A DNA stretch of 64,000 nucleotides. It comes from an uncultured Bacilli bacterium. GTDB taxonomy: Bacteria > Bacillota_I > Bacilli_A > RF39 > UBA660. A model generated the notes under the pieces. It did not search any database, was not told where the DNA came from, and saw only the letters and a list, made by a program, of their open reading frames with translations. Below, one piece after another: positions 1 through 64,000 of this stretch. Numbering within the stretch: the first letter of the stretch is position 1; the number at the start of each line of letters is the position of its first letter. The stretch is taken from the NCBI GenBank assembly GCA_947631035.1, contig CANRJW010000002.1, forward strand, positions 3,233 through 67,232, given 5' to 3'. A program made the translations under genes and the position numbers.

Positions 1-248
1 GTAAACTGCCAGGTAAGATCCTTAAGAAACTCAACATCAGGGTTTCTATACTGAGGATAAACCTTCTTTGTCTTTTCATCACGTACATAAACCGTTTCGA
101 TTTTGTTATACTTTTCCATATATTTTACCTCTTTTTATTTTAAAATAAGACTATATTGATAAATATTATTAAGATCAATCTTAATGTCTTTATCATCAAT
201 GTAAATATCAAAATTGATATCTCCATCTAAAAAATTTCAAAAAACTGT

Positions 249-506
249 TTAACAATCATTTTTACTCTCCGCATACGGGTATTTATCATGCCAACTTAAA
301 ATATCATAACCCTGTTCTTTCCACCACTGCTCTTTTTCTTCAGTATATTCTATATAGTCAATTCTTTTTATCTCCTCAATTGTTCTATAAGGGATTTCTC
401 CCATAGTATGAAAAATATCAGGGGTTGTGGCTTTATAAACATATAGCTGATAATCATTTGTAACTATGCTATACTTACGTACATAGATTAAATAAGTTTT
501 TAACAT
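249..506 (-). CDS. hypothetical protein (85 aa)
   Basis: Intact ORF in the minus-strand gene array; no recognisable motif. Confidence 0.35.
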   Translation of the reverse strand: MLKTYLIYVRKYSIVTNDYQLYVYKATTPDIFHTMGEIPYRTIEEIKRIDYIEYTEEKEQWWKEQGYDILSWHDKYPYAESKNDC

Positions 507-512
507 ATTTTA

Positions 513-926
513 TCACTCCAAGAGAAAATCATAATGACTGCCCTGATAGGTATCATTAAGATCTACCTCGATTTCCAAGTCTTCAATTTTATACAGCTCT
601 ATAATTCTATCAATAATATCAGGTTGATTAAACAAGCTATTAAGATGGATATAAGCTGTCCCCTTATAAATTGCTACTCTCCCTCGAGGAAAATAATTCC
701 AGGACTTATCCTCAAATCCATCAGAATATTCAGACCAAAGTCGTTTATGTGTTAGAGAAGCTTTACTTACAAAAGATCTTAAATATTCACCATCATAGTT
801 GGAAGGGATTTGAATACCCCTAATTGTAAATTTTCCTCTTTTAATGTTCTTAACAGTGTCGCCTATAATCCAAAAAGCGCCCTGGTAATAAATATTATCT
901 TCTTTTCTAACTTCTTTTAATTTCAT
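513..926 (-). CDS. hypothetical protein, paralog of 22383..22823
   Basis: Shares the motifs YYQGAFWIIGDT vs LYKGIFWIVDET and NYFPRGRVAIYKG vs NYYPRGRVEIHNG with the ORF at 22383..22823. Confidence 0.5.
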   Translation of the reverse strand: MKLKEVRKEDNIYYQGAFWIIGDTVKNIKRGKFTIRGIQIPSNYDGEYLRSFVSKASLTHKRLWSEYSDGFEDKSWNYFPRGRVAIYKGTAYIHLNSLFNQPDIIDRIIELYKIEDLEIEVDLNDTYQGSHYDFLLE

Positions 927-963
927 ATCTTTACCTCACACAAAAATCATTTCATCGAGAAAA

Positions 964-1197
964 TCACTTATCAAACTTCTTTACGGTGTCCTCTTCAACC
1001 TGACAAAAGATTTCATGAAGTACTTTACAGCCTTTATTCCCAAGAACAAACCCGCCTTCCACTTCACCTTGCATATCAGCAATTTCCAAAGCCTGCTTTA
1101 CCTTATCTTCAGTATCATAGATTTGGCCATCGTAAAAGAATGTTTTTTCTTCTTCTTCATTTCCATTATTTGGTTTATAAGAAATTTGCATAATCAT
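964..1197 (-). CDS. hypothetical protein (77 aa)
   Basis: ORF packed between neighbouring minus-strand genes. Confidence 0.35.
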   Translation of the reverse strand: MIMQISYKPNNGNEEEEKTFFYDGQIYDTEDKVKQALEIADMQGEVEGGFVLGNKGCKVLHEIFCQVEEDTVKKFDK

Positions 1198-1203
1198 AAC
1201 TAC

Positions 1204-1476
1204 TTATACCTCTACAAAATATTCTTTAACAAATTCTTCAAAAATTTCTTGAGCTCTCTTTTTTGCTTTTTTAAATGCTTTTTCATATCTATTGGGCTTT
1301 CCATATTCTATAGGAACGCCTTCTTCTTTCCACCTGAGATCCCCATTTTTTAATACTACAAGATATTGTTCGTCTTGAAGATCAATACAAACACTTACAG
1401 GCCCTGCATACGCAACTGTACTATCCCAAAGACTGTAAGGGCCGCCATCATCAAATTGAAGTTGAACGATTTTCAT
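1204..1476 (-). CDS. small hypothetical protein, paralog of 37445..37753
   Basis: Start taken at the internal Met (MKIVQLQF...) to avoid overlap with rtcB. N-terminus MKIVQLQF and C-terminus EFVKEYF resemble MKIKQLQF and EKYIKENF of the 37.5 kb copy. Sits directly downstream of a promoter module. Confidence 0.45.
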   Translation of the reverse strand: MKIVQLQFDDGGPYSLWDSTVAYAGPVSVCIDLQDEQYLVVLKNGDLRWKEEGVPIEYGKPNRYEKAFKKAKKRAQEIFEEFVKEYFVEV

Positions 1477-1502
1477 ATGTTTATTCCGCCTTTTATCTTC
1501 AT

Positions 1503-1545
1503 ACTTATTATAATATAAAACAAAAAAGAGATCAACTAAAAAAAA
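1503..1545 (-). promoter_or_regulatory. promoter-module variant (single arm)
   Basis: ttattataatat...agatcaactaa; between rtcB and 1204..1476. Confidence 0.45.
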
Positions 1546-1549
1546 AACG

Positions 1550-2632
1550 TTAATCTCTTCCACTTTTGAAATTATAAATTGGTTTAATAATTCTCCATAT
1601 GCACACTGTAGGTTCAATTTTATCCACAATTTCTTGAGGTGGTTTATAGGCGAAAGGAGATTCATCAATCGTATTTGCACTTATAGAAGATGAATAAATA
1701 CCCTCCATGGATTTCTTATAATCCTCTAAGGAAATATTTTTCTTAGCTTCACTTCTACTCATGATTCTTCCAGCACCATGAGGTGCAGAACAATTCCAAT
1801 CTTCATTACTAAGTCCTGTACCCATAATTGCACCGTCTCTCATATTTAAAGGAATGATTACACCTTCTCCTTTATATGCAGCTACAGCACCTTTTCTAAC
1901 AATACTATCTGCAATATAATTGTGAGGACAATCAAATGCGCCTTCTGGATTTAACTTCATCATTTTAATGATAACTTCCGCAATTGCTTCTCTATTCATT
2001 TTTGCAAATTGATTACAAAGTTGACAATCAAAGAGGTAGTGGAACATGTGAGTATCTTCAAGATAACATAAGCGGTCAGGGGTTCCAGGATCAAGTTCTT
2101 TTAACTTCTTTCTTCTAAGTGCAAGATATTGATAAACCTGAGCTACCTGCTTTCCAAGATTCCTACTGCCTGTATGAATAACAAGGTATTTATAACCATT
2201 CTCATCTTGATCAACCTCAATGAAATGGTTACCTCCTCCTAAAGTACCAAGGGAGGATTGGAGTTCATCAATATGTTTAAGCTCTTTATAACAGTCAAGC
2301 TGTTTTAGGAGTTTGTTAAGTTCTTTACTACGGTCCCCAACATGTTTGCCACTGGGAATATAATTTCTAATAACGGCATCCAGCCTTGGAAGATCAATAT
2401 CAACTTTTCCAAGGTAGACGACATACATACCGCAACCAATATCGGTACCAATGGTAAAAGGGGAAATTTTATCTTTAAATTTGGCGGTAAACCCAACTAC
2501 AGAATCCTTTCCTGCATGGACATCGGGCATGATCCTGATATGGTCAAACAATCCAGATTTTCTCATTTCATGTAGTTGAGACATAGTAGCTGGATCTATA
2601 TTGTCAGTAAATATCTTGAGATCCTCATTCAT
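1550..2632 (-). CDS. rtcB: RtcB-family RNA ligase (3'-phosphate/5'-OH RNA-splicing ligase)
   Basis: 360 aa with the RtcB signature motifs PDVHAG and GGGNHF plus a metal-binding His pattern. Placement next to the tRNA-repair genes fits. Confidence 0.85.
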   Translation of the reverse strand: MNEDLKIFTDNIDPATMSQLHEMRKSGLFDHIRIMPDVHAGKDSVVGFTAKFKDKISPFTIGTDIGCGMYVVYLGKVDIDLPRLDAVIRNYIPSGKHVGDRSKELNKLLKQLDCYKELKHIDELQSSLGTLGGGNHFIEVDQDENGYKYLVIHTGSRNLGKQVAQVYQYLALRRKKLKELDPGTPDRLCYLEDTHMFHYLFDCQLCNQFAKMNREAIAEVIIKMMKLNPEGAFDCPHNYIADSIVRKGAVAAYKGEGVIIPLNMRDGAIMGTGLSNEDWNCSAPHGAGRIMSRSEAKKNISLEDYKKSMEGIYSSSISANTIDESPFAYKPPQEIVDKIEPTVCIWRIIKPIYNFKSGRD

Positions 2633-3464
2633 ATCTCTTCTTCATAGCCTCATATGTATTTTTCATGAGCATTGCAACCGTCATTGGTCCTACACCTCCA
2701 GGTACGGGAGTGATAAAAGAACATCTAGGTGCAACATTTTCAAAATCAACATCACCGCAAAGCTTGTTATTCTCATCTCTATTGATGCCAACATCAACAA
2801 CTACTGCACCTTCTTTTATCATGTCAGCAGTAATAAATTTGGGCTTGCCAATTGCGACAATGAGAATATCTGCCTGTAGGCACTCTTCTTTTAGGTTTTT
2901 AGTCTTAGAGTGACATATAGTTACAGTGGCATTTCTATTAAGCATAAGAGCGGCCATGGGCTTTCCTACAATATTAGAACGACCTACAATAACTACTTTT
3001 TTACCTTCAATCTCAATATTATATTCATCAAGCAGTCTCATAATACCCGCAGGCGTACACGCCACAGTACATTCCTTACCTGCAAAGAGTCTACCCATGT
3101 TGATATCCGTAAATCCATCAACATCTTTTTCTGGATCAATTGAATTGAGGACTTTATTACTATCAAGATATGCGGGAAGAGGAAGCTGTACTAAGATACC
3201 ATCTACCGTCTCATCGTAGTTCATATTCTCAATAGAGCTCTCAAGACTTTCTTGAGTGCATGTTGTTAGGTAAGCATCCTCAACTTCGATACCTACCTCT
3301 TGACTGGCTTTTGTTTTATTCCTGACATAAGTAGCAGATGCAGAGTTATCGCCCACCCTAAAAATTACAAGGCGGGGTGAGCGCCAAAAACCGTTTTCCT
3401 GAATAGCCTGTTTGGCTTCGTTTCTGACTTTTTGAGCAACTGCCCTCCCATCAATTATTACCAT
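2625..3464 (-). CDS. folD: bifunctional methylene-THF dehydrogenase/methenyl-THF cyclohydrolase FolD
   Basis: Motifs DGILVQLPLP and GRSNIVGKPMA with a Rossmann-type GxxGxxG region. Start set at the internal Met (MVIIDGRAV). Confidence 0.85.
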   Translation of the reverse strand: MVIIDGRAVAQKVRNEAKQAIQENGFWRSPRLVIFRVGDNSASATYVRNKTKASQEVGIEVEDAYLTTCTQESLESSIENMNYDETVDGILVQLPLPAYLDSNKVLNSIDPEKDVDGFTDINMGRLFAGKECTVACTPAGIMRLLDEYNIEIEGKKVVIVGRSNIVGKPMAALMLNRNATVTICHSKTKNLKEECLQADILIVAIGKPKFITADMIKEGAVVVDVGINRDENNKLCGDVDFENVAPRCSFITPVPGGVGPMTVAMLMKNTYEAMKKRYE

Positions 3465-3804
3465 TTTTAACCTCTGCATCCAGTAGTGTTGCAAGATAGT
3501 TTTCTTCTACTTCTCGCATTTTTTGTTCTGATAAGACAGTATCCCCATAAAGAGCTTCCTGAAACTCATCTACTTGCTTAATCTCTTCTTCGGTCAGCTC
3601 CGTATCGGTGACGATTTCGCAGAACGCATCAAACTCGCAGATATCCACAGCTTGGCAAACCGTGAAAAGCATTCTCTTGCCGCGAGACCGTGCAAACTCT
3701 GCCGCTTCCTTCTTCCGCTGCTCGAAGTTCTCCAGATTGAGATCGGAATAGTCCCCGCTCGAAATCCCGTTGCGGTACAGCTTGATAAGAATTGTCCCTT
3801 CCAT
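3451..3804 (-). CDS. hypothetical acidic protein in a locally GC-rich segment
   Basis: 117 aa ORF; local GC about 50% versus about 35% for the window. Confidence 0.45.
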   Translation of the reverse strand: MEGTILIKLYRNGISSGDYSDLNLENFEQRKKEAAEFARSRGKRMLFTVCQAVDICEFDAFCEIVTDTELTEEEIKQVDEFQEALYGDTVLSEQKMREVEENYLATLLDAEVKNGNN

Positions 3805-3986
3805 ACCCTTCTCCTTTGAATTTCTAAATCAATAAATGGGAATGAGCAAGCCGATCGGTTCAGCCTATCGTTAAATGCAAAGTCCTTGCCATATGGCAAG
3901 GACCTGCAAAGTCCGTCGTATTGCGACGAGGTGCGCTGTCCGTACAAAATCTGTCGTTTTGACAGGTGTGTCGGACTATTTCTATC

Positions 3987-4367
3987 CTATTTCTTATCCA
4001 AAATGAACGAAATTCCAATCCCATAAGTGTCTGCGAATGTTTCAACAAACGCAATCATGGCTTCCCTCGATAGCGAACAAAATTTGAATTTATATATTAT
4101 GTCTTTAATTCTTTTGTCGCTGGGATATTGAAATTCTTTATCGGGGAAAATTCCTCTGTATAATTCTTCTATTAAATTCATTATTAAGAAGAAAGAGAAC
4201 ATCTCATTGGGGCAATTGTATATCACTGATTCTGGATTTACAACCATAAAAGGTTTTAAGGTGTTAATCCAAAAACACTCTATGGCAAGTGCTTTATATT
4301 CACATATTCCTTCTAAATTATGGAAAACATAATGATACAGCGCACGTTTGTGGCACCGCCTAATCAC
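3987..4367 (-). CDS. hypothetical protein
   Basis: 126 aa ORF. Confidence 0.4.
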   Translation of the reverse strand: MIRRCHKRALYHYVFHNLEGICEYKALAIECFWINTLKPFMVVNPESVIYNCPNEMFSFFLIMNLIEELYRGIFPDKEFQYPSDKRIKDIIYKFKFCSLSREAMIAFVETFADTYGIGISFILDKK

Positions 4368-4368
4368 C

Positions 4369-4554
4369 TCATAAAGATTTTTTTTTGTTTATGAAGTAAT
4401 CTTGATTTTCTTCTAATGCGGGATCGTTTAATGCCACAAAGTTTTCCCAATGCGACTTGATGGTCTTATATGCCTCATCTTCCTCCTCTACGGGTGGGCT
4501 AGCATAAACCTTGTAACCTTCATTTTTGAAGTTTTCGCCGTTAAAACTAAACAT
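4369..4554 (-). CDS. hypothetical small protein
   Basis: 61 aa ORF abutting its neighbours. Confidence 0.3.
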   Translation of the reverse strand: MFSFNGENFKNEGYKVYASPPVEEEDEAYKTIKSHWENFVALNDPALEENQDYFINKKKSL

Positions 4555-4765
4555 CCATATCTCCGAAATTTATTTTACGCTTTTGTGCTTTAGAACGTTG
4601 AATACCCCTTGAAATTATCTGTTGCACATCCACAGCAGGGCGAATTGGACTATTCACTGGTTGCGACCTTATTGCTTCCTCGCGGAATTTCAATATGTCT
4701 AATCTTGACAAGTCGCTTACAATTATTTTTTTTATACCATATCTTCTATCTCTATACATTTTCAT
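4547..4765 (-). CDS. hypothetical small basic protein
   Basis: 72 aa ORF. Confidence 0.3.
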   Translation of the reverse strand: MKMYRDRRYGIKKIIVSDLSRLDILKFREEAIRSQPVNSPIRPAVDVQQIISRGIQRSKAQKRKINFGDMDV

Positions 4766-5064
4766 ACATCCTTTGCCGCATGAGCAATCTTGTACATATA
4801 TTTACTGGTCGTGCCTTTTGTCTTTTTACTTTTTTCAAATCTCACGGTCAATATTAAGACTCGAACCAGTTCAACTAATATTGTGACAATGGTGACACAA
4901 TAAGATCCAGCACTGACATAGGCAAATACATTTATAGGATATTCTCCATTCGCTGCCGTTGCCCCTAACCCTATCGCACTACTCACCATCGAAACAGCTA
5001 AGGCTAACAAAATAACTGCATTCTCAATTATCACCCATCTGCTCTTTTGCCGACACTTCCTCAC
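4762..5064 (-). CDS. small membrane protein (two TM segments)
   Basis: Hydrophobic stretches VIIENAVILLALAVSMVSSAIGL and CVTIVTILVELVRVLIL. Confidence 0.4.
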   Translation of the reverse strand: MRKCRQKSRWVIIENAVILLALAVSMVSSAIGLGATAANGEYPINVFAYVSAGSYCVTIVTILVELVRVLILTVRFEKSKKTKGTTSKYMYKIAHAAKDV

Positions 5065-5080
5065 TATTTATTTTTTTTTT

Positions 5081-5548
5081 TTAATTATCTTCTATTTCTA
5101 CACCATAATTAGATGCAATAACTCTTATTACGGATAGTGCTCTATTTAAGCCCATTACCATTCCATCCAGCCCTCGTGAGATAGCTGTAAAGGAAGATTT
5201 TGGAAAGGGTGCTATTTCATCTCTTTCTTTTTTAATTAAGGACAGCGCTTTTGTAAGCACTTCTTTCAGTGTTTCTTTACAGGTGTCATCTGCCTTATGG
5301 TATCCATGTTCCTGCAAAATATCTACAACTGAGAATATTTGACTTACAAAGAAGGGATAAAGCTCACCGGTATCAGGATCTTTATGGTTTCCTTTATGTA
5401 AGCCTTCAAGTACAAGGTCTCTCATCTCTTCTGTTTCTTTCTTTTTTGCGTAGTACCCTGCCATGTCCATTTTATTTCTCCTCGCTTCTAATAGCTCTTG
5501 TATATGAGGATAACCAAGGACATTCACCCTTAACTTCCTCTTCATCAC
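5081..5548 (-). CDS. hypothetical protein
   Basis: 155 aa ORF. Confidence 0.45.
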   Translation of the reverse strand: MMKRKLRVNVLGYPHIQELLEARRNKMDMAGYYAKKKETEEMRDLVLEGLHKGNHKDPDTGELYPFFVSQIFSVVDILQEHGYHKADDTCKETLKEVLTKALSLIKKERDEIAPFPKSSFTAISRGLDGMVMGLNRALSVIRVIASNYGVEIEDN

Positions 5549-5798
5549 AGTTAAGAATTCCTCTCAAAACCATTGTAGTTGCTCTGAGAATGTTAATGTT
5601 ATTTTCATGTGTATTACTGGTTTGAATAAGCCAGTTGTAAACCGGACTATTTGAAACATAGCCTACATTTTCAAAAGCGTCCCTTATAATTTGAGGACAC
5701 TCTTTTTCAAGGTTTCTTAAAACTTCAATAACTGTTTTGAACCCTTCGCACTCTTTAGCTGAAAACTTCACCACATATTTCTCTTTTTCTTTATCCAT
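5472..5798 (-). CDS. hypothetical protein
   Basis: 108 aa ORF; the true start may be internal. Confidence 0.4.
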   Translation of the reverse strand: MDKEKEKYVVKFSAKECEGFKTVIEVLRNLEKECPQIIRDAFENVGYVSNSPVYNWLIQTSNTHENNINILRATTMVLRGILNCDEEEVKGECPWLSSYTRAIRSEEK

Positions 5799-5800
5799 TT

Positions 5801-5980
5801 TTATTTATCCTCATAAAGTAATGGTTTTCCGTCCCGATCCACCATAACACATATGCTGGCGTGGCCTGCATATGTGTGCAATAAATACATGACTTTTGTA
5901 TCTCTGTCATAATATGCCATCATCGATTCATTAACTCGTCCCAGGGGCACAGGTCCACCATTGTATATCTGTGGTTTCAT
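5801..5980 (-). CDS. small hypothetical protein (59 aa)
   Basis: Hand-translated minus-strand ORF, below the ORF-track size threshold. Confidence 0.3.
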   Translation of the reverse strand: MKPQIYNGGPVPLGRVNESMMAYYDRDTKVMYLLHTYAGHASICVMVDRDGKPLLYEDK

Positions 5981-6147
5981 TTTACTTCTACCTCATACTT
6001 CTTGGCTACGTAGTTAATGATTTCATCTACATATTCTCTCAGTTTTTGGCATTCCCAGTCATTGCAATACTCATTGTAAACCGCTACTACAAGCATCGCG
6101 TTTTTAACATCATGCAGTACATTTTCTACTATTTTCTTCTCGTCCAT
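5977..6147 (-). CDS. small hypothetical protein (about 56 aa)
   Basis: Hand-translated minus-strand ORF; its stop and the downstream start overlap as ATGA. Confidence 0.3.
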   Translation of the reverse strand: MDEKKIVENVLHDVKNAMLVVAVYNEYCNDWECQKLREYVDEIINYVAKKYEVEVK

Positions 6148-6155
6148 ACATCACC

Positions 6156-6650
6156 TCAATCCAGATTTTCTTTACACCAAACTTCAATATTGTGCTTAAA
6201 TTTTTCTTCAATCTCTTCTTCATTGAAAGAACCAAAGAAGGTGTTAAGAAGAGTTCTGTAACAGCACTTATTAGGACAAAATTTAGGATTATCAAAAACA
6301 GGACTATCGTCACCGTTAAGAATCAGCATCAAAGCTGCTGCTACTCCTGCACTTCTGCTGATGCCAGCACCACACTGAACAATAATCTGATCTGCTTTGT
6401 CGAGGTTATCGTTAACAAATTTGATAATTCTCTCAGCATCTCTTCTAGTCATGTGGTTGAATTCATCAGATTCCACGTCATCGAATCTGAGAAAAAGAAT
6501 ACCAACGATGTTAGGATTACCCCTATTGAAGGTATTAGCAGACTCTTCAAGTGCAGCTATTGAGATTATGATTGTCCTCTCCTGGAAGTTCGTAAAGCTG
6601 AAATCACTTGCCTCTTTCCTGGACATTATTTTAATTCTCTTAGTATTCAT
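6156..6650 (-). CDS. Cys-based protein phosphatase (PTP/dual-specificity-like)
   Basis: VQCGAGISRSAG matches the CX5R(S) phosphatase P-loop (HCxAGxxRS). Confidence 0.5.
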   Translation of the reverse strand: MNTKRIKIMSRKEASDFSFTNFQERTIIISIAALEESANTFNRGNPNIVGILFLRFDDVESDEFNHMTRRDAERIIKFVNDNLDKADQIIVQCGAGISRSAGVAAALMLILNGDDSPVFDNPKFCPNKCCYRTLLNTFFGSFNEEEIEEKFKHNIEVWCKENLD

Positions 6651-7008
6651 CTTTAAGCCTTGTCGCATTTTTCATATGTTCAACAGTGTATTTGATCTCT
6701 GCCCATCTTGAACCAAACAGTGGTTCTCCCTTTTCATTTCTCACTTGCAGGTGCTCTCTATCCTGTTTCAAGTTTTCAATTGCACTAAGCAGATCAATCA
6801 TGTTAAGTTTAAGAGGAACAGGAACAGTTTCAGTACCCCAAACCTGCATATTATCATCCATCCAAACATGCCAAGTCTCAGTATGATTAGATCTATCAAT
6901 ATTTAGGATTACATGGTTATCTCCTGAGAGATAAAGATACTTATAAAGAATCGAAATATCATCAAACTTGCAAAGATTGTCAATAAATGTTTCAAATTTC
7001 ATATCCAT
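6640..7008 (-). CDS. hypothetical protein
   Basis: 122 aa ORF. Confidence 0.4.
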   Translation of the reverse strand: MDMKFETFIDNLCKFDDISILYKYLYLSGDNHVILNIDRSNHTETWHVWMDDNMQVWGTETVPVPLKLNMIDLLSAIENLKQDREHLQVRNEKGEPLFGSRWAEIKYTVEHMKNATRLKDEY

Positions 7009-7298
7009 TATTCCTCAATGATATTTCCTACAAGAGCATCTACTCTAAAGCACTTGCTTTCATCACAATGTCTTACAAATGTAATTTTATCAGGATAGTT
7101 TTTGTTAAAATATACATCTAGATCATTCATCCAAGCAAGCTGTTGAATAACCCGCTCAAGAAGATCCTTAAGTTTCATATGGTAATTATAAGTCTCTGCT
7201 TTATAGTAATGTCTAAGAAAGGCCTTGCAGAGGTTAATTAATTCTTCCCTGTCGCCGCTGTCCGGAATAAGCTCTTTGAAAAGTTCTGTCTTAGTCAT
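7008..7298 (-). CDS. hypothetical protein
   Basis: Start set at the internal Met; a promoter module lies directly upstream at 7322-7380. Confidence 0.4.
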   Translation of the reverse strand: MTKTELFKELIPDSGDREELINLCKAFLRHYYKAETYNYHMKLKDLLERVIQQLAWMNDLDVYFNKNYPDKITFVRHCDESKCFRVDALVGNIIEE

Positions 7299-7321
7299 AA
7301 TATATACCCCACATCTATTTT

Positions 7322-7380
7322 CTTCATATATAATTATATAGTAAGTAAAAAGAAAGATCAACTAAAAACATAGTTGATCT
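7322..7380 (-). promoter_or_regulatory. terminator-promoter module, full form
   Basis: Minus-strand reading AAGATCAACTA-tgttt-TAGTTGATCTT (hairpin), then TCTTTCTTTTT, with TTGATC-N17-TATAAT formed by the second arm and the downstream TATATAAT. Confidence 0.55.
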
Positions 7381-7424
7381 TAACAAATTTGTAAGATAAC
7401 TGACAAGTATTTGCGAAAGAGGTG

Positions 7425-8201
7425 TTAATTAATTGTAAAGCAGTAAATTATACTGTTTTGACTGTTTGCGGAATCAATGCTAGTAGCACCATTAGTAGCT
7501 AAAGCGCACCAGCTTGAAGCCGATGATGAAGATCTATTTCTTAACCACCTAATATGATTGCTAGATAGCTCAGGGGTCGCTGTAGTTGGGGTGGTCCTGC
7601 CCATCGATGTCAGCAACTGTCTATAATATTCAAACCGAGTTGAATTAGTTTTAACCATACCCGAAACTGATACATTGCCCCAGATTTCTTCCACTGAAGG
7701 TACCCAAAGAGTGCTGCTACTGCTAGCAGTAGCGGTATCTGAAGACTTGCTTATCGGGGTAATCATATCCTTGAGATAATTAGGAAATAGTAACCTAAGG
7801 ATGGTGTTGTGTAAAACATCATACACAACTGTTTTAGCCCAATCTGTAGTTGAAGAAATTAACATGCTAGAACTATGAGCCCAAAAAGAGGTTTGCCATG
7901 TGGAGCCTGTATAATCAGCATCGACGCAAAGTACAGGATGAATACCTGCTTCCTTCAATTCTATAAAAGCACGATCTCCAGCTCTTACAGCTACTGTCTT
8001 GTTCTTTACATTTTCCCAGTAGGCTTGAATATTAAAACTTATAGAGTGTATGGAATCTACTGCATTTATGGCTGCGTTGTTGGTATTCCCTATATATAGG
8101 TTATTATTTTCCATATCATAGTAGGGTTGACCAGTTAAGAGAACTTGATTACTGCTGAGACCGTTTCCTCTTAGAAGTTGTATTGATTTATTATTAGCCA
8201 T
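7425..8201 (-). CDS. tail-fibre/receptor-binding-like protein, paralog family member 1
   Basis: Conserved N-terminus MANNKSIQLLRG...QPYYDMENNNLYIG is shared with 24063..25001 and 37868..38653, and the C-terminus is divergent. The TTTGCTAAATT motif lies upstream. Confidence 0.5.
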   Translation of the reverse strand: MANNKSIQLLRGNGLSSNQVLLTGQPYYDMENNNLYIGNTNNAAINAVDSIHSISFNIQAYWENVKNKTVAVRAGDRAFIELKEAGIHPVLCVDADYTGSTWQTSFWAHSSSMLISSTTDWAKTVVYDVLHNTILRLLFPNYLKDMITPISKSSDTATASSSSTLWVPSVEEIWGNVSVSGMVKTNSTRFEYYRQLLTSMGRTTPTTATPELSSNHIRWLRNRSSSSASSWCALATNGATSIDSANSQNSIIYCFTIN

Positions 8202-8255
8202 TAAAATCTCCTCGTACGAGAAATCTTTATAAGTACGTATAATTTAGCAAATTAT

Positions 8256-9392
8256 TTAGTCTTTCAAATTTAGAACCTGCATTTTGTAGTTTCTACTGCA
8301 TCTAAGAAACCATTCACGTACATATGCATCAAGATCACACTCAGGACGATCATTGTACCATCTAAAAAGTAAAGCACTGATATCTTTATGATTATTCATT
8401 ACGTAAAGTGCAAAGTCCTTTTTAGTTTCATACGGGCCATGGGCTTCCGTATCCTCAATAGCGCTAACACTTTCTTGGATAAAATAATCAAGTAAGCATG
8501 TAAGCTCTGCAAAACGTTTTTGATATTCAGGAAAGTATGCTAAGAATTCATTTTGTTCATTATGTTCAATGATTTCAAGAATGCGAACCTTACTCTGTAC
8601 GCCGTTGTTTGCAAGATAATGAGCTTGCAACCATTTTGTGTTCTTAATTTTTACTCGATTCCAGTACTTATCAACTGCGACAAATCCTTCTTCATCCCAA
8701 TCCATTTCTTCCAGCGCTTTCTTACACTCATCAAGATTAGAAAGATTGTAGCTGCAAGGGCGCCAAACAGGGAGATCTTTTATATCAGGAAATTGTTCTT
8801 CAAAGGTATTAACATCCCTCATGCCGATAAGATAGACACGAGCAGTATCGTAGGGAACAACTACTCGATTATAAGGAGAAACAAGTTCAAAGGTGTAGCA
8901 CTTAGAGCAATCAAGATGAGTAAATAAACTGTCGAGAGTGGTAATATCATTCCACAAAGCTTCTTCAAACAATGCTTTAAAAGAAATGGGCTTAGAGAGT
9001 AGTGGAGAATTAACCTTAGCGTCAGTAGCATCAAGAGTACCCGAGGTGCTAATTCTCCATTTACTATGAATATTGTCCCACCATACTAAGATTTTAGAAC
9101 CATCTACCTTTTCTTGAACACTTACTGAGTCCCAGTCAATTTCAGCTGCGTATTGCTCCCCAACGTTGTAGAACTTAAAGAAGCTGAGAGCAACAGGGGT
9201 AAGGGTGTGCTTATTAACAACCAGGCCCCTGCACTCATTACAAATCTTTTGACTAAAATCACTAGCTATTTGATTGTATTTAAGAAGAACATAATCACCA
9301 TCTTCGCTTAAAGAGAGATTATAAGGAGGATTGGTAAGTATGTCCTTCCAGTTGTCCAGATTGTTTCTCATTAATTTTATCGTCTCAAGCAT
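8256..9392 (-). CDS. rnlA: ATP-dependent RNA ligase 1 (T4 RnlA-like tRNA repair ligase)
   Basis: Matches remembered T4 Rnl1 landmarks: ECRG, a nucleotidyl-transfer KVDGS motif at about residue 95, and EGFVAV..VKIK (motif V). Confidence 0.8.
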   Translation of the reverse strand: MLETIKLMRNNLDNWKDILTNPPYNLSLSEDGDYVLLKYNQIASDFSQKICNECRGLVVNKHTLTPVALSFFKFYNVGEQYAAEIDWDSVSVQEKVDGSKILVWWDNIHSKWRISTSGTLDATDAKVNSPLLSKPISFKALFEEALWNDITTLDSLFTHLDCSKCYTFELVSPYNRVVVPYDTARVYLIGMRDVNTFEEQFPDIKDLPVWRPCSYNLSNLDECKKALEEMDWDEEGFVAVDKYWNRVKIKNTKWLQAHYLANNGVQSKVRILEIIEHNEQNEFLAYFPEYQKRFAELTCLLDYFIQESVSAIEDTEAHGPYETKKDFALYVMNNHKDISALLFRWYNDRPECDLDAYVREWFLRCSRNYKMQVLNLKD

Positions 9393-10120
9393 TACTTTAC
9401 CTCTACCCCCTTATTGTTTTCGGCCCATTCTTTTATCTTTTGGCAGACCTTTGTAGATGTAATTCTACCTACCCAGCCGCCTTCCTTGCACGCTTCCCAG
9501 TCGATGCCGAGATAGCTACAGTGATTATTCAACTTCTTCTCAAAATTTTCAAACTTACCTGCAGTACCGCATCCTAACTTGTTAAAGCCATCAAAGAAAT
9601 CTCTTTTCTGATTATCGTTCAAGAAGATAACATTATCCTCCAACCTAAAGCAGCAACCCCCAGAAAATTCCGTCTTCTTTTTGCCGGGTAAATCCGTAAG
9701 ACTCGCTTTTTCTTCAAATTCCTCACCTTTGCCGTCGTGCAATTCAATTCCCTTGGCCAGTTTTTGAAGTACGTATTTAGAACCTGTAGGAATTTCAGGA
9801 ATATCATCAAAAGAATTAAAATGACTTGCAATAGTTTTAAGAATAGTCCTGTAGCTAAGATATTTACGCATTAACGACGTAAGCTTGGAAGATTGAATTA
9901 CTGTAAGATCTCCCATGCCTACAATGTGATAAAAATCCACCATTACAATAGTAGTCATACTTGCAAGCGCACTGTTTGCCCATTCTTTTAGTTCCATCAA
10001 ATCGGAAAGAACCATGCTTTCAAAATCTTTTCTGGAATGAATATGAGAAAGCCTGGTTTCACATTCTGTGTACTTATCAAAAAGAGAATTATAAATGGTA
10101 TCGAATAATTCTTTCCTCAT
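9392..10120 (-). CDS. hypothetical protein translationally coupled to the RNA ligase
   Basis: Its stop and the rnl start overlap as TAATG. Confidence 0.5.
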   Translation of the reverse strand: MRKELFDTIYNSLFDKYTECETRLSHIHSRKDFESMVLSDLMELKEWANSALASMTTIVMVDFYHIVGMGDLTVIQSSKLTSLMRKYLSYRTILKTIASHFNSFDDIPEIPTGSKYVLQKLAKGIELHDGKGEEFEEKASLTDLPGKKKTEFSGGCCFRLEDNVIFLNDNQKRDFFDGFNKLGCGTAGKFENFEKKLNNHCSYLGIDWEACKEGGWVGRITSTKVCQKIKEWAENNKGVEVK

Positions 10121-10159
10121 AGTTATTTTTACCTCACATCTCACTTTCTATACATATTA

Positions 10160-10203
10160 TATAATAAACAAAAAGAAAGATCAACTAATTTTAGTTGATC
10201 TTA
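10160..10203 (-). promoter_or_regulatory. terminator-promoter module, full form
   Basis: Same organisation (GATCAACTA / TAGTTGATC arms plus tattatataat) upstream of the 9392..10120 / rnl operon. Confidence 0.55.
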
Positions 10204-10231
10204 AAAATTATTGTCAGGTATTCTTTTCAAT

Positions 10232-12364
10232 TTATTGGATTAAAGACATAATTTTCTCCACATCATTACTGTGAATAATTGTCTGTCCATTTCCAATACC
10301 TTTTAACACCTTATCTGTTACAATTATATCTGCATCCCCCATGTTATCTACTACTTCAGTTGCCATGTAGGTAAATAGAGATTGAAGATTAAGAACGTTG
10401 GTGGATTCAATATAGGAAATTAAGAAATCGAAATCTGTGGTTCCCGCCACTGTTGCATTGCTATCTTTATTTACATTTAACCATACAAAATCATTTGCAT
10501 CAATATCAATAGCAAATAGGTAAGAGAAAGTAGTATCACCTTGAACTAAGAACGAACTCTTTACCGTTTTAGGTTCAAATACTTCTCCACTATCCACCTT
10601 TTCGCGTAACATGTAGCCTGCAGTGCACGTACAGGAATTAAAAGGAGTACCTGAATATACATTATCACAGACTACCAAATATTTAATATTTGGATACCTA
10701 CTCTTAAACTTATCGAGGCTTACATCGATGTATTCTGAACCACCCTCATAGCCGCGTGTTTGGTCTCCAGAGAAGCAAATAGCATCATTTTGATTATTGT
10801 AGAAGGTTCTCCAAGAGAACTCAATCAAGTTGCCCTTATCATCAATGCCCATAACTGAAAGATCTATGTCATTTACTTTTTCCCAATAGGTGAATAAGCG
10901 TACAGTTCTACCATCTAAGTGAACTCTACTGCCCCTAGAAAGGACACCATAACCACTGTTGCCTGCAGTTTCTTGGATAGGTACTGCTTTTAAGTTCATA
11001 CCTTCATCAATATATACTTTATTTAATCTTCCCTTGAGAAGTGTTTGTAATTTATTTTCAAGAGCAGAAAGAATTAATTGTTTATCTTTCTCAGTAATAT
11101 AGGAACGTCTTTTATTAACTTCCCATTGTTCTTCTGTATGTGTTTTAAGAAGATTTTGATGTGTGAATTTAAAATGTCTAGCATTTCTATTATCTACATT
11201 ATAGTAGCTATAGTTATAAAGTTGTTGAATAAGAGCAACAGCTGCATTTGACGTAAAGGCAGTGTCTATCACGTACTTTTTATCTTCTTCATTATTGCAA
11301 CGACTAAGAAGATAGTTCATGTGTCTGAGCACCGCCGTGGCGCCCTTCGCATGAGTTAAGATAACGCAGGCTGATTTAATATCTCCTTGAGCGATGTATT
11401 TTTCTACATAAGACATTTTTGACTTAATATCATCATTGTAGATAATAGAAACAAAATAGCTCTCAAGGTCCGTTTGGGGGTTGAAGTGAATGTGATGAAG
11501 TAGGCCCTTCCACAGCTTTCTCTTCTCAAGACACTCAATCACTTGATTATGGGTGACCCGATATTGATGGCCAGTTAGGTTTACAAGCTGTTTTTCGATC
11601 ACTCTTCTAATAACAGCAGTGATGAATTTTCTATCTCTATTTGGTAAATTTAATTTAGTAAGCTTAGGAAGTTTTGATTTATCCCTAAACATGTAAGAAC
11701 TGTCCGGTTTTTCCGCCTGTATCATTTCCTCTACTAACTTTATAATATCAGGAAGACATAAAAAAGATGTAAGTTCAAGATCACGTATATCATTGAGCAG
11801 TTTAATCGCAGTATTTTTACTTGCAATTGAGGTGGGGGCATAGGAATAATCAACAATGTATTGCTTTACTAAATCATATTGAGATTTACTTAAGGGGCGA
11901 GTTGAGGATAAAAGATCATCCACACAAGAACGAAGCTTATCATGTGCTTGTTTCTCTGTTAGAATCTCAAAATGCTTCACCTCTGTTTTCTCATCAAGCA
12001 CACCTCTTTCAATCTGCTCTTCAAAGATAGATCTTGTACCTTCACCCTCAAAATCATTAAGACCATAAGTAATGAAGTACGAATAGAGTTGGTCCAACAA
12101 TAATTGATCTTTTGTAAGCTCACGAACACTTGAGGGAAATCCAATATAGAAGGGAGCAGGTACTGAAACTGTTCCTATTCCTGTTTCAGCTATATGAAGC
12201 ATGTCAACAGTTGCAAGGTTTGCGTTCTTATCAATTACAATATTAAATAGTTTTCCGAGACCAACAAGTGCATTAAACGTATACTCAGCAGAATGTTGAG
12301 GCTCTGCGGGATCGCTTACAAAATAACCCTTGGTAAATAAATAATCTTTAAATACATCTTTCAT
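10232..12364 (-). CDS. large hypothetical protein (710 aa)
   Basis: Long intact ORF at the head of the ligase operon; no motif confidently recognised. Confidence 0.55.
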   Translation of the reverse strand: MKDVFKDYLFTKGYFVSDPAEPQHSAEYTFNALVGLGKLFNIVIDKNANLATVDMLHIAETGIGTVSVPAPFYIGFPSSVRELTKDQLLLDQLYSYFITYGLNDFEGEGTRSIFEEQIERGVLDEKTEVKHFEILTEKQAHDKLRSCVDDLLSSTRPLSKSQYDLVKQYIVDYSYAPTSIASKNTAIKLLNDIRDLELTSFLCLPDIIKLVEEMIQAEKPDSSYMFRDKSKLPKLTKLNLPNRDRKFITAVIRRVIEKQLVNLTGHQYRVTHNQVIECLEKRKLWKGLLHHIHFNPQTDLESYFVSIIYNDDIKSKMSYVEKYIAQGDIKSACVILTHAKGATAVLRHMNYLLSRCNNEEDKKYVIDTAFTSNAAVALIQQLYNYSYYNVDNRNARHFKFTHQNLLKTHTEEQWEVNKRRSYITEKDKQLILSALENKLQTLLKGRLNKVYIDEGMNLKAVPIQETAGNSGYGVLSRGSRVHLDGRTVRLFTYWEKVNDIDLSVMGIDDKGNLIEFSWRTFYNNQNDAICFSGDQTRGYEGGSEYIDVSLDKFKSRYPNIKYLVVCDNVYSGTPFNSCTCTAGYMLREKVDSGEVFEPKTVKSSFLVQGDTTFSYLFAIDIDANDFVWLNVNKDSNATVAGTTDFDFLISYIESTNVLNLQSLFTYMATEVVDNMGDADIIVTDKVLKGIGNGQTIIHSNDVEKIMSLIQ

Positions 12365-12666
12365 AATTCACCTCCATGGTGTATAAAAAAAAAGATTTTC
12401 AGGGTATTCTACGACTGAGTGGTTGCGGGATGTAACCTGCCTGATTTTAAGAAGTAAGTCATAGTAGCTGAAAATCTCTCAAATAAAAATTATTGTAGCC
12501 CTGAACCATTTTAACAGAATGATGCTTTTTAGCGAAGTAAGGACTACTAGCTGGAATATAAAAAATCAGGAAAGTTTGATAAATTATTTTGCTGCTGATC
12601 TAAATCTTCATTAACCATTTATAAAAGAAGTAAGCAACAATAGCTTGTAAATAAATTTCCTGATAT

Positions 12667-12741
12667 GGAGCTGGTGGTCAGACTTGAACTGACAACCTGC
12701 TGATTACAAATCAGCTGCACTGCCAATTGTGCTACACCAGC
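12667..12741 (-). tRNA. tRNA-Thr (anticodon TGT)
   Basis: Hand-folded cloverleaf GCTGGTG..GCTGA-TTTGTAA-TCAGC..GTCAG-TTCAAGT-CTGAC..CACCAGC-T-CCA; CCA is encoded. Confidence 0.8.
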
Positions 12742-12863
12742 ATAAATATATCCAGTTCTCTTACTGCGGAACTGGCAAGAACAGGTTTTGTTGTACTATA
12801 ATTACACATTAATATACAGAGGAACTGCATTTAAAGTGTGCTGTGAGGACCTAAAAATTTATT

Positions 12864-13415
12864 TTACTTTTCAGGGTAGTAAGGTTCAACAACAATGTTT
12901 GCCCAGTACCTACGTTCAGCAGCTTTTGACATAAAATCTTTAATGTTAGGAGAAGACATTGCTTTATAACTTATAAACTTAATTCCCAGGCCTTCATATT
13001 CACCCCATTTTCCAGTTCGTCCTTTCTCATACGTTGCAGGATTTTCATCCCAATCTAGATCAATAGGCATATCGTACTCGTCCATTAACCTGTTCCATTC
13101 CTCAATGTCCGCTGGATGTTCTGAATCATATAAGAAGCTATACTCATCCCTCCAATCGCTTCTCATGGGATCACTTACATACTTTCGTGTATTTGTTGCA
13201 TAAACTCTGATGCCCAGCTCACGAGCAACCTCTTTTGCTTCTTCACAAAGTCGCTCTGCATCTCGCTTGGTGTCACACAGGTAGCTAATTTTATAACCAC
13301 CCGCAGCAGAGCGAATATCTTCTGGATCCTGAATGCTCCAACCTGCATGCTTCATAAGCTCATAAACATACTTCTTTGTTCCATTTTTTGCTCTGCTTGT
13401 CCAATTGTCTTCCAT
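12864..13415 (-). CDS. hypothetical protein
   Basis: 183 aa ORF. Confidence 0.5.
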   Translation of the reverse strand: MEDNWTSRAKNGTKKYVYELMKHAGWSIQDPEDIRSAAGGYKISYLCDTKRDAERLCEEAKEVARELGIRVYATNTRKYVSDPMRSDWRDEYSFLYDSEHPADIEEWNRLMDEYDMPIDLDWDENPATYEKGRTGKWGEYEGLGIKFISYKAMSSPNIKDFMSKAAERRYWANIVVEPYYPEK

Positions 13416-13485
13416 TTATCCTGCTCCTTTAATTCTTATTCTATATTTATTATATCATATCTCAATTAAGAAATCAACTATATTT

Positions 13486-15150
13486 TCAAAAAAGTCCTGT
13501 AATTTTCCCTTCTTCATCAATATCCATCTTTTCCGCTGCAGGAATAGAAGGCAATCCAGGCATTGTCATAATATTGCCTGTAAGCACCACAATGAACCCT
13601 GCACCTGCTGACACCTTTACATTTCTAACTGTAATATTAAAATGTTCAGGCGCTCCTAACTTACTTGCATCATCGGAGAAAGAATACTGTGTCTTAGCTA
13701 TACAAATTGGAAGAGATCCAAATCCAAGACTTTCTAATCTTTTAATTTGTTCAAGTGCTTCGGGCGTGTAGTCAACACCGTCACCACCATAAATCTTTTG
13801 AGTAACTGCTAGAATCTTATCTTTAATAGATAATTTTTCATCATAAGAATAATTAAAATTACTCTTCTGTTCGCAAAGTTCAACAACCCTGCTAGCAAGA
13901 TCGATATTACCTGCACCGCCATCTGCCCATGCAGTAGACAGAATAGCATCGATACCTAGCTTTTTACATTCTTCTATTACAAGAGAAATTTCAGCATCAG
14001 TATCAGAGGGGAACTTGTTAATAGCAACAACGGCAGGGAGATGGTAGACATTAGTAATATTAGAGACATGTCTAAGAAGATTAGGAAGACCGTTCTTCAA
14101 TGCTTCTAAATCTTCATGTTCCAATTCAGTCCTAGTCAGTCCACCATGCATCTTAAGAGCCCTAATTGTTGCTACTACAACAACAGCATTGGGGGTAAGG
14201 CCTGCAGTTCTACATTTAATATCAAGAAATTTTTCGGCACCGAGGTCAGCACCAAACCCTGCCTCTGTAACTACATAATCAGCAAGCTTAAGGGCTGTCT
14301 TAGTAGCGATGATGGAATTACATCCATGTGCAATATTAGCAAATGGACCACCATGAACAATAGCAGGCGTAGCTTCTAGTGTCTGAACAAGATTGGGTTT
14401 GAGTGCATCTTTAAGGAGAATAGCCATAGCACCTACGGCTTTTAGGTCTCTCGCAGTTACAGGCTCTCCATCACAAGTATAACCTACAATTATTCTTGCA
14501 AGTCTCTCCTTAAGATTCGAAAGGGAGGTAGATAAGCATAGAATTGCCATAATTTCACTAGCAACTGTAATATCAAATCCATCCTTCCTGGGCACACCTG
14601 ATTTAGGTCCACCAAGGCCATCCTCGACATAACGAAGCTGACGATCGTTCATATCAACACATCTCTTCCATGTAATCTTTTCAGGATCAATGTTAAGAGG
14701 GTTACCGTGAAAGATACTATTATCAAGCATAGCAGCAAGAAGATTGTTTGCTGCACCGATAGCGTGAAAATCTCCGGTGAAATGGAGGTTAATATCTTCC
14801 ATCGGGACTACCTGTGCATAACCACCGCCGGCAGCTCCACCCTTAATACCAAAAACAGGGCCAAGAGAAGGCTCACGTAGAGCAGCTACTGTTTTATGCC
14901 CAAGTCTTGCTAGACTATCTGCAAGTCCAATCGTTGTTGTAGTCTTACCCTCACCTGCAGGTGTTGGGGTAATGGCTGTAACAAGAATTAGCTTACCATC
15001 AGGTTTATTTTGATTCATAATAGATAAGTCGAGCTTGGCTTTATATTTACCATAGTACTCGACCTCATCATCTGAAATGCCTAGGTAATGTACAGCATTA
15101 CTAATAGGCTTTATAGTAATTTGTTGTGCAATTTCAATATCTGTTAACAC
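13486..15150 (-). CDS. fhs: formate--tetrahydrofolate ligase (formyl-THF synthetase)
   Basis: 554 aa with the [16 protein letters not shown]-loop and an overall match to the Fhs architecture. Confidence 0.9.
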
Positions 15151-15182
15151 TCTTCACCTCTTGCTTATACCTAACCATTTAA

Positions 15183-15377
15183 TTACAGGTCCTCTAACAG
15201 GTATTTTTTAACACCCTCTTTGCAAATATCTGAAGAAATATAACTATTTGTTTGGCATTCCTTCAGTTTAGTACACAGAAAGCAAAGTTCAAGGTCCACA
15301 CTTGAACATAGATAGTCAACCATGTCATCAACTGTTTCGTATAAGTGATATTTATTTAGTACCTCAAAACGTGTCAT
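15183..15377 (-). CDS. hypothetical Cys-containing small protein
   Basis: 64 aa ORF. Confidence 0.3.
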   Translation of the reverse strand: MTRFEVLNKYHLYETVDDMVDYLCSSVDLELCFLCTKLKECQTNSYISSDICKEGVKKYLLEDL

Positions 15378-15496
15378 TTAGGCTACCTTATAAAAATAAA
15401 CAGTATGGGTGAGATTAAATTATGCATCCTACTTCTATTGGATACTATAACATAAATTTCTAAGGTACCTTAAACATCTAAATTAAAAAGTTTTCT

Positions 15497-15886
15497 TTAA
15501 TACGAAGGAAAAGAACATAGGCCTTCGTCTATATCTTCTTCACTCCTTCCAAGAATGCTAGCCACGTTCTTGATATCTCTCACTGTCAACCTACCCACTC
15601 TTCCGCCAAGATTCATGTGATTAAGATCCACCAACTTATCTAGTCTCGCGGTGGATGGTTTTCTTAAACCTGCCTCTCTCCAATCGATGATCTTATAGTC
15701 GCCTGAATCCCATTCTCTAACCCCGTGACTAGTAATAGGAGCAACATTTAATATAATTCCAGCGCTGTTATCAAGAATGATAACTGGCCTAGTTTTGTAC
15801 CTTGGTGTGAGCAGGTCTTCGTCTTCTTCGTAGGGAATAGCCCCGATGTAAATATCATAAACTCTCAAGGCAAGGGGCCCTCCCAA
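15497..15886 (-). CDS. MazF/PemK-family endoribonuclease toxin homologue
   Basis: KTRPVIILDNSAGIILNVAPITSHG matches the PemK/MazF core (RPxhhhs...hh.P.TS); length is also typical. Confidence 0.6.
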   Translation of the reverse strand: MGGPLALRVYDIYIGAIPYEEDEDLLTPRYKTRPVIILDNSAGIILNVAPITSHGVREWDSGDYKIIDWREAGLRKPSTARLDKLVDLNHMNLGGRVGRLTVRDIKNVASILGRSEEDIDEGLCSFPSY

Positions 15887-16068
15887 AGATCATCATAAAG
15901 GCCGTCGTCTTCCGGGTAATAGCATTCCTTGGGGAGGACAGTGTAGTGATAAGTGTGCTTGACAAAGTTTTTTGCGACTCTCTCCGCTTCCTCTATCACT
16001 GCGTCTTCATTAAGCATGTCCTCGTTCATACTTTTTGCTTCTTCCCAAATGTTTGGCATCATATGCAA
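15865..16068 (-). CDS. small acidic protein upstream of and overlapping the MazF-like gene (candidate cognate partner)
   Basis: 67 aa, acidic, with a 22-nt overlap onto the MazF-like start. Confidence 0.35.
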   Translation of the reverse strand: MHMMPNIWEEAKSMNEDMLNEDAVIEEAERVAKNFVKHTYHYTVLPKECYYPEDDGLYDDLWEGPLP

Positions 16069-16089
16069 CTCCTAATTTTACATACATTA

Positions 16090-16164
16090 TGGTGTGAGTG
16101 AGGAGACTTGAACTCCCGACTCCTTGATTAAAAGTCAAGTGCTCTACCACTGAGCTACACCCAC
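16090..16164 (-). tRNA. tRNA-Lys (anticodon TTT)
   Basis: Fold GTGGGTG..CTTGA-CTTTTAA-TCAAG..GGGAG-TTCAAGT-CTCCT..CACTCAC-A-CCA. Confidence 0.8.
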
Positions 16165-16231
16165 ATAAGATTTGACAGGGGCTGCCAGGACGGGTTGCAG
16201 TGCAGGGGGCGTCCTGACAGTTTGTCAAATT

Positions 16232-16314
16232 TGGTCACCGCGAAGGGATTTGAACCCTTACGATCTCTCACTGGATCCTAAATCCAGCGTGTCTGCCAGT
16301 TTCACCACGCGGCG
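16232..16314 (-). tRNA. tRNA-Leu (anticodon TAG), type II
   Basis: Fold CTGGA-TTTAGGA-TCCAG with a long variable arm and T-arm AAGGG-TTCAAAT-CCCTT; CCA is encoded. Confidence 0.7.
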
Positions 16315-16421
16315 ATATAGCATACATGACTTGCGGGGCGCAATCATATCTATTTTATCTGCGATCTCTGAATATTCAGCGCTCTTCGTTAAGCTACTCC
16401 GCCGACGTCATGCATGCTTAA

Positions 16422-16511
16422 TGGTGGAAGAGGAAGGAATTGAACCTCCTCGATGTCTGATCAGGACATCTCTGCACTTTTACAGATGCAGTATCAATCT
16501 GCGTCTCTCCC
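16422..16511 (-). tRNA. tRNA-like element, type-II-like, anticodon arm unresolved
   Basis: Acceptor GGGAGAG/CTCTTCC, T-arm GGAGG-TTCAATT-CCTTC and CCA are present, but the internal region (CTGCA-TCTGTAAAAG-TGCAG plus a GATGTC..GACATC hairpin) does not give a canonical 7-nt anticodon loop. Confidence 0.35.
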
Positions 16512-16514
16512 ATC

Positions 16515-16601
16515 TGGTGGGCCGGGATGGAGTTGCACCACCGGTGTTTCTGATGTAACGGATTTACAGTCCGCCCCAATCGCTTCTATGGATACCGACC
16601 C
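16515..16601 (-). tRNA. tRNA-Tyr (anticodon GTA), type II
   Basis: Fold GCGGA-CTGTAAA-TCCGT, acceptor GGGTCGG/CCGGCCC-A-CCA; the T-loop TGCAACT is unusual. Confidence 0.6.
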
Positions 16602-16726
16602 ATGAAAAAGAAAAATGACAGGGGCTGGGCTTGCACCAACTTGCGTTTCACGTCCTTACTCCCCCACTCCACTTTGGTGACTAGCCAGAATTGCACTGAC
16701 ATGGGAGCACCTATCAAATTTCCTGC

Positions 16727-16806
16727 TGGTGGCTGGGGGTGGACTTGAACCACCGACATACGGATTTTCAGTCCGTCGCTCTGACCAAAAACTGAGCTAT
16801 CCAGCC
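16727..16806 (-). tRNA. tRNA-Phe (anticodon GAA)
   Basis: Fold GCTC-AGTTTTTGGTCA-GAGC, ACGGA-CTGAAAA-TCCGT, GGTGG-TTCAAGT-CCACC, then CCA. Confidence 0.8.
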
Positions 16807-16862
16807 ATGTTGGCAATTTTCTATGTATCGCATCTCAGCCTGCCATGATACTTCACTTACGG

Positions 16863-16937
16863 TGGTCCGCCTGCCAGGATTTGAACCTGGAATAAAAGAT
16901 TAGAAGTCTCTTGTGATATCCATTTCACTACAAGCGG
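16863..16937 (-). tRNA. tRNA-Arg (anticodon TCT)
   Basis: Fold AGAGA-CTTCTAA-TCTTT, T-arm CCAGG-TTCAAAT-CCTGG, a C1:G72 acceptor, then CCA. Confidence 0.75.
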
Positions 16938-17085
16938 ATATTTATACACCTGACAGGATTCTTAGTACCTGCATCTCCTCCCCGTTTCCTCAGTGATAAG
17001 TTGAGTACTCAGGGGTGGGGTCCTCTTTAACGTTAAACGACAGGTGTTGAGATTTCACTAGGTTATCAAGCTAGCTACTTTCTCA

Positions 17086-17161
17086 TGGTACGGGGTGACA
17101 GACTTGAACTGTCGACTTCCTGCTTGTAAGGCAGGTGCTCTCCCAGCTGAGCTAACCCCGC
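17086..17161 (-). tRNA. tRNA-Val (anticodon TAC)
   Basis: Fold GCTC-AGCTGGGA-GAGC, CCTGC-CTTACAA-GCAGG, GACAG-TTCAAGT-CTGTC, then CCA. Confidence 0.8.
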
Positions 17162-17214
17162 ATGTGTTCGCTTCTCTTACTGTGGAAGCTTTGAAGGACA
17201 GGTTCGTTTTACAT

Positions 17215-17291
17215 TGGTGATGCCTATGCGGCTCGAACGCATAATCTTCAGCTTGAGAGGCTGACGTGTTATCCAGTTCCACTAAGGCACC
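17215..17291 (-). tRNA. tRNA-Glu (anticodon CTC)
   Basis: Fold TCAGC-CTCTCAA-GCTGA, ATGCG-TTCGAGC-CGCAT, acceptor GGTGCCT/AGGCATC-A-CCA. Confidence 0.6.
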
Positions 17292-17364
17292 TGGTTGGAG
17301 AGAAGAGAGTTGAACTCTTACCTGAGGAGCCACAATCCTCCGTGCTACCGTTACACCACAGACC
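17292..17364 (-). tRNA. tRNA-like element with a His-type (GTG) anticodon arm and an unpaired acceptor (possible pseudo-tRNA)
   Basis: Arm GAGGA-TTGTGGC-TCCTC and T-arm AAGAG-TTCAACT-CTCTT with CCA, but the 5' GGTCTGT cannot pair with the 3' CTCTCCA. Confidence 0.3.
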
Positions 17365-17400
17365 ACATATATAAATACAAGAAAGAAGTTTGGTTAATCT

Positions 17401-17607
17401 TTACTCAGCTACAGGCAATTCCCTTTCACTTTCAATACTATAAAGAATACCTTTATTGTTGTGTACGAGAATCCTGTGCATAGCTCTACGAGCAGAATGA
17501 ATGTCTTTGCCTTTATGCACAAGCCTGACTGTTTCATCCTTTCCATGCTCACCAATGGAGCCTCTAAGAATGGTAATAGTAAATTCAAACGACTTTCTTC
17601 TTAACAT
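17401..17607 (-). CDS. hypothetical small protein
   Basis: 68 aa ORF just downstream of the tRNA block. Confidence 0.35.
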   Translation of the reverse strand: MLRRKSFEFTITILRGSIGEHGKDETVRLVHKGKDIHSARRAMHRILVHNNKGILYSIESERELPVAE

Positions 17608-17703
17608 ATTTTACTTAAACACCCCTTCTTGTTTCCTCTATGAATATTATAGTATCAAAGAAAAAGTAAATCTACTAATCTCTGCAGTACTTCTTCAGTT
17701 AAT

Positions 17704-17958
17704 TTACTCGGTTACCCTTCTCTTCATTTCAGCAAAAGCAGCTTCAGCTAATTCATCGCCAAGAGCTCCCTTTACAATGCCTTCAAGAAGCTGAATATAT
17801 TCATCCTTCTCCCCTTCATACATTTCAGGTTCAGGACCTTTGTACCCTTCATAAGAGCAATTTGCGTAGCCCGAGCAGGGACCTGCGTAACGGTTTTTCT
17901 CATCCCGATCTGCAAATTGACAAGTCAAGCAACCACCATTCATATAACACTTATCCAT
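17704..17958 (-). CDS. hypothetical Cys-rich small protein
   Basis: 84 aa with CxxC, C...C..C and C.Y.G patterns. Confidence 0.4.
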   Translation of the reverse strand: MDKCYMNGGCLTCQFADRDEKNRYAGPCSGYANCSYEGYKGPEPEMYEGEKDEYIQLLEGIVKGALGDELAEAAFAEMKRRVTE

Positions 17959-17962
17959 ATAT

Positions 17963-18151
17963 TCACCTCACGTAAACTGTTAAGATATTTTTACCCATCG
18001 AATCAGTAGTGACACTTTCTACTTCGCTGTGTATGAATTCAGTAGGAATGTCCAGAACGGAGCTGCAGAGTGTCAGTGATCCTCCAGTCTTACCAATGAA
18101 GAATAATCGGCAGGACTTTTCGAGACCCTCCAGTAAATTCTCAACAAGCAT
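17963..18151 (-). CDS. hypothetical small protein
   Basis: 62 aa ORF. Confidence 0.3.
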   Translation of the reverse strand: MLVENLLEGLEKSCRLFFIGKTGGSLTLCSSVLDIPTEFIHSEVESVTTDSMGKNILTVYVR

Positions 18152-18273
18152 TATCTCACCTCAAATCATAACAGCAACACTGATAACAGGTTCACCATCT
18201 ACATCAATATCAGCCGCAAAGTCTATAACTTCGTTATCATCAATAACATCAAGAAGATCTTTGAATAGCATAT

Positions 18274-18501
18274 TTACCTCACCTGAATCCAATTATGAAT
18301 ATGGCAACCTGCAACGTTCGTTTCTTCGATCTCGGTCACGACTTCTTGAAAATCATCACCTGCGTAGTTGACGATCACCTCACTGTCGATTGCCTTATCA
18401 TCGTAGCTGACGATCTTGGCACCTGCGGTTTCGAGTAGTTCAAGTACTACCTGAAGGGATTCCTTGTAGTAATTTTCAACCTGAATCTTGTACTGTTTCA
18501 T
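18274..18501 (-). CDS. hypothetical small acidic protein
   Basis: 75 aa ORF. Confidence 0.4.
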   Translation of the reverse strand: MKQYKIQVENYYKESLQVVLELLETAGAKIVSYDDKAIDSEVIVNYAGDDFQEVVTEIEETNVAGCHIHNWIQVR

Positions 18502-18527
18502 CTTCTTACCTCACCCACATTTTCTAC

Positions 18528-18566
18528 ATTTATTATATAATAAAGGGGAAGAAGAATCAACTACTT
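18528..18566 (-). promoter_or_regulatory. promoter-module variant
   Basis: tattatataat...gaatcaactac; upstream of 18274..18501 and downstream of tRNA-Trp. Confidence 0.45.
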
Positions 18567-18589
18567 TCTGTAGTGAGATGAAAAATTTA

Positions 18590-18665
18590 TGGCAGGAGAG
18601 CAGGGATTCGAACCCCAGTCCACGGTTTTGGAGACCGTTATCCTAGACCACTAGACGACTCTCCT
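18590..18665 (-). tRNA. tRNA-Trp (anticodon CCA)
   Basis: Fold AGGAGAG..GTC-TAGTGGTCTAG-GAT..ACGGT-CTCCAAA-ACCGT..TTCGAAT..CTCTCCT-G-CCA. Confidence 0.75.
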
Positions 18666-19518
18666 ATTTAACAAATGTTCTTTTATTTGATCTTTTACTT
18701 TCTACAAAATGAGTTTTGATGTAAATCTCTCTATGAGCCTCATAATTTCTGTTATTATGGAAAGAACCAAAATCGGGAATTGCTTCATTAAGGGGAAGAC
18801 CACCTTCAAGATTCTTCATGTAGGGATGCTCATTAGATTCAATAAGAGGCCTACCATTGAGATTTATAAATTCTTCTATATCCATGTGATCTATTGGTTG
18901 CCCATCTATTATATAAATCATATCTGGGGTGTTTATCTTCTTACCAGCTTGATGATCAGCAGAAATAGTAATTGAGGATAATTGGGTTCTATTCTCATAT
19001 ACAAGATTCCAAATTATATCAAACCAATTAAAATCAAAAGAGCTTACCCTAGCGTAAATATCCTTACCTGAACCTCCTCTATATTTATCACTCATTCTAA
19101 CCCTTAAGAACTCTTGATTCATTCTATTATTTAATTCTTCCCACAATGCCTTACAAGTTGCAATATAATTATCATCAATATCATTTGCAGGTTTAGGATC
19201 AACTACTATAGATAATTCATTTAGGAATATTTTAAGAATATCTTTATCCATTCCAAATTTATGGGTGGCTTCAAAAGAATCATCCATACCAAGAACACCT
19301 CCAGCAAGGCATTCTAAACATTCCTTCATTAGGGGTTTAATATTTTGGTTTGAATGATCTAAAAACCAATTAAGAAACCATGGATCATTAAATAAATCCA
19401 CCATATTAGTAGCAAAGGATTCTTTTACATCATGTAGAATATAAGGATGAATGGATCTACATTCAAATATTTCACCATCGTTACGTACCATGTAAGGTGT
19501 TCTTTCTTTTAACCGCAT
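18664..19518 (-). CDS. hypothetical protein, paralog of 26851..27669
   Basis: Shared blocks TPYMVRNDGEIF vs TPYMLRNDGKVI, NQEFLRVR vs NQEFLRFR, and RVSSFDFNWFD vs RVSSKGFDWSD. Confidence 0.5.
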   Translation of the reverse strand: MRLKERTPYMVRNDGEIFECRSIHPYILHDVKESFATNMVDLFNDPWFLNWFLDHSNQNIKPLMKECLECLAGGVLGMDDSFEATHKFGMDKDILKIFLNELSIVVDPKPANDIDDNYIATCKALWEELNNRMNQEFLRVRMSDKYRGGSGKDIYARVSSFDFNWFDIIWNLVYENRTQLSSITISADHQAGKKINTPDMIYIIDGQPIDHMDIEEFINLNGRPLIESNEHPYMKNLEGGLPLNEAIPDFGSFHNNRNYEAHREIYIKTHFVESKRSNKRTFVK

Positions 19519-19532
19519 TTATATTCTCCTAT

Positions 19533-19579
19533 AAGATAAAAATGAGAGGCCCCATATGCAGAAACACACGAAGCCTCTC
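19533..19579 (-). terminator. rho-independent terminator closing the tRNA operon
   Basis: 7-bp stem GAGAGGC/GCCTCTC followed on the minus strand by ATTTTTAT, placed between the tRNA block and the 284-aa gene. Confidence 0.55.
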
Positions 19580-19852
19580 TTGGATAAAGAAATATGGAAA
19601 GAATTCGGAAAAATCTACATCAATTAACTATATAGAGATTATTCAGTTTTCTATAATGTTTATACCAAAACTTAAAGTGTTTCATAAATAATCTCCTAAG
19701 GTTGATGTACAACTAATTTAGCAATAGTTCTGCTTTCTTTTTGATCAGAAGAAGCAGAAAGAAACTGATCGGTTAAAACGGACCGATGTTCCGCAACAAG
19801 CTGAGTTACGAGGGTGTCGTGCCGTACAACTTGTTAAGGTAGTTGTCAACCA

Positions 19853-19938
19853 TGGTCGGGGCAGTGGGACTTGAACCCACACGTCTTAAAGACCACGGAT
19901 TTTAAGTCCGTTCCGTCTGCCAATTCCAGCATACCCCG
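19853..19938 (-). tRNA. tRNA-Leu (anticodon TAA), type II
   Basis: Fold ACGGA-CTTAAAA-TCCGT, variable arm GTCTT..AAGAC, T-arm GTGGG-TTCAAGT-CCCAC, acceptor CGGGGTA/TGCCCCG-A-CCA. Confidence 0.7.
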
Positions 19939-20029
19939 ATATTGAAGCCCTTCGCTCCTGTAGGTCTGCCAGGACCATCATTTGCTAGGCTTCTCAGCAG
20001 TTCAATTTCTCTTCTGGCAAAGGGTGCTG

Positions 20030-20102
20030 CACATCCCTGTGGGATTCGAACCCAGACCTCCACCCCGCTTGGGTGGTACTCTACCCTTTAAGCTACGGGA
20101 TT
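20030..20102 (-). tRNA. tRNA-like element (canonical GGGTTCGAATCCC T-arm, atypical anticodon and acceptor)
   Basis: D-arm-like TAGCTTAAAGGGTAGAG and a CCACC-CAAGCGG-GGTGG hairpin lacking U33; the acceptor pairing is only partial. Confidence 0.3.
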
Positions 20103-20293
20103 ATAAAAATTTATAGGCTGTTTATCTCATTCCATTTACTACTGCTTCTCTAATCTAAATATTACTAAATGTCAGGTTGTACCTCTTGGCTATCTTGAAC
20201 CTGTTCATATTCAGCTTCGTAGCACCTACAAAGTTATTCTTTATATCTCTATTTTATTTTTTAACCAAAAGAGATATTTGAGAAAAACATTAC

Positions 20294-20370
20294 TGGTGGT
20301 CCACCTCGGGCTCGAACCGAGAACCGGCTGTTTATGAGACAGCTGCTCTAACCTATTGCGCTAATGGACC
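20294..20370 (-). tRNA. tRNA-Met (anticodon CAT), elongator type, or lysidine-modified Ile
   Basis: Fold GCTGT-CTCATAA-ACAGC, CTCGG-TTCGAGC-CCGAG, acceptor GGTCCAT/GTGGACC-A-CCA; no initiator hallmarks. Confidence 0.75.
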
Positions 20371-20374
20371 ATAA

Positions 20375-20463
20375 TGGACGGTGAAGGACTTGAACCTCCG
20401 GCGACCAGCGATTGCAGATGTTACTCATACAACCTCCCGCTCTACCAACTAAGCTAACCGCCC
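20375..20463 (-). tRNA. tRNA-like element of 89 nt with no canonical anticodon arm (intron-containing or degenerate); CCA not encoded
   Basis: Good acceptor GGGCGGT/ACCGTCC, D-arm GCTT-AGTTGGTA-GAGC and T-arm GGAGG-TTCAAGT-CCTTC, but the 38-nt interior (GGAGGTTGTATGAGTAACATCTGCAATCGCTGGTCGCC) gives no 5-bp stem with a 7-nt loop. Confidence 0.35.
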
Positions 20464-20569
20464 ATAAATACTAATGCATGTTAGTAAAGAATTTTGTAAG
20501 AAGTACTTTTAGCTCACAGATTGTGATTGTCAATTTCCACCACGTGAAGGTAGTACCTCATCGGAAATC

Positions 20570-20640
20570 TACAGGGTGGAGGAGTCGAACCCCAATCGCC
20601 GGATATAAGCCGGGTGCAACGACCGCATCACCTACCCTGC
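20570..20640 (-). tRNA. tRNA-Ile (anticodon TAT); CCA not encoded
   Basis: Acceptor GCAGGGT/ACCCTGT with a G1.U72 pair, anticodon arm CCGG-CTTATAT-CCGG, T-loop TTCGACT. Confidence 0.55.
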
Positions 20641-20695
20641 GTATTTTAAAAATTTATCATTTCTACTCTGATATACACTTTCTACTTAACCAAAA

Positions 20696-20863
20696 TTAAA
20701 AGGTAGAGACGTAATATCCAAATTTTCGGTTAATCTCTTTTTCTTCCTTCTTTTCAAGATCTTTCATGTCCTCAATTGCATCCCAGTAGTCATCATAGCT
20801 GTCTACCACCGTTGTACTGCCTGTTTCTCTTTCTACTCTCTTCAGATAATATTTGCTGTTCAT
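20696..20863 (-). CDS. small hypothetical protein (about 55 aa)
   Basis: Hand-translated ORF whose start overlaps the upstream gene's stop as ATGA. Confidence 0.3.
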   Translation of the reverse strand: MNSKYYLKRVERETGSTTVVDSYDDYWDAIEDMKDLEKKEEKEINRKFGYYVSTF

Positions 20864-21066
20864 TCGTTCACCTCTACATTTTTAGCCGCTTCCATGGCTG
20901 TAATCACACCAAGCTTCTTATCTGCCTCTCCACGAAGCGTCAACACTTCTTCGTAAGAAAGCTTATCTGCAAATTGCAGGGCATCAATAATACCGTATAC
21001 GTAGTGCCAATCGACAACTCTTTCCATGGTGTCGATGATTTCGCAAACATACTCTACATAACTCAT
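20860..21066 (-). CDS. hypothetical small protein
   Basis: 68 aa ORF with a promoter module upstream at about 21091-21140. Confidence 0.4.
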   Translation of the reverse strand: MSYVEYVCEIIDTMERVVDWHYVYGIIDALQFADKLSYEEVLTLRGEADKKLGVITAMEAAKNVEVNE

Positions 21067-21144
21067 ACTTTTTACCTCACTCCCTAATCTTCCCTTATAT
21101 TATATAATAGTTGAAAGGAAAAATCAACTAAAAACTAACAAAAT

Positions 21145-21618
21145 TTATCCTTTATCCCTTTCCTTTAAGACTAAACTCTGATTTTTATAGTACTTATTCC
21201 AGGTAACTTCCACTTCAAAGAAATCTGGGGGAATAAATGTATTGGCTTCTTCTTTAGTTGGGAATTCAACTTCACCCATAATCAACCCTTCGAGAGCCCC
21301 TTTGTAGATATCTATCTCGATTTTATGCATACCGTAAGGAAGAACATATCTATCCTTCTCAATAATATTACCTACAATATTATGTTTGTTCGCTTCAAAT
21401 TCGGCTTGCGTACACTCTGTTTCTATTTCTTCCCGTTGTAGACCGTCATCCACTTGCTTTTTTATGGTATGAAAATAAATATCATCTTGTCGTCTATATC
21501 GCTCTTCCACATCGCCTACTTGCACATAGTATTGGGTAAGGTGACGTGATAATAATTTGTTCGATAAGATAATCTGCCTGACAAGATCGTTTAACAAAAA
21601 CTTGCGCTCAATTTCCAT
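21145..21618 (-). CDS. CYTH-domain protein (triphosphate tunnel metalloenzyme; CyaB/thiamine-triphosphatase-like)
   Basis: The N-terminal MEIERKFLL matches the CYTH EIExKF signature; 157 aa with acidic residues spaced along the sequence. Confidence 0.55.
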   Translation of the reverse strand: MEIERKFLLNDLVRQIILSNKLLSRHLTQYYVQVGDVEERYRRQDDIYFHTIKKQVDDGLQREEIETECTQAEFEANKHNIVGNIIEKDRYVLPYGMHKIEIDIYKGALEGLIMGEVEFPTKEEANTFIPPDFFEVEVTWNKYYKNQSLVLKERDKG

Positions 21619-21645
21619 TTTATAACTTTTTAAGTTTAGGCGGCT

Positions 21646-21825
21646 TTAGGCTGGGTACCAAAACCCGCAATTTGCAGCTCCCAACTGATTGTGATTAGCA
21701 TCATAAATGTACACTACAGACGCTTCCCTTCCCGTCTTATTTAACATCTTATCAATAAGATCATCGAGTGAAAGTTTAAACTGCTTGATATGACCATTCA
21801 TGTACTCTACAATATAGTTTTCCAT
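21646..21825 (-). CDS. small hypothetical protein (59 aa)
   Basis: Hand-translated ORF, MENYIVEYMNGHIKQF... Confidence 0.3.
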   Translation of the reverse strand: MENYIVEYMNGHIKQFKLSLDDLIDKMLNKTGREASVVYIYDANHNQLGAANCGFWYPA

Positions 21826-22139
21826 GTAACACCTTGATCTCTTATTATATAAAAACCCAGGCAGGCTACAGCGTTCCTTGCTTCTCGCTGCTTGGCATTC
21901 TGCCCCCGATACCTGCCTATATCCTTACACACATATTCCTGCTCGGAGAGAACACAGGAATGTGAATGGCTGTCAAAAATTACTGAGAAGCATCGCCGAA
22001 TCGAACGGTAGGTCATGCATGACCTTCAACAGGGGTATGTGGATCCCCCTCACCTAGAACTTCCCAGGGCGCCTGAATCGAACAGGTTCGCTATGCATCG
22101 CTACTTTCACTTATCCACACCTTAGCGCCAGCACCAAAA

Positions 22140-22254
22140 TGGTCAGGTTGACTGGGATTGAACCAGCACCCGCTTGCCTCATTGGCAAGCCATCTACCGC
22201 GGACATAATAACGTGGTCACGCTGCTTTTGTCCTTCTATTGAAAGTACAACCTG
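22140..22254 (-). ncRNA. roughly 115-nt tRNA-like RNA with an 8-bp acceptor-like stem, a canonical T-arm and a CCA end
   Basis: 3' end GCTGG-TTCAATC-CCAGT-CAACCTGA-CCA. The only complement to CAACCTGA (TCAGGTTG) lies 100 nt upstream at 22247-22254. The interior holds hairpins GCTTGC-CAATGAG-GCAAGC and GGACA..TGTCC. Confidence 0.3.
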
Positions 22255-22382
22255 ATATCTAGTTCACAGTTCTTCAAAGCAACACTGTGAAATGCTTTCC
22301 TACCGTAGTCGGAAAAGACCAGCCTTGCGTTGCCCCTTCCCATCTACATACCTATTATATAATATAAGAAGGAAAGAATCAA

Positions 22383-22823
22383 CTATTTTTGTGCAGGTTT
22401 CCAACCTTTTTCTGCATCTAAGTAGCAGAGGTAATGAGAGCTGTTATCTTCGATGACCCGTACCTTTTTTATTCCGTTGTGAGGGGTAAGATTAAATTCG
22501 TGCTTAAGAAATGTGATTACATCTTCATAGTTGATATTACCGTTAAGAAAGATCTTAGCAACACCGTTATGAATCTCAACCCTTCCCCTTGGATAGTAAT
22601 TATACGACTTACCATGCGTTTGAGACTTAGGTAACTGGCTCCATACAAGTTTATGGTTGTAAGTGTTTCCACTTTTGGCTATTCCAATATCATCCAATTC
22701 AATTGCATTACCATTTACATCAGAATCAATTTTGAAACAATAGTTGGAATTATTATAGGGATCAGTCTCATCTACAATCCAGAAAATGCCTTTATATAGA
22801 TTTGAATCTTCAAGCAATCTCAT
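22383..22823 (-). CDS. hypothetical protein, paralog of 513..926
   Basis: See 513..926; a promoter module lies upstream at 22351-22390. Confidence 0.5.
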   Translation of the reverse strand: MRLLEDSNLYKGIFWIVDETDPYNNSNYCFKIDSDVNGNAIELDDIGIAKSGNTYNHKLVWSQLPKSQTHGKSYNYYPRGRVEIHNGVAKIFLNGNINYEDVITFLKHEFNLTPHNGIKKVRVIEDNSSHYLCYLDAEKGWKPAQK

Positions 22824-22841
22824 TCTTAATTTTTCCTTTAC

Positions 22842-23225
22842 CTAGTCACTAACAAGTCGTCTAACATACTTTTCAAGATCTTGAAGTAAAAGTGCTTCTA
22901 CATGTAGACTATCAAGATAACTCGTAAGACAATTCATACCATCAAAAGAGCCGATATCTGGAAGTTTATATTGAAAATACCATTTATCGCTCCATGTGTA
23001 GATATTAACTTTAGTGCGAATAAAATATCCGTTAAAGGTAACAACAGGTGCTTTGCTCTTATAACAAACAATTTGCAATCTTCCGAGGTGTGTATTCCCA
23101 TCATTGGAGTACATCTCTACTTGGTACCATTCTGAATTCTGAGAAATATCCTCATAAGACAGTTCAAACTTGCAGCCATTGTTTTCTGGGTACGGAACTA
23201 CATAATTAAGCTTATCTCTATTCAT
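22842..23225 (-). CDS. hypothetical protein
   Basis: 127 aa ORF. Confidence 0.45.
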   Translation of the reverse strand: MNRDKLNYVVPYPENNGCKFELSYEDISQNSEWYQVEMYSNDGNTHLGRLQIVCYKSKAPVVTFNGYFIRTKVNIYTWSDKWYFQYKLPDIGSFDGMNCLTSYLDSLHVEALLLQDLEKYVRRLVSD

Positions 23226-23523
23226 ACATATTCCATCCCTTTAACTTCTCAGTTGAATTATTTTCAAGGAGCTCGTCTGCAAAGGCTAATGCCTTCTTTC
23301 TCTCTTCATCTTCTTCTTTAACAATTGCAGCTTCAATTTGATTATATTGAATGCCCCAGTAGATAGCCATGCACATGAAGAAGGCAGCTGGAATAAGCAA
23401 AAGCAGGTACCACAGTGAAACTGAAACCCCAATTACCCCCAGTAACATATTTACACCTGCCAGAATGTAGTTGATAGTTTCTTGTCTACTACAAGAGATT
23501 AAATCTTTAAGTTTCTTTTCCAT
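23218..23523 (-). CDS. small membrane protein
   Basis: Two hydrophobic helices (LAGVNMLLGVIGVSVSLWYLLLLIPAAFFMCMAIYW). Confidence 0.45.
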   Translation of the reverse strand: MEKKLKDLISCSRQETINYILAGVNMLLGVIGVSVSLWYLLLLIPAAFFMCMAIYWGIQYNQIEAAIVKEEDEERKKALAFADELLENNSTEKLKGWNMYE

Positions 23524-23526
23524 TAT

Positions 23527-23733
23527 TTATACCCCATAAGTTCTAGGAATCTTATTCTCAATCTCTTCAGGGGTATCCCCTGGATAGATTAATGTTGAAT
23601 AATTTCCGCTGTAAGGAAAGTGCCAGTTCAGTTTAACAATCGATTGTTCTAACCCCGCAATCTTTACTGCTTCTTCAATCTCTTCATGAGAAGGAGTTCT
23701 ATCATCGCTTTGATACTCAATAATCTTCTTCAT
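23527..23733 (-). CDS. hypothetical small protein
   Basis: 68 aa ORF. Confidence 0.4.
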   Translation of the reverse strand: MKKIIEYQSDDRTPSHEEIEEAVKIAGLEQSIVKLNWHFPYSGNYSTLIYPGDTPEEIENKIPRTYGV

Positions 23734-23747
23734 CGTTTGATTCTCCT

Positions 23748-23912
23748 TTAGATAGGAAGGATAGAATGTACAATTCTGTCGTTCTCATCTCTAATTTCTG
23801 CATAACCATAGTAACTGGCGTATTCCTGGGCTACGCTCTCCACCGTTCTTTCCTCTCCGACAGGAGCTTCTTTTAACTCTTCATTGTCATCGTAGTACCA
23901 GACGCTTTTCAT
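23748..23912 (-). CDS. small hypothetical protein (about 54 aa)
   Basis: Hand-translated ORF just downstream of a promoter module. Confidence 0.3.
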   Translation of the reverse strand: MKSVWYYDDNEELKEAPVGEERTVESVAQEYASYYGYAEIRDENDRIVHSILPI

Positions 23913-23944
23913 ATTTATATACCTCACTTCTCTTTACTTCATAC

Positions 23945-23995
23945 ATATTATATAATAAGTAAAAAGAAAGATCAACTACTTTTTATAGTTGATCT
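23945..23995 (-). promoter_or_regulatory. terminator-promoter module, full form
   Basis: GATCAACTA / TAGTTGATC arms plus tattatataat; lies downstream of the fibre paralog 24063..25001 and upstream of the 23748..23912 cassette. Confidence 0.55.
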
Positions 23996-24062
23996 TGAGA
24001 GTTTATTTTATTCTAATGAATTTGTAGCGTCACATATTGTCTCTTTTCGCTCGCGGAGATTC

Positions 24063-25001
24063 TTAAATACAAAAAGCAGGAGCCACACCGCCGTAGCTGT
24101 TAACGTTGCTGCTGCCAGTGCTGTTGATGGTAGCGTTGCCATCGATGCCAACGCCACACCAGTTGTAAGAGACATTCAGCCGAGGAGAACGGAGCCAGTA
24201 ATAGTTGCCACTTGATTCTCCATAATATTTCTTGACGCGCCTCGTGCTTGTTCCTGAACCTATACCGGAGTAGTAGGAATACGCGGTACCCTCAACCGGC
24301 CCATCAGAAGGAGACGTACCAACTCCAATTTCTGTTGCAGAAAGAAGGAACAGTTTTTGACTAACGTTATAGTTTCCTTCATCTACACTTCCACCACTAC
24401 CAATTGATCGTTGTTTAACCCAACAAGGCTTTCTGACAAGTTTTATTCCATCCTGGAGTGCCGGAGGCAATGATGCAAAAATATCCTGTAACGTAGATTG
24501 CAAGGTAACAGCAAGAGGAAATCCTTGCATGTTAGAAGGGAAATAGATATTCGAAGAACTATCATATTCTTTGTAATCAAAGGGCAGGCCAAGTGGGGAT
24601 GTTCCAATTATGTTTTCAAACTCCCATGTGGTCTTTGCTTTTGTTGTACTTGAACCTGACTGATCTGCCAGATCATCATGACTTGTTCCTATAAGTCTAA
24701 TCTTATAGTCGCGTCCATTAATACATCTTTTAATAGTTGCTTCTGTTCCGATTGAGATGTAGCTACCAGCTTCGCATTTTTCTATAAACTCTTCTATGCT
24801 TAAATTAGTACTACCAATTACTACACGCTGCTCTTCGCCGATAGGGCGAGCAATTTTTAACGAAGTGCCATTCACACCGCCTACATAGAGTCTATTCGTG
24901 TCAGCTTCATAAAATGGTTGACCTGGGAGTAAGCTTTCATTGCTTGCTTTTCTTTTATCTGAATTACCTCTGAGAAATTGTATTGAACCATTTCCTGCCA
25001 T
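24063..25001 (-). CDS. tail-fibre/receptor-binding-like protein, paralog family member 2
   Basis: N-terminus MAGNGSIQFLRGN...QPFYEADTNRLYVGG is conserved with 7425..8201 and 37868..38653; the C-terminus is Gly/Ser-rich. Confidence 0.5.
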   Translation of the reverse strand: MAGNGSIQFLRGNSDKRKASNESLLPGQPFYEADTNRLYVGGVNGTSLKIARPIGEEQRVVIGSTNLSIEEFIEKCEAGSYISIGTEATIKRCINGRDYKIRLIGTSHDDLADQSGSSTTKAKTTWEFENIIGTSPLGLPFDYKEYDSSSNIYFPSNMQGFPLAVTLQSTLQDIFASLPPALQDGIKLVRKPCWVKQRSIGSGGSVDEGNYNVSQKLFLLSATEIGVGTSPSDGPVEGTAYSYYSGIGSGTSTRRVKKYYGESSGNYYWLRSPRLNVSYNWCGVGIDGNATINSTGSSNVNSYGGVAPAFCI

Positions 25002-25157
25002 TAAATAACCTCCCTTGAGAGGTTCTCGAGGGAGGTGAGGTTAGTTAAAAATTGCGCCCCCCCCCCCATAAAAACTAAAGTTTTTCATGTGAGAGAAGAC
25101 TCCTTTTTTTTTTATTTTTATTTTTTGATATTTTTACCTATGTAATTTAGCTAAGCT

Positions 25158-25328
25158 TTATACACTGTGAAGAACCTGTTTTAACTGTTTCCATGTTTTC
25201 TTGCATTCATCACATATACATACAGGTTTGTAGTGATCATATATTGGAAATTGTTCACCACATAGCTGACATGTAAACATGGTTACAATATCTTTTTGGG
25301 TTTCTTCACCCTTAATTGCAGTTATCAT
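25158..25328 (-). CDS. small zinc-ribbon-like protein, tandem paralog of 25312..25518
   Basis: CQLCG...CICDECKKTWKQL parallels CNECRRKWNKLCK in the neighbouring gene. Confidence 0.3.
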   Translation of the reverse strand: MITAIKGEETQKDIVTMFTCQLCGEQFPIYDHYKPVCICDECKKTWKQLKQVLHSV

Positions 25329-25518
25329 CTTTTGTTAATTCCTCGATAACATCAACCATTTTACACAGTTTATTCCATTTTCTTCTGCATTCATTACAAA
25401 TTGCAGGTGTATTATAATGTGCAGGAATAGACGTAGAGCCGCCACACAAGAAGCAGCTCATGCACATGTGACTTGTCATGTCTGAAATATGAGCAGTAAC
25501 AACACTATTTCCATCCAT
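25312..25518 (-). CDS. small Cys-rich zinc-finger-like protein
   Basis: 68 aa with CMSCFLCGG...CNECRRKWNKLC. Confidence 0.4.
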   Translation of the reverse strand: MDGNSVVTAHISDMTSHMCMSCFLCGGSTSIPAHYNTPAICNECRRKWNKLCKMVDVIEELTKDDNCN

Positions 25519-25533
25519 TTTAATTTCCCTCTA

Positions 25534-26556
25534 TTAATTCATTTCCAGGCTCATCTTGTTACACTTGATGAGCAGTTTTTCGATATCATTGAAATAAGGC
25601 TTGTCAGGGAGCTTAGTTGTAGCCTCTGCTTCTCTGACTTTTGCTTTTAACTCATCAATCATAACATATAAATCAGGGCTGATTTCACCTTCAGTAGACA
25701 TATACTTACCGTTGCGCACAGACATTAGAAAATCTTTATCTTTCTCTCTATACGTAACTACTTCACCATCTTTAAGAAGATCATAGCACATTAAGAGAAG
25801 ACGAAGAAGATGCATAATATGCTTATTAAGCTTCATATCTTCTTTATTGTTTCTGTGCCCGATATGCTTGTAAGTCTTGATAATATTATTCATCTCTTCC
25901 CACATCATTTTATAATCACGAAGTGGATAATGTTTGAAATTACAATCCATGAAGATTTCAGTTTCCATATCTTCATTTACTGCAGTATCAGCATAAAGAT
26001 GAATATCATTTTCTCCAAATGGATGGTACTTCTCATGGAATGTATTCATTGCACTGTTGATGGAATTGAGAATATGTTCTTCCTGTTTGGGTTGAGATAA
26101 TTTTTCTCTACATACATAATTCTCAAGACGTGCAAGTTGAGCTGAAGCAAACCCAAAGAACTTACCTACTGCTCTCTTAGATAAGAACAAATGTCTGTTA
26201 GCAAGAATTTCTTTACCAATGTCGTTTAGATAAATGTAATGTTCAGGTTTGCATCCAAGGATTTCAAGAGTGTTGGGATTATTTTCAGTAAGAAGCTCAA
26301 ACATTCTGGAAATTGAATAAATAGTAGTATCTGTTTCTTTTTCTACTACCTGTTCAAATCTATGAAGCCCGAAAATTTCATCAGAACTGTGTACAGCAAT
26401 ACCTCTCACATCAACATCAGATGTGGGAGTAGAAAGACCATACGCATGGCTTCCACCTAAAGTGAGAAGACAAATTCTATTGCCTAGGTGAGGTTCAGTT
26501 CTTAAAAAATCATATGCAGGTGTTTTAAGGCTTTCTTTAATTTCCTGAATTGTCAT
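25534..26556 (-). CDS. Pol-beta-superfamily nucleotidyltransferase (minimal NTase fold with a helical C-terminal domain)
   Basis: LTLGGSHAYGLSTPTSDVDVRGIAV matches the hG[GS]x9-13Dh[DE]h motif; 340 aa. Confidence 0.55.
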   Translation of the reverse strand: MTIQEIKESLKTPAYDFLRTEPHLGNRICLLTLGGSHAYGLSTPTSDVDVRGIAVHSSDEIFGLHRFEQVVEKETDTTIYSISRMFELLTENNPNTLEILGCKPEHYIYLNDIGKEILANRHLFLSKRAVGKFFGFASAQLARLENYVCREKLSQPKQEEHILNSINSAMNTFHEKYHPFGENDIHLYADTAVNEDMETEIFMDCNFKHYPLRDYKMMWEEMNNIIKTYKHIGHRNNKEDMKLNKHIMHLLRLLLMCYDLLKDGEVVTYREKDKDFLMSVRNGKYMSTEGEISPDLYVMIDELKAKVREAEATTKLPDKPYFNDIEKLLIKCNKMSLEMN

Positions 26557-26588
26557 TCTATCACCCCCACGGATACCGTGTTTATTTC

Positions 26589-26777
26589 TTAGAGATATTT
26601 GTGTAAATTAGGTGCTACCAGTTTTTCATAAGCTTTGACAAAAGCTGTGCCCACAGTAGCTTGAAGCTCTCGCTCACTTTTTTCTTTTCTCGCCCTGCAC
26701 TTGCTGTGGCAATAAGCAGCACGTCTACATACACTACAGTCCCCACCGTGCTTCCACTGTTCTTGTTCTTCCACCAT
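26589..26777 (-). CDS. small Cys-rich protein
   Basis: 62 aa with CSVCRRAAYCHSKCRARK. Confidence 0.35.
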   Translation of the reverse strand: MVEEQEQWKHGGDCSVCRRAAYCHSKCRARKEKSERELQATVGTAFVKAYEKLVAPNLHKYL

Positions 26778-26799
26778 AATAGATTTACCTCATCTTATT

Positions 26800-26843
26800 T
26801 TCTATACATATTATATAATAATAACAAGAAGAAATCAACTAGT
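26800..26843 (-). promoter_or_regulatory. promoter-module variant
   Basis: atattatataat...aaatcaactag. Confidence 0.45.
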
Positions 26844-26850
26844 TTATATC

Positions 26851-27669
26851 TTAAAAGTTATCTTTTTTAATAATCTCTTCTGTTAAATGACGAGGGCTTG
26901 CGCACCAGAAACATTCAAGTAGGGTTCTTCCCTGTTTTAGATAATTACTAAAGGGTAGATCATCTCTTAAACAGAATAGGGATTCAATAAAAGGAAGATT
27001 TTTTAAGTTTAATTCCTCTATAGGTGTACAACTAATATTCTCTCTATCCATTTTATAGTTATCATAACTACCGAGAGTATTAGGGTCTTTAGAGATAGAA
27101 ACATTATCTATTTCATAATAATGCTCTGTGAGAACCTTTGCAATTAAGTCAGACCAATCAAATCCTTTGGAACTCACTCTAAAAAATACTCCCAATTTAG
27201 ATTTATTATAAACACCTTCTCCTGTACGAAACCTTAAAAACTCTTGATTTACAGCATCATTTACATGCAGCAATGCTTCATACACATCTTTAGGTTCCCC
27301 TACAGGGACCACGTAAGAAGTATTATAAGGATTAAACTTACTGATTATTTCTTCTATGAAAAATTTTGATAGTTCACCCCTTTCAAAGAAGAAATCGGTG
27401 TGATCTAGTAGTATCTTAAAGAACCTACTAAGCTCCACCCTTGTCCTTTCCTTACCGGTGTTCTGATAAAACCAGTACACTTCTTGCAACCTATCAAGTA
27501 CTGCTACTCTTACAGCTGCTCTCATACTTAGGTCTCTATCTCTGATTATGTAAGGATGGTCTACGACAGCATCATCCTTTCCATAATTTACCCTAATTAC
27601 CTTCCCATCATTTCTTAACATGTATGGAGTGCTTACACGTAGCTTCAGCTCTTCTTTGATAAATTTCAT
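26851..27669 (-). CDS. hypothetical protein, paralog of 18664..19518
   Basis: See 18664..19518; a promoter module lies upstream at 26791-26845. Confidence 0.5.
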   Translation of the reverse strand: MKFIKEELKLRVSTPYMLRNDGKVIRVNYGKDDAVVDHPYIIRDRDLSMRAAVRVAVLDRLQEVYWFYQNTGKERTRVELSRFFKILLDHTDFFFERGELSKFFIEEIISKFNPYNTSYVVPVGEPKDVYEALLHVNDAVNQEFLRFRTGEGVYNKSKLGVFFRVSSKGFDWSDLIAKVLTEHYYEIDNVSISKDPNTLGSYDNYKMDRENISCTPIEELNLKNLPFIESLFCLRDDLPFSNYLKQGRTLLECFWCASPRHLTEEIIKKDNF

Positions 27670-27685
27670 CTAAAATTTCTCCCCA

Positions 27686-28135
27686 TCATACTGGCTTGTC
27701 TGTATTGAAGCGGAAGGAACAACTCTCACTACTTTCTGCAGGACAAGAATAACGACTATTCTTATCTATTTCCCCGTTCTTTGTTTTTTCTAAGAATGTT
27801 TTATATTCAGTGAGGATCTCTTCACACATGGTTTCCATGTCTATATAGGCATACTGTAAAGCTTCTTTATCCCCATGTAAATCTTGACAGGCTAATGTAA
27901 GATAATTAATAGCTCTACCTAAAAACTCTGCTTCAGAAATTGCAGGAGTATGGGCGCCCATACGCCCAATAGGGCCTCTAGGTCCTATGGGATCGTGCCC
28001 ACATGGTGTGAAATCACCGCCCATTTTCTTCTGCTCGTCCTTTTTACGTCTCTTAAAGCATATTATGGAGGACACCACAACAGTAATTGCAGTGACCCCT
28101 ACATATACGCCCACTAAAATCCAAAAGTATAACAT
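27686..28135 (-). CDS. membrane-anchored hypothetical protein
   Basis: N-terminal TM helix (MLYFWILVGVYVGVTAITVVVSSIICF). Confidence 0.45.
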   Translation of the reverse strand: MLYFWILVGVYVGVTAITVVVSSIICFKRRKKDEQKKMGGDFTPCGHDPIGPRGPIGRMGAHTPAISEAEFLGRAINYLTLACQDLHGDKEALQYAYIDMETMCEEILTEYKTFLEKTKNGEIDKNSRYSCPAESSESCSFRFNTDKPV

Positions 28136-28138
28136 AGC

Positions 28139-28543
28139 TTACTTTCTCTTATGTCTGGTACCGGGTACTTCTTCCACACTTACAAATTCCAAATGATTTA
28201 CTTCATTGCAATAAGGACACTTATAGTACCTGTTAGTGTAGATTAAAGATGCAAGGATATCATCATCACCATAACCACAATCTGATTGTACCGTAACATT
28301 ATTCTCCGTATAAGTATCTGTGAAGGTCTCTACGTTTGTTAGATCAACCTCTCTATGACAGCCGGTGCACCAGGACGTACGGTCTCGAATCTTCTCTTGA
28401 AGTTCTTCATCCTGGATGCATTCCTCTATCACGTTACGAAGTTGAGATATCTCATCTATGAAGTCAAGAAATTCTGTTCCTTCAAGCTTCTTGCCCTGTT
28501 CAAACCATTCTTTTATATGTTTGATAAGATCTTCTTTTCCCAT
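28139..28543 (-). CDS. hypothetical protein with a C-terminal zinc ribbon
   Basis: 134 aa with CTGCH...CPYCN. Confidence 0.45.
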   Translation of the reverse strand: MGKEDLIKHIKEWFEQGKKLEGTEFLDFIDEISQLRNVIEECIQDEELQEKIRDRTSWCTGCHREVDLTNVETFTDTYTENNVTVQSDCGYGDDDILASLIYTNRYYKCPYCNEVNHLEFVSVEEVPGTRHKRK

Positions 28544-28546
28544 TTT

Positions 28547-28982
28547 TTAGTCCAGGCTCTCCTGTTTGTCTTCGTCTTCTTCTGGCCAATATTGAATGCC
28601 GTCAAAATAGCCATTTAACCTGTCCGTAATTCTTCTTGTCTGCATATTGTAGAAGATTGCAAGCATGTCTTTATCCGCTACCTTAAGCTGTTCAAAATGG
28701 TTTTTACGGACCTCTTCAGTTAAGTCTGTATAATAAAAACTAACTATAGCTTCACCCCCTGGGGGGGCAAATCACTACTGCCCACTTGGGCTTTGCAGAG
28801 GTTGGTGTTACAACAGTTGCTTGGTTTGAAGAAGTTTTTCTAAAACTCACTGATTGGGTATCATTCTCTTCCATTGCAATGATATCGCCTGCAAATCTAT
28901 CTACTGCATAATGGGGATCAATAGAGTAATTGGATGTTACTTTATAGTCCTTAATTACTTCAACAACAAAACCATCAATCAT
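28547..28982 (-). pseudogene. single gene split across two frames at a C/G homopolymer (candidate programmed +1 frameshift or phase-variable tract)
   Basis: ORF A (28752..28982) ends ...ICPPRG-TGA immediately after minus-strand CCCCCCCAGGGGG. The +1 frame stays open for about 75 more codons to 28547 (..FAPPGGEAIVSFYY..) with no independent start or RBS. Confidence 0.4.
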
Positions 28983-29005
28983 GCGTTCTTATACCTCCCT
29001 GAATA

Positions 29006-29575
29006 TTAAGCATCCTTCTTAGGTTGTGTCTTATGTTCTCTACGAACATCCTTTAGTGTCTTAATAGCCTTTGTGGTTGTATCACCCTCCCTACTATCAT
29101 TAGGAGCCCAATCATGAAGCGTTTTTACCGTAAACTCACTTGATGTAATCTTTTTAAGAACTGCAAGAGCAAGCCCCATCTCGGGATTATAAGTATCATT
29201 TTCACCGCAGGTAGAAGATGTCTTGGTACCATCACTCCAAATAACAACAGTATTAGGAGCATTATAAACTACCCTCTTAATATATACAAATTCATCATCT
29301 TCATCATAGTAAGCACCGCCAAACAGAGGCTCAGGGTAGTACTCTTCATAATTGTCGCAATCTTCAGAAAGCTCACAATCAGCACAATCACCATCACATT
29401 CAGGATAATTTTCCTCGACAGCATCTACAAGTGCTTGCACTTCCTTGGTAGGCATTAGAGTATAATCCTCCATAGTGTTTACATCTTCAAGAGTTTCCAG
29501 ATCCCCAGATGTGTACTGTGCATAAATTTCCGCGAACTTTGCAGTTGTGTCAAGCTTAATTCCGTTAATTTTCAT
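29006..29575 (-). CDS. hypothetical protein
   Basis: 189 aa; acidic, Cys-containing N-terminal half. Confidence 0.45.
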   Translation of the reverse strand: MKINGIKLDTTAKFAEIYAQYTSGDLETLEDVNTMEDYTLMPTKEVQALVDAVEENYPECDGDCADCELSEDCDNYEEYYPEPLFGGAYYDEDDEFVYIKRVVYNAPNTVVIWSDGTKTSSTCGENDTYNPEMGLALAVLKKITSSEFTVKTLHDWAPNDSREGDTTTKAIKTLKDVRREHKTQPKKDA

Positions 29576-29598
29576 TTCATCACCTCTATATTTATTTT

Positions 29599-29793
29599 TT
29601 AAAATCCATAATTTTCATTTGATGATTCGAGATCATCTTTTGCTTCTTCATAAGCGTATCTTTCTACTTCTCTATAGTACTCTTCAAGCACTTTTCTCAA
29701 ATCCGCTCTTAATACAAAATCTGCATAATTAAACTTTTTTGCTTCCTCGATGGTACTTAAAATATCATCTATTAATGTGTCCATACCAGACAT
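29599..29793 (-). CDS. hypothetical small acidic protein
   Basis: 64 aa ORF. Confidence 0.35.
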   Translation of the reverse strand: MSGMDTLIDDILSTIEEAKKFNYADFVLRADLRKVLEEYYREVERYAYEEAKDDLESSNENYGF

Positions 29794-29800
29794 ATATAAT

Positions 29801-30274
29801 TTACTCCTCTTCAGGTATCAGTTCTCTTAAAATACTAGCAACTGCAACTGAATTTATATTTTGATGTTCAAAAGCAATTCTACACTTCTCTTCAAGTGGG
29901 TGCTTTTTTCTCCACTCTTCCGCTTCTGCTATTTCTTGCTCTGATTTATCATTCCATTCTTTCAATGTTGCGTCCATTAGAGTTTTGTTTTTCTTTTCCC
30001 ATGTATGCTCCATCCAATATACAGTAACGGCTCCTGTAGCGGGAATTAACATGAGATTTAGAAGAAAAAGACAAAACGCTTCAAGGTCAACAAATAGAGC
30101 AAAAATAACAATAGCTGTATTTACACTAAGAAATACAAGAATACCAACTAGTGCTTGAAATATATAAGGCACACTAAAAAGATTATACTGAAATTCTTTA
30201 CAAACATAATTAGTATCAATACTGTTATTCACTTCAGAAAATGTGGAGCACGTACCGTGCAAGATATATTTCAC
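29801..30274 (-). CDS. membrane protein (about three TM segments)
   Basis: Hydrophobic segments at residues about 35-110. Confidence 0.45.
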   Translation of the reverse strand: MKYILHGTCSTFSEVNNSIDTNYVCKEFQYNLFSVPYIFQALVGILVFLSVNTAIVIFALFVDLEAFCLFLLNLMLIPATGAVTVYWMEHTWEKKNKTLMDATLKEWNDKSEQEIAEAEEWRKKHPLEEKCRIAFEHQNINSVAVASILRELIPEEE

Positions 30275-30516
30275 TTATCCCCTCTCCTTGCTACCAGGAT
30301 TAAAATAACCCAGCGAATACATACTACAAAAGCTACTAAAAGTAAAAATCCCCCAAGTGTAGGTGGAAATACTGTTACCCACCAACCAGCATTTGTCATT
30401 ACTCCAATTTGAGAAACAATCAAGGAAACGCAAGCTAGTGCAATGCTAATAACTACAAACCAGGCACTCTTCAACCATGCTTTTTCATTGTTAATTTTTT
30501 CTCTTATAGTTTTCAA
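30271..30516 (-). CDS. small membrane protein
   Basis: Two TM helices; start overlaps the neighbour. Confidence 0.4.
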   Translation of the reverse strand: MKTIREKINNEKAWLKSAWFVVISIALACVSLIVSQIGVMTNAGWWVTVFPPTLGGFLLLVAFVVCIRWVILILVARRGDK

Positions 30517-30734
30517 TTTTCCACCTCTATATTAAAATTTTTTAATAGCGTTTCAAAGGGAGTTCTTTCATATATGCCCATGCTTTCCCCTTTATAAATA
30601 ACAGCATGTAATGTAACTGGAAACAACTCTACATCTATACCTGTTTGGGCTTTCAAAGCTTCTACAAAATAAGAAGCATTGTGATTATGATAAGCTTCTA
30701 CTAAAGAAGCATACTGTTTGCCTGTAATTGTCAT
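30513..30734 (-). CDS. hypothetical small protein
   Basis: 73 aa ORF. Confidence 0.4.
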   Translation of the reverse strand: MTITGKQYASLVEAYHNHNASYFVEALKAQTGIDVELFPVTLHAVIYKGESMGIYERTPFETLLKNFNIEVEN

Positions 30735-31243
30735 CTTACTATCATCTCCGGTAATAGTTCAATATGTACATCATCGCTTTCAAGAGGATGATCAGGATCT
30801 GATACCACGCCATGGATTTGACCTACTCTATCCTTGTACTTCAGTGGAAGTTTCCAAAACTCTCCCCTCCACGCTTGGTTAGAATAGTGGGGATTATCTT
30901 CATCTTTTTCCCATAAGGATACAACAGAATTGTGGTTAATGATTTCTTCACATAACATCTGTTGAAGTGTAATACCTTTGGAACTTACATTATTATAAGA
31001 ATATTCCATCACTTCATCATACAGCTTTTCTCCATCCTCAATAGAAGAACAATGAGTAAATTTTTGAAGCATCCCCGGTTCCCAGGTACACTGAGTATCC
31101 TCTTCCACCGCCTGTCTTATCATATTAAGAGTATCTTCTATCTCTCTAGTATATAAATCAAGAGATGAGGGCATGCTCTCATTCTTAAATTTTTCTAACC
31201 AGCTCGCCTCATATGCAAGCTTTGCAAATGTACTCTTTCTCAT
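30731..31243 (-). CDS. hypothetical protein
   Basis: 170 aa ORF. Confidence 0.45.
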   Translation of the reverse strand: MRKSTFAKLAYEASWLEKFKNESMPSSLDLYTREIEDTLNMIRQAVEEDTQCTWEPGMLQKFTHCSSIEDGEKLYDEVMEYSYNNVSSKGITLQQMLCEEIINHNSVVSLWEKDEDNPHYSNQAWRGEFWKLPLKYKDRVGQIHGVVSDPDHPLESDDVHIELLPEMIVR

Positions 31244-31449
31244 TTATCCTCAACCTCTTCAAAAAGATCTTTAATATCCTGCTTTAGCCGCTCAATGTCT
31301 CTTTCATACATGCGTTTTGTTTGTGTACAATAATAACCAACCTCTTCTATTACAGTATGATTATCTATTAGCTTGAGAATCATTTTCAACTCTGCTTTAG
31401 TCATAACTGTCCCTCTTTTCTTCTTCAAATGTGATGAGTCCCTTAACAT
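31240..31449 (-). CDS. hypothetical small protein
   Basis: 69 aa ORF; resembles 31397..31579 (LKLIDNHTV vs IKLIDKNTK). Confidence 0.35.
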   Translation of the reverse strand: MLRDSSHLKKKRGTVMTKAELKMILKLIDNHTVIEEVGYYCTQTKRMYERDIERLKQDIKDLFEEVEDK

Positions 31450-31579
31450 CTCTTTTTAATTGCTCTATTTCTTCTTTATGAAGTTCAGGACAGTTATACC
31501 CTCCATGAAAACCATCAGTAAACCATTTAGTATTTTTATCAATTAGTTTGATAACTTCTTTACAATCTTCAACAGTCAT
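31397..31579 (-). CDS. hypothetical small protein
   Basis: 60 aa ORF overlapping its neighbour. Confidence 0.3.
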   Translation of the reverse strand: MTVEDCKEVIKLIDKNTKWFTDGFHGGYNCPELHKEEIEQLKRDVKGLITFEEEKRDSYD

Positions 31580-32010
31580 TTGGTCTCCTTTGGAGCTTCA
31601 GGTGCTTCATCCTTAAAGTAGATTCCATTATCGTGAAGGAAATTAAGAACTTCTCTATTCATATAAACATTCAGCTCATGTTTAGGTACCTCTTCGCGCA
31701 GCGCCTTCATAATATTGGAATCAGGTGTAAGAAAATTACCCTCGTCAATAGAAAGTCTAAGATTCACTCTTTGAAGTAAATCTGCAAGTGTTGGCTCATA
31801 AAATGCTGCATAAGTACAAATACTCATTTCATGTACCTTTTCTTTGATTCTATCATTTTCTCTGCGCTGCCTTTCAATCTTAGCTTCAGCAAGCATGGGA
31901 ATCATCGAGATTGCTTCACTTTCCAAATTTTTCTCAACAAGAAATTTCTTAATGATTTCCATATCATCAAGAAGACCACTATAAAAATTGCAAAAATCTA
32001 TAAGTCTCAT
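31576..32010 (-). CDS. hypothetical protein
   Basis: 144 aa ORF. Confidence 0.45.
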   Translation of the reverse strand: MRLIDFCNFYSGLLDDMEIIKKFLVEKNLESEAISMIPMLAEAKIERQRRENDRIKEKVHEMSICTYAAFYEPTLADLLQRVNLRLSIDEGNFLTPDSNIMKALREEVPKHELNVYMNREVLNFLHDNGIYFKDEAPEAPKETK

Positions 32011-32294
32011 TTGTCCACCTCTACGCCGTATTTCTGTCGTATAATTCTTGCAAGTTTTGTCGCCTTATCAATACGATAACCGCCAAGATCGTCAATAGTT
32101 TGACATTCTAACCAATCGGCTATCTCTTTCGCCGTTTCTTTGCGTACATCATCGGCTTTGCGGTAGCCCGCTTCAATAATTGCCTTTGCTGCATCCCACT
32201 CACCAACAATATTGTCAGTAAAAGCCTTGTGTTCTAACATAATATGCCTGTCTAAAATATCAAATACTTTTTCAACTTCTCTTTCTTTATCCAT
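32007..32294 (-). CDS. hypothetical protein
   Basis: 95 aa ORF. Confidence 0.4.
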   Translation of the reverse strand: MDKEREVEKVFDILDRHIMLEHKAFTDNIVGEWDAAKAIIEAGYRKADDVRKETAKEIADWLECQTIDDLGGYRIDKATKLARIIRQKYGVEVDK

Positions 32295-32473
32295 TAATAT
32301 TCACCCCTATTGAATTTTTGTTTCATTTGAGCACGGGATTGTTTTTTCTTGTTGGGTACAGTTTGTGTGTTAAGTCTACGACCAGCAAGTCTTTCTTTTC
32401 TTTGCTGGTCATTTTCCTTCAATATATCAAAGGTATTTCTATTCAGTTTGATAGTGAATTTATTCTTTTTCAT
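32294..32473 (-). CDS. small basic protein (59 aa)
   Basis: Hand-translated Lys/Arg-rich ORF with a promoter module upstream at 32461-32511. Confidence 0.3.
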   Translation of the reverse strand: MKKNKFTIKLNRNTFDILKENDQQRKERLAGRRLNTQTVPNKKKQSRAQMKQKFNRGEY

Positions 32474-32508
32474 ACTTATAGTATAAAGTAAATGAAGAGA
32501 GAAATCAA

Positions 32509-33084
32509 CTAATTTTTACAGGCAACTTCAAGCACGTCCATGATAGCACTCTTTGGGATTGATTTTTTACGCGCAAACTTAGGAGTATCTGAAAGTAGAT
32601 GAGTAATTACATCTTTTACTTCTTTCTTACCGTCTTCAATACCTTCCTTAACTGCTCGTTGAAAATCTGAAAATGCATTTCCTATTAGTTTCAGTTCATT
32701 CTCTCTAACCCCATTTCTATAATGATTCTCAAAAGCAACGCTGAAGCTGGGTGCGATATACCAGTCCTTATCCTGCTTATAAGAAACACTGTAAACTACG
32801 CCCTGTTCATGTGTAGGGAGGAATTCAACTGTGTCCCCAAATTTTATTAAATGATCATGCACTCTTGCCATTTCTGCAGTTGCATCTTCAAAGCTTGTAA
32901 ACCATTCTTTACCGTACCCTTTAACATACAAGAAACAGTCTTTTGTATCTACATAACTGTTAATACCTTCAGGATCGTTTGCTGTGCAGTAAATAGCTCT
33001 TACTGTAGCTTCTTCTAGTTTATCTGTGGATTCAACCCAATACCAAACTTTACTACCTACTGGAATACTACGAAATTCTATCAT
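32509..33084 (-). CDS. hypothetical protein
   Basis: 191 aa ORF. Confidence 0.45.
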   Translation of the reverse strand: MIEFRSIPVGSKVWYWVESTDKLEEATVRAIYCTANDPEGINSYVDTKDCFLYVKGYGKEWFTSFEDATAEMARVHDHLIKFGDTVEFLPTHEQGVVYSVSYKQDKDWYIAPSFSVAFENHYRNGVRENELKLIGNAFSDFQRAVKEGIEDGKKEVKDVITHLLSDTPKFARKKSIPKSAIMDVLEVACKN

Positions 33085-33087
33085 ATA

Positions 33088-33414
33088 TCACCTCTTGTCA
33101 TTTAGTCTGTGATCCCAGACATCTTCTAGAGTTTTTGGCCCAAATAATTCTTTATATTGTTTGGTATCTCTAATGGTGTCTGAGGAGATATTTAAATCAC
33201 CTGTTTTCTTATATGTAGCGCAATCTTGTAAAAACTTATTATAGTTAACAGGTGCTTCTTTATAATCCTTTTCAAACTTTCTTTTACCGCATTTTTTACA
33301 TATATAAATAGTACGTGCATTTAGATCATTTATTAAGTCACCATAAATGTTTGCAAAAAGTACATAATTATGTCTACAAAATACCTGTCTTGCTCTTTTT
33401 GCAATTTTCATCAA
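33088..33414 (-). CDS. hypothetical protein with a CxxC pair
   Basis: 108 aa with CRHNY...CKKCGKRK. Confidence 0.45.
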   Translation of the reverse strand: MMKIAKRARQVFCRHNYVLFANIYGDLINDLNARTIYICKKCGKRKFEKDYKEAPVNYNKFLQDCATYKKTGDLNISSDTIRDTKQYKELFGPKTLEDVWDHRLNDKR

Positions 33415-34241
33415 TCTGCTAGCCTCACAGGTAAAAGAATATGTTCAAATGTTTCTTCTTCACTAAAGTTTGTTTTACAATAAATGGGAGAAATATTATT
33501 TTCGGGAGTAAATACTTCCATGTAGCTTCTTCTGCCCTTAATAAAACTTTTAGAGGAAGCGCTAAGTAGAGCTGGATTAAGTGCAATACGATTACCAGCC
33601 TTCTTTTTTGCAGTTTCTAGAGTTTCAATAGCTTTTACCGGATATTCAGCCGCAGGAGGAGTGAATTCATAATTAATAAAACCAAAGGCTGCAGGCAGCT
33701 TAACGAAGGTTGTTTTCTTTTCTTTATCGAAAGTTACCACTACATCAAGATCTTCCATCCATTGAAAACTTCTAAAATAAAAGGGCTTGAAGTAACATGT
33801 AAACTCTTCTTCGTTTTCTTGTGATAGGATATATCTGGAAAGTTGGTATCCATTACATGCTACGGCTGTGACAGAATCTTTAGTAACCTCAAGTTGGATA
33901 AATTTAAGTACATCTCTACCATACTTAACACTCTCGCCTTCAGCAGCCCCCTTCACAGCATCCATCATAGTCTTGAAGTTTTTTAATTTAATTTTGCAAC
34001 TAGGGGTTTGTGTGCTTTTTATATTATTCGATTTCTTCTTCTCTTCATACATATTATACTGCCCATTTGGACCGCACCAGGTTCTTTCTTCAACATGACC
34101 ACCATTAGTATCTGTATAAGCTTTACCAGACCCAAAGGTAGCAAAAGATTCTACTTGACAGGGTTCACTCATATCAGCATTTCTAAAATAATTAGCACAT
34201 GTATCTTTTTTATCACAAAAATCTCCAGTACACAACATCAT
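33411..34241 (-). CDS. hypothetical protein
   Basis: 276 aa; Cys-rich N-terminus. Confidence 0.5.
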   Translation of the reverse strand: MMLCTGDFCDKKDTCANYFRNADMSEPCQVESFATFGSGKAYTDTNGGHVEERTWCGPNGQYNMYEEKKKSNNIKSTQTPSCKIKLKNFKTMMDAVKGAAEGESVKYGRDVLKFIQLEVTKDSVTAVACNGYQLSRYILSQENEEEFTCYFKPFYFRSFQWMEDLDVVVTFDKEKKTTFVKLPAAFGFINYEFTPPAAEYPVKAIETLETAKKKAGNRIALNPALLSASSKSFIKGRRSYMEVFTPENNISPIYCKTNFSEEETFEHILLPVRLAD

Positions 34242-34753
34242 AGCTTATTCACCTCCAAAAGCTCTGGGTTATCCCATTTATTACCAATAATTTCAACTAC
34301 ATCAAGTTGCTCGTCTTCACCTCCAAAGTTACACCAAATTTCCCATAAAGAAATAAAATTATCATTTCCGCAAAAACTTGGAAGTGTATCTGGATTCAAG
34401 TCTTTTACTTTTTCTTCAAGTTGGTTATAATCTATTGTTTTGTGAGTACCAATCCCAAACGCACCTTTTTCAAGAACAATTTCTCCAACAATATTGTAAA
34501 ATCTTACAATGTGCCCCTCAAAAATACGCTTACTATTTTTATCCCACCATCCTGTATATTCAGAAATAGTCTCGGGATCTACCTCATAGAAAGGGAATTT
34601 GGGTTGAAGACGCCCACGCATAGTCAGGTCTCCTTGACTAATAAGTTCTTTAGGTATAATATAAGCATACCAATCATGCTTTGTAGAAAGGAAAAGTCCT
34701 TCTTCCCACTCACTATTATCTTCTCTTTTGCCTCTATATAAATGCTCTCTCAT
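34238..34753 (-). CDS. hypothetical protein
   Basis: 171 aa ORF. Confidence 0.45.
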   Translation of the reverse strand: MREHLYRGKREDNSEWEEGLFLSTKHDWYAYIIPKELISQGDLTMRGRLQPKFPFYEVDPETISEYTGWWDKNSKRIFEGHIVRFYNIVGEIVLEKGAFGIGTHKTIDYNQLEEKVKDLNPDTLPSFCGNDNFISLWEIWCNFGGEDEQLDVVEIIGNKWDNPELLEVNKL

Positions 34754-34762
34754 ATATTCACC

Positions 34763-35209
34763 TTAAAGCTTCTGTAAACAATTATCTACAAATTGGCTGA
34801 TCTTGGATTTATCAAAAGATTTACCCGTCTTTTCAAGTTCCTTGATAGTACTACCAATCAACCTACCCTTATTTGCTCCTACAGTTTCAATAAGGTGTTG
34901 AATAGTAAGTACAATTTCATCATCTGTCAATGCAGGGGGAAGATAGTTATTAAGTAGCTCAATTTTGGTTGTAAGTTCTGCATAGGTGGCATCTTCCTCT
35001 TTATAGAAGCTTTTAGTTTCTTCTAGCTCTTTAATTTCTTTTTGAATAAGGCTGATAACTACATTATCCTCCAAGGGTAGAGTAGTATACTTACCTGACT
35101 TCTCTGCATTTGTAATCTTAGCAAGCACTGATTCATAGGTACTCTTAGCCACATGGTTTTGTTCTTTTCTTGCTTGATTGAATTTATCTCTAATTTCTTC
35201 TTGAATCAT
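34763..35209 (-). CDS. GatB/YqeY-domain protein
   Basis: IRDKFNQARKEQNHVAKSTYESVLAKITNAEK follows the YqeY helical pattern (LKxAMKxxD..LRxLxxxIKxxE). Confidence 0.45.
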   Translation of the reverse strand: MIQEEIRDKFNQARKEQNHVAKSTYESVLAKITNAEKSGKYTTLPLEDNVVISLIQKEIKELEETKSFYKEEDATYAELTTKIELLNNYLPPALTDDEIVLTIQHLIETVGANKGRLIGSTIKELEKTGKSFDKSKISQFVDNCLQKL

Positions 35210-35247
35210 GATATTCTACCTCCTTAATCCTCTTCCACACACCTTTA

Positions 35248-35433
35248 TTACTTATTTCCCTTGAGTCCAGCAATATAATTGTCCGCTTCCTCTTCGGTAC
35301 CACAGCTATATGATAAGATTTCCTTAAAGGTGTTTCTATATAAAACTTGCCAATATGCGGAAAAACCTAAACAAATACGTTGTTTGTATGGTAATTCAAT
35401 TATGTCTTTATTTTGATCCACTGTTACTGACAT
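35248..35433 (-). CDS. hypothetical small protein
   Basis: 61 aa ORF. Confidence 0.35.
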   Translation of the reverse strand: MSVTVDQNKDIIELPYKQRICLGFSAYWQVLYRNTFKEILSYSCGTEEEADNYIAGLKGNK

Positions 35434-35924
35434 TGTATCATCCCTCCCTTCTTTTCTAATTCTACTTTACGATCCCAAGCGGCAAGCATTTCATCAACTT
35501 CTGCATCTGTAAGATGCTCACCTCTTCTATGTCTTGCTGCAAGAGTATTAAATGTTTCTGTGGCTTTTTGAAGCTTTTCGTAGTCAATGACCTGAATGGC
35601 AAGCTTTTCTTGTTTCTCCAAGAAAGCACGTGCCTCATTTTCATTTCCAAACGACTCTACTACAACACCATAGACTGGCTCACGAAAAACAACACTCCAG
35701 ACAGGTTTGGCCTGAGTCCATCCATGATTAATGTAGTGCATTTCCATGTGCGGCAAAGCAATTACTTCCTTACCTTTCAGGCTCTCTTCAAGCTCCTTTA
35801 ATTCAAAGTACTGCTTATATGGTTCACATTCTCCCTCTGTCCGATTACACCCATTAGGCTCTCCATGATAAGGACAGTTGCATTGCTCACAGAATTCTAG
35901 TTCGTCTAATCTACCGTTTTTCAC
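35424..35924 (-). CDS. hypothetical protein with a Cys-rich N-terminus
   Basis: 166 aa with CEQCNCPYHGEPNGCNRTEGEC. Confidence 0.45.
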   Translation of the reverse strand: MKNGRLDELEFCEQCNCPYHGEPNGCNRTEGECEPYKQYFELKELEESLKGKEVIALPHMEMHYINHGWTQAKPVWSVVFREPVYGVVVESFGNENEARAFLEKQEKLAIQVIDYEKLQKATETFNTLAARHRRGEHLTDAEVDEMLAAWDRKVELEKKGGMIQCQ

Positions 35925-35930
35925 CTTTCT

Positions 35931-36158
35931 TCACCCTCTATATGTTTTAGGCACCCACGGACCGTCAAAACTATCATCTACTATGAATCGTTCACCACAG
36001 CAAGGACAGACCAGGTAATCTACTGCTGTTCTTACTCTACCTGTTTCTATGAGAGTATTCTCATATAGCTTACTCTCTTTTTCTTCAAAATAAACAGGTT
36101 CAAGATCTACGTTGCACGTGAGGCACTTTCCAAACTTATTCAATGCTATCGCCTCCAT
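35931..36158 (-). CDS. small zinc-ribbon protein
   Basis: 75 aa with CLTC...CPCCG. Confidence 0.4.
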   Translation of the reverse strand: MEAIALNKFGKCLTCNVDLEPVYFEEKESKLYENTLIETGRVRTAVDYLVCPCCGERFIVDDSFDGPWVPKTYRG

Positions 36159-36162
36159 GTAC

Positions 36163-36489
36163 CTAACAAGAATAAGAAATAGCTACAAAAGTTTTCTTTG
36201 AAACTTGAATATACATGGTTCCGTAGAAGTTATCCTCATGATATCCTGTTTCCTGATTAACAAAGTAAGCTATATCTTCTTCCTTATAAATACCACTGTT
36301 ACTTAGCAGTTTATCTTCACTATCAAATAAACGGCCATTCAATACTCTGCAGTTGTTGTAGATTGCAATGATGTTCCAATCGTACAGTTCTCGAAGAAGA
36401 GGACTTTCATTCAGCTTTTCTCTTCTACTGCCCTGTTCAGTTTCCGTCTTTGCATATTTAAGTAGTTGCTTAAAAAATTTATTTTTCAT
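36163..36489 (-). CDS. hypothetical protein
   Basis: 108 aa ORF. Confidence 0.4.
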   Translation of the reverse strand: MKNKFFKQLLKYAKTETEQGSRREKLNESPLLRELYDWNIIAIYNNCRVLNGRLFDSEDKLLSNSGIYKEEDIAYFVNQETGYHEDNFYGTMYIQVSKKTFVAISYSC

Positions 36490-36805
36490 CCTCTATCTCC
36501 GTACCGGTACGTTTATACACAAAAAGAAGACTTGCGAGTTCCCCACCAATATCAATATTATCTGGATACCAATCTTCTCCATTTTCAATATAGTATTGCT
36601 TGTCGTCTGGGTGAGGGTTAGGAATAATTGCAAATCCAGGTAACATACTACACCCATCAAGAGTATTTAGGATGGAATGGGCAAGTCCTTCTAATTTATC
36701 TCTTGAAGTCTTAGCTCTGCTTTCTTTTTCCCAGTATTCGATTAAATCCCAAATGTGATCAATAAGGTCTTGTTGTACCTCTGTCTTAGTTTTTTCTCTT
36801 GGCAT
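36479..36805 (-). CDS. hypothetical protein
   Basis: 108 aa ORF. Confidence 0.4.
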   Translation of the reverse strand: MPREKTKTEVQQDLIDHIWDLIEYWEKESRAKTSRDKLEGLAHSILNTLDGCSMLPGFAIIPNPHPDDKQYYIENGEDWYPDNIDIGGELASLLFVYKRTGTEIEDEK

Positions 36806-37443
36806 TACTTTACCTCTTCATTTATAATCTTGATCCCCTGCTTAAGTAGTGATTTACGTAATGATCTTACTCCTACTCTATAGGATGGGGAGTCTACACT
36901 GCGCTTAATGGTTGATTTCTTACCTTCCTTGCTCTCACAGTAGAAGTAGTGCGTCTTTCCCTTTACCTTATCTGGGATTTGATCTTCTTTCTCTTCCTTC
37001 TTCTTCTTTCTGCCGCGTCTCCTAGTCTCGGATACCTGTTCTTCCTGATCTACTTCCTCGGCCCGTTTGATCATCTTCTCAAGATTTTTCTTATCTTCTT
37101 GTCTACGCTTTTCAAAATAACTGTAGTGTTGTTTACTTAGAACCGAAAGAAGCTGGTCTTCAGATAGTTCGTAGATCTCTTCTAATGTTTTTCCTTTATC
37201 CAGCCAGGCCGTTGTAGCCCAGTTTCTTAAAACATTTCTTTCATACCCTTCACGTGCTTTATCTGATTTAAATTCAAAACGTACGCAGACTGCATTACAA
37301 GAAACAAAACAAGCAGGAGCTGAGGGATACGCAGCCAGCGCGTCTTTTCTGTACTTGCAATCTTCGCAGAAATCTGCAAATATTCTCTCAGAGTAGGGTG
37401 CACTGCCCTTTAACACAATTGACTTCATTGCTTCTTTCTTCAT
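36805..37443 (-). CDS. hypothetical Lys-rich protein
   Basis: Start moved to the internal Met (MKKEAMKS) to avoid overlap; Cys cluster in the N-terminal half, basic/acidic C-terminal tail. Confidence 0.4.
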   Translation of the reverse strand: MKKEAMKSIVLKGSAPYSERIFADFCEDCKYRKDALAAYPSAPACFVSCNAVCVRFEFKSDKAREGYERNVLRNWATTAWLDKGKTLEEIYELSEDQLLSVLSKQHYSYFEKRRQEDKKNLEKMIKRAEEVDQEEQVSETRRRGRKKKKEEKEDQIPDKVKGKTHYFYCESKEGKKSTIKRSVDSPSYRVGVRSLRKSLLKQGIKIINEEVK

Positions 37444-37444
37444 A

Positions 37445-37753
37445 TTAATTATCCTCGAGGAGAAAATTCTCTTTGATATATTTTTCAAACATCTCTTGAG
37501 CCATCTTATGCATACGGTCGTGAAGTTGCTCAAGAATCTCTTTACGTGCGTATTGTATAAAGGTGTCTGATACGCTTATGCTTCGGCTATCAACCTGTTC
37601 CCTGCCTGTTTCAAGAGTGATTTTGAAGATTCCAGGTGCTTCACACCTATCGGGCTCTCTCCAAATACGAGCAACAAGGCACCTTACGTTCGCTTCTTCA
37701 TAATCTTTAAGAACATGCGGAACACTGCGAAACTGTAGCTGTTTTATTTTCAT
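37445..37753 (-). CDS. small hypothetical protein, paralog of 1204..1476
   Basis: See 1204..1476; a promoter module lies directly upstream at 37771-37840. Confidence 0.45.
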   Translation of the reverse strand: MKIKQLQFRSVPHVLKDYEEANVRCLVARIWREPDRCEAPGIFKITLETGREQVDSRSISVSDTFIQYARKEILEQLHDRMHKMAQEMFEKYIKENFLLEDN

Positions 37754-37774
37754 AATATTACACCTCACTTTATT

Positions 37775-37835
37775 TTCATGTTTATTATAATATAAACAAA
37801 AAGAAAAGATCAACTAATTTTCATAGTTGATCTTA
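37775..37835 (-). promoter_or_regulatory. terminator-promoter module, full form
   Basis: GATCAACTA / TAGTTGATC arms plus ttattataatat; between fibre paralog 37868..38653 and the small paralog 37445..37753. Confidence 0.55.
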
Positions 37836-37867
37836 ATATATTTTCTTTTTGCTGCTGTACGTTGTTT

Positions 37868-38653
37868 TTACTTAAGTGTAAAGCAAAAAATCACACCATG
37901 GGGATAGCTCGCGTCGCCCCCAGATAAACTACCATTGTAGTCTAAATAACACCAATCTAAATTCGATGTATGCCTGTTTCTTATCCAAGAATTAACGCTG
38001 CTTTTAAGTCTGGGATTAGCTTGAATTGTAGAGGTTTCATCTCCTTCCAATAACCACCTGTAGTATACAAATTGGAAAATTGAATTACTATCTTTAACTA
38101 GCCAGGAAGGAAACGTTGCGTTATCTTTCCCCCAGATCTCTTCTGCTGAAGGTACCCAAAGTTTGCAGGAAATTCCTGCATCACCATCACCTGAGGACTT
38201 AGTCACACTGGTGATTTTATCACTTAAATACTTGGGAAACAGGTCAAGAACATCGCTGTTCAGTATTTTACACAGGTCTGTTGCTCCCCAGGTTGTGGTT
38301 AGAGAATCTGACATTTGAAGCGTGCCTAACCATGAGACTTGCCATGTGGTTCCACTGCTATAACTAAGGTCAACGCAAAGTGCGGGAAGAACACGTCCAT
38401 CCTTTAACTCTATAAGTGCACGATCTCCAACCCTTATAACCGTCCCTCCACCGCTTCCTGCATTTTCCCAGTACGTTTGAATGTTAGGACCAATAGGAGT
38501 CGCTGCATTTATGACCGTATTGCCAGCACCGCCTATATATAAATTATTGTTTTGCATGTCATAATAGGGTTGACCGGGAATCAGTGTAGCATTACTACTA
38601 TTCCCGCTACCCCTTAAAAACTGTATTGAATTATTTCCTGCCATTAAAAACAT
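37868..38653 (-). CDS. tail-fibre/receptor-binding-like protein, paralog family member 3
   Basis: MAGNNSIQFLRGSG...QPYYDMQNNNLYIGG is conserved with the other two members; the TTTGCTAAATT motif lies upstream. Confidence 0.5.
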   Translation of the reverse strand: MFLMAGNNSIQFLRGSGNSSNATLIPGQPYYDMQNNNLYIGGAGNTVINAATPIGPNIQTYWENAGSGGGTVIRVGDRALIELKDGRVLPALCVDLSYSSGTTWQVSWLGTLQMSDSLTTTWGATDLCKILNSDVLDLFPKYLSDKITSVTKSSGDGDAGISCKLWVPSAEEIWGKDNATFPSWLVKDSNSIFQFVYYRWLLEGDETSTIQANPRLKSSVNSWIRNRHTSNLDWCYLDYNGSLSGGDASYPHGVIFCFTLK

Positions 38654-38693
38654 CCCTTTGTATGTAAGATTACATACAATTTAGCAAACATCT

Positions 38694-38972
38694 TTATCCC
38701 TTAAAAATACCTTCAAGGATGTTTTCACATTTAGGTGAGGAAAAGATACCAAACTTAATTAGTGTATTTAAGTTAAGTGCTTTGCCCACCCTTTCAAGGT
38801 CTTCTAATGCCTCTGCACCCTTCGTGAACACCGCATCATAAATAAGGGTGGGACCATCTTCATCTTTTCTAAATATATATCCATGATACAAATTCCTACA
38901 GTAAGCGAGCACATCTGAAGCAAAGGGATTGTAATCGTATTTCTTAACAATTGAGTAATATTCTTTTTCCAT
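38694..38972 (-). CDS. hypothetical protein
   Basis: 92 aa ORF. Confidence 0.4.
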   Translation of the reverse strand: MEKEYYSIVKKYDYNPFASDVLAYCRNLYHGYIFRKDEDGPTLIYDAVFTKGAEALEDLERVGKALNLNTLIKFGIFSSPKCENILEGIFKG

Positions 38973-38974
38973 AT

Positions 38975-39367
38975 TTATTTCACCCCCACAAAATGGCTTT
39001 CTTTTACATAACCAACAACCTTAGATTGTTCAGTAATGGTCTGATCTTTCTTATCTACTATAAGCTGAACTTCTTCAACATAAACTGATTCTTGATAGTT
39101 ATCCTCAAAGGGTGCAATAAGCTTGAGAAGTGCTCCTAGAGTTACACAGCTTACAGCGGGACTACCTTGATACCTGTAATAGGTAGCAAGAGTGTTGTCT
39201 CCCTTAAGAAGCTTCACCTGCTTGCCATCACTAAGGCCGCAGTAAAAGGACCCATCAGCAGCATTAAGATAGATACATTTCTCATCGATCTTTCTTACAA
39301 TACACTCTCTACCGGAGTGCCAGACGTGATCACCTACTTCAAGTCAGTTTCCAGTCATATCTAACAT
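38975..39367 (-). pseudogene. gene with an in-frame TGA at codon 8 (interrupted gene or stop-codon readthrough candidate)
   Basis: Strong RBS GAGGTGAT plus ATG at 39367; the reading frame MLDMTGN-TGA-LEVGDHVWHSGREC... then continues in frame into the 80-aa ORF. The only alternative start is a weak GTG at 39217. Confidence 0.4.
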
Positions 39368-39379
39368 CTTTATCACCTC

Positions 39380-39805
39380 TTAGAAGTTGTAGTCGAAGTA
39401 CTCGCGGCGGCCGGCCGTGACCTTCTTACCAAGGTACATGAAAGCACCTTCTTTCTTGCTCCACCGCACTGTAAGAACACTGCCGTTCGGATCTCTCTCG
39501 TAGTTATATTCCAAGTCTTCGTTATTAGTACAGCAGGCACCGAAACCACCAGGAACAAATTCTGGCTTACAGCCCTTCTTAAGCGCTGCCTTATCCCGCT
39601 GAAGCGTTAAGCTACACGGGGTCCTTTTAATAACGGTGTAAGCTTCAGCATCGGAGTAGTAATGAACAGTAACGCCATCGCCCACTTCTAGCCCCTGATA
39701 AAACTCAGCATAAATAGGTCTTTCTTGAGCAACCTTCTTATTGTAATCACAAGTCCAGGGAAGAGCTTCCAACCTAGCTTTTAATTCCTTTTCACTCATC
39801 TTCAT
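39380..39805 (-). CDS. hypothetical protein
   Basis: About 141 aa; start chosen at the Met preceded by GAGGT. Confidence 0.45.
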   Translation of the reverse strand: MKMSEKELKARLEALPWTCDYNKKVAQERPIYAEFYQGLEVGDGVTVHYYSDAEAYTVIKRTPCSLTLQRDKAALKKGCKPEFVPGGFGACCTNNEDLEYNYERDPNGSVLTVRWSKKEGAFMYLGKKVTAGRREYFDYNF

Positions 39806-39956
39806 ACTTAAATACCTCACACTTGATTCTTACTTATATTATATACGATATAGTAAAAAATAGCAACTAATATTAAATAGTAATTGAGGATTTTAATAAA
39901 AATTCAGTTTTTAGATAGCTAAATTTAATGGAAATAAAATTTAAGGGGTTTGTTTT

Positions 39957-40565
39957 ATGAAAGCATGCGAGGTGATGAGTTTACTTCACATAACTAGGCC
40001 CACTCTGTGTAAGTATCTTAAAGTAGGTTATATAAAAGCGACTAAGACGGCCACAGGTCAATATATTTATGATGATGATTCAGTATATGCTTTTATAGGT
40101 CAAAAGAAGCATAAAGAAAATAAGATAGTAGTTTCATATGCCAGGGTATCCACACAGAATCAAAAAGATCAACTAATAAGTCAAAATCAACGAATATATG
40201 AATCCTGCATATCAAGAGGGCTTAATCTAGACATGCAATTATCTGATATCAAGTCTGGACTATCTGAAAACAGGGAAGGATTGCAGAAACTGATCAGGCT
40301 GGTCATTGAAAATAAAGTTAAGTTGATAGTTATTGAGAATAAAGATAGGCTAGTTAGGTTTGGATATGAAATATTGGAATCTGTATTTAGGTATTTCGGT
40401 ACTTCAATTTTAGTGCTGAATGACTCCATCCAAAATAAATCATATGAACAAGAGTTAACCGATGACCTAATTTCAATTATTCATTATTTTTCTATGAAAT
40501 CTTATTCACATAGAAGAAAATTAAATAAAATAAGAAGAGAATTAGAGGAAAAAGAAGGAGACTAA
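39957..40565 (+). CDS. tnpA: IS607-family transposase TnpA (serine recombinase with an N-terminal MerR-like HTH)
   Basis: The HTH MSLLHITRPTLCKYLKVGYI is followed by the catalytic block VVSYARVSTQNQKDQL. One of only two plus-strand genes in the window. Confidence 0.8.
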   Translation: MKACEVMSLLHITRPTLCKYLKVGYIKATKTATGQYIYDDDSVYAFIGQKKHKENKIVVSYARVSTQNQKDQLISQNQRIYESCISRGLNLDMQLSDIKSGLSENREGLQKLIRLVIENKVKLIVIENKDRLVRFGYEILESVFRYFGTSILVLNDSIQNKSYEQELTDDLISIIHYFSMKSYSHRRKLNKIRRELEEKEGD

Positions 40566-40568
40566 GTA

Positions 40569-41960
40569 GTGGAAAATTTGATTACACTTAAAATCAAATA
40601 TTCATTATCAAGCAGTATAGATAGGGATACTCTACTCTCTTTTATAAAAAACTACAATAATGTTTATAGATTTACAGCTAATAGATTATTAGAAAATCCT
40701 AAACTAGGTACCAAAAGAATCACTGAACTGCAAAACAACTTGAATAATATTTTTATAGATTCTCACCTTAAGAACTCCTGCATATTTGATGCTAAAACAT
40801 TAATTAAGCAATCAGAACAGGGCGATAAAATAATATTTGGTGGCAAGCAGTTATTGAATAAAAGGAATAAACATCAAATATCTAATGAAGAATGGAAGCT
40901 TCAAAGATTGGTTCCTCTATGTAGTGTTGGAGAAGCAGATAAGAAGGCTAATAGGAAATTTACTATCTTATCCTCATCTCAAATATTATTCAAACCCAAC
41001 AAAAGCACTCACATTGTTCTTAACTTATGTAGTTTAAGAAAGAATTGGAAGTCTCAGTTGGAAAGACTTTCGTTACTGCAGAATCAAAAAGTATTACCTA
41101 TAACCTACAGATTAGATCTGGATTATATTTATATTACATATGATTGTAATCTCACATCCACGAGTAAGTCTAAGAGTAAAACACTGGATAGAATACTATC
41201 TATAGATATGAATCCAAACTATTTAGGATATGATATATGTGACTGGAGCGGTGAATATCCAAATAGAATAGTTAAATCTGAGGTGCTATCTCTTAAACCC
41301 TTAAATGATAAAGACAGTAGCTTAAAAAGTAAGAGCTTGAATAGCTCCTCAAAAGAGAGGGCATGTATTACAGACAAGAGAGAATATGAGGTAATTCAAT
41401 TAGCGCATCAGATAGTCAAGCAAACAATTCATTATGGGTGCGAACTAATTGCGATTGAAGACTTAGTTATTCTTCCCGGCAACCTAAACAAAGGAAAGAA
41501 ACTAAATAAATTATGCAATAATCAATGGTGTAGAGATAAGTTTGTACGAGTACTGGAAAAACTGTGCAAGCTAAGTAACATTAAATTATTAAAAATGCCT
41601 GCAAATTATTCAAGCTACACCGGTAATTTGTGTTATAGAAAATATAACTTACCTGATATGTGCTTATCAGCTCTTGAAATAGGTAGAAGAGGTTATGAAT
41701 TTAACCATCAATATCTATTAAAAGATAAAGATATAAAAAAGAATATAGTTTTAAACAACTCCCAAGAATTTGTATCTAATGCAAAACAGTCGTTGGAAGA
41801 ATTAGGGTTGCATTTAGGTATAGATTCAGTTGACTTAAAGCAAATATTCAAGGAAGTTAAAAACTCTAAATTGAGATATAGAGTTCAGCTAGATGAAAAT
41901 CAATGCTGTTTTAGGAAATTCTATAAAAAGAAATATATAGATTTATACAGGTTTGTATAG
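40569..41960 (+). CDS. tnpB: TnpB-like RuvC-fold protein (IS605/IS607 OrfB; OMEGA-type RNA-guided nuclease family)
   Basis: RuvC-I LSIDMNPNYLGY, RuvC-II IAIEDL, a degenerate zinc-finger region (YSSYTGNLC...) and RuvC-III-like PDMCLSALEIGRRG; sits 4 nt downstream of tnpA. Confidence 0.7.
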   Translation: MENLITLKIKYSLSSSIDRDTLLSFIKNYNNVYRFTANRLLENPKLGTKRITELQNNLNNIFIDSHLKNSCIFDAKTLIKQSEQGDKIIFGGKQLLNKRNKHQISNEEWKLQRLVPLCSVGEADKKANRKFTILSSSQILFKPNKSTHIVLNLCSLRKNWKSQLERLSLLQNQKVLPITYRLDLDYIYITYDCNLTSTSKSKSKTLDRILSIDMNPNYLGYDICDWSGEYPNRIVKSEVLSLKPLNDKDSSLKSKSLNSSSKERACITDKREYEVIQLAHQIVKQTIHYGCELIAIEDLVILPGNLNKGKKLNKLCNNQWCRDKFVRVLEKLCKLSNIKLLKMPANYSSYTGNLCYRKYNLPDMCLSALEIGRRGYEFNHQYLLKDKDIKKNIVLNNSQEFVSNAKQSLEELGLHLGIDSVDLKQIFKEVKNSKLRYRVQLDENQCCFRKFYKKKYIDLYRFV

Positions 41961-42018
41961 GTCTGAATAGAATTTACATCTTATATGCTCCTTTGATATT
42001 AGTATTTGTGTATTTTTC

Positions 42019-43122
42019 TTATGGTGTAAGTCCAGAATCAGGTCCGCTGCCGCCGTCCTGAATGGAATTGAAGTAGTCGTTGATGCCGCCGGAGAGGTCT
42101 CCGCCCATCGAACTGTCGCTGCCGAGACGATCCATCGCTTCCTGCTGCGCCTGATCGAAGCTGTCGCCATAGTACGTACTCCCGTCGTTGATGTTGCCGC
42201 TGTTATCGCCGCTGCTCCCACCGTTACCGCTGCCTGTCGGAGGCGGAGAGTACTTGGGCGGGGTATCGGGATCGGACGGAGCGTCATTGTCATTCTTCGG
42301 CCAATCCATATTGGGCACATAGAAGGACGGATTTTCCGCTTCTTCGACGCTGTCCTCGAACGCGAGGAAGACGGCCGAGACGGTGATGTTGCCCTGCACG
42401 TCAAGATCCTGCCTGTAGGCTTCGGTGACGCCGTCGGACCAACCGACGAAGATGTGCTCGCTGTCTCCGATCGCGAGGACGGCGGGCGCGTCTTCCCCTT
42501 CCGTGACGATGAGCTCCTGTGCGAGCGCGGGCTCTTCGGACCAATCGTCGGTGTACATGACGATCGAGCCGCCCTTATTCGCCGTGTAGGTCACGGTGTA
42601 CGTTCTCGGGATATATTCGCCCATGAGAAGTTCCGCGCCGCCGGGGATGACGTCCGCGACATAGAGCGAACCGACGGTCAACATCGAGGTGCCGAAGAAG
42701 ACGCCGACGCCGAAGGTGATGACGAGCGCCGCAGACACTGCGAGCTTGACGAGCATGTGATCGACCGAGCCGAGGGCCTTCATCGTGTCTTCCCTCTGCT
42801 TCATCGCGACGTAGGAAGCGTCGTTTTCGAGCTCGACCATCGTGAGCACACGCTCTTCGAGGCCGAGACGGTCGACGCGCTGAGCGATCGCTTTGGTCGT
42901 GGGACGGTAGAGCTTCAAATAAAGGAGCGGCGTCAGCCCCGCAAGAAGGGCCGCGAACACGCCGAGGCCGATCCAAAGCCCCGCCTTAAACCCTGCAAGC
43001 CAGCAGATAAGCACGGTGAGCGAAAGTGCGCCGAAGGCGATGCTTCCGCTGAGCAGAAATGCTTTCAAGATGCCTTCACGGGCGATCCGTGCACGGTACT
43101 TTTTAAAAACATTGTCAGCCAT
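42019..43122 (-). CDS. foreign-origin membrane protein (about 60% GC; three N-terminal TM helices, Gly/Ser/Asp-rich C-terminal tail)
   Basis: Strong compositional contrast with the rest of the window; both strands show the stop-free spurious ORFs typical of high-GC DNA. The phage-type TTGCTAAATT motif lies upstream at 43173-43182. Confidence 0.55.
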   Translation of the reverse strand: MADNVFKKYRARIAREGILKAFLLSGSIAFGALSLTVLICWLAGFKAGLWIGLGVFAALLAGLTPLLYLKLYRPTTKAIAQRVDRLGLEERVLTMVELENDASYVAMKQREDTMKALGSVDHMLVKLAVSAALVITFGVGVFFGTSMLTVGSLYVADVIPGGAELLMGEYIPRTYTVTYTANKGGSIVMYTDDWSEEPALAQELIVTEGEDAPAVLAIGDSEHIFVGWSDGVTEAYRQDLDVQGNITVSAVFLAFEDSVEEAENPSFYVPNMDWPKNDNDAPSDPDTPPKYSPPPTGSGNGGSSGDNSGNINDGSTYYGDSFDQAQQEAMDRLGSDSSMGGDLSGGINDYFNSIQDGGSGPDSGLTP

Positions 43123-43175
43123 TGTTGTTACCTCCTCACAAATTTTTTATGTTAAATAGGTAGTAGTCACATAAT

Positions 43176-43709
43176 TTAGCAATCATTTAGTATGTTCTTA
43201 TAAACCACATATTGCATAGAAACTGCATGAATATTCTCTTCTGTATCCTTTATATCCACTGTACGAGATGGTGTCTCATAGAGAAACATAAAGCCCTCAT
43301 CGAGATTATCTAAATTTCTAATGAAAGTATCTGCATTACCGTCAATATCAACCCTAGTAACAAAAGCATAATCACAGAAAGGAAGTAGAGTATTATAGAC
43401 CATCCCACCACCTATTACCATTGCTTTGTCTACAAGATCGTTTTTAGTAATATAGTCAGATAGTTCTTTTATATTTGTTACATGAACTACACTTTCCGGT
43501 AGTTTTTCATCTTCAGGTGCAATAACTATATTTAATCTATTCTTCAGAGGCTTACCGCCTGGCAGGGAATGTAAAGTATTTAACCCCATTATTACAGGTT
43601 TGTAAGATGTATTAAGAACAAAGCTTTGCATATCTTCAGGAATGTTGAAGAGAAGTTTTCCATTCTTTCCAATACCCCAATTCTTATCTACACAGACAAT
43701 TGCGTTCAT
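43176..43709 (-). CDS. folA: dihydrofolate reductase
   Basis: MNAIVCVDKNWGIGKNGKLLFNIPEDMQSF matches the DHFR N-terminal NADPH/folate-binding signature; 177 aa. Confidence 0.8.
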   Translation of the reverse strand: MNAIVCVDKNWGIGKNGKLLFNIPEDMQSFVLNTSYKPVIMGLNTLHSLPGGKPLKNRLNIVIAPEDEKLPESVVHVTNIKELSDYITKNDLVDKAMVIGGGMVYNTLLPFCDYAFVTRVDIDGNADTFIRNLDNLDEGFMFLYETPSRTVDIKDTEENIHAVSMQYVVYKNILNDC

Positions 43710-43715
43710 TTCTAT

Positions 43716-44357
43716 TTAATCCCCGTTATTCAGCTTTTCCCAGCTAATTCTTAAGAAGGCTAGAGAGTTTCCGTTGCAGTTATGTGCACAATCAGCTTTA
43801 ACAAAAAACCAAGAGGCTTGCAAATCTTTCATGGCACCGCCCACAGTCTCACGAGACAGGTCTTTAGAAAGGTAGTAGATACATTTGTGTTCTCCCCTTT
43901 CGGCTGCCTTTTTAATTTCTTTTCTAATTTTTGCGGATAGCTCTCTTACTTCCTTCTCGCTCGTCATTAAGTCAATTGCTTTCTTAGCTAATTTTTGAGC
44001 ATACACTGCATCAAACTTATCAATAGGAATATCATCAAAATTAGTTTCTTCAGGAAATTCGGGCTTAAGCCATTCTATAAAATCGCTCTCAAGCTTCTCA
44101 GACACCGAAAGGACAGTGCATATAAATGTTTCTATAATTTCGTCTGAAGAACTGTCAGGTGGTAGTTTTAAGAACGCGTGATAGGGAGAGGAGGTACAGT
44201 CGCCAAAATTGATATAAAAAGAATTACAATCTGTTTTTAAATGGAAAGGCGTACCTTGTATTGTAAAGCAAATATTCTTCTCTGCAAGGAATTGATTAAG
44301 TGCTTCCCTTGCGGTGGTGATGTTGTTATGTATCCAACTCTTTAGTGCATTATTCAT
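43716..44357 (-). CDS. hypothetical protein
   Basis: 213 aa ORF. Confidence 0.45.
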   Translation of the reverse strand: MNNALKSWIHNNITTAREALNQFLAEKNICFTIQGTPFHLKTDCNSFYINFGDCTSSPYHAFLKLPPDSSSDEIIETFICTVLSVSEKLESDFIEWLKPEFPEETNFDDIPIDKFDAVYAQKLAKKAIDLMTSEKEVRELSAKIRKEIKKAAERGEHKCIYYLSKDLSRETVGGAMKDLQASWFFVKADCAHNCNGNSLAFLRISWEKLNNGD

Positions 44358-44643
44358 TACTTTCTCCCGCCTTTATCTCTACTGCTGTGATTTTAAGATC
44401 ATCATCTCTACCTGTTACCGGAATTAGGAGAGCTTGGATGCCTACGCTTCTTAACCACTCCTGCAATCCAGTCAAAGCATCTACAAAAGATTTTCTATCC
44501 ATGAGGTTTCCATCATCACCCTTTGCATTTACATAAAGAAGATAGCGTAAATCAGGGTCTAAACCCTCCAAGGCTTCTATCCTGATGTGAGAGATATCCA
44601 TAGTGGAGGGCTTTTCTATTTTTCTTTCAGATATTTCTTTCAT
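44350..44643 (-). CDS. hypothetical protein
   Basis: 97 aa ORF. Confidence 0.4.
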   Translation of the reverse strand: MKEISERKIEKPSTMDISHIRIEALEGLDPDLRYLLYVNAKGDDGNLMDRKSFVDALTGLQEWLRSVGIQALLIPVTGRDDDLKITAVEIKAGESNE

Positions 44644-44655
44644 ATTAGTTTCTCC

Positions 44656-45486
44656 TCAAATTGCAACCGGAATTTTATGCTCAAACTTGTTCGGCTCATA
44701 CCCTTCTAACTTAAAACTATCTACTGTAAAATCATAGAAATTTTTAATATCAGGATCTACAATAAGTTTGGGGGCAGGCTTGGGTTCGTTTTTAAGTACC
44801 TCTTCTGTTAAAGGAATATGCCTATCATAAATATGAGCATCAGCAATAACGTGCACTAATTCTCCAGGCACTAAACCACTTACTTGCGCCATCATAATGA
44901 GAAGAATAGAATATTGAACTACATTCCAGTTATTTGCTGTTAACATATCATTTGAACGTTGATTGAGGATACCATTCAATACATTCCCTGAAACATTAAA
45001 CGTCATGGAATATGCACATGGATATAATCCCATTTCATGCAAATCCTGAAAATTATAAATGTTAGTTAAGATTCTTCTACTTGCAGGGTTGTTTTTCAAA
45101 TCAAATAAGACTCTATCAACTTGATCAAACATTCCTTCTTTATACTGATGCTTAACACCAAGTTGATATCCATATGCTTTGCCTATTGAGCCACTTTCAT
45201 CTGCCCAGCTATCCCAAATATGAGATCCCAAGTCGTGAATGTTATTGGATTTCTTCTGCCAAATCCAAAGTAATTCATCTATGCAGGACTTAAAAGCTGT
45301 TCTTCTTAAGGTTAAAATAGGAAATTCTTCCTGTAAATTATATCTATTAACAATACCAAATTTCTTAACCGTGTGAGCCGGTGTACCATCATCCCAGCGG
45401 GGCCTTACCTCAAGGTTGGTATCCCAGGTTCCATTATCTATAATATCTCTGCAGTTCTTAATAAATATTTCATCTGCTTTACTCAT
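44656..45486 (-). CDS. thyA: thymidylate synthase (ThyA, folate-dependent)
   Basis: RRILTNIYNFQD..GLYPCAYSMTFNV contains the catalytic Cys of the PCH motif; the DAHIY block and overall ThyA architecture are present (276 aa). Confidence 0.9.
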   Translation of the reverse strand: MSKADEIFIKNCRDIIDNGTWDTNLEVRPRWDDGTPAHTVKKFGIVNRYNLQEEFPILTLRRTAFKSCIDELLWIWQKKSNNIHDLGSHIWDSWADESGSIGKAYGYQLGVKHQYKEGMFDQVDRVLFDLKNNPASRRILTNIYNFQDLHEMGLYPCAYSMTFNVSGNVLNGILNQRSNDMLTANNWNVVQYSILLIMMAQVSGLVPGELVHVIADAHIYDRHIPLTEEVLKNEPKPAPKLIVDPDIKNFYDFTVDSFKLEGYEPNKFEHKIPVAI

Positions 45487-45697
45487 CTACAATATCCCTT
45501 ATGTCATTTAAGAAGTCCTGAAATCTCTTTTTATTCTCTTTTTCGAACTTTCTTTTATTTTCAAAAAACATGCAAGCACGGGGTCTGGAAAAAGTCCGTA
45601 CTTTATTATCATCATCAACAAATGCTCTGCATGTTACCTTACCAGCTTGATCCACCAACACGCAGTTTCTACATTTCTTACAATTCATTTGTCTCAT
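45479..45697 (-). CDS. small Cys-rich protein
   Basis: 72 aa with CKKCRNC...C. Confidence 0.4.
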   Translation of the reverse strand: MRQMNCKKCRNCVLVDQAGKVTCRAFVDDDNKVRTFSRPRACMFFENKRKFEKENKKRFQDFLNDIRDIVDE

Positions 45698-45737
45698 TCT
45701 ATTTCTCCCATGTCAGCTAACAACGATGAATACTCTT

Positions 45738-46025
45738 TCACTTTTCCACATAATATTTTTCTGAAGAATACGTTGTTGCCACTATCTCAGAATTTGAGAA
45801 CACATCCTGCAGTATTTGGGGAAATTCATCGACAAGTATTTTGCGCGGTTTATCACGCATTTTGCAATACTTGTTATAAGAAATAAATTGAGCCCGTGGA
45901 TACCGTAATTGAAGCATTCTTGTAAGCGCGTCGTCCCATACTATGATAGGGATATTTAATTTCTCAGATAAAGCAGCTAACTGAAATGTTTTTCCTGTAC
46001 CCCTGGGCATATCTATAATTTTCAA
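45738..46025 (-). CDS. small P-loop protein
   Basis: MPRGTGKTF Walker-A-like motif; 95 aa. Confidence 0.4.
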   Translation of the reverse strand: MKIIDMPRGTGKTFQLAALSEKLNIPIIVWDDALTRMLQLRYPRAQFISYNKYCKMRDKPRKILVDEFPQILQDVFSNSEIVATTYSSEKYYVEK

Positions 46026-46122
46026 AATAGTGCCTCCTGTATCAACTATCTATACCAGAAATACATATATAGAAATAAAGGAGAGGAAGTACTTCCTCTC
46101 CTTTCTCTTAAAAATATTTTAA

Positions 46123-47208
46123 TTATTCAAAGGGTACGAACACGTTAGCACCCTCACCTGTCATAACATCAGGCAACTGACCATCCCATGCTTCTAGGTA
46201 TTCAATATACTTCAAATAATCTGAAATAACTTTAATTTCCGCTTCTGTCTTGCCTTCAAAGTCAATTTCATAATTCACACCCACCTGGACAAGCTCGCCA
46301 CTTTCGTTTTCTTCCATAACAGGTGTTTCTTTGATAGTGAATCCAAGCATACGTGCAACTTCGACTGATTTTGCCTTAATTGCATCTGCTTCAGCCTTTG
46401 CTGCTAATAGCTGTGCCTGTGCATCACCCTCAGCTTTTGCAATTGCCGCTTCTGCTGCAAGCCTTGCAACTTCAAGTTCTTGTTCAGCTTGGATAATTGC
46501 TCTTTCTTTTTCGTACTCAGCTTGCAACTTCTTCTGCTCTGCAACCATCTTATCTTCAACGGTCTGTTCAAAAGTATCTGAAAAGTCAATATTTGAAAGA
46601 ACAACTGTAGTTACATCTACGTAATAACTTTCATCAATTGCTTCCTTAACAAACTGCTCCACCTCGGGGGAAATCTCAGCTCTCTTCTCAATAATTTCCA
46701 TTGCTGAATACTTGGAAAGAACCGACTTTGTTCTCTCAGCAACAACGCTTTCAATTCTATTTTCCAAAGCATCCAAATTACCGTATTGTGTTGCAATGTC
46801 GATAACCTTATCTTGCTGAATTTGGAACTGAACGGTCATTGCAATATCCATTGTCTGAGCATCTTTTGAATATGCTTGTGTGGTAATATCTGTATTCTGT
46901 ACCTTAGCATCATAATACTCGTACTTATCTGTCATCCAGAAATCAAAATAAGTACCTGCATTCCTTGTACCCTCAATTTCACCCATGTGCTTTACGACAG
47001 AAATCTCACCAGCTTCAACGGTGTGAAATGACCATGGAATACACAAAAACAGTACTGCAAATACTAGTGCAGTTGCGGCTCCTGCCCACTTACAAGCTGC
47101 TGCTCCACGGTCCCATTCACCGTCCATTACAGTACCTGCGATAAGTGCGGCAATACCGCCAAAGCACAAAACACCAAATATGATTCCTAAAGCTATTCTG
47201 AAAACCAT
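46123..47208 (-). CDS. SPFH/band-7 (prohibitin/HflK-like) membrane protein
   Basis: N-terminal TM, an SPFH core (VVKHMGEIEGTRNAGTYFDF...) and an Ala/Glu-rich coiled coil (AEQELEVARLAAEAAIAKAEGDAQAQLLAAKAEADA). Confidence 0.7.
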   Translation of the reverse strand: MVFRIALGIIFGVLCFGGIAALIAGTVMDGEWDRGAAACKWAGAATALVFAVLFLCIPWSFHTVEAGEISVVKHMGEIEGTRNAGTYFDFWMTDKYEYYDAKVQNTDITTQAYSKDAQTMDIAMTVQFQIQQDKVIDIATQYGNLDALENRIESVVAERTKSVLSKYSAMEIIEKRAEISPEVEQFVKEAIDESYYVDVTTVVLSNIDFSDTFEQTVEDKMVAEQKKLQAEYEKERAIIQAEQELEVARLAAEAAIAKAEGDAQAQLLAAKAEADAIKAKSVEVARMLGFTIKETPVMEENESGELVQVGVNYEIDFEGKTEAEIKVISDYLKYIEYLEAWDGQLPDVMTGEGANVFVPFE

Positions 47209-47291
47209 TTATACATCACCTCTTTATTTTTTTTTTATTTATCTACTTCTTCTACGTTGATAATGTTTTGATAATCGTCTATAATAGGAAG

Positions 47292-47576
47292 TCACCAACC
47301 TATAACAGTAAATCTGTAGGTATGATTTTCCTTAATCTGTGCATACATATCAGAAGATCTGAACTTTCCTCTAAACCAGTTATCCGTATTTTCAAATACG
47401 ATTACTTCTCCGTCTTCTTTTTCACAGAAGACCAGGTATTTCCCATCATCGTTATAGTTTACTCTTTCCATTTTGGTAACTGTAACCACGTATTCTTGAT
47501 CGTTAAAAGTGCTACCAAAGAATAGGCCAGCAGCAATAACCAAAACAATTACAAGAATAGGAATGAATTTTTTCAC
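47292..47576 (-). CDS. small membrane-anchored or secreted protein
   Basis: N-terminal hydrophobic segment (MKKFIPILVIVLVIAAGLFF). Confidence 0.4.
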   Translation of the reverse strand: MKKFIPILVIVLVIAAGLFFGSTFNDQEYVVTVTKMERVNYNDDGKYLVFCEKEDGEVIVFENTDNWFRGKFRSSDMYAQIKENHTYRFTVIGW

Positions 47577-47605
47577 CTTTCTACTTCACATCTCAATTTC
47601 TATAC

Positions 47606-47642
47606 ATATTATAGTATAGGTGAAAGGAAAAGTCAACTAAAA
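47606..47642 (-). promoter_or_regulatory. promoter-module variant
   Basis: atattatagtat...agtcaactaa; upstream of 47292..47576. Confidence 0.4.
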
Positions 47643-47676
47643 ACAAAGAAAAAAGACCCTAATTTTTATAGGGTCT

Positions 47677-48045
47677 TTAAAAATTATCTTCATTCATGGT
47701 TTGTATAAGATTTCTACAGTCTGCTAATGCTTCTTCTTTTGTTACCTCAAATGCTTGTGTAATTTTATTATATGGGTTATTAAGAAATCCGTATACTTCC
47801 TTGGTTATTTTACCTGAATTAAACATACACTTTTTTATACTGCAGCTACAAGATTTAGGCAGTAAATCTAAATCAGGTATTACAGGGCCAAAAGTGAATA
47901 TTCTTGTATTACCAAGCTTGGTTTCTACGATTAGAACAAATTCACAACCTTCATCATTAAATGCTTTAAATGCAAAATTACCTATATCATCTATAAGAAG
48001 TTCTGCCTGAGCATCCGCTTTTACAAAATAGGGAAAACTTACCAT
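47677..48045 (-). CDS. hypothetical protein
   Basis: 122 aa ORF. Confidence 0.4.
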   Translation of the reverse strand: MVSFPYFVKADAQAELLIDDIGNFAFKAFNDEGCEFVLIVETKLGNTRIFTFGPVIPDLDLLPKSCSCSIKKCMFNSGKITKEVYGFLNNPYNKITQAFEVTKEEALADCRNLIQTMNEDNF

Positions 48046-48057
48046 GATCGATTCGCC

Positions 48058-48240
48058 TTATTCGAGTAATTGATGTATTTTTTGAGGCTCCACCTCACAG
48101 AGGTTGTAATCACGGTCTCGCATAACAGGAGATGGGTTCAATAGCTTTCTCTTTAATCCAAAATATAGTAAATTAAGACCAATGATGACAGCGACTGCTA
48201 AAGCAATTATTAATGCAACTTCAATCACTACTACCATCAT
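48058..48240 (-). CDS. small membrane protein
   Basis: 60 aa with a single TM helix. Confidence 0.35.
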   Translation of the reverse strand: MMVVVIEVALIIALAVAVIIGLNLLYFGLKRKLLNPSPVMRDRDYNLCEVEPQKIHQLLE

Positions 48241-48907
48241 CTACAGGTCCTTCAACCTTAAGGTTTTTCTCTATCTTTATCTCACCACTATCTACCTGAG
48301 ACATAAACTTAGCTGCATGATCAATTGCAGAAAGATTAGGATCATCCTTAATATCGGCTTCTAGTTGCTTTTTGTATTCATCTATTGCTTTCATATAGGC
48401 TTCTAAAAGCTTATTCTTTTCTTTTTCTTTAGCTTTATCAAATCTTTTATCTATTTCAAGTCCGATTGTTTCTAGTGTCATGCCATCCAGAAGATCTACT
48501 TCTTGTTGTAAATAAAAAGCAACCGCACCTGTAAATGTAGATATAAAAGAGCCACCTTCCAGTGTCTGGTACATCATGTTGATTTCAGTGCTTCTAGGGT
48601 GTATAAATTCCCTGTTAGGAAGGCTTGCATCTTTTTGTCTAACTAAGGTGAATCCCTTAGAATGACTAATAATAGGGTTAATATAAATTCTTACATCAGG
48701 AGTGCTAGACTTTGTTTGAAATCTGACACATACCATTCTATATGGGTAACCAATCTGAGGAGCTGATAAGGACTGTAACTTATTTTCTAATAAAGTAGAT
48801 TTTAATTCCCCGGCAATTCTAAAAGCTAATTTCCTATCTTCTTCTAGGTTAATTTCATCTGCTCTTTCTATAAACTTTTCTAAATCAGTAATAATATCCA
48901 TTTTCAC
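48221..48907 (-). CDS. hypothetical protein
   Basis: 228 aa ORF. Confidence 0.45.
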   Translation of the reverse strand: MKMDIITDLEKFIERADEINLEEDRKLAFRIAGELKSTLLENKLQSLSAPQIGYPYRMVCVRFQTKSSTPDVRIYINPIISHSKGFTLVRQKDASLPNREFIHPRSTEINMMYQTLEGGSFISTFTGAVAFYLQQEVDLLDGMTLETIGLEIDKRFDKAKEKEKNKLLEAYMKAIDEYKKQLEADIKDDPNLSAIDHAAKFMSQVDSGEIKIEKNLKVEGPVDDGSSD

Positions 48908-49188
48908 TCCTCTCTTTCTATGCTAAGTGTGTAAGAATCATCATCAAAAGAAGAAGACAGGGTAATATAAAATGATTCATTCTCGCTGCCCGTATACTCG
49001 TAATAAAAAGCACCGCCGTCTGCAGTAAGTTCTCCACCGTCGACTTCCTCTATTAATTCGCTCTTTTCAAGTAATGAAAATATCTTTCCCCACTCAGTAT
49101 CATTATCTAGTTCTATAATGTAGGCATCACCTTCAAATACACCTGCTTTTGTAATACCAATATCTTCAAGTACAGCTTTTTCGGTCAT
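48904..49188 (-). CDS. hypothetical acidic protein
   Basis: 94 aa ORF. Confidence 0.4.
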   Translation of the reverse strand: MTEKAVLEDIGITKAGVFEGDAYIIELDNDTEWGKIFSLLEKSELIEEVDGGELTADGGAFYYEYTGSENESFYITLSSSFDDDSYTLSIEREE

Positions 49189-49370
49189 ACTAATTCCTCC
49201 GGCGGGGCTGATTCTTCTTCTTCTTTCAGCTTTAGTATAAATTTTTTCGCCTGCTCTTCATTGGGGCACCAGCGAACTGAGATATGTCCCCACTGATCAA
49301 GAAAGAAGACATTTACATGGTCATTCATAACATCTTTATAAGGTAGTGTGATAGTCTTTTTATAAGACAT
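49185..49370 (-). CDS. hypothetical small protein
   Basis: 61 aa ORF. Confidence 0.35.
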   Translation of the reverse strand: MSYKKTITLPYKDVMNDHVNVFFLDQWGHISVRWCPNEEQAKKFILKLKEEEESAPPEELV

Positions 49371-49714
49371 TATTTCAAGTCCTCCTTAATTGTTTTAAGA
49401 GAATTAAGGGCTGTCTTATTTTCATCAATCACATTTTGAGCAGTTCTATTACCACTTGCTTTAACTAATTTCTTATTTTGCCCTGCATAACGTTCTTGCT
49501 TAGATTTCTTAGCAGGCTTATTTAGCAGATACATAAAGTATGAGAGTGTTTCGTAGTTTAGTTTAATTGGTTCAACCATTTTTTTCATATTTTCTACGAC
49601 TTCAGGAGCTACAGAACTCTCTTTAAGTAATTTCTCAGCATCCTTAAGCTCAGCTCTCATGTCATTGTAATTTTTTGTTACTTCGTTATAATAATTAATT
49701 ACATCTCTAATCAT
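49370..49714 (-). CDS. hypothetical protein
   Basis: 114 aa ORF. Confidence 0.4.
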   Translation of the reverse strand: MIRDVINYYNEVTKNYNDMRAELKDAEKLLKESSVAPEVVENMKKMVEPIKLNYETLSYFMYLLNKPAKKSKQERYAGQNKKLVKASGNRTAQNVIDENKTALNSLKTIKEDLK

Positions 49715-50261
49715 GCGATACTCCCCTTTCTTCTAGCGCCCGGTTAATAATATCCAGTGCGATATTATATCCATATTCATCCCCATTAATTTCAAGGTAG
49801 TTAGTTTCATCTATATCATTTAGAAGCTTTAGTAATTTATATTTTAATTCTTCTGACTCTTCTTCAGTTTGATTTCTACCCGTGGGATTATATTTTTTAA
49901 CTCTATTTATAAAAAAGTTAATATTATCAAAAGAGTCATACAACGTTTTTACTAATTGATTAAATGTATCCCCCAATAAAGGATCGTTATTGTAGAGAAT
50001 CTCAAGAAGCAGGGGGCTATCAAGAACTATAACATCCACCTGATCTTTACAGATATACAGCTTATGGTAAGATTCCCCAAGCATATATACTTGATCTTCT
50101 AATGCCTTTGAATTATGTTCCCAGGTCTTGTCTTTTGCAAATTCTGTAAGATATTCTACGTTTACGTTATGCAATTTTAATTGAGCAAAAATGTAAGATG
50201 CTCCGGTGCTTTTACCAGAGCCTGGGGCACCAAACAAATTAATAACAAGCGGTTTTTTCAT
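49707..50261 (-). CDS. P-loop nucleotide/polynucleotide kinase-like protein
   Basis: MKKPLVINLFGAPGSGKSTGASYIF resembles the T4 Pnk kinase-domain N-terminus (MKKIILTIGCPGSGKST); 184 aa with no phosphatase domain. Confidence 0.5.
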   Translation of the reverse strand: MKKPLVINLFGAPGSGKSTGASYIFAQLKLHNVNVEYLTEFAKDKTWEHNSKALEDQVYMLGESYHKLYICKDQVDVIVLDSPLLLEILYNNDPLLGDTFNQLVKTLYDSFDNINFFINRVKKYNPTGRNQTEEESEELKYKLLKLLNDIDETNYLEINGDEYGYNIALDIINRALEERGVSHD

Positions 50262-50280
50262 CTTATTACCTCAAGCTTTA

Positions 50281-50610
50281 TTAATCGTCTTTATCAGAAG
50301 CAGAATGCTGAATATTACGCATATTTTCTATAAATTTAGAAATAGTTAACAAATCAGCAATAGAGCAGTGAGAAATATAATCTGTAGCAGCATCATGTAT
50401 ATTGCAAACATCTTCAAATGTCAGTGAACTGTAAATACTTGATGGTAAGGTATCAGGCTTTTGCGCACTAGAAATACTTTCCTGTCTTTCTTCCCAGGCT
50501 TCTTCATGTGCATATTTTGATGCTGACCAACAGTTATTACATGGCTCCATGTCCTCTGGAAGTTCATAATACTTACAGCCCTTACATTTATTATCCACAA
50601 TATCTTCCAT
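50281..50610 (-). CDS. hypothetical Cys-containing protein
   Basis: 109 aa ORF. Confidence 0.4.
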   Translation of the reverse strand: MEDIVDNKCKGCKYYELPEDMEPCNNCWSASKYAHEEAWEERQESISSAQKPDTLPSSIYSSLTFEDVCNIHDAATDYISHCSIADLLTISKFIENMRNIQHSASDKDD

Positions 50611-50954
50611 TATTCTGTCACCTCTTTAAATTTAAAATTGGACTGGGCTAGAATACCACCTTCTTCAGTAAATACGAAATAAATATTTGCATCTACTGCT
50701 GTTGCAAGTCTAAGATACTTAGCAGTTTCAGGAATATGAGAAACTGTTCCGTTTATATATACCATTTTTCCTCTAACGGCACATTTACAATTACCTACGG
50801 TTTCATAAGAGTTTCTGTAACCTCTGCCTACCTTTCTTGCTCTTCTTTCTACTATATCGTGTTGCTCGTTTACAAGCTGCTGATAAAAAGTCAGGGGCAA
50901 TTTATGCTCACCTATTTCTTCGGGCAAAGGTAGGACCGCTTCAATTTTTATCAA
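50610..50954 (-). CDS. hypothetical protein
   Basis: 114 aa ORF. Confidence 0.4.
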   Translation of the reverse strand: MIKIEAVLPLPEEIGEHKLPLTFYQQLVNEQHDIVERRARKVGRGYRNSYETVGNCKCAVRGKMVYINGTVSHIPETAKYLRLATAVDANIYFVFTEEGGILAQSNFKFKEVTE

Positions 50955-50957
50955 AAT

Positions 50958-51155
50958 TTAATTCTCCCTATTCCTACGGCACCATTCTTTATGCTGCTTA
51001 ACATCCAGTGCAAGAAAAACTGCTCCAATAATTAGCTCAAAAATAGCAAAACCTGTTATAACCCATGCTCCCCAAGTGGGCATAACAATAACCCACGCGA
51101 GTAATAAATGCAACGGCGCGGATATAAAAAATTGAATCCAATCAAAATCCATCAT
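50958..51155 (-). CDS. small membrane protein
   Basis: 65 aa with two TM helices. Confidence 0.35.
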   Translation of the reverse strand: MMDFDWIQFFISAPLHLLLAWVIVMPTWGAWVITGFAIFELIIGAVFLALDVKQHKEWCRRNREN

Positions 51156-51508
51156 ACATTATCATCTCTCCTCTCTTTTTCGAAATAAAATAACACGGGA
51201 TGTGGTTTAGGATCTACAAGACCATATCTTACAGCTATTTGATAGGTGACATTATCTCTTGCAAGTACGGCGGGCATCTTTTCTAACATTCTTCTAAAAC
51301 TATCAAGAGAGCTGCAATGCTTGTAATGGTTACAACTCCTACAAGCAGGTAGCAAATTATTCATATCATTTGTTCCACCGTGCTCAACTGAAATAATATG
51401 ATCTACTTGCATTTTTTCAAAAGGGAGCTCGCATCCACAATAAGCACAATGTCCATTGCATTTATTATATACCTGCTCTCTTTCTATTTTTGTAAAAGGT
51501 CTTCTCAT
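51152..51508 (-). CDS. HNH endonuclease
   Basis: CNGHCAYCGC...DHIISVEHGGTNDMNNLLPACRSCNHYK matches the HNH motif. Confidence 0.75.
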   Translation of the reverse strand: MRRPFTKIEREQVYNKCNGHCAYCGCELPFEKMQVDHIISVEHGGTNDMNNLLPACRSCNHYKHCSSLDSFRRMLEKMPAVLARDNVTYQIAVRYGLVDPKPHPVLFYFEKERRDDNV

Positions 51509-52380
51509 TTTGATTCCTCATCAACCACCAAAACATTACAGATACCTGAGTATGCTGTACAAGCATCAAGAGCAATAATTCCTTTATCTATAAAGGGCTG
51601 AAATGATTTATTAAAATCTTTTTTACTCTTATCAGGAAATTCTTTGTATTTTTGTTTAATATGAGACCATCCCCAGCTACAATGGTAGTGACCACATATG
51701 ATTGTTTTATCAGGAATTACAACTCCCTGTTTCCAGCAATCCATGCCATTCAGCCATCTTGCTCTATTCCACTTTCTGTTATGATTATCTACCTCGTCTA
51801 CCGATGCATCATCTTTTAACTCTTTATTCCATGTAGAGTCAAATTTGTACCTGTCTGGTCTGCCATAAATGTCCGCATGGGTAGGAATAATTGGAATCCA
51901 GCCGTGTGTAATTACATAGTTATTAATTTCTACATAATCAACTGCTTTCTCTCTAATCCATTCCAGTATGGGCTTCATTTTATCGTAGATAAGTTGCTGA
52001 ATAGATCTATCATAAATATAAGAATAAATTTCAAATTTATCCAGATCACAGAATTGGGCAACTGTATCTACTGTTCCATTACTTACATGATGCTCTCCCA
52101 CATGCATTCCTGTGGAGAGTTCATAGACACAGTCTTCAAGTAAATCTTCATGATTACCTCTTACATAAATAAACCTGTCTCCTAAGGATTGTACAAATTG
52201 AAGAAGCTGCCTTGATTCTTCTCCTCTATCAAAAAGATCACCTGCAACTACAAGAATGTGATTTGGGTTGTTTTGCTGCCATCCTGTTTTATCCAAGGCT
52301 TTCTTAAATATGGTAAAGAAACTGTGGATATCGGATGTAATAAAATACTTTTTACTGCTTTCCATCTTTATCTTCCTCAT
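51505..52380 (-). CDS. calcineurin-like metallophosphoesterase (Ser/Thr protein phosphatase or ApaH-like)
   Basis: Motifs SDIHS, VVAGDLFDRGEES and VRGNHE. Confidence 0.75.
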   Translation of the reverse strand: MRKIKMESSKKYFITSDIHSFFTIFKKALDKTGWQQNNPNHILVVAGDLFDRGEESRQLLQFVQSLGDRFIYVRGNHEDLLEDCVYELSTGMHVGEHHVSNGTVDTVAQFCDLDKFEIYSYIYDRSIQQLIYDKMKPILEWIREKAVDYVEINNYVITHGWIPIIPTHADIYGRPDRYKFDSTWNKELKDDASVDEVDNHNRKWNRARWLNGMDCWKQGVVIPDKTIICGHYHCSWGWSHIKQKYKEFPDKSKKDFNKSFQPFIDKGIIALDACTAYSGICNVLVVDEESK

Positions 52381-52837
52381 CCAGCAGTGTTATTCCGCTA
52401 ATATCGTCATCATATATTATATCCATTTCTGAAAAAGAATCAACTATATTTTCTTGCTTTATTTCTTGCTCGGGAGGAATTAGTACCGCATGTGTAGGAT
52501 CTACCTGCAACTGGGGGGAAAACTCTTCAAATGGTGTCATATACCAGGGGCATAGCCAACCCTTTTTCTGCAAAAACTTAAGAGATTTAATAATTTGTTT
52601 CTCTGTAAGTTGTTTGGAAACATCTACATGTGACACGCTCCAGTATTTATCTTTACTATAATCTACAATAAGGACGCTTTTATATTTCTTCGGTAAGGGT
52701 ATTACCCATCCTATGTACTCCGTGGTCATGATTGGCGATATGAAATTATTTATAAACTCAACAGCTTTGTCGCTTAATACTAATACCTGATTTGGCTGCA
52801 TTTGATTCAACTCCAATAAAAAAAAAAGGACTATCAA
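52352..52837 (-). CDS. hypothetical protein
   Basis: 161 aa ORF. Confidence 0.4.
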   Translation of the reverse strand: MIVLFFLLELNQMQPNQVLVLSDKAVEFINNFISPIMTTEYIGWVIPLPKKYKSVLIVDYSKDKYWSVSHVDVSKQLTEKQIIKSLKFLQKKGWLCPWYMTPFEEFSPQLQVDPTHAVLIPPEQEIKQENIVDSFSEMDIIYDDDISGITLLDEEDKDGKQ

Positions 52838-52924
52838 AAGATAGCCCTCAATATATTAAAAACATCACTACAAAGGAAAACTTGTTTTTTAATTATCAGT
52901 GGCTTCTTCTATTTTTCTTATGCA

Positions 52925-53389
52925 TTAGAAAAGGAAGGGGAAGCTAAAATACCTATCAATATTGTTAAAGAACCTACTCATACTTCTGGATATTCTGTTA
53001 TACTCCTCCAACGCTTTCTTACCCGTGTAGGTGGTAGTATAGGTTCCAAATTCCTCATTGAAGTTTTGAATGGCTTTATAACGTTCACTTGAAGCTTCTG
53101 AGTACTTATCTTCTGCTTCTTTAAGCATCTGTTTAGCTTCTTCTTGTGCTTTTGCCACTTTCTTGCGTGCTTCTTCTCTTACTTTTTCGTACTCTTCAAG
53201 AGCTAACGATACCTTATCTTCTGCGACTTGAATACTGTCTGCTAGCTCTTTCTTACGTTTACTTAAAGCATTCTTTTTTTCAGTTTCTGCAAGAGCTTTT
53301 TGTTCCTGCTCTTTTTCGAATTTTTCATCTGCCTCTTTGCACGCTTCTACCGTGTCATAAACTTTACCGTCTTTACCTGTAATTGTCAT
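52925..53389 (-). CDS. coiled-coil protein
   Basis: 154 aa, Glu/Lys-rich with a heptad-like pattern. Confidence 0.4.
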   Translation of the reverse strand: MTITGKDGKVYDTVEACKEADEKFEKEQEQKALAETEKKNALSKRKKELADSIQVAEDKVSLALEEYEKVREEARKKVAKAQEEAKQMLKEAEDKYSEASSERYKAIQNFNEEFGTYTTTYTGKKALEEYNRISRSMSRFFNNIDRYFSFPFLF

Positions 53390-53503
53390 TTTACTTCCTT
53401 ACCTTAGGGCTTACCTTTAAGGACTTACCTAAGGATTTAATAAATTTTTATTTTATTTGTTGTACATATATGAAAAACTTTGCAGTAATGTTTCTACGAT
53501 AAA

Positions 53504-54694
53504 TTAGTCTAACACTATTCTATACAGTGCTTCCATTACATTATCTTCACTAACAATAATAAGATTTTGTGATGGTTTAGAATTTAACCTCAAATCGTGT
53601 GCGTAAGAATCAGTGCCCATGACAGAACCATTGCAGAGTAATAATGTATTACATGATTCATCTGCTGAGAAGTGATGTCTGTGTGCTGCTACTATCAAAT
53701 CACATTTTTGGGACACAAAACTGGTCAAATTTGCAATAGCAGAGCTGGGTTTATCCCTATCCCCATGTACCCCCAATACCTTATGGCCTCTTATCTCAGC
53801 ACAAATAATATCGGGTCCAAATTCATTTTGGTGGAATTTGATATTTCCATTTAGCTTTAATCTATCAGCTAGATACCAATCAGTAATTCTACAAAGGGAT
53901 TCAAGATCTAATGAATCCTCTTTGTTAGGCTCTAACCTGGAATGGTTATCAATACATGAGTAGTACTCAATCTGGAAGAAGTTAGACAGATCATTTATAA
54001 ACTCAGCTAGAATTTCTGACACTTTCATTATTTGAGTGATAACATCTATTCTACTCTGCAACCTGATCGTTAAATGAATTCTACCTGCAATTAGATCCGA
54101 TAAATTAAAAATATGCAGTGTTTTTACATCATTTTTACGGCAGTACTCAATCGTTCTTCGTTTTAGTTCTTCTATTCTATGTAGAGCTACCTTAGGATTG
54201 TAATAATTCCAGGCATTGTTTACCTCAATACCATAGTGCCAATCTGAAATACATAAGATAGCATCATTAGGAGATTCTTCTAAGTTTATAAACTCCCTAG
54301 TAGGAGGAACTAGATATTTGGTTTTTCCAATTTCCCTAGCTGCTTCAAGAGCGATTTCTTTTAATGTTTCTTCACGAGCTAGTTTTCTAACATATGCATT
54401 GTTCTGGATTCTTTCATCTGAAAGCTTTACTTTCACCTTTTTTAGCTCCAGAATCTTTGCATCCAATTCATCAACGTCCGATGAGATGTTTACATACTCA
54501 CTATAATGCTTGCGGAAGAAGCCTTCTTTCCAGTTGGTATTAAAAACCTCATGTGAGATATCTGCTACATCGTCCCAGGATAGACTAAATCTCTTCTTTA
54601 ATGAGCATAGAAATTTAATTCCTTCTACTACATCTTTATACTCATTATCATATAAAATATTTAATATCTCTTCACGTCTTGTACTATCTAGCAT
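53504..54694 (-). CDS. metallophosphoesterase-domain protein with a helical N-terminal domain
   Basis: Motifs CISDWHYG, GVHGDRD and VAAHRHH (metallophosphoesterase motifs I, III, V) in the C-terminal half. Confidence 0.55.
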   Translation of the reverse strand: MLDSTRREEILNILYDNEYKDVVEGIKFLCSLKKRFSLSWDDVADISHEVFNTNWKEGFFRKHYSEYVNISSDVDELDAKILELKKVKVKLSDERIQNNAYVRKLAREETLKEIALEAAREIGKTKYLVPPTREFINLEESPNDAILCISDWHYGIEVNNAWNYYNPKVALHRIEELKRRTIEYCRKNDVKTLHIFNLSDLIAGRIHLTIRLQSRIDVITQIMKVSEILAEFINDLSNFFQIEYYSCIDNHSRLEPNKEDSLDLESLCRITDWYLADRLKLNGNIKFHQNEFGPDIICAEIRGHKVLGVHGDRDKPSSAIANLTSFVSQKCDLIVAAHRHHFSADESCNTLLLCNGSVMGTDSYAHDLRLNSKPSQNLIIVSEDNVMEALYRIVLD

Positions 54695-54703
54695 AATTTA
54701 TAG

Positions 54704-55252
54704 TCATTCCTCTGAATTTGGAGTACTTACGGTTTCATCATCTTCTAATACCGTAACGTCTTCCTCATTATTTATATTATTCATAAGAGCTTCAAGAACG
54801 TTCGTGATTTTCTCTCTTGATTCTCTACTTAATCCATCTATAACATTGACATTCACCTGGTTGTTTTGTTGATATTTAATTGTGGGTATACTATCTAATT
54901 GCTCAACTTTTTCATTGTTTGTATCCATTACCATTTGGACGGTTTTCATCCAATCTGCAATATCTTTGTTGTTGAAATTATCTGGATACTTCTCCAGCCT
55001 TTCAAGCATCTGCCTTACCAGTGCATCCTGTACATCATTTAGTGCATTTATTCTAAGTGCATTCCTTTTTGTTTGATATACATTGAAAAGATGAGTTAAA
55101 TCCTTTGTTTTATCTAAGTCATCTTCCTTCATTAATTTAGCAAGCACTTCATTTTGTTTGTCTTGAGCAATTGTTGTTAGAGCACTTAAATCCCTGTCCT
55201 TATTTTCCTCTACATGCTCCTCAGTAGTTGTTAAATTTTCTTCTCCGCTCAT
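54704..55252 (-). CDS. hypothetical acidic protein
   Basis: 182 aa ORF. Confidence 0.4.
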   Translation of the reverse strand: MSGEENLTTTEEHVEENKDRDLSALTTIAQDKQNEVLAKLMKEDDLDKTKDLTHLFNVYQTKRNALRINALNDVQDALVRQMLERLEKYPDNFNNKDIADWMKTVQMVMDTNNEKVEQLDSIPTIKYQQNNQVNVNVIDGLSRESREKITNVLEALMNNINNEEDVTVLEDDETVSTPNSEE

Positions 55253-55276
55253 TTCAGTGCTCCGAATGTTTTTAAT

Positions 55277-55603
55277 TTATAGATACTGCTTATAGGCATT
55301 TAATATTTTCTGAGTAAGTGTTTTTTCAATGATGCATGTTAATGGGTTTTTATTTTCTACAACTACAGATCTTACAGCATTTTCTAATTTTCTGCCAGGG
55401 GTAAATCTGTATTGTACGCTAGCATCTTCTACAAAAACAGTCAAGATACCTATTCCTAAATCTATGTCAACAGGGTTTTCTTTTTTTAATCTAGCCTCTT
55501 CTATCCCGTCACAAATACAGTAGATAGCCTTATCGAGTAGTTGATTAAGAGCAGTGACTGGGATTGTAGTTAAAGCTGATACATCTTCAACTAGGGATTG
55601 CAT
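55277..55603 (-). CDS. hypothetical protein
   Basis: 108 aa ORF. Confidence 0.4.
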   Translation of the reverse strand: MQSLVEDVSALTTIPVTALNQLLDKAIYCICDGIEEARLKKENPVDIDLGIGILTVFVEDASVQYRFTPGRKLENAVRSVVVENKNPLTCIIEKTLTQKILNAYKQYL

Positions 55604-55809
55604 TAATTGTCTCCTTTACTTATCTCTTTTAAGACCTTAAGAGAATCTCTACGTGTAAGCATATTGTAATCATTGATCAAATCTGAATAATAGTTATCAA
55701 GTGATAAGCTTAATCTCTTCTGTATATAGTAAGCTAGTAGATTGTCCTTACTTCTCCTATGCTTTTTCACATCTTCTAACATGCTTAGAAAAGTCTCTTT
55801 ATTCGCCAT
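55603..55809 (-). CDS. hypothetical small protein
   Basis: 68 aa ORF. Confidence 0.35.
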   Translation of the reverse strand: MANKETFLSMLEDVKKHRRSKDNLLAYYIQKRLSLSLDNYYSDLINDYNMLTRRDSLKVLKEISKGDN

Positions 55810-56194
55810 CTATATCCGACCTCACTTGAAAGGAGTAATCTCTAAGTACCTCTAGCAGTTTGCGATAATTGGCTTTTACCGCACGTAAATCCTTGCTTTT
55901 ATGCCCAATAAGTTGAACAGCTTCATCATAATTCATATTTTCGATTTTTACGTATTGATATAAAAGCAGAGAATATATTAGATTCTCCAGCTCGTCCATG
56001 GTAGGGATGGTAATGGTTTGTCCCCCAAAATACTCGCACAGATTAAGTAGATTCTTTTTATCTAAAATGTAAGCTAATTCACTAACAGAAGAATATTCAG
56101 GTGTCCCTATAAGTTTATAAAGGCAAAAAAGCCCAAGGGAATAAACATCCCGCTCCTTTAGCGAGGATAGCTTATTTTTTACATCACTGCTCAC
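55799..56194 (-). CDS. hypothetical protein
   Basis: 131 aa ORF. Confidence 0.4.
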   Translation of the reverse strand: MSSDVKNKLSSLKERDVYSLGLFCLYKLIGTPEYSSVSELAYILDKKNLLNLCEYFGGQTITIPTMDELENLIYSLLLYQYVKIENMNYDEAVQLIGHKSKDLRAVKANYRKLLEVLRDYSFQVRSDIDGE

Positions 56195-57083
56195 TTGTGT
56201 AATCCTCCAAAGGCTGCATTAAAATTTCTTTTATTATGCTGTCCGATAGCTCATAAGAACCAACTATATATCTAAGGTCGTGCGCTATCTCACTCTTACA
56301 CCTATTAACAAGCAACTTTACGTAGTTTTTCATCGATTTTTCAAGGTGATAGATCACAACGTTGTCCCCACCCTCTTCCGCATAAATCCTATCCATAAGA
56401 TCTGTTGTGGGCAAACATTTTGCTTCCTTGTTCTCCAACCTTGTCCTGTTCTTATTACTCATTGTAAGTGTTTTAAGAAGGGTAAGTAAGCAGCTTATAT
56501 AAAGATTATGCATCATAACAGGGTTGTTGCTGTATGGCGACTCTTTCAGTACATGCTTTACAGTTGAGGGAAGTTGAGTCAGGTAATACTTGTACTCCGC
56601 CTTAAGTAAATCATCTGTTAACCTTCGGGCCTCCGTCACTTTTGCATCTGCTATTACAACGGGGGCATTACCTTCAAGGGCACTTTCTTGAAACACTTGA
56701 AAAAAGTTCGATCTTTGATAATTTACCTTCAGTGGATATAAAATTTTCTTTATGTAGTTAAGACAAGATTTAATAGGTTTTAGCTTATTGTCTGGTTCTC
56801 TTTCTTTTCTGTACCGGAGAAAGAGTTGAGTAGCCCCGTAAAGCGCATAACTATCATAATCAGAAGCTGTTTGAAACATTCTCCCCTTGACACTTAAAAT
56901 ATAAAATAGTTGATACATATATTCAAAGCATTTTTCTTCGTCGCAATCGGGATTTCTTATTTCTCTGTCGATGTAGATTGCCATGTCCACGTATCTTAAC
57001 TTACTGTCCTTGCGATATGTTGGCATATATGATTTTCCTAAATTCTGCAATAATTTGAGACTAGCATAAGTTTGTAACTCCAT
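56184..57083 (-). CDS. hypothetical protein
   Basis: 299 aa ORF. Confidence 0.45.
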   Translation of the reverse strand: MELQTYASLKLLQNLGKSYMPTYRKDSKLRYVDMAIYIDREIRNPDCDEEKCFEYMYQLFYILSVKGRMFQTASDYDSYALYGATQLFLRYRKEREPDNKLKPIKSCLNYIKKILYPLKVNYQRSNFFQVFQESALEGNAPVVIADAKVTEARRLTDDLLKAEYKYYLTQLPSTVKHVLKESPYSNNPVMMHNLYISCLLTLLKTLTMSNKNRTRLENKEAKCLPTTDLMDRIYAEEGGDNVVIYHLEKSMKNYVKLLVNRCKSEIAHDLRYIVGSYELSDSIIKEILMQPLEDYTSEQ

Positions 57084-58932
57084 CCTCGTTTTTAATAAGA
57101 TTAATTGTTGAATCTACAGGCACCATCAGCTCAGCCCTGTGGGTAATTATAAATACGCTTTCTATGTTTACAAGCCTCTTTGTAATTACATTAATAATCT
57201 GTGAGCAGCCCGTAATGTCAAGGTTATCAAATATTTCATCCAATACAAGGATATTGGAACTAAAATTCGAAAATTGACACAGCATGTCTCTAATAGCCAA
57301 GTTAATGATGATATTAACTTTCTGGGACTCGCCGCCAGAGAGATTCTCGTAGACCTTGCCATTGTAAGAGATATCGATATTATTACCATTAAGATTAAAC
57401 TCGATCTTATCTGTACCGAAAATATCCTTACTATATACCTTTGCTCTTTCTTGGATATAGTTGATAACGTTTAGTAAAAGGAATCCTCTAAAGTCCCTGG
57501 TTGCAATTGTTATCATTTTACTTACCACATCCAATCTAGATTTTAGCTCGTCTCTTTCTACTGTGTTATACCCTATTTGCTGGCTAATTCTGGTTATTTC
57601 TTGGTTCGCGTTACTTATACTGTCTACTAGATACTGCTTGTGCTGCTTGTATGTGCTGTACTTTGATTTGGCGGAGTTATAAATATCTTCTTGGTATTTT
57701 TTCTCCTCCTCCAGTGAGGCTATTTTAGACTTACAGGACTGAACACTCTGCCTTATTTCATTTATTTCATTATCTATCTTTAATAGAATACATTCGTAGT
57801 TCTTTTTTATTTCTGCTTCTTCTTTCACCCTCTGATCTTTTATGGTGGACAGTTTTGACCTAACGTCAACTAATTGATCCTGCAGTGCTTGTAGTTCCTT
57901 TTCCTTCTCTGTAGTATCTACCTTATGCACATTAGGCAGTTTTTGACCGCATGTAGGACATACATCTCTTACGTTCTTTAGGTTACTTATCTCAGCGACC
58001 AGCGCTCTGATCTGGCCACTTAGCTGAGCTTCAGTTGAAACAAGTTCTTTTGATAGCTCATTATATTTATTACTTAATTGAAGCTGATGAGTCGAGTATG
58101 AATAGGACTCACTAGACTTGACGTTCACCTTCTCATTGAGCTGCTGTTCCAGGTCATTAAGAAGAGACTTACTTTCCTCTAACGGGCCAAGAAGTGCTTC
58201 TACCTTTTTAGAAGCTTCCTCTATTGTGCTTAAGAGCTGATTCTCATCTTCCAGGGAATCTAACTCTTTCTTGTCTCTATCTTTATTAGTCTCTATTACC
58301 TGTACTTTGGAATTTAAGGACAGTATTGAATCCTCTACCTTTCTTAATTCTGTATTTAGTACGACTTTCCTGTCCGCCAATCTTTTCTTGATATCTTCAA
58401 TCATAAAGTCAGATTGAGACAGCCTCTCTAGAACCTCTTTTCTGCCGCTGGGAGTGTTGTTGGTAAATCTCTGGGGCAGCCCTTGGCCGAAAACAATAAC
58501 TGAGCCAATAAACTGCAACGTAAGATCAGGTAGATACTCACTGAGTAGCTTCTCCCCGTCTCTAATACCTTTTCCTGACTTGTCCTCACCATTAATAAAG
58601 ATGTGTAATGTGGTGCCGTGTTTCTTATGGTCTTTGTATCTGCAGACCCGATATTCTTTTCCATCCATTAGGAAGGTGAGCTCTACCCCGGTTCCCCCCT
58701 CTGTGTGAATGTTTGTGATATTCTTATCTGTGCCCCTGATGGTCTTTCCTGTAAGACACCATGTTAAAGCATCAAAAATGGAGCTTTTTCCTACCCCGTT
58801 ACTGGTAGCATTATCATTAGGATCATTATTAATACCTGTAATAAGGGTATACCCCATGTCATTGAGTTTTAATTCTACGTTACCGAGAGATAAGAAGTTC
58901 TCTATTGAAATAGATAAGAACTTTAATTTCAT
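57061..58932 (-). CDS. sbcC: SbcC/Rad50-like recombination ATPase (T4 gp46 analogue)
   Basis: N-terminal Walker A NGVGKSSIFDAL, a long coiled coil with the CPTCGQKL zinc hook, and C-terminal LSGGESQKV plus ILVLDEIF (signature and Walker B). Confidence 0.8.
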   Translation of the reverse strand: MKLKFLSISIENFLSLGNVELKLNDMGYTLITGINNDPNDNATSNGVGKSSIFDALTWCLTGKTIRGTDKNITNIHTEGGTGVELTFLMDGKEYRVCRYKDHKKHGTTLHIFINGEDKSGKGIRDGEKLLSEYLPDLTLQFIGSVIVFGQGLPQRFTNNTPSGRKEVLERLSQSDFMIEDIKKRLADRKVVLNTELRKVEDSILSLNSKVQVIETNKDRDKKELDSLEDENQLLSTIEEASKKVEALLGPLEESKSLLNDLEQQLNEKVNVKSSESYSYSTHQLQLSNKYNELSKELVSTEAQLSGQIRALVAEISNLKNVRDVCPTCGQKLPNVHKVDTTEKEKELQALQDQLVDVRSKLSTIKDQRVKEEAEIKKNYECILLKIDNEINEIRQSVQSCKSKIASLEEEKKYQEDIYNSAKSKYSTYKQHKQYLVDSISNANQEITRISQQIGYNTVERDELKSRLDVVSKMITIATRDFRGFLLLNVINYIQERAKVYSKDIFGTDKIEFNLNGNNIDISYNGKVYENLSGGESQKVNIIINLAIRDMLCQFSNFSSNILVLDEIFDNLDITGCSQIINVITKRLVNIESVFIITHRAELMVPVDSTINLIKNEDGVTNLC

Positions 58933-60005
58933 TTCACTACCTCCTGCAACTCTTTCAGCACCAGGTCTGTTTTTCCTAGCTGCTCAATGATGTAGGACTG
59001 GAATTGCTGAAGATGATCTACAGAATTGAATACTTGAATATGGTCTTCTACCTCTTCGCTTTCTTCCTGATCTGCTGTAGATATAATTTTATACTCTTCT
59101 ACATTCTCATCAGCATCAAGAATCTCTCTTAATTCTGGTACCAATTCCTCTACACATTTTACACTAAAGACAGCATGCGTGGGGATCTTCAGGTTCTCCA
59201 AATCAACTCTGCTTTGTATGGTTTGTTTAACAAACTTGAGAGCATAAGGATTTTCTATGAGGTGAATGGATTCATCTCGGGTATCCAATAAAAGCACACT
59301 GTGAGGATACACAAAACCATCTTCATTAAAATTCTGACCAGTAAGATTACCCAGGTTGAGTATTCTATTCTGTGTTACCCACCCCTGGTTGTGTATATGG
59401 CCGTTAATAAAGTATCTACAGCCGGTACCCAAGATTTCGTCTTTATCAAAGCCATTCTTACTTTCAAACATGCCGTACTGGACACCTTTGATATCATTAT
59501 GACTAAAAATATACAGCTGCTTTAATTCTCGAGTACTGACCATGAAGCCTTGCTGAGCCCGTAGTTCTTCAATATACTCATCGAGAGGCTTTCTTTCACT
59601 TTCAAAAATGTATGGAAGGTAAATGAATTCGTATCCAAAACCAGTCTTTCTTGTAGGTTTATCAATTACTTCGAAATTGGATCCCAGACTTGTGATCAAA
59701 TGAGCAGAACTGTACTCTAGTGTGCGAGAAGCTGTCTCGTGATTACCTACAATAAATGTATGTAGGATATCTTTAGCCCAAATAATATCTCTGAATGCTG
59801 TTAACTCTTCTGCATTCAAATCTGCTCTATCAAAAAAGTCTCCTAGATAGATTATCTGCTGTGCACCCTGATTTATAGCTTCTTTCTCTGCCCAATTAAT
59901 AGACCAGAGCAAGTTTTCCAATCTCTTGGAATAATATTCTCCTCTTCGCCTAACAATTGAGGAAAATTGGGAGTAGTGCACGTCTCCTACAATTAATACC
60001 TTCAT
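58929..60005 (-). CDS. sbcD: SbcD/Mre11-like nuclease (T4 gp47 analogue)
   Basis: Motifs VGDVHYS, LGDFFDR and VGNHE; overlaps the sbcC start. Confidence 0.85.
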   Translation of the reverse strand: MKVLIVGDVHYSQFSSIVRRRGEYYSKRLENLLWSINWAEKEAINQGAQQIIYLGDFFDRADLNAEELTAFRDIIWAKDILHTFIVGNHETASRTLEYSSAHLITSLGSNFEVIDKPTRKTGFGYEFIYLPYIFESERKPLDEYIEELRAQQGFMVSTRELKQLYIFSHNDIKGVQYGMFESKNGFDKDEILGTGCRYFINGHIHNQGWVTQNRILNLGNLTGQNFNEDGFVYPHSVLLLDTRDESIHLIENPYALKFVKQTIQSRVDLENLKIPTHAVFSVKCVEELVPELREILDADENVEEYKIISTADQEESEEVEDHIQVFNSVDHLQQFQSYIIEQLGKTDLVLKELQEVVK

Positions 60006-60024
60006 ACAATCACCTAACTTAGAA

Positions 60025-60072
60025 TGTTTCTATACTTAGTATATATGATACAATAAAAAATGTCAACTAAAA
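60025..60072 (-). promoter_or_regulatory. promoter-module variant
   Basis: tatatatgataca...tgtcaactaa; upstream of sbcD and downstream of the clamp-loader operon. Confidence 0.4.
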
Positions 60073-60996
60073 TCACGCTGTCAGAACAGAGGTCATCAAA
60101 TAATCAATAATCAAATTTTCTGAAAGCTCCCCGTTCTTTAGCTTGTATTCCGTATCATTCACCATCTTCAATATTTTTAAAAGCTGATCTTTAGAATAGG
60201 TGCGGGGCAGCTTATTTATTGCCCATATTTGATTACTTTTAAGACCTGTGGAAGCTTCTGTTGGGTTTTTAGCTAACCAGACTTTTATCAACTTCTTAAA
60301 GTTATTACTCAGAAGAGTAATCAAACCCGTACTTTCAATATCTATCTTCGATATATTCTTTAATATAATTTTTATCTTTTCTATGTTTCTAGTCTGCAAA
60401 GAGTTTGTTAAGTCATATATTGTCTCTTCCACACAATTACCTAGTAAATCACTGGACATAAAAACATCAAAAAGACCGGATTGAGCAGCTGGTGCAAATA
60501 CTTTCAGCTTTGCCATCTCGACATCTAATTTGTGGAGATCGTAGTTGCAGCTTTTTGCTAGTCTCTCTACCTGCGTATCATTAAGACCTTCGCACACGCC
60601 TTGAATGTACTTATGAACCTGCCAGGCCTCAATCTCTGGCAACTCAATAACGACCGGGCAGTAAGATGTGATTTCCTTCTTTATTTTCTTCGCGGATATG
60701 ATTAGGTTAGTAACATTTAGGAGACTTTCATCAACATAATCCAGATTGTCTAGTCTACATAAATAAAAATTATCTGCATCCCTCTCCTCTTCAAACATAG
60801 TTGAGGTTTGAGGATAATCTTTTAAGTCCTCAATAATCTTTAAATCTAGTTCTTCCGCACTGGCTAAAAATCTGGCATATTGCAAGGGAAGATAATCATT
60901 TTTAGATGTACCTAACACAACAAGGTGATTAAGGTGTCCATTCAACACTTCATTTTTTAGCTCTTCTAATGTCATGATACTCTTGCAGCCTCCCAT
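60073..60996 (-). CDS. probable clamp-loader accessory subunit (delta-like)
   Basis: Called from operon position upstream of the two clamp-loader genes; no strong motif. Confidence 0.35.
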   Translation of the reverse strand: MGGCKSIMTLEELKNEVLNGHLNHLVVLGTSKNDYLPLQYARFLASAEELDLKIIEDLKDYPQTSTMFEEERDADNFYLCRLDNLDYVDESLLNVTNLIISAKKIKKEITSYCPVVIELPEIEAWQVHKYIQGVCEGLNDTQVERLAKSCNYDLHKLDVEMAKLKVFAPAAQSGLFDVFMSSDLLGNCVEETIYDLTNSLQTRNIEKIKIILKNISKIDIESTGLITLLSNNFKKLIKVWLAKNPTEASTGLKSNQIWAINKLPRTYSKDQLLKILKMVNDTEYKLKNGELSENLIIDYLMTSVLTA

Positions 60997-61775
60997 AGTC
61001 TTATTAACAGATTATCAAAAGCTCTCTGCTGTACAATATATAGATCTCTCTTTGCGGAATAATCAAGAAGTTGCTTATACATATTTATATAAACAGGACT
61101 GGGATCACTCTGAACTCTTTTTAATAGTTTATTCTTCAATACAAGAATTAAGGCTTCGGGGTCAAGCTTTTCTTTCTCATTTTTAAAGCCTACCCTATCC
61201 GCTATATGGAGGGTATTGGATGGAGAAGCCGTAGCAATTTTATCTATAATATTATCCACCAACTGCATTATTTCTGCAAGAGGTTGCTGCTGAAGTTCCT
61301 GAACCTGACCCGGTGTTGTTGCTAACTCAAGAATTTGATCTTGGGAAGCTGCATGGTTGCTTACGAACTGCTGAAGCTCTTCTTTTGTATATTTTTCAAA
61401 TTTCCAGACCTGACATCTATTAGCTACAGTGGGAAGCAACAATTGCGGAGATGTTGACAGAAAGGCAAAGAAGGTAACGGGTTTAGGTTCTTCTATAAGC
61501 TTAAGAAGACTTCCCTGAAGCTTGGGCGGACATTGATTCACATCTACAATGTATAGGGTAGGTTGAACTTCTTCTGTAATCTGCAATGCTAGATCATCTG
61601 TTATCTTAGTATCTAGTTCTTTTAATGTCAAGCCCAACTTTTCTGCAATTAAGTTACAAACATAATGTTTTCCGCAACCCCTTCTTCCATGTAGAAAGAT
61701 AGCTTGCGGAAAGTTATCGAGTGTTAGTTTATTTATCTTACCTGTTAATTTCTTCTGTCCAACGAATTGCATCAC
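60972..61775 (-). CDS. clamp-loader small subunit (AAA+-like, delta-prime or gp62-type)
   Basis: P-loop GRRGCGKHYV; translationally linked to the large subunit. Confidence 0.55.
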   Translation of the reverse strand: MMQFVGQKKLTGKINKLTLDNFPQAIFLHGRRGCGKHYVCNLIAEKLGLTLKELDTKITDDLALQITEEVQPTLYIVDVNQCPPKLQGSLLKLIEEPKPVTFFAFLSTSPQLLLPTVANRCQVWKFEKYTKEELQQFVSNHAASQDQILELATTPGQVQELQQQPLAEIMQLVDNIIDKIATASPSNTLHIADRVGFKNEKEKLDPEALILVLKNKLLKRVQSDPSPVYINMYKQLLDYSAKRDLYIVQQRAFDNLLIRLWEAARVS

Positions 61776-62788
61776 TGCCCCCTCAGCATCTGCATAAACA
61801 GTACAGTTATGGTGGTTTCTGGATCGGAATCGTTTTTCAAGTAATTCTTTAACTCAAAAACTTTATTTATCAGATAATTATAATAATTACTTGCGTCCTG
61901 AAACTCAACTACATACTTAAGGGCTTCCGTCCATTGAGAAGAGAAGTAGGTTACTTCTACATCACTAAAAACAATGTACTTTTGAATGTTAATCAAGAAC
62001 TCTAAGAATTGATTAACAAAGAGACCTGTATTATCACAGCTTTCCAATACATCATTTAATATCTGCAGTAATTCGGGCTGCTTTCCATCCAAAAGGCAGT
62101 TAAGGAGCTCAAACATGCTGTCCAAAGTTACGGTTCCTAGCACTCTTGCCACATTTTCTAATGTAAGGGAAGTGGAGTAATCAGCACATTTATCTAGAAG
62201 TGTAAGTGCTTCTCTCATGCAACCTTGAGCTGCCTTACTTATATACATTACACCGTCCTGATAATCTGTAAAACCTTCTAACTTGCAAATCTTACACAGT
62301 TTCTCCGCAATAAGGTCATGAGAAATACTCTTAAAAGTAAAACTCTGAACCCTATTCATAATTGTTGCAGGAATCTTTTGAGGATCGGTGGTACAGAAGA
62401 TAAAAATGGTGTACTTAGGGGGCTCTTCTATACACTTAAGGAAGGCTTGCCAGGCTGCATTAGAAAGACCCTGTGCTTCATCTATAATGAAAACTTTATA
62501 GATGCAGTCCACAGCTCGTTCCTGAGCATCCTCGATGATGGCCCTTACATTATCCACGCCACTGTTAGATGCTGCATCAATTTCGATAGGCTCTCCTTCG
62601 CCCTTATTTATAGCTTTAGCTAATAACCGTGCTATGCTTGTCTTACCTGTTCCGGTTTTTCCTGCAAACAGTAGAGCATGTCCTATTGAGTCTTGATCAA
62701 GTTGTGTTTTTAAAATCGTAACAACTGCATCTTGCCCTACTACCTCATCAAAGGTTTGAGGACGGTATTTAATGTTTAAAGATCGCAC
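61772..62788 (-). CDS. clamp-loader ATPase large subunit (DnaX/RFC/gp44-like)
   Basis: RFC box KYRPQTFDEVVGQ, Walker A GKTGTGKTS, Walker B IFIIDEA. Confidence 0.85.
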   Translation of the reverse strand: MRSLNIKYRPQTFDEVVGQDAVVTILKTQLDQDSIGHALLFAGKTGTGKTSIARLLAKAINKGEGEPIEIDAASNSGVDNVRAIIEDAQERAVDCIYKVFIIDEAQGLSNAAWQAFLKCIEEPPKYTIFIFCTTDPQKIPATIMNRVQSFTFKSISHDLIAEKLCKICKLEGFTDYQDGVMYISKAAQGCMREALTLLDKCADYSTSLTLENVARVLGTVTLDSMFELLNCLLDGKQPELLQILNDVLESCDNTGLFVNQFLEFLINIQKYIVFSDVEVTYFSSQWTEALKYVVEFQDASNYYNYLINKVFELKNYLKNDSDPETTITVLFMQMLRGQ

Positions 62789-62797
62789 AATTCACCT

Positions 62798-63172
62798 CTA
62801 TATCTCTTTTATAATCTCGACACCGTCTAAAGGTAACCAACCATACCATGGTTCTGCTTTCACTAATTCATCTTCCGGAGAAAAACTTACCCCTGTTACT
62901 TGAATCATCTTTCCCATGACCTGCTGTACTTCACATCTATAATAAGAATGATTTGGCACTCTGCCTGCATTCCAATTTATAAAAAATGGATAATCTTTGG
63001 GAGGATGCACCAGGTAGTCTGCTAACCCTATCTCATAGTAATGCCCAGGTAGACATGTTTGATCGTTTTTTGCTACACTTTTTTTAATGAACAAATGCAG
63101 TGCATCCTCGGCGTAGGGAGGAATCTCAGCTACCGTGCATTTTTTTAGTTGCTTTTTAATTATAGGATTCAA
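62798..63172 (-). CDS. hypothetical protein
   Basis: 124 aa ORF. Confidence 0.4.
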   Translation of the reverse strand: MNPIIKKQLKKCTVAEIPPYAEDALHLFIKKSVAKNDQTCLPGHYYEIGLADYLVHPPKDYPFFINWNAGRVPNHSYYRCEVQQVMGKMIQVTGVSFSPEDELVKAEPWYGWLPLDGVEIIKEI

Positions 63173-63780
63173 AACGGGAGATCTTCCTCATCATTTAAGT
63201 AAGTTGCTAACTGATCTGCAGCGCTTAATATGCAGGCTAGTTTATATTTTTTATAGATGTGAGAATAATTAAAAGTAGGATTTTCATAAGAAACGCCCAT
63301 ATTTATAATAGCAGCTGATTCTTCATCTTTCAACGGAATGTAATTGGTGATAATCCTTTCCGCATTCTGGCCTGATGTACCAAATACAAACCTGTCCGCA
63401 GGATCTTTAACGGTGTATCCACGTTCAGCCACCCACCTGAAAGTACCTACATCATCTTTTCTATCTCCATCTGCACAGTAGTGTTTTCTATTAAAGACTG
63501 CAGGTTCAAAATAGTCTGTTTTATCTAAATTTGCAAGTAACGCACATATAGCGATACTCTCTTCTTCCGCTTCCCATGGGGTATCTTTTACCAGTTTTAA
63601 CATGTAATTATACCTATCCCAAGCATAATCACATAAACCCCCGCTCCATGTGTGATGTAATTTCAGACTGGCAGGAGCTGTAAAGAAATCAGAATTCTCA
63701 AGAGCTGTGATCAAATTCTCTATGCCGGGCCTAGACACCTTCCGTCTTAATTCAAGTAAGAATTTTTCCTTGTTATTCAT
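63169..63780 (-). CDS. hypothetical protein
   Basis: 203 aa ORF. Confidence 0.45.
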   Translation of the reverse strand: MNNKEKFLLELRRKVSRPGIENLITALENSDFFTAPASLKLHHTWSGGLCDYAWDRYNYMLKLVKDTPWEAEEESIAICALLANLDKTDYFEPAVFNRKHYCADGDRKDDVGTFRWVAERGYTVKDPADRFVFGTSGQNAERIITNYIPLKDEESAAIINMGVSYENPTFNYSHIYKKYKLACILSAADQLATYLNDEEDLPF

Positions 63781-64000
63781 CTGTACGTATCTCTCCTATG
63801 TATTCATCGCTATTTTCTAATACAGCCTCTACAACATAGCCAGGAAAGACCGGTGGAACCTTCTTATTACTTTCATTATAATCACTATAAGTTTTCATAT
63901 CAACTATTCTTCCATATCTTCTTGTAACTTCTCTACAAGAAATTTCATTAATTTTTCATCTATAATATAAAAATTTGGAGAATTAGGGCCGAAGGAGAAA

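Follow-up and report, generated by a model that had tools for sequence, protein, structure and literature searches.

Among the genes of the 64,000-nucleotide stretch of DNA analysed in this work (the window), two are read against all the others. What these two genes are, whether they form one mobile element, and whether this element could encode an RNA-guided nuclease are the questions raised by the locus. Catalogues of IS607/TnpB elements, among them phage-borne ones, go back to 2010, and the role of IS607 TnpB in RNA-guided homing was shown in 2023-24. The element described here, an IS607-type element of ~2.1 kb in a phage genome, is of this known kind, in a branch that appears to be biochemically uncharacterised. 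We consider it highly probable that about 39874-41983 of the window belongs to the IS607 family, more precisely to the ISCaje4 group, as an insertion sequence that is autonomous and encodes a TnpB with an intact RuvC site and a 3' scaffold for presumed RNA-guided homing.

Phage setting, transposase gene and left end

When ORFs of at least 90 aa were considered, only 39957..40565 and 40569..41960 were real genes on the plus strand; the other long, non-overlapping ORFs are on the minus strand, in agreement with the earlier note, which had described two genes running against every other one in 64 kb. The 14 tRNA genes, located in an ORF-poor region (12.6-20.6 kb), are likewise all minus-strand. 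Both GC skew and AT skew change sign in 40-42 kb only, and GC content falls from about 36% in the phage to 30% in this segment and is 60% in the kilobase that follows. The insertion point is an intergenic spacer of the ~36%-GC phage, and the element is antiparallel to all phage genes. A Megablast search with 38-44 kb against 50,697 phage records gave no match, the host phage being absent from GenBank phages.

The first gene (tnpA; 39957..40565, plus strand, ATG start) encodes an IS607-family serine transposase of 202 aa in which a MerR-like HTH at the N-terminus precedes a C-terminal catalytic domain of the resolvase type, as the earlier note had read it. NCBIfam model NF033518 matched with 156.4 bits (cutoff 110) over model positions 3-186 of 187, and Pfam Resolvase matched residues 58-190 (E 2.3e-16) next to a weak MerR HTH match at residues 5-44. 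Further matches were (i) PHROG 6620 'transposase' (E 1.6e-46) and (ii) the solved catalytic domains of ISC1904, ISC1926 and IS1535 TnpA in the PDB (E 1e-22 to 1e-10). Catalytic Ser65 is encoded at 40149-40151, within the motif VSYARVSTQ, which is conserved in alignments of relatives. The tnpA stop (40565) is followed after a 3-nt gap by the GTG start of tnpB (40569) on the same strand, and the same tnpA-tnpB order was found in L002, L078, the phage WX1 and about 20 other loci.

The left boundary falls in a zone (39838..39875, plus strand) that offers two candidate starts, of which about 39874 (AT-TA-AATAG) is preferred over about 39840 (AT-TA-TATACG) on comparative grounds. Positions 39872-75 match the left terminus ATTAA(A/C) of the same elements in differing contexts (L002/L078, L012 and L014/L053/L102/L109), and a start there spares the sigma70-like promoter (39866->39838) of a neighbouring 141-aa gene; this promoter recurs in the related phage contig L170. 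For the present subtype, one left-flank context is known. The start at about 39840, based on weak, AT-rich homology with the longer left end of the L002 type, was down-weighted because 39806-39881 resembles a promoter module that is repeated in related phages. The non-coding left end (LE; 39874..39956, plus strand) aligns with the L002-type LE from ATTAAA.AG onward. It contains ATAG motifs at 39877 and 39915, plus 39850 and 39860 if the LE is longer; three more are present at the right end (41937, 41957 and 41967), and these subterminal repeats are putative TnpA binding sites. A promoter-like site for tnpA, TAGATA-17-TAAAAT, lies at 39912-39940.

The TnpB-like protein

The second gene (40569..41960, plus strand) encodes a protein of 463 aa, here called ORF2, with a Cas12/TnpB-type RuvC nuclease and no zinc-finger/TNB domain. 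Comparison of ORF2 with Pfam and PHROGs returned nothing, nor did sequence searches of the PDB with either the single sequence or a profile; a fold comparison was therefore needed. In Foldseek, ORF2 matched Cas12f, Cas12k, ISFba1 TnpB and ISDra2 TnpB over its full length with probability 1.0. These alignments cover 390-500 columns and include the N-terminal half, which is read as WED/REC from local 3Di/sequence similarity; TM-scores were low (0.22-0.32), which we attribute to differing domain orientations.

At the sequence level, signals are weak and family-wide. TIGR01766 matched 31 of 33 relatives, TIGR01765 (TnpB N-terminal domain) 30 of the 33 with a best E value of 4e-5, and Cas12b 23; PF27229.1 is precomputed on some ORF2 relatives. 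As the best 150 matches of a profile search against 1.8 billion representatives were strong family members only, the link to canonical TnpBs was made by hhalign, in which the ORF2 family profile aligned with the canonical ISCaje1 TnpB of phage CP220 (E 3.2e-5). Via the latter, IAIE297DL corresponds to AVEDL in an AI-designed, TnpB-like RNA-guided nuclease of solved structure, and the profile alignment places E297 at the RuvC-II position. Judged by its fold and these signals, ORF2 is a TnpB.

The RuvC motifs listed in the earlier note, SIDMNPN, IAIEDL and LPDMCLSALEIGRRG, are all present and conserved in relatives. D213 in SIDMNPN (41205-07) and E297 in IAIEDL (41457-59) do not vary among 62 relatives with identities as low as 29%, and D363 in LPDMCLSALEIGRRG (41655-57) is conserved in at least 90% of the same relatives, as is E370. 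The three candidate catalytic residues are located at the end of beta1 (D213), at the end of beta4 (E297) and at the beginning of the helix that follows beta5 (D363), and the D-E-D site thus placed looks intact. A rival reading takes ORF2 for a non-RNA-guided, structure-specific RuvC nuclease, an accessory protein similar to Holliday-junction resolvases; the structures at the 3' end of its gene would then be transposase-binding DNA or a terminator. This interpretation of ORF2 is scarcely probable: RuvC resolvases lack the N-terminal half that the Foldseek alignments include, and the N-terminal TnpB model is found in nearly all relatives; the properties of the 3' structures, described below, speak against it as well.

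The degenerate zinc finger that had been suspected from the letters did not materialize. ORF2 contains no CxxC pairs, no Cys/His column is conserved across the 62 relatives, and only 18 residues separate beta5 from D363. PF07282, the model for the C4 zinc-finger/TNB domain that is located between RuvC-II and RuvC-III of TnpBs, was not found in ORF2 and gave weak matches in two of the 62 relatives. Since loss of the zinc finger has been reported in some TnpB branches (PMC10691335), its absence marks a variant and does not exclude a TnpB. Pfam models OrfB_IS605 and HTH_OrfB_IS605 gave no match above the gathering threshold for ORF2 or for the 33 + 62 relatives. Of the Pfam check proposed in the earlier note, the Resolvase and (weakly) the MerR HTH parts thus came out positive, the OrfB_IS605 and Zn_ribbon parts negative; to reject a TnpB on the latter would be misleading because the clade is too divergent and has no Zn-ribbon/TNB.

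The lost TNB/zinc-finger domain and the lack of a match to any Pfam TnpB model would also be expected of a domesticated, nuclease-independent protein, either a TldR-like binder, in which the RNA guides binding and not cleavage, or a regulator of transposition. TldR-type derivatives are known from phages (PMC10705468; bioRxiv 10.1101/2025.07.22.666180). We regard this alternative as very unlikely, as TldRs are defined by the loss of those RuvC residues that are kept in the ORF2 family (D213 and E297 invariant, D363 and E370 at 90% or more) throughout more than 1,000 clusters at 50% identity. Further, the gene is linked to tnpA, occurs in multiple copies and has moved recently, as expected of a nuclease that serves transposon maintenance, and the DNA 3' of the right end varies by site instead of corresponding to one fixed host promoter.

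Putative guide RNA, right end and mobility

Comparative analysis indicates that the stretch of about 41766-41983 is a structured RNA with strong covariation which overlaps the final ~65 tnpB codons and the stop codon. It is the candidate omegaRNA, and would be expressed and processed as such. The earlier note had sought this scaffold at 41900-42018; it lies further upstream, mostly within the tnpB ORF. Positions 41700-41985 fold at z = -4.5. The first hairpin, H0 (41766..41827, plus strand), presents a 12-nt loop, UCGUUGGAAGAA, at 41790-41801 that is conserved at the nucleotide level and was found in 108 of 122 distinct loci. Its arms vary in sequence among relatives and pair nonetheless (mean z -2.5, with 64% below -1.64, in 101 distinct relatives).

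The scaffold core (41854..41983, plus strand) is the sole match of covariance model R1 in the window (110 bits, E 5.8e-14, plus strand only). It is predicted to comprise (i) H1, pairing 41862-68 with 41879-85; (ii) the variable hairpin H2 (41886-41908), which was scored sequence by sequence as it is not in register in MAFFT alignments (mean z -3.0 in 68 sequences); (iii) a conserved UUUUAG (41909-14); (iv) the closing stem P3, in which 41914-24 pairs with 41967-77 and which encloses the stop codon; and (v) the tail AUCUUA (41978-83). In MAFFT alignment A4, 93.8% of cells pair, versus at most 50% with slid partners; compensatory changes occur in 13 of 18 pairs, and the observed values were matched in 0 of 500 shuffles. 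For the 78 R1 matches the corresponding figures are 92.2% of cells and 15 of 18 pairs. In all 78 cases the match coincides with the 3' end of a tnpB-like gene and runs in the coding direction, and the window RNA is among the best-scoring. One H1 pair covaries by synonymous changes (Ser UCU/UCG with Arg AGA/CGA). A search of Rfam with 39000-43500 returned two chance-level matches only, and no family fits, RAGATH-18 included.

These results also speak against a resolvase-like ORF2. Hairpins that covary by compensatory and G-U changes up to 220 nt inside the end would be of no use to a serine recombinase, which acts on double-stranded DNA, the G-U pairs and the strand-specific matches point to RNA, and no plus-strand terminator-like site was found at the 3' end of the element.

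The scaffold of the presumed TnpB stops at precisely the position (41983) after which copies inserted in different contexts cease to agree. At the right end boundary (RE; 41978..41985, plus strand), a family-wide ...TTA ends at 41983, and the subtype also shares TA (41984-85). The window, L173 and L076 are identical through ...ACATCTTATA and then diverge (T, G and A, respectively); L002 and L078 are identical through ...ATATCTTAAT before diverging, and in 17 more distant relatives conservation ends directly after TTA. Conservation is lost exactly past the RE terminus in at least five contexts. The right end of the present element reads ...ATCTTA(TA), those of relatives ...TATATTTTA or ...TGTATTA. 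The limits of the element are about 39874 (possibly 39840) and 41983 (possibly 41985), and replace the interval 39880-42018 assumed before. No inverted 7- or 8-mers are common to 39830-39960 and 41880-41990.

Comparison of junctions, with ATTA followed by A... at the left one and ...TTA at the right one, suggests a TA core; the crossover dinucleotide is likely TA and not GG. A GG terminus is reported for most IS607 members (PMC13565253, PMC10690162); since it holds for most and not for all, TA-type ends do not exclude membership in this family. Six left junctions were examined, of which four were delimited independently and two were read from a single context; in each, AT precedes TA. The candidate TAM derived from them is ATTA, and the TAM is probably AT-rich. 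By the OMEGA rule, the guide corresponds to the DNA immediately 3' of the RE (PMC10690162, PMC8612924), and indeed this sequence differs between all insertion contexts. The predicted guide of about 16-20 nt, TATGCTCCTTTGATATTAGT (41984..42003, plus strand), derives from the flank. It was previously thought to read into the adjacent gene; however, 41984 to ~42003 is intergenic, the stop codon of the neighbour being at 42019-42021 and separated from the right end by a 35-nt spacer. The empty site predicted in silico is …GCAACTAATAT-TA-TATGCTCC….

Copies of the element with other right-flank contexts were found in L173 (98.5% identical, from the same sample series) and L076 (91%), and 88%-identical copies are present in two further phage contexts, L002 and L078. 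The 98.5%-identical copy in another context demonstrates that the element has moved recently. The family is multi-copy in Lak megaphages. A tnpA match was detected upstream at 21 of the first 75 loci, mostly full-length, and all loci fetched include 30 distinct full-length tnpA upstream regions. With about 1,400 clusters at 50% identity, the branch is rich in phages including Lak megaphages, which describes its members and is not a rate relative to cellular genomes.

Related phages, in which an empty site had been hoped for, yielded none. Exact-protein look-ups with both flanking genes retrieved only element-carrying contigs, all with the element at the same site. The exact left-flank pattern gave no match in IMG/VR, and neither did a search there for relatives of the 141-aa neighbour; homologues of this neighbour with 74-82% identity are located in mosaic phages next to different genes and contained no empty site. 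The shared insertion site in all contigs of this phage, with no within-phage polymorphism seen, would suit a decaying, immobile relic whose ORFs are intact by chance and have no current function. Such a relic is extremely improbable in view of two ORFs that are full length relative to relatives, an RNA that scores near the top of the 78 matches, and the nearly identical copy in a different context of the same sample series.

Proposed mechanism and relation to known systems

The features of a mobile IS607-family element with an active TnpB would fit the following sequence of events, modelled on IS607 TnpA-S excision and cleavage of the donor joint by TnpB (PMC10690162). TnpA, a small serine recombinase, would excise the element as a double-stranded circle and reinsert it at a short AT-rich site, with TA as the most likely crossover dinucleotide. 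Over its 3'-terminal ~220 nt, the tnpB transcript would fold into H0, H1, H2, UUUUAG and P3 up to the right end, and transcription past this end into the flank would supply the ~16-20-nt guide. The TnpB-RNA complex could then cut phage genomes that have the same site but lack the element, that is, the empty donor joint or the genome of a co-infecting relative. Recombinational repair off the occupied copy would restore or spread the element and amount to RNA-guided homing.

The element is ordinary in kind; its useful part is its branch, which is missed by the Pfam TnpB models and whose guide-RNA family is not in Rfam. A broader reading, which we put forward tentatively, is that the ISCaje4-like group forms a separate OMEGA lineage, biochemically uncharacterised and specialised for phage genomes, which is marked by a zinc-finger-less TnpB, an ORF-internal omegaRNA and TA ends and acts as a homing drive. 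Its phage range may extend from ~80-kb phages to Lak megaphages. The omegaRNA may lie almost wholly within the C-terminal coding region and present an invariant UCGUUGGAAGAA loop, the ends may be of the TA type with an AT-rich (ATTA-like) TAM, and RNA-guided 'intronless homing' may take place between co-infecting relatives. If so, homing could carry flanking markers along, such as the acquired host gene that is located 60 nt from the right end. An RNA-guided nuclease directed against the IS-less phage allele could, as a candidate agent, contribute to marker exclusion and mosaicism among co-infecting phages. To our knowledge, the TNB/zinc finger is present in every TnpB of solved mechanism, and we found no literature testing DNA cleavage by a TNB-less TnpB of this clade. 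If ORF2 is active, it would show that RNA-guided cleavage can do without the TNB domain, and would add editors of ~460 aa with an AT-rich TAM to those available.

The earlier note had left open whether ORF2 is TnpB/OMEGA-like or Fanzor-like. The former assignment is borne out by fold, family signals and the relation to ISCaje4 TnpB, the latter is contradicted by E297 on beta4 and the missing zinc finger. In Fanzors, the RuvC-II Glu precedes a zinc finger by six residues (PMC13565253), whereas E297 of ORF2 is on beta4 as in canonical TnpB. Fanzor2 (mimivirus TnpB-like L79, PDB 9b0l) matched less well than Cas12f or TnpB of prokaryotes, and the hosts of the ORF2 family are bacteriophages including Lak megaphages, those of Fanzors eukaryotes or giant viruses. 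Unlike the TldRs, the ORF2 family keeps its D/E/D residues. ISDra2 TnpB and Cas12f (PDB 8h1j, 8exa, 7wju, 8dzj) share 8-17% sequence identity with ORF2; compared with them, ORF2 has neither a TNB/Zn ribbon nor a CRISPR array, and its transposase partner is a serine recombinase in place of the Y1 HUH enzyme of ISDra2. TnpB clade 'RIIIr-4' (Altae-Tran et al. 2023) has no C4 zinc finger and is represented specifically in viruses (PMC10691335). Compared by description, both properties are also true of the window family; the Asp-to-His change that defines RIIIr-4 is absent, however, the RuvC-III-like position being Asp (D363, at least 90%), and the window TnpB is partnered by a serine recombinase.

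Characterised IS607-family OMEGA systems include the CboIStron TnpA-S/TnpB (PMC10690162) and ISFba1/ISXfa1 (PMC11061315), with which the window element shares (i) a serine-recombinase TnpA upstream of tnpB; (ii) a scaffold over the tnpB 3' end that stops at the right end; (iii) a crossover dinucleotide, here a putative one, within the last bases of the scaffold; and (iv) the lack of terminal inverted repeats of at least 7 nt. ISFba1/ISXfa1 TnpB uses a RAGATH-18-derived reRNA (PMC11061315; PDB 8iaz), and Foldseek aligned ORF2 with 8iaz at E 2e-7. With 463 aa against ~380, ORF2 exceeds the characterised IS607 TnpBs by ~80 aa; it also lacks their C4 zinc finger/TNB and goes unrecognised by Pfam TnpB models. 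Further differences from characterised IS607-family OMEGA systems are the TA-type ends (…TTA) with an apparent ATTA target, as opposed to GG and TGGG, and the absence of a group I intron; the window RNA matches no Rfam family, whereas that of ISFba1/ISXfa1 is RAGATH-18-derived.

The closest system is ISCaje4 of Campylobacter phage CP220, of which vB_CjeM_WX1 carries an intact copy; Timms et al. 2010 (PMC2853527) gave it its ISfinder-style name. In ISCaje4, a resolvase-type tnpA is likewise followed directly by a ~465-aa tnpB in a virulent phage. The homologues in CP220 and vB_CjeM_WX1 are annotated as ISCaje4 TnpB with a resolvase gene upstream; in the CP220 copy, tnpA is truncated (80 aa). 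ISCaje4 TnpB is 44% identical to ORF2 over 100% of its length, and the TnpA proteins share 59% (WX1) to 72% (CP220 fragment) identity. The RNA model matches the 3' ends of ISCaje4 (L013, 98 bits; L087, 91 bits), and its right terminus, ...TATATCTTA, equals that of the window. The host phage, a gut metagenome phage with Clostridia-like connections, is not of the lineage of the ISCaje4 phages. DNA similarity between the two elements is limited to patches and is far under 95%, the level of DNA identity for calling two copies the same IS; for this reason the window element represents a new IS of the ISCaje4 group.

Coding content of the element

The two genes of the element, ORF1 (tnpA; 39957..40565, plus strand, 202 aa, ATG start) and ORF2 (the tnpB-like gene; 40569..41960, plus strand, 463 aa, GTG start 3 nt past the ORF1 stop), were recovered at exactly the coordinates given in an earlier note. 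In a listing of all ORFs of at least 90 aa, the minus-strand array was essentially unbroken across the window. The remaining plus-strand ORFs were either overlapped by longer minus-strand ORFs or located at 15.9-18.7 kb, a stretch which is ORF-poor because 14 tRNA genes occupy 12666-20640 (Thr, Lys, Leu x3, Phe, Arg, Val, Glu, His, Trp, Ala, Met and Ile; all 14 on the minus strand, the phage coding strand). The 2 kb of the element have a GC content of 30% compared to about 36% phage-wide, and only here are GC skew and AT skew positive. ORF list and composition thus agree with the earlier view that the two genes run against an all-minus phage array.

ORF1 matched the NCBI curated IS607-transposase model NF033518 end to end (156.4 bits; cutoff 110), Pfam Resolvase (E 2.3e-16) and the crystallised catalytic domains of the IS607-family TnpAs ISC1904, ISC1926 and IS1535. 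Weak Pfam matches to MerR-type HTH domains covered residues 5-44, and S65 is the catalytic serine in the YARVS motif. The predicted combination of an HTH and a serine-recombinase core, i.e. an IS607 TnpA, was thereby borne out.

No Pfam match was obtained for ORF2 or for two sets of relatives (33 at about 50% identity and 62 more diverse ones), and searches of ORF2 against PHROG and, by sequence and by profile, the PDB gave no match either. The Pfam check suggested previously therefore stayed blank, although the protein, judged from its sequence relationships, is a TnpB as had been proposed. Among the 33 relatives, signals that appear weak but consistent family-wide were obtained with TIGR01766 (TnpB-related domain; residues 268-333, 31 relatives, best E 6e-7), TIGR01765 (TnpB N-terminal domain; residues 6-67, 30 relatives) and a Cas12b model (23 relatives). 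With hhalign, residues 262-366 of the ORF2 family aligned to the zinc-ribbon-bearing TnpB of ISCaje1 from Campylobacter phage CP220 (E 3.2e-5, probability 73%). When the latter was aligned to 9yyg, a solved TnpB-like (AI-designed) RNA-guided nuclease, IAIE297DL landed on the AVEDL RuvC-II motif and NYSS349 on the (F/Y)(P/T)SQ motif preceding the zinc finger. Finally, tblastn in phage records detected homologues in 22 genomes. That of CP220 (44% identity, full length) is annotated as 'ISCaje4 transposase TnpB' and sits in a repeat_region named 'insertion sequence element ISCaje4' (Timms et al. 2010, PMC2853527); in the ISCaje4 copy of phage vB_CjeM_WX1 an intact 202-aa resolvase gene lies just before it. 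ISCaje1 TnpB itself (L181:27555-28799, the CP220 locus), a canonical TnpB, has a Gly at the expected RuvC-II Glu (IICGDI versus AVEDL) and may come from a RuvC-II-rearranged or inactive clade.

The RuvC D/E/D residues are conserved. D213, E297, D363, E370, R373 and R374 are invariant in the 33 closer relatives; D213, N215, E297, S349, R373 and R374 are invariant in the 62 diverse ones (down to 29% identity), in which D363 and E370 are kept at 90% or more. In the structure model D213 closes strand beta1 (205-214), E297 closes beta4 (291-298) and D363 starts a long helix (363-383) after beta5 (339-344), a predicted placement corresponding to the canonical RNase H/RuvC positions. Compared directly at the sequence level, D363-MC-LSALEI resembles the RuvC-III motif D-x-NAAxNI with a one-residue insertion. 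The zinc finger had been described as degenerate; in fact, this domain (zinc-finger/TNB) is absent, as the family shares no conserved Cys or His position and only 18 residues separate beta5 from D363 in the model. The 'C-terminal extension' (residues 384-463) was modelled as two helices and a tail (pLDDT below 50 from residue 444).

Element ends and flanking genes

Near-identical copies of the element occur in different contexts, and the flank 3' of the right end differs at each insertion. The window shares sequence with related loci L173 (98.5% identity over 1.9 kb) and L076 (91%) up to ...GAATTTACATCTTATA, followed by complete divergence. Loci L002 and L078, whose element is 88% identical to that of the window, are alike up to ...ATATCTTAAT and then diverge, and in distant relatives conservation stops directly after ...TAT(A/C)T(C/T)TTA. 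These divergence points in different contexts place the right end at 41983, or at 41985 if a subtype-specific TA is counted.

At the left end, the subtype of the window is known in one context only. Types present in at least two contexts have the conserved starts ATTAAC... (L002/L078), ATTAAAT... (L014/L053/L102/L109) and ATTTTTT... (L016/L107), and L012, a single context, has ATTAAAC... at the corresponding position; the starts of relatives lie 77-107 nt ahead of the tnpA ATG. In the window, ATTAAATAG is found at 39872, 85 nt upstream of this ATG. To its left lies a sigma70-like promoter (TTGCTA-17-TATAAT, 39866->39838, minus strand) of the neighbouring 141-aa gene (PHROG 19789). The region upstream of this gene (39806-39881) is similar to an intergenic promoter/RBS module of which the related phage contig L170 has at least two copies (1047-1118 and 3645-3718). 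As this module overlaps the zone holding the IS left end, the boundary is ambiguous. A start near 39840 is a weaker alternative, suggested by faint similarity to the longer left end of L002 type. We prefer 39874 as the putative first base because of the ATTAA-type starts of relatives and the recurrence of the neighbour's promoter sequence in L170. AT precedes TA in all six left junctions examined; TA is the likely crossover dinucleotide and an ATTA-like sequence the likely target and TAM. No inverted 7-mers link the two ends, and several attempts to find an empty site were negative. The 88% sister element (L002:9282-11415; L078:2282-4415) has a left end about 32 nt longer than that preferred at 39874 and an internal ATTAAA resembling a terminus; an alternative crossover site may have let it take up flank sequence. 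In each of the two loci an upstream ORF runs into the element, the first bases of which supply its TAA stop in L002.

To the right, a minus-strand gene (42019..43122; 367 aa) has a GC content of 60% within the 36%-GC phage. Its product has TM helices at the N-terminus, a tail rich in Gly, Ser, Asp and Pro, and a weak match to InlB-B-repeat/Flg_new. Over 1106 nt (42044-43149), identity to bacterial-type contigs of 59% GC (L178-L180) is 99.6%; in these contigs the gene comes after a giant surface protein (more than 3,297 aa; Flg_new and LRR domains); MAGs of Clostridia and Lachnospiraceae contain further homologues. Over its final 25 nt the phage gene is AT-rich and departs from the bacterial copy. 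The comparison points to a very recent transfer from host to phage, the edge of which lies 60 nt from the IS right end. Beyond it lie, on the minus strand, a nucleotide-metabolism block (DHFR, 43176..43709; thymidylate synthase, 44656..45486) and, farther away, genes for a Band_7 protein (46123..47208) and a peptide deformylase (48221..48907).

Putative omegaRNA and guide

The region 41700-41985 folds far better than shuffled sequences (z = -4.5), and RNAalifold on 17 relatives recovered two helices with compensatory changes. Pairs were counted in a MAFFT alignment fitted to no structure, for the 18 pairs of hairpin H1 and the closing stem P3. Here, 93.8% were paired, compared to 32-50% when partners were slid by 1-3 columns, both sides had changed in 13 of the 18 pairs, and none of 500 shuffles reached any of five pairing measures. 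A covariance model built from this alignment found a single site in the window (41854-41983, plus strand; 110 bits, E 6e-14) and 77 further sites in the loci searched, each of which lies at the 3' end of a tnpB-like gene in the coding orientation. Its matches, in a model-fitted alignment that leans towards the structure, show 92.2% paired cells and compensatory changes in 15 of 18 pairs. One H1 pair joins the third position of a Ser codon to the first position of an Arg codon and alternates between U-A (UCU...AGA; 39 sequences) and G-C (UCG...CGA; 35 sequences). Both changes are synonymous, which places the constraint on the RNA and not on the protein.

Between H1 and P3, hairpin H2 differs in sequence and length in each relative (mean z -3.0; 85% below -1.64) and is followed by a conserved UUUU(U/C)AG. 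Upstream lies the long hairpin H0 (41766-41827), the arms of which covary (mean z -2.5 over 101 sequences) and whose 12-nt loop, UCGUUGGAAGAA, is conserved as a nucleotide sequence in 108 of the 122 distinct loci. The loop (41790-41801, TCGTTGGAAGAA) corresponds to the codons Ser-Leu-Glu-Glu, with the Leu codon TTG, rare in AT-rich genomes, retained; the loop may act at the RNA level, e.g. in TnpB binding or processing.

At about 220 nt, the putative scaffold takes in codons ~400-463 together with the stop and terminates where the transposon does, which is how TnpB omegaRNAs are laid out (PMC8612924, PMC10690162); no Rfam family matched it. The earlier note had put the scaffold at 41900-42018; as delimited here it runs instead from H0 at 41766 to 41983, mostly within the tnpB ORF. 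The predicted guide (41984-~42003) would fall in the 35-nt spacer that separates the element from the neighbour's stop codon (42019-42021) and so, contrary to the earlier note, would not read into the adjacent gene.

Distribution, proposed mechanism and relation to known systems

A word-indexed search yielded 887 ORF2 relatives, and an exhaustive profile search 1,396 clusters at 50% identity (E <= 1e-3; 537 with E <= 1e-30). The loci are overwhelmingly on viral contigs, including 65 in IMG/VR, many of these on 130- to 673-kb contigs that hold three to four copies apiece, 14 Lak megaphage records with as many as five sites per record, and Campylobacter phages; a few bacterial MAGs also carry them. 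A tnpA match was located upstream in 21 of the first 75 loci, full-length in most, and 30 distinct full-length tnpA upstream regions were present among all loci fetched. Loci without an upstream tnpA represent solo tnpB genes, a mix which we take to be the autonomous and non-autonomous forms typical of IS607/IS1341-type elements.

The window combines a TnpA of IS607 type, a protein of TnpB fold whose RuvC triad is conserved, and a 3' RNA that covaries and stops at the right end, and we are confident that it holds an IS607-family TnpA/TnpB/omegaRNA element. By analogy with the characterised IS607 system (PMC10690162), TnpA would excise the element as a circle, regenerating the donor joint. Adjacent to a TAM matching the transposase target, TnpB and omegaRNA would cut either this joint or the same site in a co-infecting phage that lacks the IS, and recombination with an occupied copy would restore the element. 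Such nuclease activity seems reasonably likely; it is rated lower than the identity of the element because the TNB domain is missing.

ISCaje4 is the closest named element, and by the 95% DNA-identity convention the element is a new IS of the ISCaje4 group. No functional study of ISCaje4-like TnpBs turned up in literature searches; this is an under-studied variant branch. A virus-enriched, zinc-finger-less major clade, RIIIr-4, was defined by a RuvC-III Asp-to-His change (Altae-Tran et al. PMC10691335), which is not seen in the window protein. Compared to characterised IS607 OMEGA systems, the protein lacks the zinc finger/TNB and is about 80 aa longer, and the RNA belongs to a different family. 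The ends differ likewise: characterised IS607 elements use a GG crossover and a TGGG target (PMC10690162, PMC13565253), whereas the element studied here has TA-type ends and probably an ATTA-like target.

Follow-up and report, generated by a model that had tools for sequence, protein, structure and literature searches.

The question raised by this locus is how a single GC-rich gene came to lie in AT-rich phage DNA, directly beside an insertion sequence. The window, that is the whole stretch of 64,000 nucleotides that was analysed, belongs to a large, virulent-looking, AT-rich (37% GC) gut phage. The original prediction had placed a foreign membrane-protein gene at 42019–43122, within a segment reaching 43175, and had suggested that it was acquired with or through the adjacent IS607-family element. 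The features on which the analysis is based are listed below.

39380–39820, minus strand: phage gene of 141/146 aa, downstream boundary of the slot (homologs in relatives)
39838–39866, minus strand: sigma-70-like promoter TTGCTA-17-TATAAT before the 141-aa gene, the native copy of the element
39886–42010, plus strand: IS607-family element (approximate ends), convergent with the captured gene
39957–40565, plus strand: tnpA (NCBIfam transpos_IS607, NF033518, 156.4 bits against a cut-off of 110)
40569–41960, plus strand: tnpB (product 44% identical over 100% of the length to ISCaje4 TnpB of Campylobacter phage CP220)
42019–42043, minus strand: AT-rich 3' end of the ORF, encoding PDSGLTP and the stop codon, homologous to the family tail with every codon recoded
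42019–43122, minus strand: chimeric ORF of 367 aa, bacterial body plus AT-rich 8-codon end (homologs, hydropathy, AF2)
42044–43149, no strand assigned: bacterial DNA block of 1,106 bp (GC 0.594; identity to L001, L002, L003 and L030)
43131–43137, minus strand: ribosome-binding site GAGGAGG, 8 nt before the ATG, brought in with the bacterial block
43150–43186, minus strand: phage-type upstream segment, not common to the DHFR ends of the related phages L024 and L027
43176–43709, minus strand: phage dihydrofolate reductase (DHFR), upstream boundary of the slot (Pfam DHFR_1, E=7e-30)

The predicted abrupt change in composition was borne out by computed GC, GC3 and codon usage. Along the window, GC jumps from 0.27–0.37 to 0.54–0.63 and back between about 42000 and about 43100. 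A single 1-kb bin is at 0.60, the remaining bins having a mean of 0.369 (sd 0.030, maximum 0.48), and most of the other local peaks above 0.5 fall where the 14 tRNA genes lie. The GC3 of the captured gene is 0.753, compared with 0.316 in the phage (0.22–0.41 in phage genes), and its codon usage correlates with that of the bacterial operon described below (r=0.88) and hardly with that of the phage (r=0.20). Long spurious ORFs are present on both strands, as had been noted (233 aa on the plus strand; 153 and 133 aa on the minus strand). The foreign segment itself was therefore confirmed; its exact limits were not, as identity to bacterial contigs defines a block at 42044–43149 that contains 27 nt of 5' UTR, including the ribosome-binding site, and codons 1 to about 359. 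This block is 59% GC (phage, 0.368), a composition unlike that of the surrounding genome, as expected of a moron.

The block is 99.64% identical over 1,106 nt to the bacterial contigs L001, L002 and L003 (4 mismatches) and 99.55% identical to L030 (5 mismatches). At three of the four sites that differ between the phage and L001, L030 agrees with the phage, and a single substitution in the 1,106 nt, a synonymous one, is phage-specific. The matching contigs are those of Clostridia of about 59% GC that co-occur with the phage; the phage, its relatives and the donor alleles all come from the same ENA/SRA sample series. Judged from these alignments, this is a clear case of very recent host-to-phage gene capture. 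A single phage-specific substitution leaves no signal of selection during the block's stay in the phage, and the gene could be a transient passenger.

In bacteria, a conserved MoxR/DUF58/VWA operon begins with the homolog, which lies directly 5' of MoxR. In full, the order is a BspA-type LRR surface protein, the captured-gene homolog, a MoxR AAA+ ATPase, DUF58, a BatA-like VWA protein and a second VWA protein; this synteny is kept in L004, L014–L016 and L018 (GC 0.56–0.59). The phage copy has none of the MoxR, DUF58 and VWA neighbours and stands alone between DHFR and IS607. All four bacterial contigs with the donor allele end 0–64 nt from the gene.

The 367-aa ORF on the minus strand is a real gene. 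Its product has 436 homologs (34–99% identity, 95–100% coverage; 99% for P0001 and 82% for P0002) and is homologous over its full length to an unnamed Clostridia family of MoxR-operon membrane proteins (P0001–P0120). Members have in common the three TM helices, the conserved loop on the cytoplasmic side, a B-repeat domain and, at the C-terminus, a TYYGD...DYF.SI module; invariant or near-invariant columns are concentrated at residues 74–116, 225–237 and 314–350. The original prediction of a membrane protein with three TM helices agrees with hydropathy (residues ~17–47, 45–69 and 122–151) and with three AF2 helices (residues 2–43, 48–72 and 122–155). Next come an InlB-B-repeat-like extracellular domain, a linker that is disordered and, at the C-terminus, two conserved helices. 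The proposed disordered tail was right for residues ~256–320, which are of low confidence and P/D/S/N/G-rich, and wrong for residues 321–355, which form the two family-conserved helices. The predicted topology has the N-terminus inside, the conserved loop in the cytoplasm, and the B-repeat domain and tail outside. The match of residues 175–250 to Flg_new (PF09479) is weak (E=0.005, 17.3 bits against a cut-off of 27); many homologs have a precomputed match to PF18998 (Flg_new_2), and BFVD gave fold matches (E 1e-4 to 1e-2, ~83–150 alignment columns) that include phage proteins annotated 'Bacterial repeat domain-containing'. Beyond the B-repeat domain, Pfam, NCBIfam, PADLOC, PHROGs, PDB sequences and Foldseek gave no clue to function: the captured protein had no match in PHROGs or NCBIfam and zero matches in PADLOC, where only the operon's MoxR matched, weakly.

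The site occupied by the gene behaves as a cargo slot in related phages. In L024 the site is empty: DHFR is followed by 57 nt and then by the 141-aa gene, so that the captured gene is, as in morons, an extra gene between genes adjacent in a relative. In L027 the slot holds three unrelated AT-rich genes, bracketed by TTGATTTTATTTT and TTGATTCTTTTCT; the window cargo is bracketed by the direct repeats TTGCTAAATTAT and TTGCTATTTTTT. The gene is absent from L024, L027, L032–L036, 50,697 GenBank phage records and IMG/VR, and no family homolog occupies the slot in any of the relatives of the 213-aa and 141-aa genes (L028, L031–L036). Megablast of the 39–46 kb region against GenBank phages found nothing, and no relatives turned up in IMG/VR when it was scanned with the protein and with the phage genes on either side. 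The proposal that the gene is foreign was correct, and its composition is unameliorated. The foreign origin, the donor lineage, the recency of the transfer, the empty site and the anatomy of the junctions are thus shown at the level of sequence comparison.

The motif said to be shared with the fibre-like paralogs, TTGCTAAATT, proved to be a real, recurrent, phage-native intergenic element. Five copies are present in the window, all on the minus strand, where 0.64 was expected (0 of 100 shuffles reached five); four of the five lie 29–50 nt upstream of start codons, and two precede DUF6273 paralogs. Its position is kept at the orthologous site in relatives, exactly in L027 and as TCGCTAAATTATGTGA in L024. 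The copy upstream of the captured gene, at 43173–43182, overlaps the DHFR stop codon, a stop that is overlapped by a -35 element in L024 too. It provides a candidate -35 (TTGCTA) 50 nt upstream of the gene, with a poor -10 (TATTTA) 18 nt downstream, and the captured gene may be expressed from this motif, possibly in the late programme that was first suggested. The site in front of the 141-aa gene reads TTGATT-17-TATAAT in L024. The copy at 43177–43182 appears to be a duplicate of the slot's own -35-like element (39838–39866). No terminator-like site was found between the stop codon of the captured gene and IS607.

The neighbouring element belongs to the IS607 family, as it encodes a serine-recombinase TnpA recognized at equivalog level together with a TnpB (the TIGR01766 match is weak). 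It resembles ISCaje4 in this pair of genes and in a right-end motif, TTTAYATCTTATAT, that follows the tnpB stop; the motif common to both elements, TTTACATCTTATATG, is at 41973–41987. It differs from ISCaje4 in the modest identity of TnpB and in that it adjoins the captured gene and does not carry it. The right end was placed by comparison with ISCaje4 and the left end where homology to L024 and L027 resumes. Rfam searches of 39–44 kb at E<=1 gave nothing, hence no match to a known omega-RNA or IS605-orfB model, and a repeat search around the element was uninformative. TnpB-induced breaks as the force driving conversion were considered and set aside: the break-proximal tail is retained and the geometry of extension does not fit.

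The AT-rich end of the ORF bears on the history of the gene. This tail (ACCTGATTCTGGACTTACACCATAA), whose 25 nt are read as A CCT GAT TCT GGA CTT ACA CCA TAA, encodes the C-terminus of P0002 at seven of seven residues, a tail matched by no other of 120 homologs. The bacterial counterpart in L004 (P0002) is CCC GAC TCC GGC CTC ACG CCC TGA: all seven sense codons differ at the third position only, from C/G to A/T, and the stop is changed from TGA to TAA. One ORF thus joins a body 99.6% identical to bacterial DNA to a tail whose third positions are all A/T, and such mosaic GC within an ORF indicates host-to-phage intragenic recombination, as in psbA (PMC1484495). The part adapted to the phage is very short. 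The bacterial block is separated from the IS607 end by about 30–55 nt of AT-rich DNA homologous to the gene family, and neither crossover is more than about 27 nt from an end of the homologous segment. Upstream, the bacterial GCAAAATTAT is in the same register as the phage GCTAAATTAT (9 of 10 match), the 21 nt up to the block start being unrelated; this likeness was considered as a possible trace of older upstream homology.

The account that we favour, and hold to be rather probable, is a recent capture of the 1,106 bp from Clostridia of about 59% GC into the slot, with a two-step history and with IS607 separate. The phage lineage would already have carried an old, AT-adapted copy of the gene under a phage promoter, and a host allele would then have overwritten nearly all of this copy by recombination during infection. 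Two steps are proposed because the eight AT-rich codons give exactly the C-terminus of a sister bacterial allele but differ from that allele at each third position. As no AT-adapted full-length copy was found in related phage loci, IMG/VR, GenBank phages or a search of 5.8 billion proteins, the older copy is represented by these 25 nt and by a weak 15-nt resemblance 3' of the stop codon; the tail k-mer had no match in IMG/VR, and its single JGI match was a chance 21-mer in an unrelated gene. The empty site in the nearest sampled relative means that the older copy was not clade-wide, and the placement of the crossovers near the segment ends, unlike that of random crossovers inside a diverged gene, argues against two steps. 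The same observations, with the single phage-specific substitution and the junctions close to the ORF ends, speak for capture in one step by illegitimate recombination into a phage that had no earlier copy, the AT-rich end coming from elsewhere, for example a chimeric allele, and the gene being perhaps a neutral, short-lived passenger. We consider this possible but unlikely: chance cannot explain an exact P0002 tail that differs by synonymous C/G to A/T changes only, recent mutation cannot give 8 changes in 24 nt next to 1 in 1,106 nt, and the junction is in frame, leaving an intact ORF with its ribosome-binding site and a phage promoter-like element in front. An extension of the two-step history, in which the phage lineage keeps this host MoxR-operon membrane adaptor in the long term and refreshes it periodically by gene conversion from infected hosts, in the manner of cyanophages with psbA, is put forward tentatively and is doubtful at present.

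Three further explanations were weighed. Transfer by IS607 from bacterium to phage, dragging the gene along by right-end read-through or in a composite structure, would fit the short distance between the two: the gene's stop is 58 nt from that of tnpB and about 10–30 nt from the inferred right end, so that the predicted interval of about 60 nt was accurate, and the ends of the donor contigs so near the gene could betray an adjacent repeat in the donor genome. Nevertheless, the composition of the element (GC 0.30, GC3 0.28) is that of the phage and not of the donor, its exact TnpB is found only in this phage, with relatives in the GenBank phage collection from Campylobacter and Lak phages (41–44% identity), and the donor contigs run 110 nt past the breakpoint without IS similarity. 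In addition, the AT-rich family-homologous DNA separates block from element, and the gene lies outside the IS ends (right end no later than ~42011), so it is no passenger gene. Acquisition with or through the element, as first suggested, is accordingly very unlikely; IS607 is not the vehicle and was probably inserted independently just 3' of the captured gene's stop. A metagenomic chimera of bacterial and phage reads, which low coverage (~6x) in the ENA contigs and the ends of Logan phage contigs inside the block (at 42488, 42559 and 42776) might suggest, is still harder to credit. Since several assemblies show both junctions, the block is not a chimera: the phage-block-phage arrangement is repeated in at least five ENA contigs from different samples, with phage DNA on both sides within contigs of 33–79 kb, and three Logan contigs cross the DHFR junction, which is thereby also obtained with a second assembler. 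Moreover, the junctions lack any stretch common to phage and bacterium by which the assembly graph could have been mis-joined, and the homologous tail continues the ORF in frame. Least probable of all is a long-standing core or accessory gene of the phage clade, GC-rich by happenstance; the AT-adapted tail hints at earlier residence and nothing else does, while the near-identity to bacterial DNA, the codon usage of the bacterial operon, the absence from the phages searched and the lack of a PHROG match all contradict it.

This is not a new kind of system but a recent host-to-phage capture, a known phenomenon, and three comparisons help to place it. In T4-type phages, cargo is shuffled by promoter cassettes (PeSLs; PMC2839356, PMC4122927). 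The slot resembles PeSL-type shuffling of hyperplastic-region cargo, and morons, in that a single extra gene stands between conserved replication and nucleotide-metabolism genes, relatives being empty or having other cargo, and in that direct repeats of a short promoter element, here probably the slot's own -35 element, bracket the cargo in the window and in L027. It differs in that a stem-loop terminator was not demonstrated within the repeat, the motif has a poor -10 at the captured gene, and the cargo is unameliorated bacterial DNA and not a phage ORFan. Cyanophage and host psbA undergo intragenic recombination with patchy %G+C (PMC1484495); like psbA/psbD, the captured gene is host-derived in a lower-GC phage, with host-like and phage-adapted GC in one ORF. 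However, the phage-adapted part is only 25 nt here and the gene is not kept up across related phages, whereas psbA is widespread in cyanophages with a demonstrated role. Finally, MoxR-DUF58-VWA (Bat-like) envelope operons and the bifidobacterial PFNA cluster (pkb2-fn3-aaa-atp-duf58-tgm; PMC8430577) can be compared with the donor bacteria, in which MoxR (AAA_3), DUF58 and two VWA proteins come immediately after the gene; like fn3 in PFNA, its product has an extracytoplasmic beta-sandwich-type domain and is encoded beside MoxR-DUF58. Unlike these, the captured family has a TM and loop module with no Pfam or NCBIfam model and no characterised member, and the phage took the single gene without MoxR, DUF58 or VWA.

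The donor Clostridia, possibly Christensenellales-like, are probably the host of the phage; a Christensenellales MAG carries an annotated homolog of the 141-aa gene. Of the 14 phage tRNAs, seven decode codons ending in A or U (for example ACA, AGA, GTA, TTA, ATA and CTA) that the phage uses often and the donor lineage seldom. A phage-host GC gap of 22 points is unusually large, and counts against the best explanation. In the phage the captured protein may act as an envelope component: inserted in the host membrane, it would supply an extra dose of the host's own MoxR-operon component, which could sustain this MoxR-type envelope pathway while the phage infects or change the surface of the cell, for example for superinfection exclusion.

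With donor allele, recipient, empty-site relative and both junctions available, the locus shows host-to-phage gene flow in the gut with unusual clarity. From it come a probable host lineage for a large phage that is uncultured, a hot spot of recombination with promoter repeats on either side, and an initial indication that a phage may benefit from an uncharacterised MoxR-operon membrane protein. If the AT-recoded tail is what remains of an older copy that was overwritten, hosts and phages exchange alleles in the psbA manner in anaerobic gut systems too. If periodic refreshing is true, such continuing exchange would have an example outside the cyanobacteria, across the 22-point GC gap, and the MoxR-DUF58-VWA envelope system of gut Clostridia, which is poorly understood, would matter for infection, as a receptor, an exclusion route or in envelope maintenance.

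In 200-nt windows, GC content rose from 0.27 at 41800–41999 to 0.54–0.63 at 42000–43099 and fell to 0.32–0.36 past 43100. In 1-kb bins, the island had a GC content of 0.60, compared with a mean of 0.369 (sd 0.030, maximum 0.48) in the remaining bins. Further local peaks above 0.5 were mostly within the region of 14 tRNA genes (12.6–20.6 kb), so this is the sole protein-coding GC island of the window. It holds the following gene.

42019..43122, minus strand: captured gene, a 367-aa ORF with GAGGAGG 8 nt ahead of the ATG

The GC3 of the captured gene was 0.753 versus 0.316 in 31 phage genes (range 0.22–0.41), and its codon usage correlated with that of a homologous bacterial operon (r=0.88) much better than with that of the phage (r=0.20). 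The abrupt shift of the original prediction was borne out by both GC profiles, and the island was distinct in codon usage as well as in GC. The long spurious ORFs claimed on both strands were also seen, in the other frames and on the plus strand; they are an expected by-product of high GC.

A 374-aa version of the gene is carried by three Logan contigs (L001–L003) and one ENA contig (L030), all bacterial (GC 0.58–0.59). The window matched L001–L003 at 99.64% identity (4 mismatches in 1,106 nt) and L030 at 99.55% (5 mismatches), the tract of identity running exactly from 42044 to 43149. Three of the four sites that distinguish the phage from L001 are common to L030, and the sole phage-specific site of the tract is a synonymous C-to-T change at 42130; the phage allele thus falls within the standing variation of the bacterial population. 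In L001, the sequence directly upstream of the gene encodes a BspA-type LRR / Flg_new protein longer than 3,000 aa. Homologs with 51–60% identity were found in six species-level genome representatives, all rabbit-gut 'uncultured Clostridia bacterium' MAGs. Gene order, compared in the bacterial loci long enough (L004, L014–L016 and L018), was conserved: LRR giant, captured-gene homolog, MoxR (AAA_3), DUF58, BatA-like VWA, VWA. The predicted foreign origin is backed by this identity, by composition and by synteny, and the last two set the direction of transfer from bacterium to phage.

The 3′ ends of six bacterial contigs (L001–L003, L030, L017 and L019) lie 0 to ~220 nt past the gene stop, close to the highly conserved MoxR gene or slightly within it; these are likely assembly breaks at sequence common to co-occurring species, and an adjacent repeat may be another cause. 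It was also observed that L013, a Logan contig of the window phage, ends at 42488, one base before an L030 SNP at 42487, which hints that phage and donor alleles co-occur in sample ERR10663746.

The arrangement of the captured gene is not an artefact. At least five ENA contigs, drawn from different samples, had the identical order DHFR, captured gene, IS607 element; contigs L007 and L008 were 99.995–100% identical to the window, and the DHFR junction was crossed by three Logan contigs, produced by another assembler. Comparison of phage and bacterium at both junctions revealed no common sequence able to cause a mis-join.

The captured protein has 436 detectable homologs (34–99% identity, coverage nearly always full-length), and the few with a name are from MAGs of Clostridia or Lachnospiraceae. 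Hydropathy and an AlphaFold2 model (mean pLDDT 78.8) agreed on the following layout.

Residues about 17–43, 48–70 and 122–152: three long TM helices
Residues 76–119: small helical cytoplasmic loop
Residues 174–254: beta domain
Residues about 256–320: low-confidence linker, rich in P/D/S/N/G
Residues 321–355: two C-terminal helices

Both methods back a membrane protein with three N-terminal TM helices. The disordered tail of the original prediction holds for the linker, but residues 321–355 fold as helices. In a 71-sequence alignment, three regions held the most conserved columns: P74...A116 of the cytoplasmic loop, F225, W228, D230 and R237 of the beta domain, and G314, Y318, G319 and Y350 of the C-terminal helical module. 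The beta domain resembles an InlB-B-repeat / Listeria-Bacteroides repeat; its Pfam match was sub-threshold (17.3 bits versus a cut-off of 27), and PF18998 was flagged in many homologs. Fold matches in the viral library spanned only ~83–150 alignment columns, several being 'bacterial repeat domain' phage proteins. Searches of NCBIfam, PADLOC and PHROGs gave no match, those of PDB sequences and Foldseek-PDB no significant match, and the N-terminal TM-and-loop module corresponded to no described family.

The original prediction had the gene acquired with or through the neighbouring mobile element, delimited as follows.

39886–42010: IS607-family element; right end placed by the CP220 offset, left end by L024/L027 homology

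Its TnpA is intact and passes the IS607 equivalog model (156 bits versus a cut-off of 110). In the GenBank phage collection, its 463-aa TnpB has 44% identity to the ISCaje4 counterpart in Campylobacter phage CP220 and ~41% to those of Lak megaphages. The annotated right end in CP220 is 51 nt beyond the tnpB stop and TTTAYATCTTATAT occurs at the same offset in the window, which places the right end at about 41988–42011; the left end is beyond ~39886, where homology to the related phages L024 and L027 resumes. The 3′ end matched none of the Rfam omega-RNA models. In the phage collections searched, IS607 relatives were ISCaje4 in Campylobacter firehammerviruses and multiple copies in Prevotella Lak megaphages. 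The element was rejected as the vehicle of the gene because it is AT-rich (GC 0.30, GC3 0.28), because the gene lies outside its ends and is convergent with it, and because the donor contigs, which run 110 nt past the breakpoint, show no resemblance to IS607 there.

The window corresponds to the arm of a large phage that is devoted to replication and nucleotide metabolism. Besides 14 tRNAs, it encodes SbcCD-like nucleases, a clamp loader, RtcB, an RNA ligase, a nucleotidyltransferase, thymidylate synthase, DHFR and peptide deformylase; a neighbouring 213-aa protein had only five homologs in a collection of 5.8 billion proteins. That related phages might carry the captured gene, a possibility raised with the original prediction, was not borne out. 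In L024 (~82% nucleotide identity), DHFR is followed by 57 nt and then by the 141-aa gene, with neither the GC-rich gene nor the IS; this junction is an empty site. In L027 (1594–3033, compared with L024 9061–9119), the slot holds three unrelated AT-rich genes (139, 190 and 102 aa). The DHFR/141-aa-gene junction is a cargo hot spot, and the captured gene reads as a moron, probably of host origin, within a hyperplastic slot of this phage.

The 57-nt spacer of L024 contains TTGATT-17-TATAAT, its -35 element overlapping the DHFR stop codon, and the 141-aa gene of the window is preceded by TTGCTA-17-TATAAT (39866–39838). Both phages with cargo have a copy of the -35 region on either side of it, TTGATTTTATTTT and TTGATTCTTTTCT as direct repeats in L027, TTGCTAAATTAT (43182–43171) and TTGCTATTTTTT (39866–39855) in the window. 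Such bracketing is the signature of the promoter-cassette-mediated modular shuffling described in T4-type phages (PMC2839356).

Other differences from L024 were noted. L024 has an N6/N4 DNA methyltransferase gene between thymidylate synthase and a 97-aa gene (6857–7597, compared with window 44643–44656) that the window phage does not have, and the window has a Band_7 protein gene (46123–47208), none being seen in L024. A GC-rich element with a G8 run upstream of a fibre-like gene (L024 10540–10600) has a 73% match at window 24965–25119.

The phage-type motif predicted upstream of the captured gene, TTGCTAAATT, is recurrent: five copies, all on the coding strand, versus 0.64 expected. One is inside a gene and four are 29–50 nt before start codons, two of the latter preceding DUF6273 'fibre-like' paralogs. 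The copy ahead of the 261-aa paralog is exact in L027, and its L024 counterpart is TCGCTAAATTATGTGA, with 14 nt common to window 43167–43180. Recurrence and retention indicate a phage-native element, probably a candidate -35-type promoter element; at the captured gene, there is no better -10 than TATTTA, at a distance of 18 nt. The three remaining intergenic copies (38650–38687, 8212–8250 and 19695–19724) are followed within a few nt by a short inverted repeat, such as GTATGTAA-TC-TTACATAC at 38660–38677, and may form a composite promoter/stem-loop cassette.

Identity to the bacterial allele ends 25 nt ahead of the captured-gene stop. The phage tail, CCT GAT TCT GGA CTT ACA CCA TAA, encodes PDSGLTP, a C-terminus found among 120 homologs only in P0002, an 82%-identical sister allele from the same ENA sample series, where it reads CCC GAC TCC GGC CTC ACG CCC TGA. 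All seven sense codons differ, at the third position only, from C/G in P0002 to A/T in the phage, and the stop codon is TAA instead of TGA. On this codon evidence the match cannot be due to chance, and recent mutation does not account for it, as 8 changes fall within 24 nt, against a single phage-specific one in 1,106 nt. The tail must stem from a homologous gene whose codons, under purifying selection, had adapted to an AT-rich genome. Past the stop, AAAAATACA(C)AAATA weakly resembles the P0002-type spacer upstream of MoxR.

The simplest reading would be a two-step history. An old AT-adapted copy would already have been present in the phage lineage, or in a phage module entering the slot with the TTGCTA promoter; a host allele would then have replaced the stretch from the AT-rich 5′ UTR and first codons, which would be least changed by amelioration and hence a good crossover site, to just before the stop. 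The same host–phage replacement was inferred for psbA and psbD from patchy %G+C (PMC1484495). Against this history, the closest relative has an empty site, both crossovers would fall at the outermost ends of the homologous segment, and a full AT-adapted copy was absent from every collection and related locus searched. The recoded tail points to repeated host–phage exchange.

The tRNA genes of the window are as follows.

12666–20640, minus strand: 14 tRNA genes (Thr-TGT, Lys-TTT, Leu-TAG, Phe, Arg-TCT, Val-TAC, Glu-CTC, His, Trp, Leu-TAA, Ala-AGC, Met, Leu-GAG, Ile-TAT)

Half of them (7 of 14) read A/U-ending codons that the phage uses often and the donor lineage seldom (for example ACA 0.41 versus 0.11, AGA 0.54 versus 0.17, GTA 0.41 versus 0.10, TTA 0.26 versus 0.03, ATA 0.25 versus 0.03), as expected of an AT-rich phage replicating in a GC-richer host. 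A Christensenellales MAG has an annotated homolog of the 141-aa gene, and one sample series yielded the phage, its relatives and both bacterial alleles. From these three elements we infer that the host is probably the donor lineage. Homologs of the 141-aa gene were seen adjoining an integrase and repressor module in a contig of 47% GC (L036, 3534–6426) and in a contig binned to Christensenellales (P0136), so this gene circulates among quite different phages. RtcB, the RNA ligase and the tRNA nucleotidyltransferase-like protein (1550–2632, 8256–9392 and 25534–26556), beside the tRNA set, form a toolkit for tRNA repair, suggestive of a defence against anticodon nucleases of the host.

The bacterial homolog is embedded in the membrane and is encoded by the first gene of a MoxR-DUF58-VWA operon. 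Among described systems, the nearest analogy is the bifidobacterial PFNA cluster, in which MoxR-DUF58 follows an FN3 surface protein (PMC8430577). In the predicted topology the most conserved part is cytoplasmic, and would be a plausible dock for MoxR or DUF58, and the B-repeat-like domain is on the outer side. With 99% identity to the host protein and no partner genes in the phage, the phage copy would raise the dosage of an existing activity instead of bringing a new one. Tentatively, it could sustain the envelope pathway of the MoxR operon during infection, or remodel or occlude the cell surface (superinfection exclusion); it may also be a neutral, transient passenger. In conclusion, the acquisition of a host-derived moron is a known kind of event, of which the captured gene is an exceptionally recent and well-documented case.
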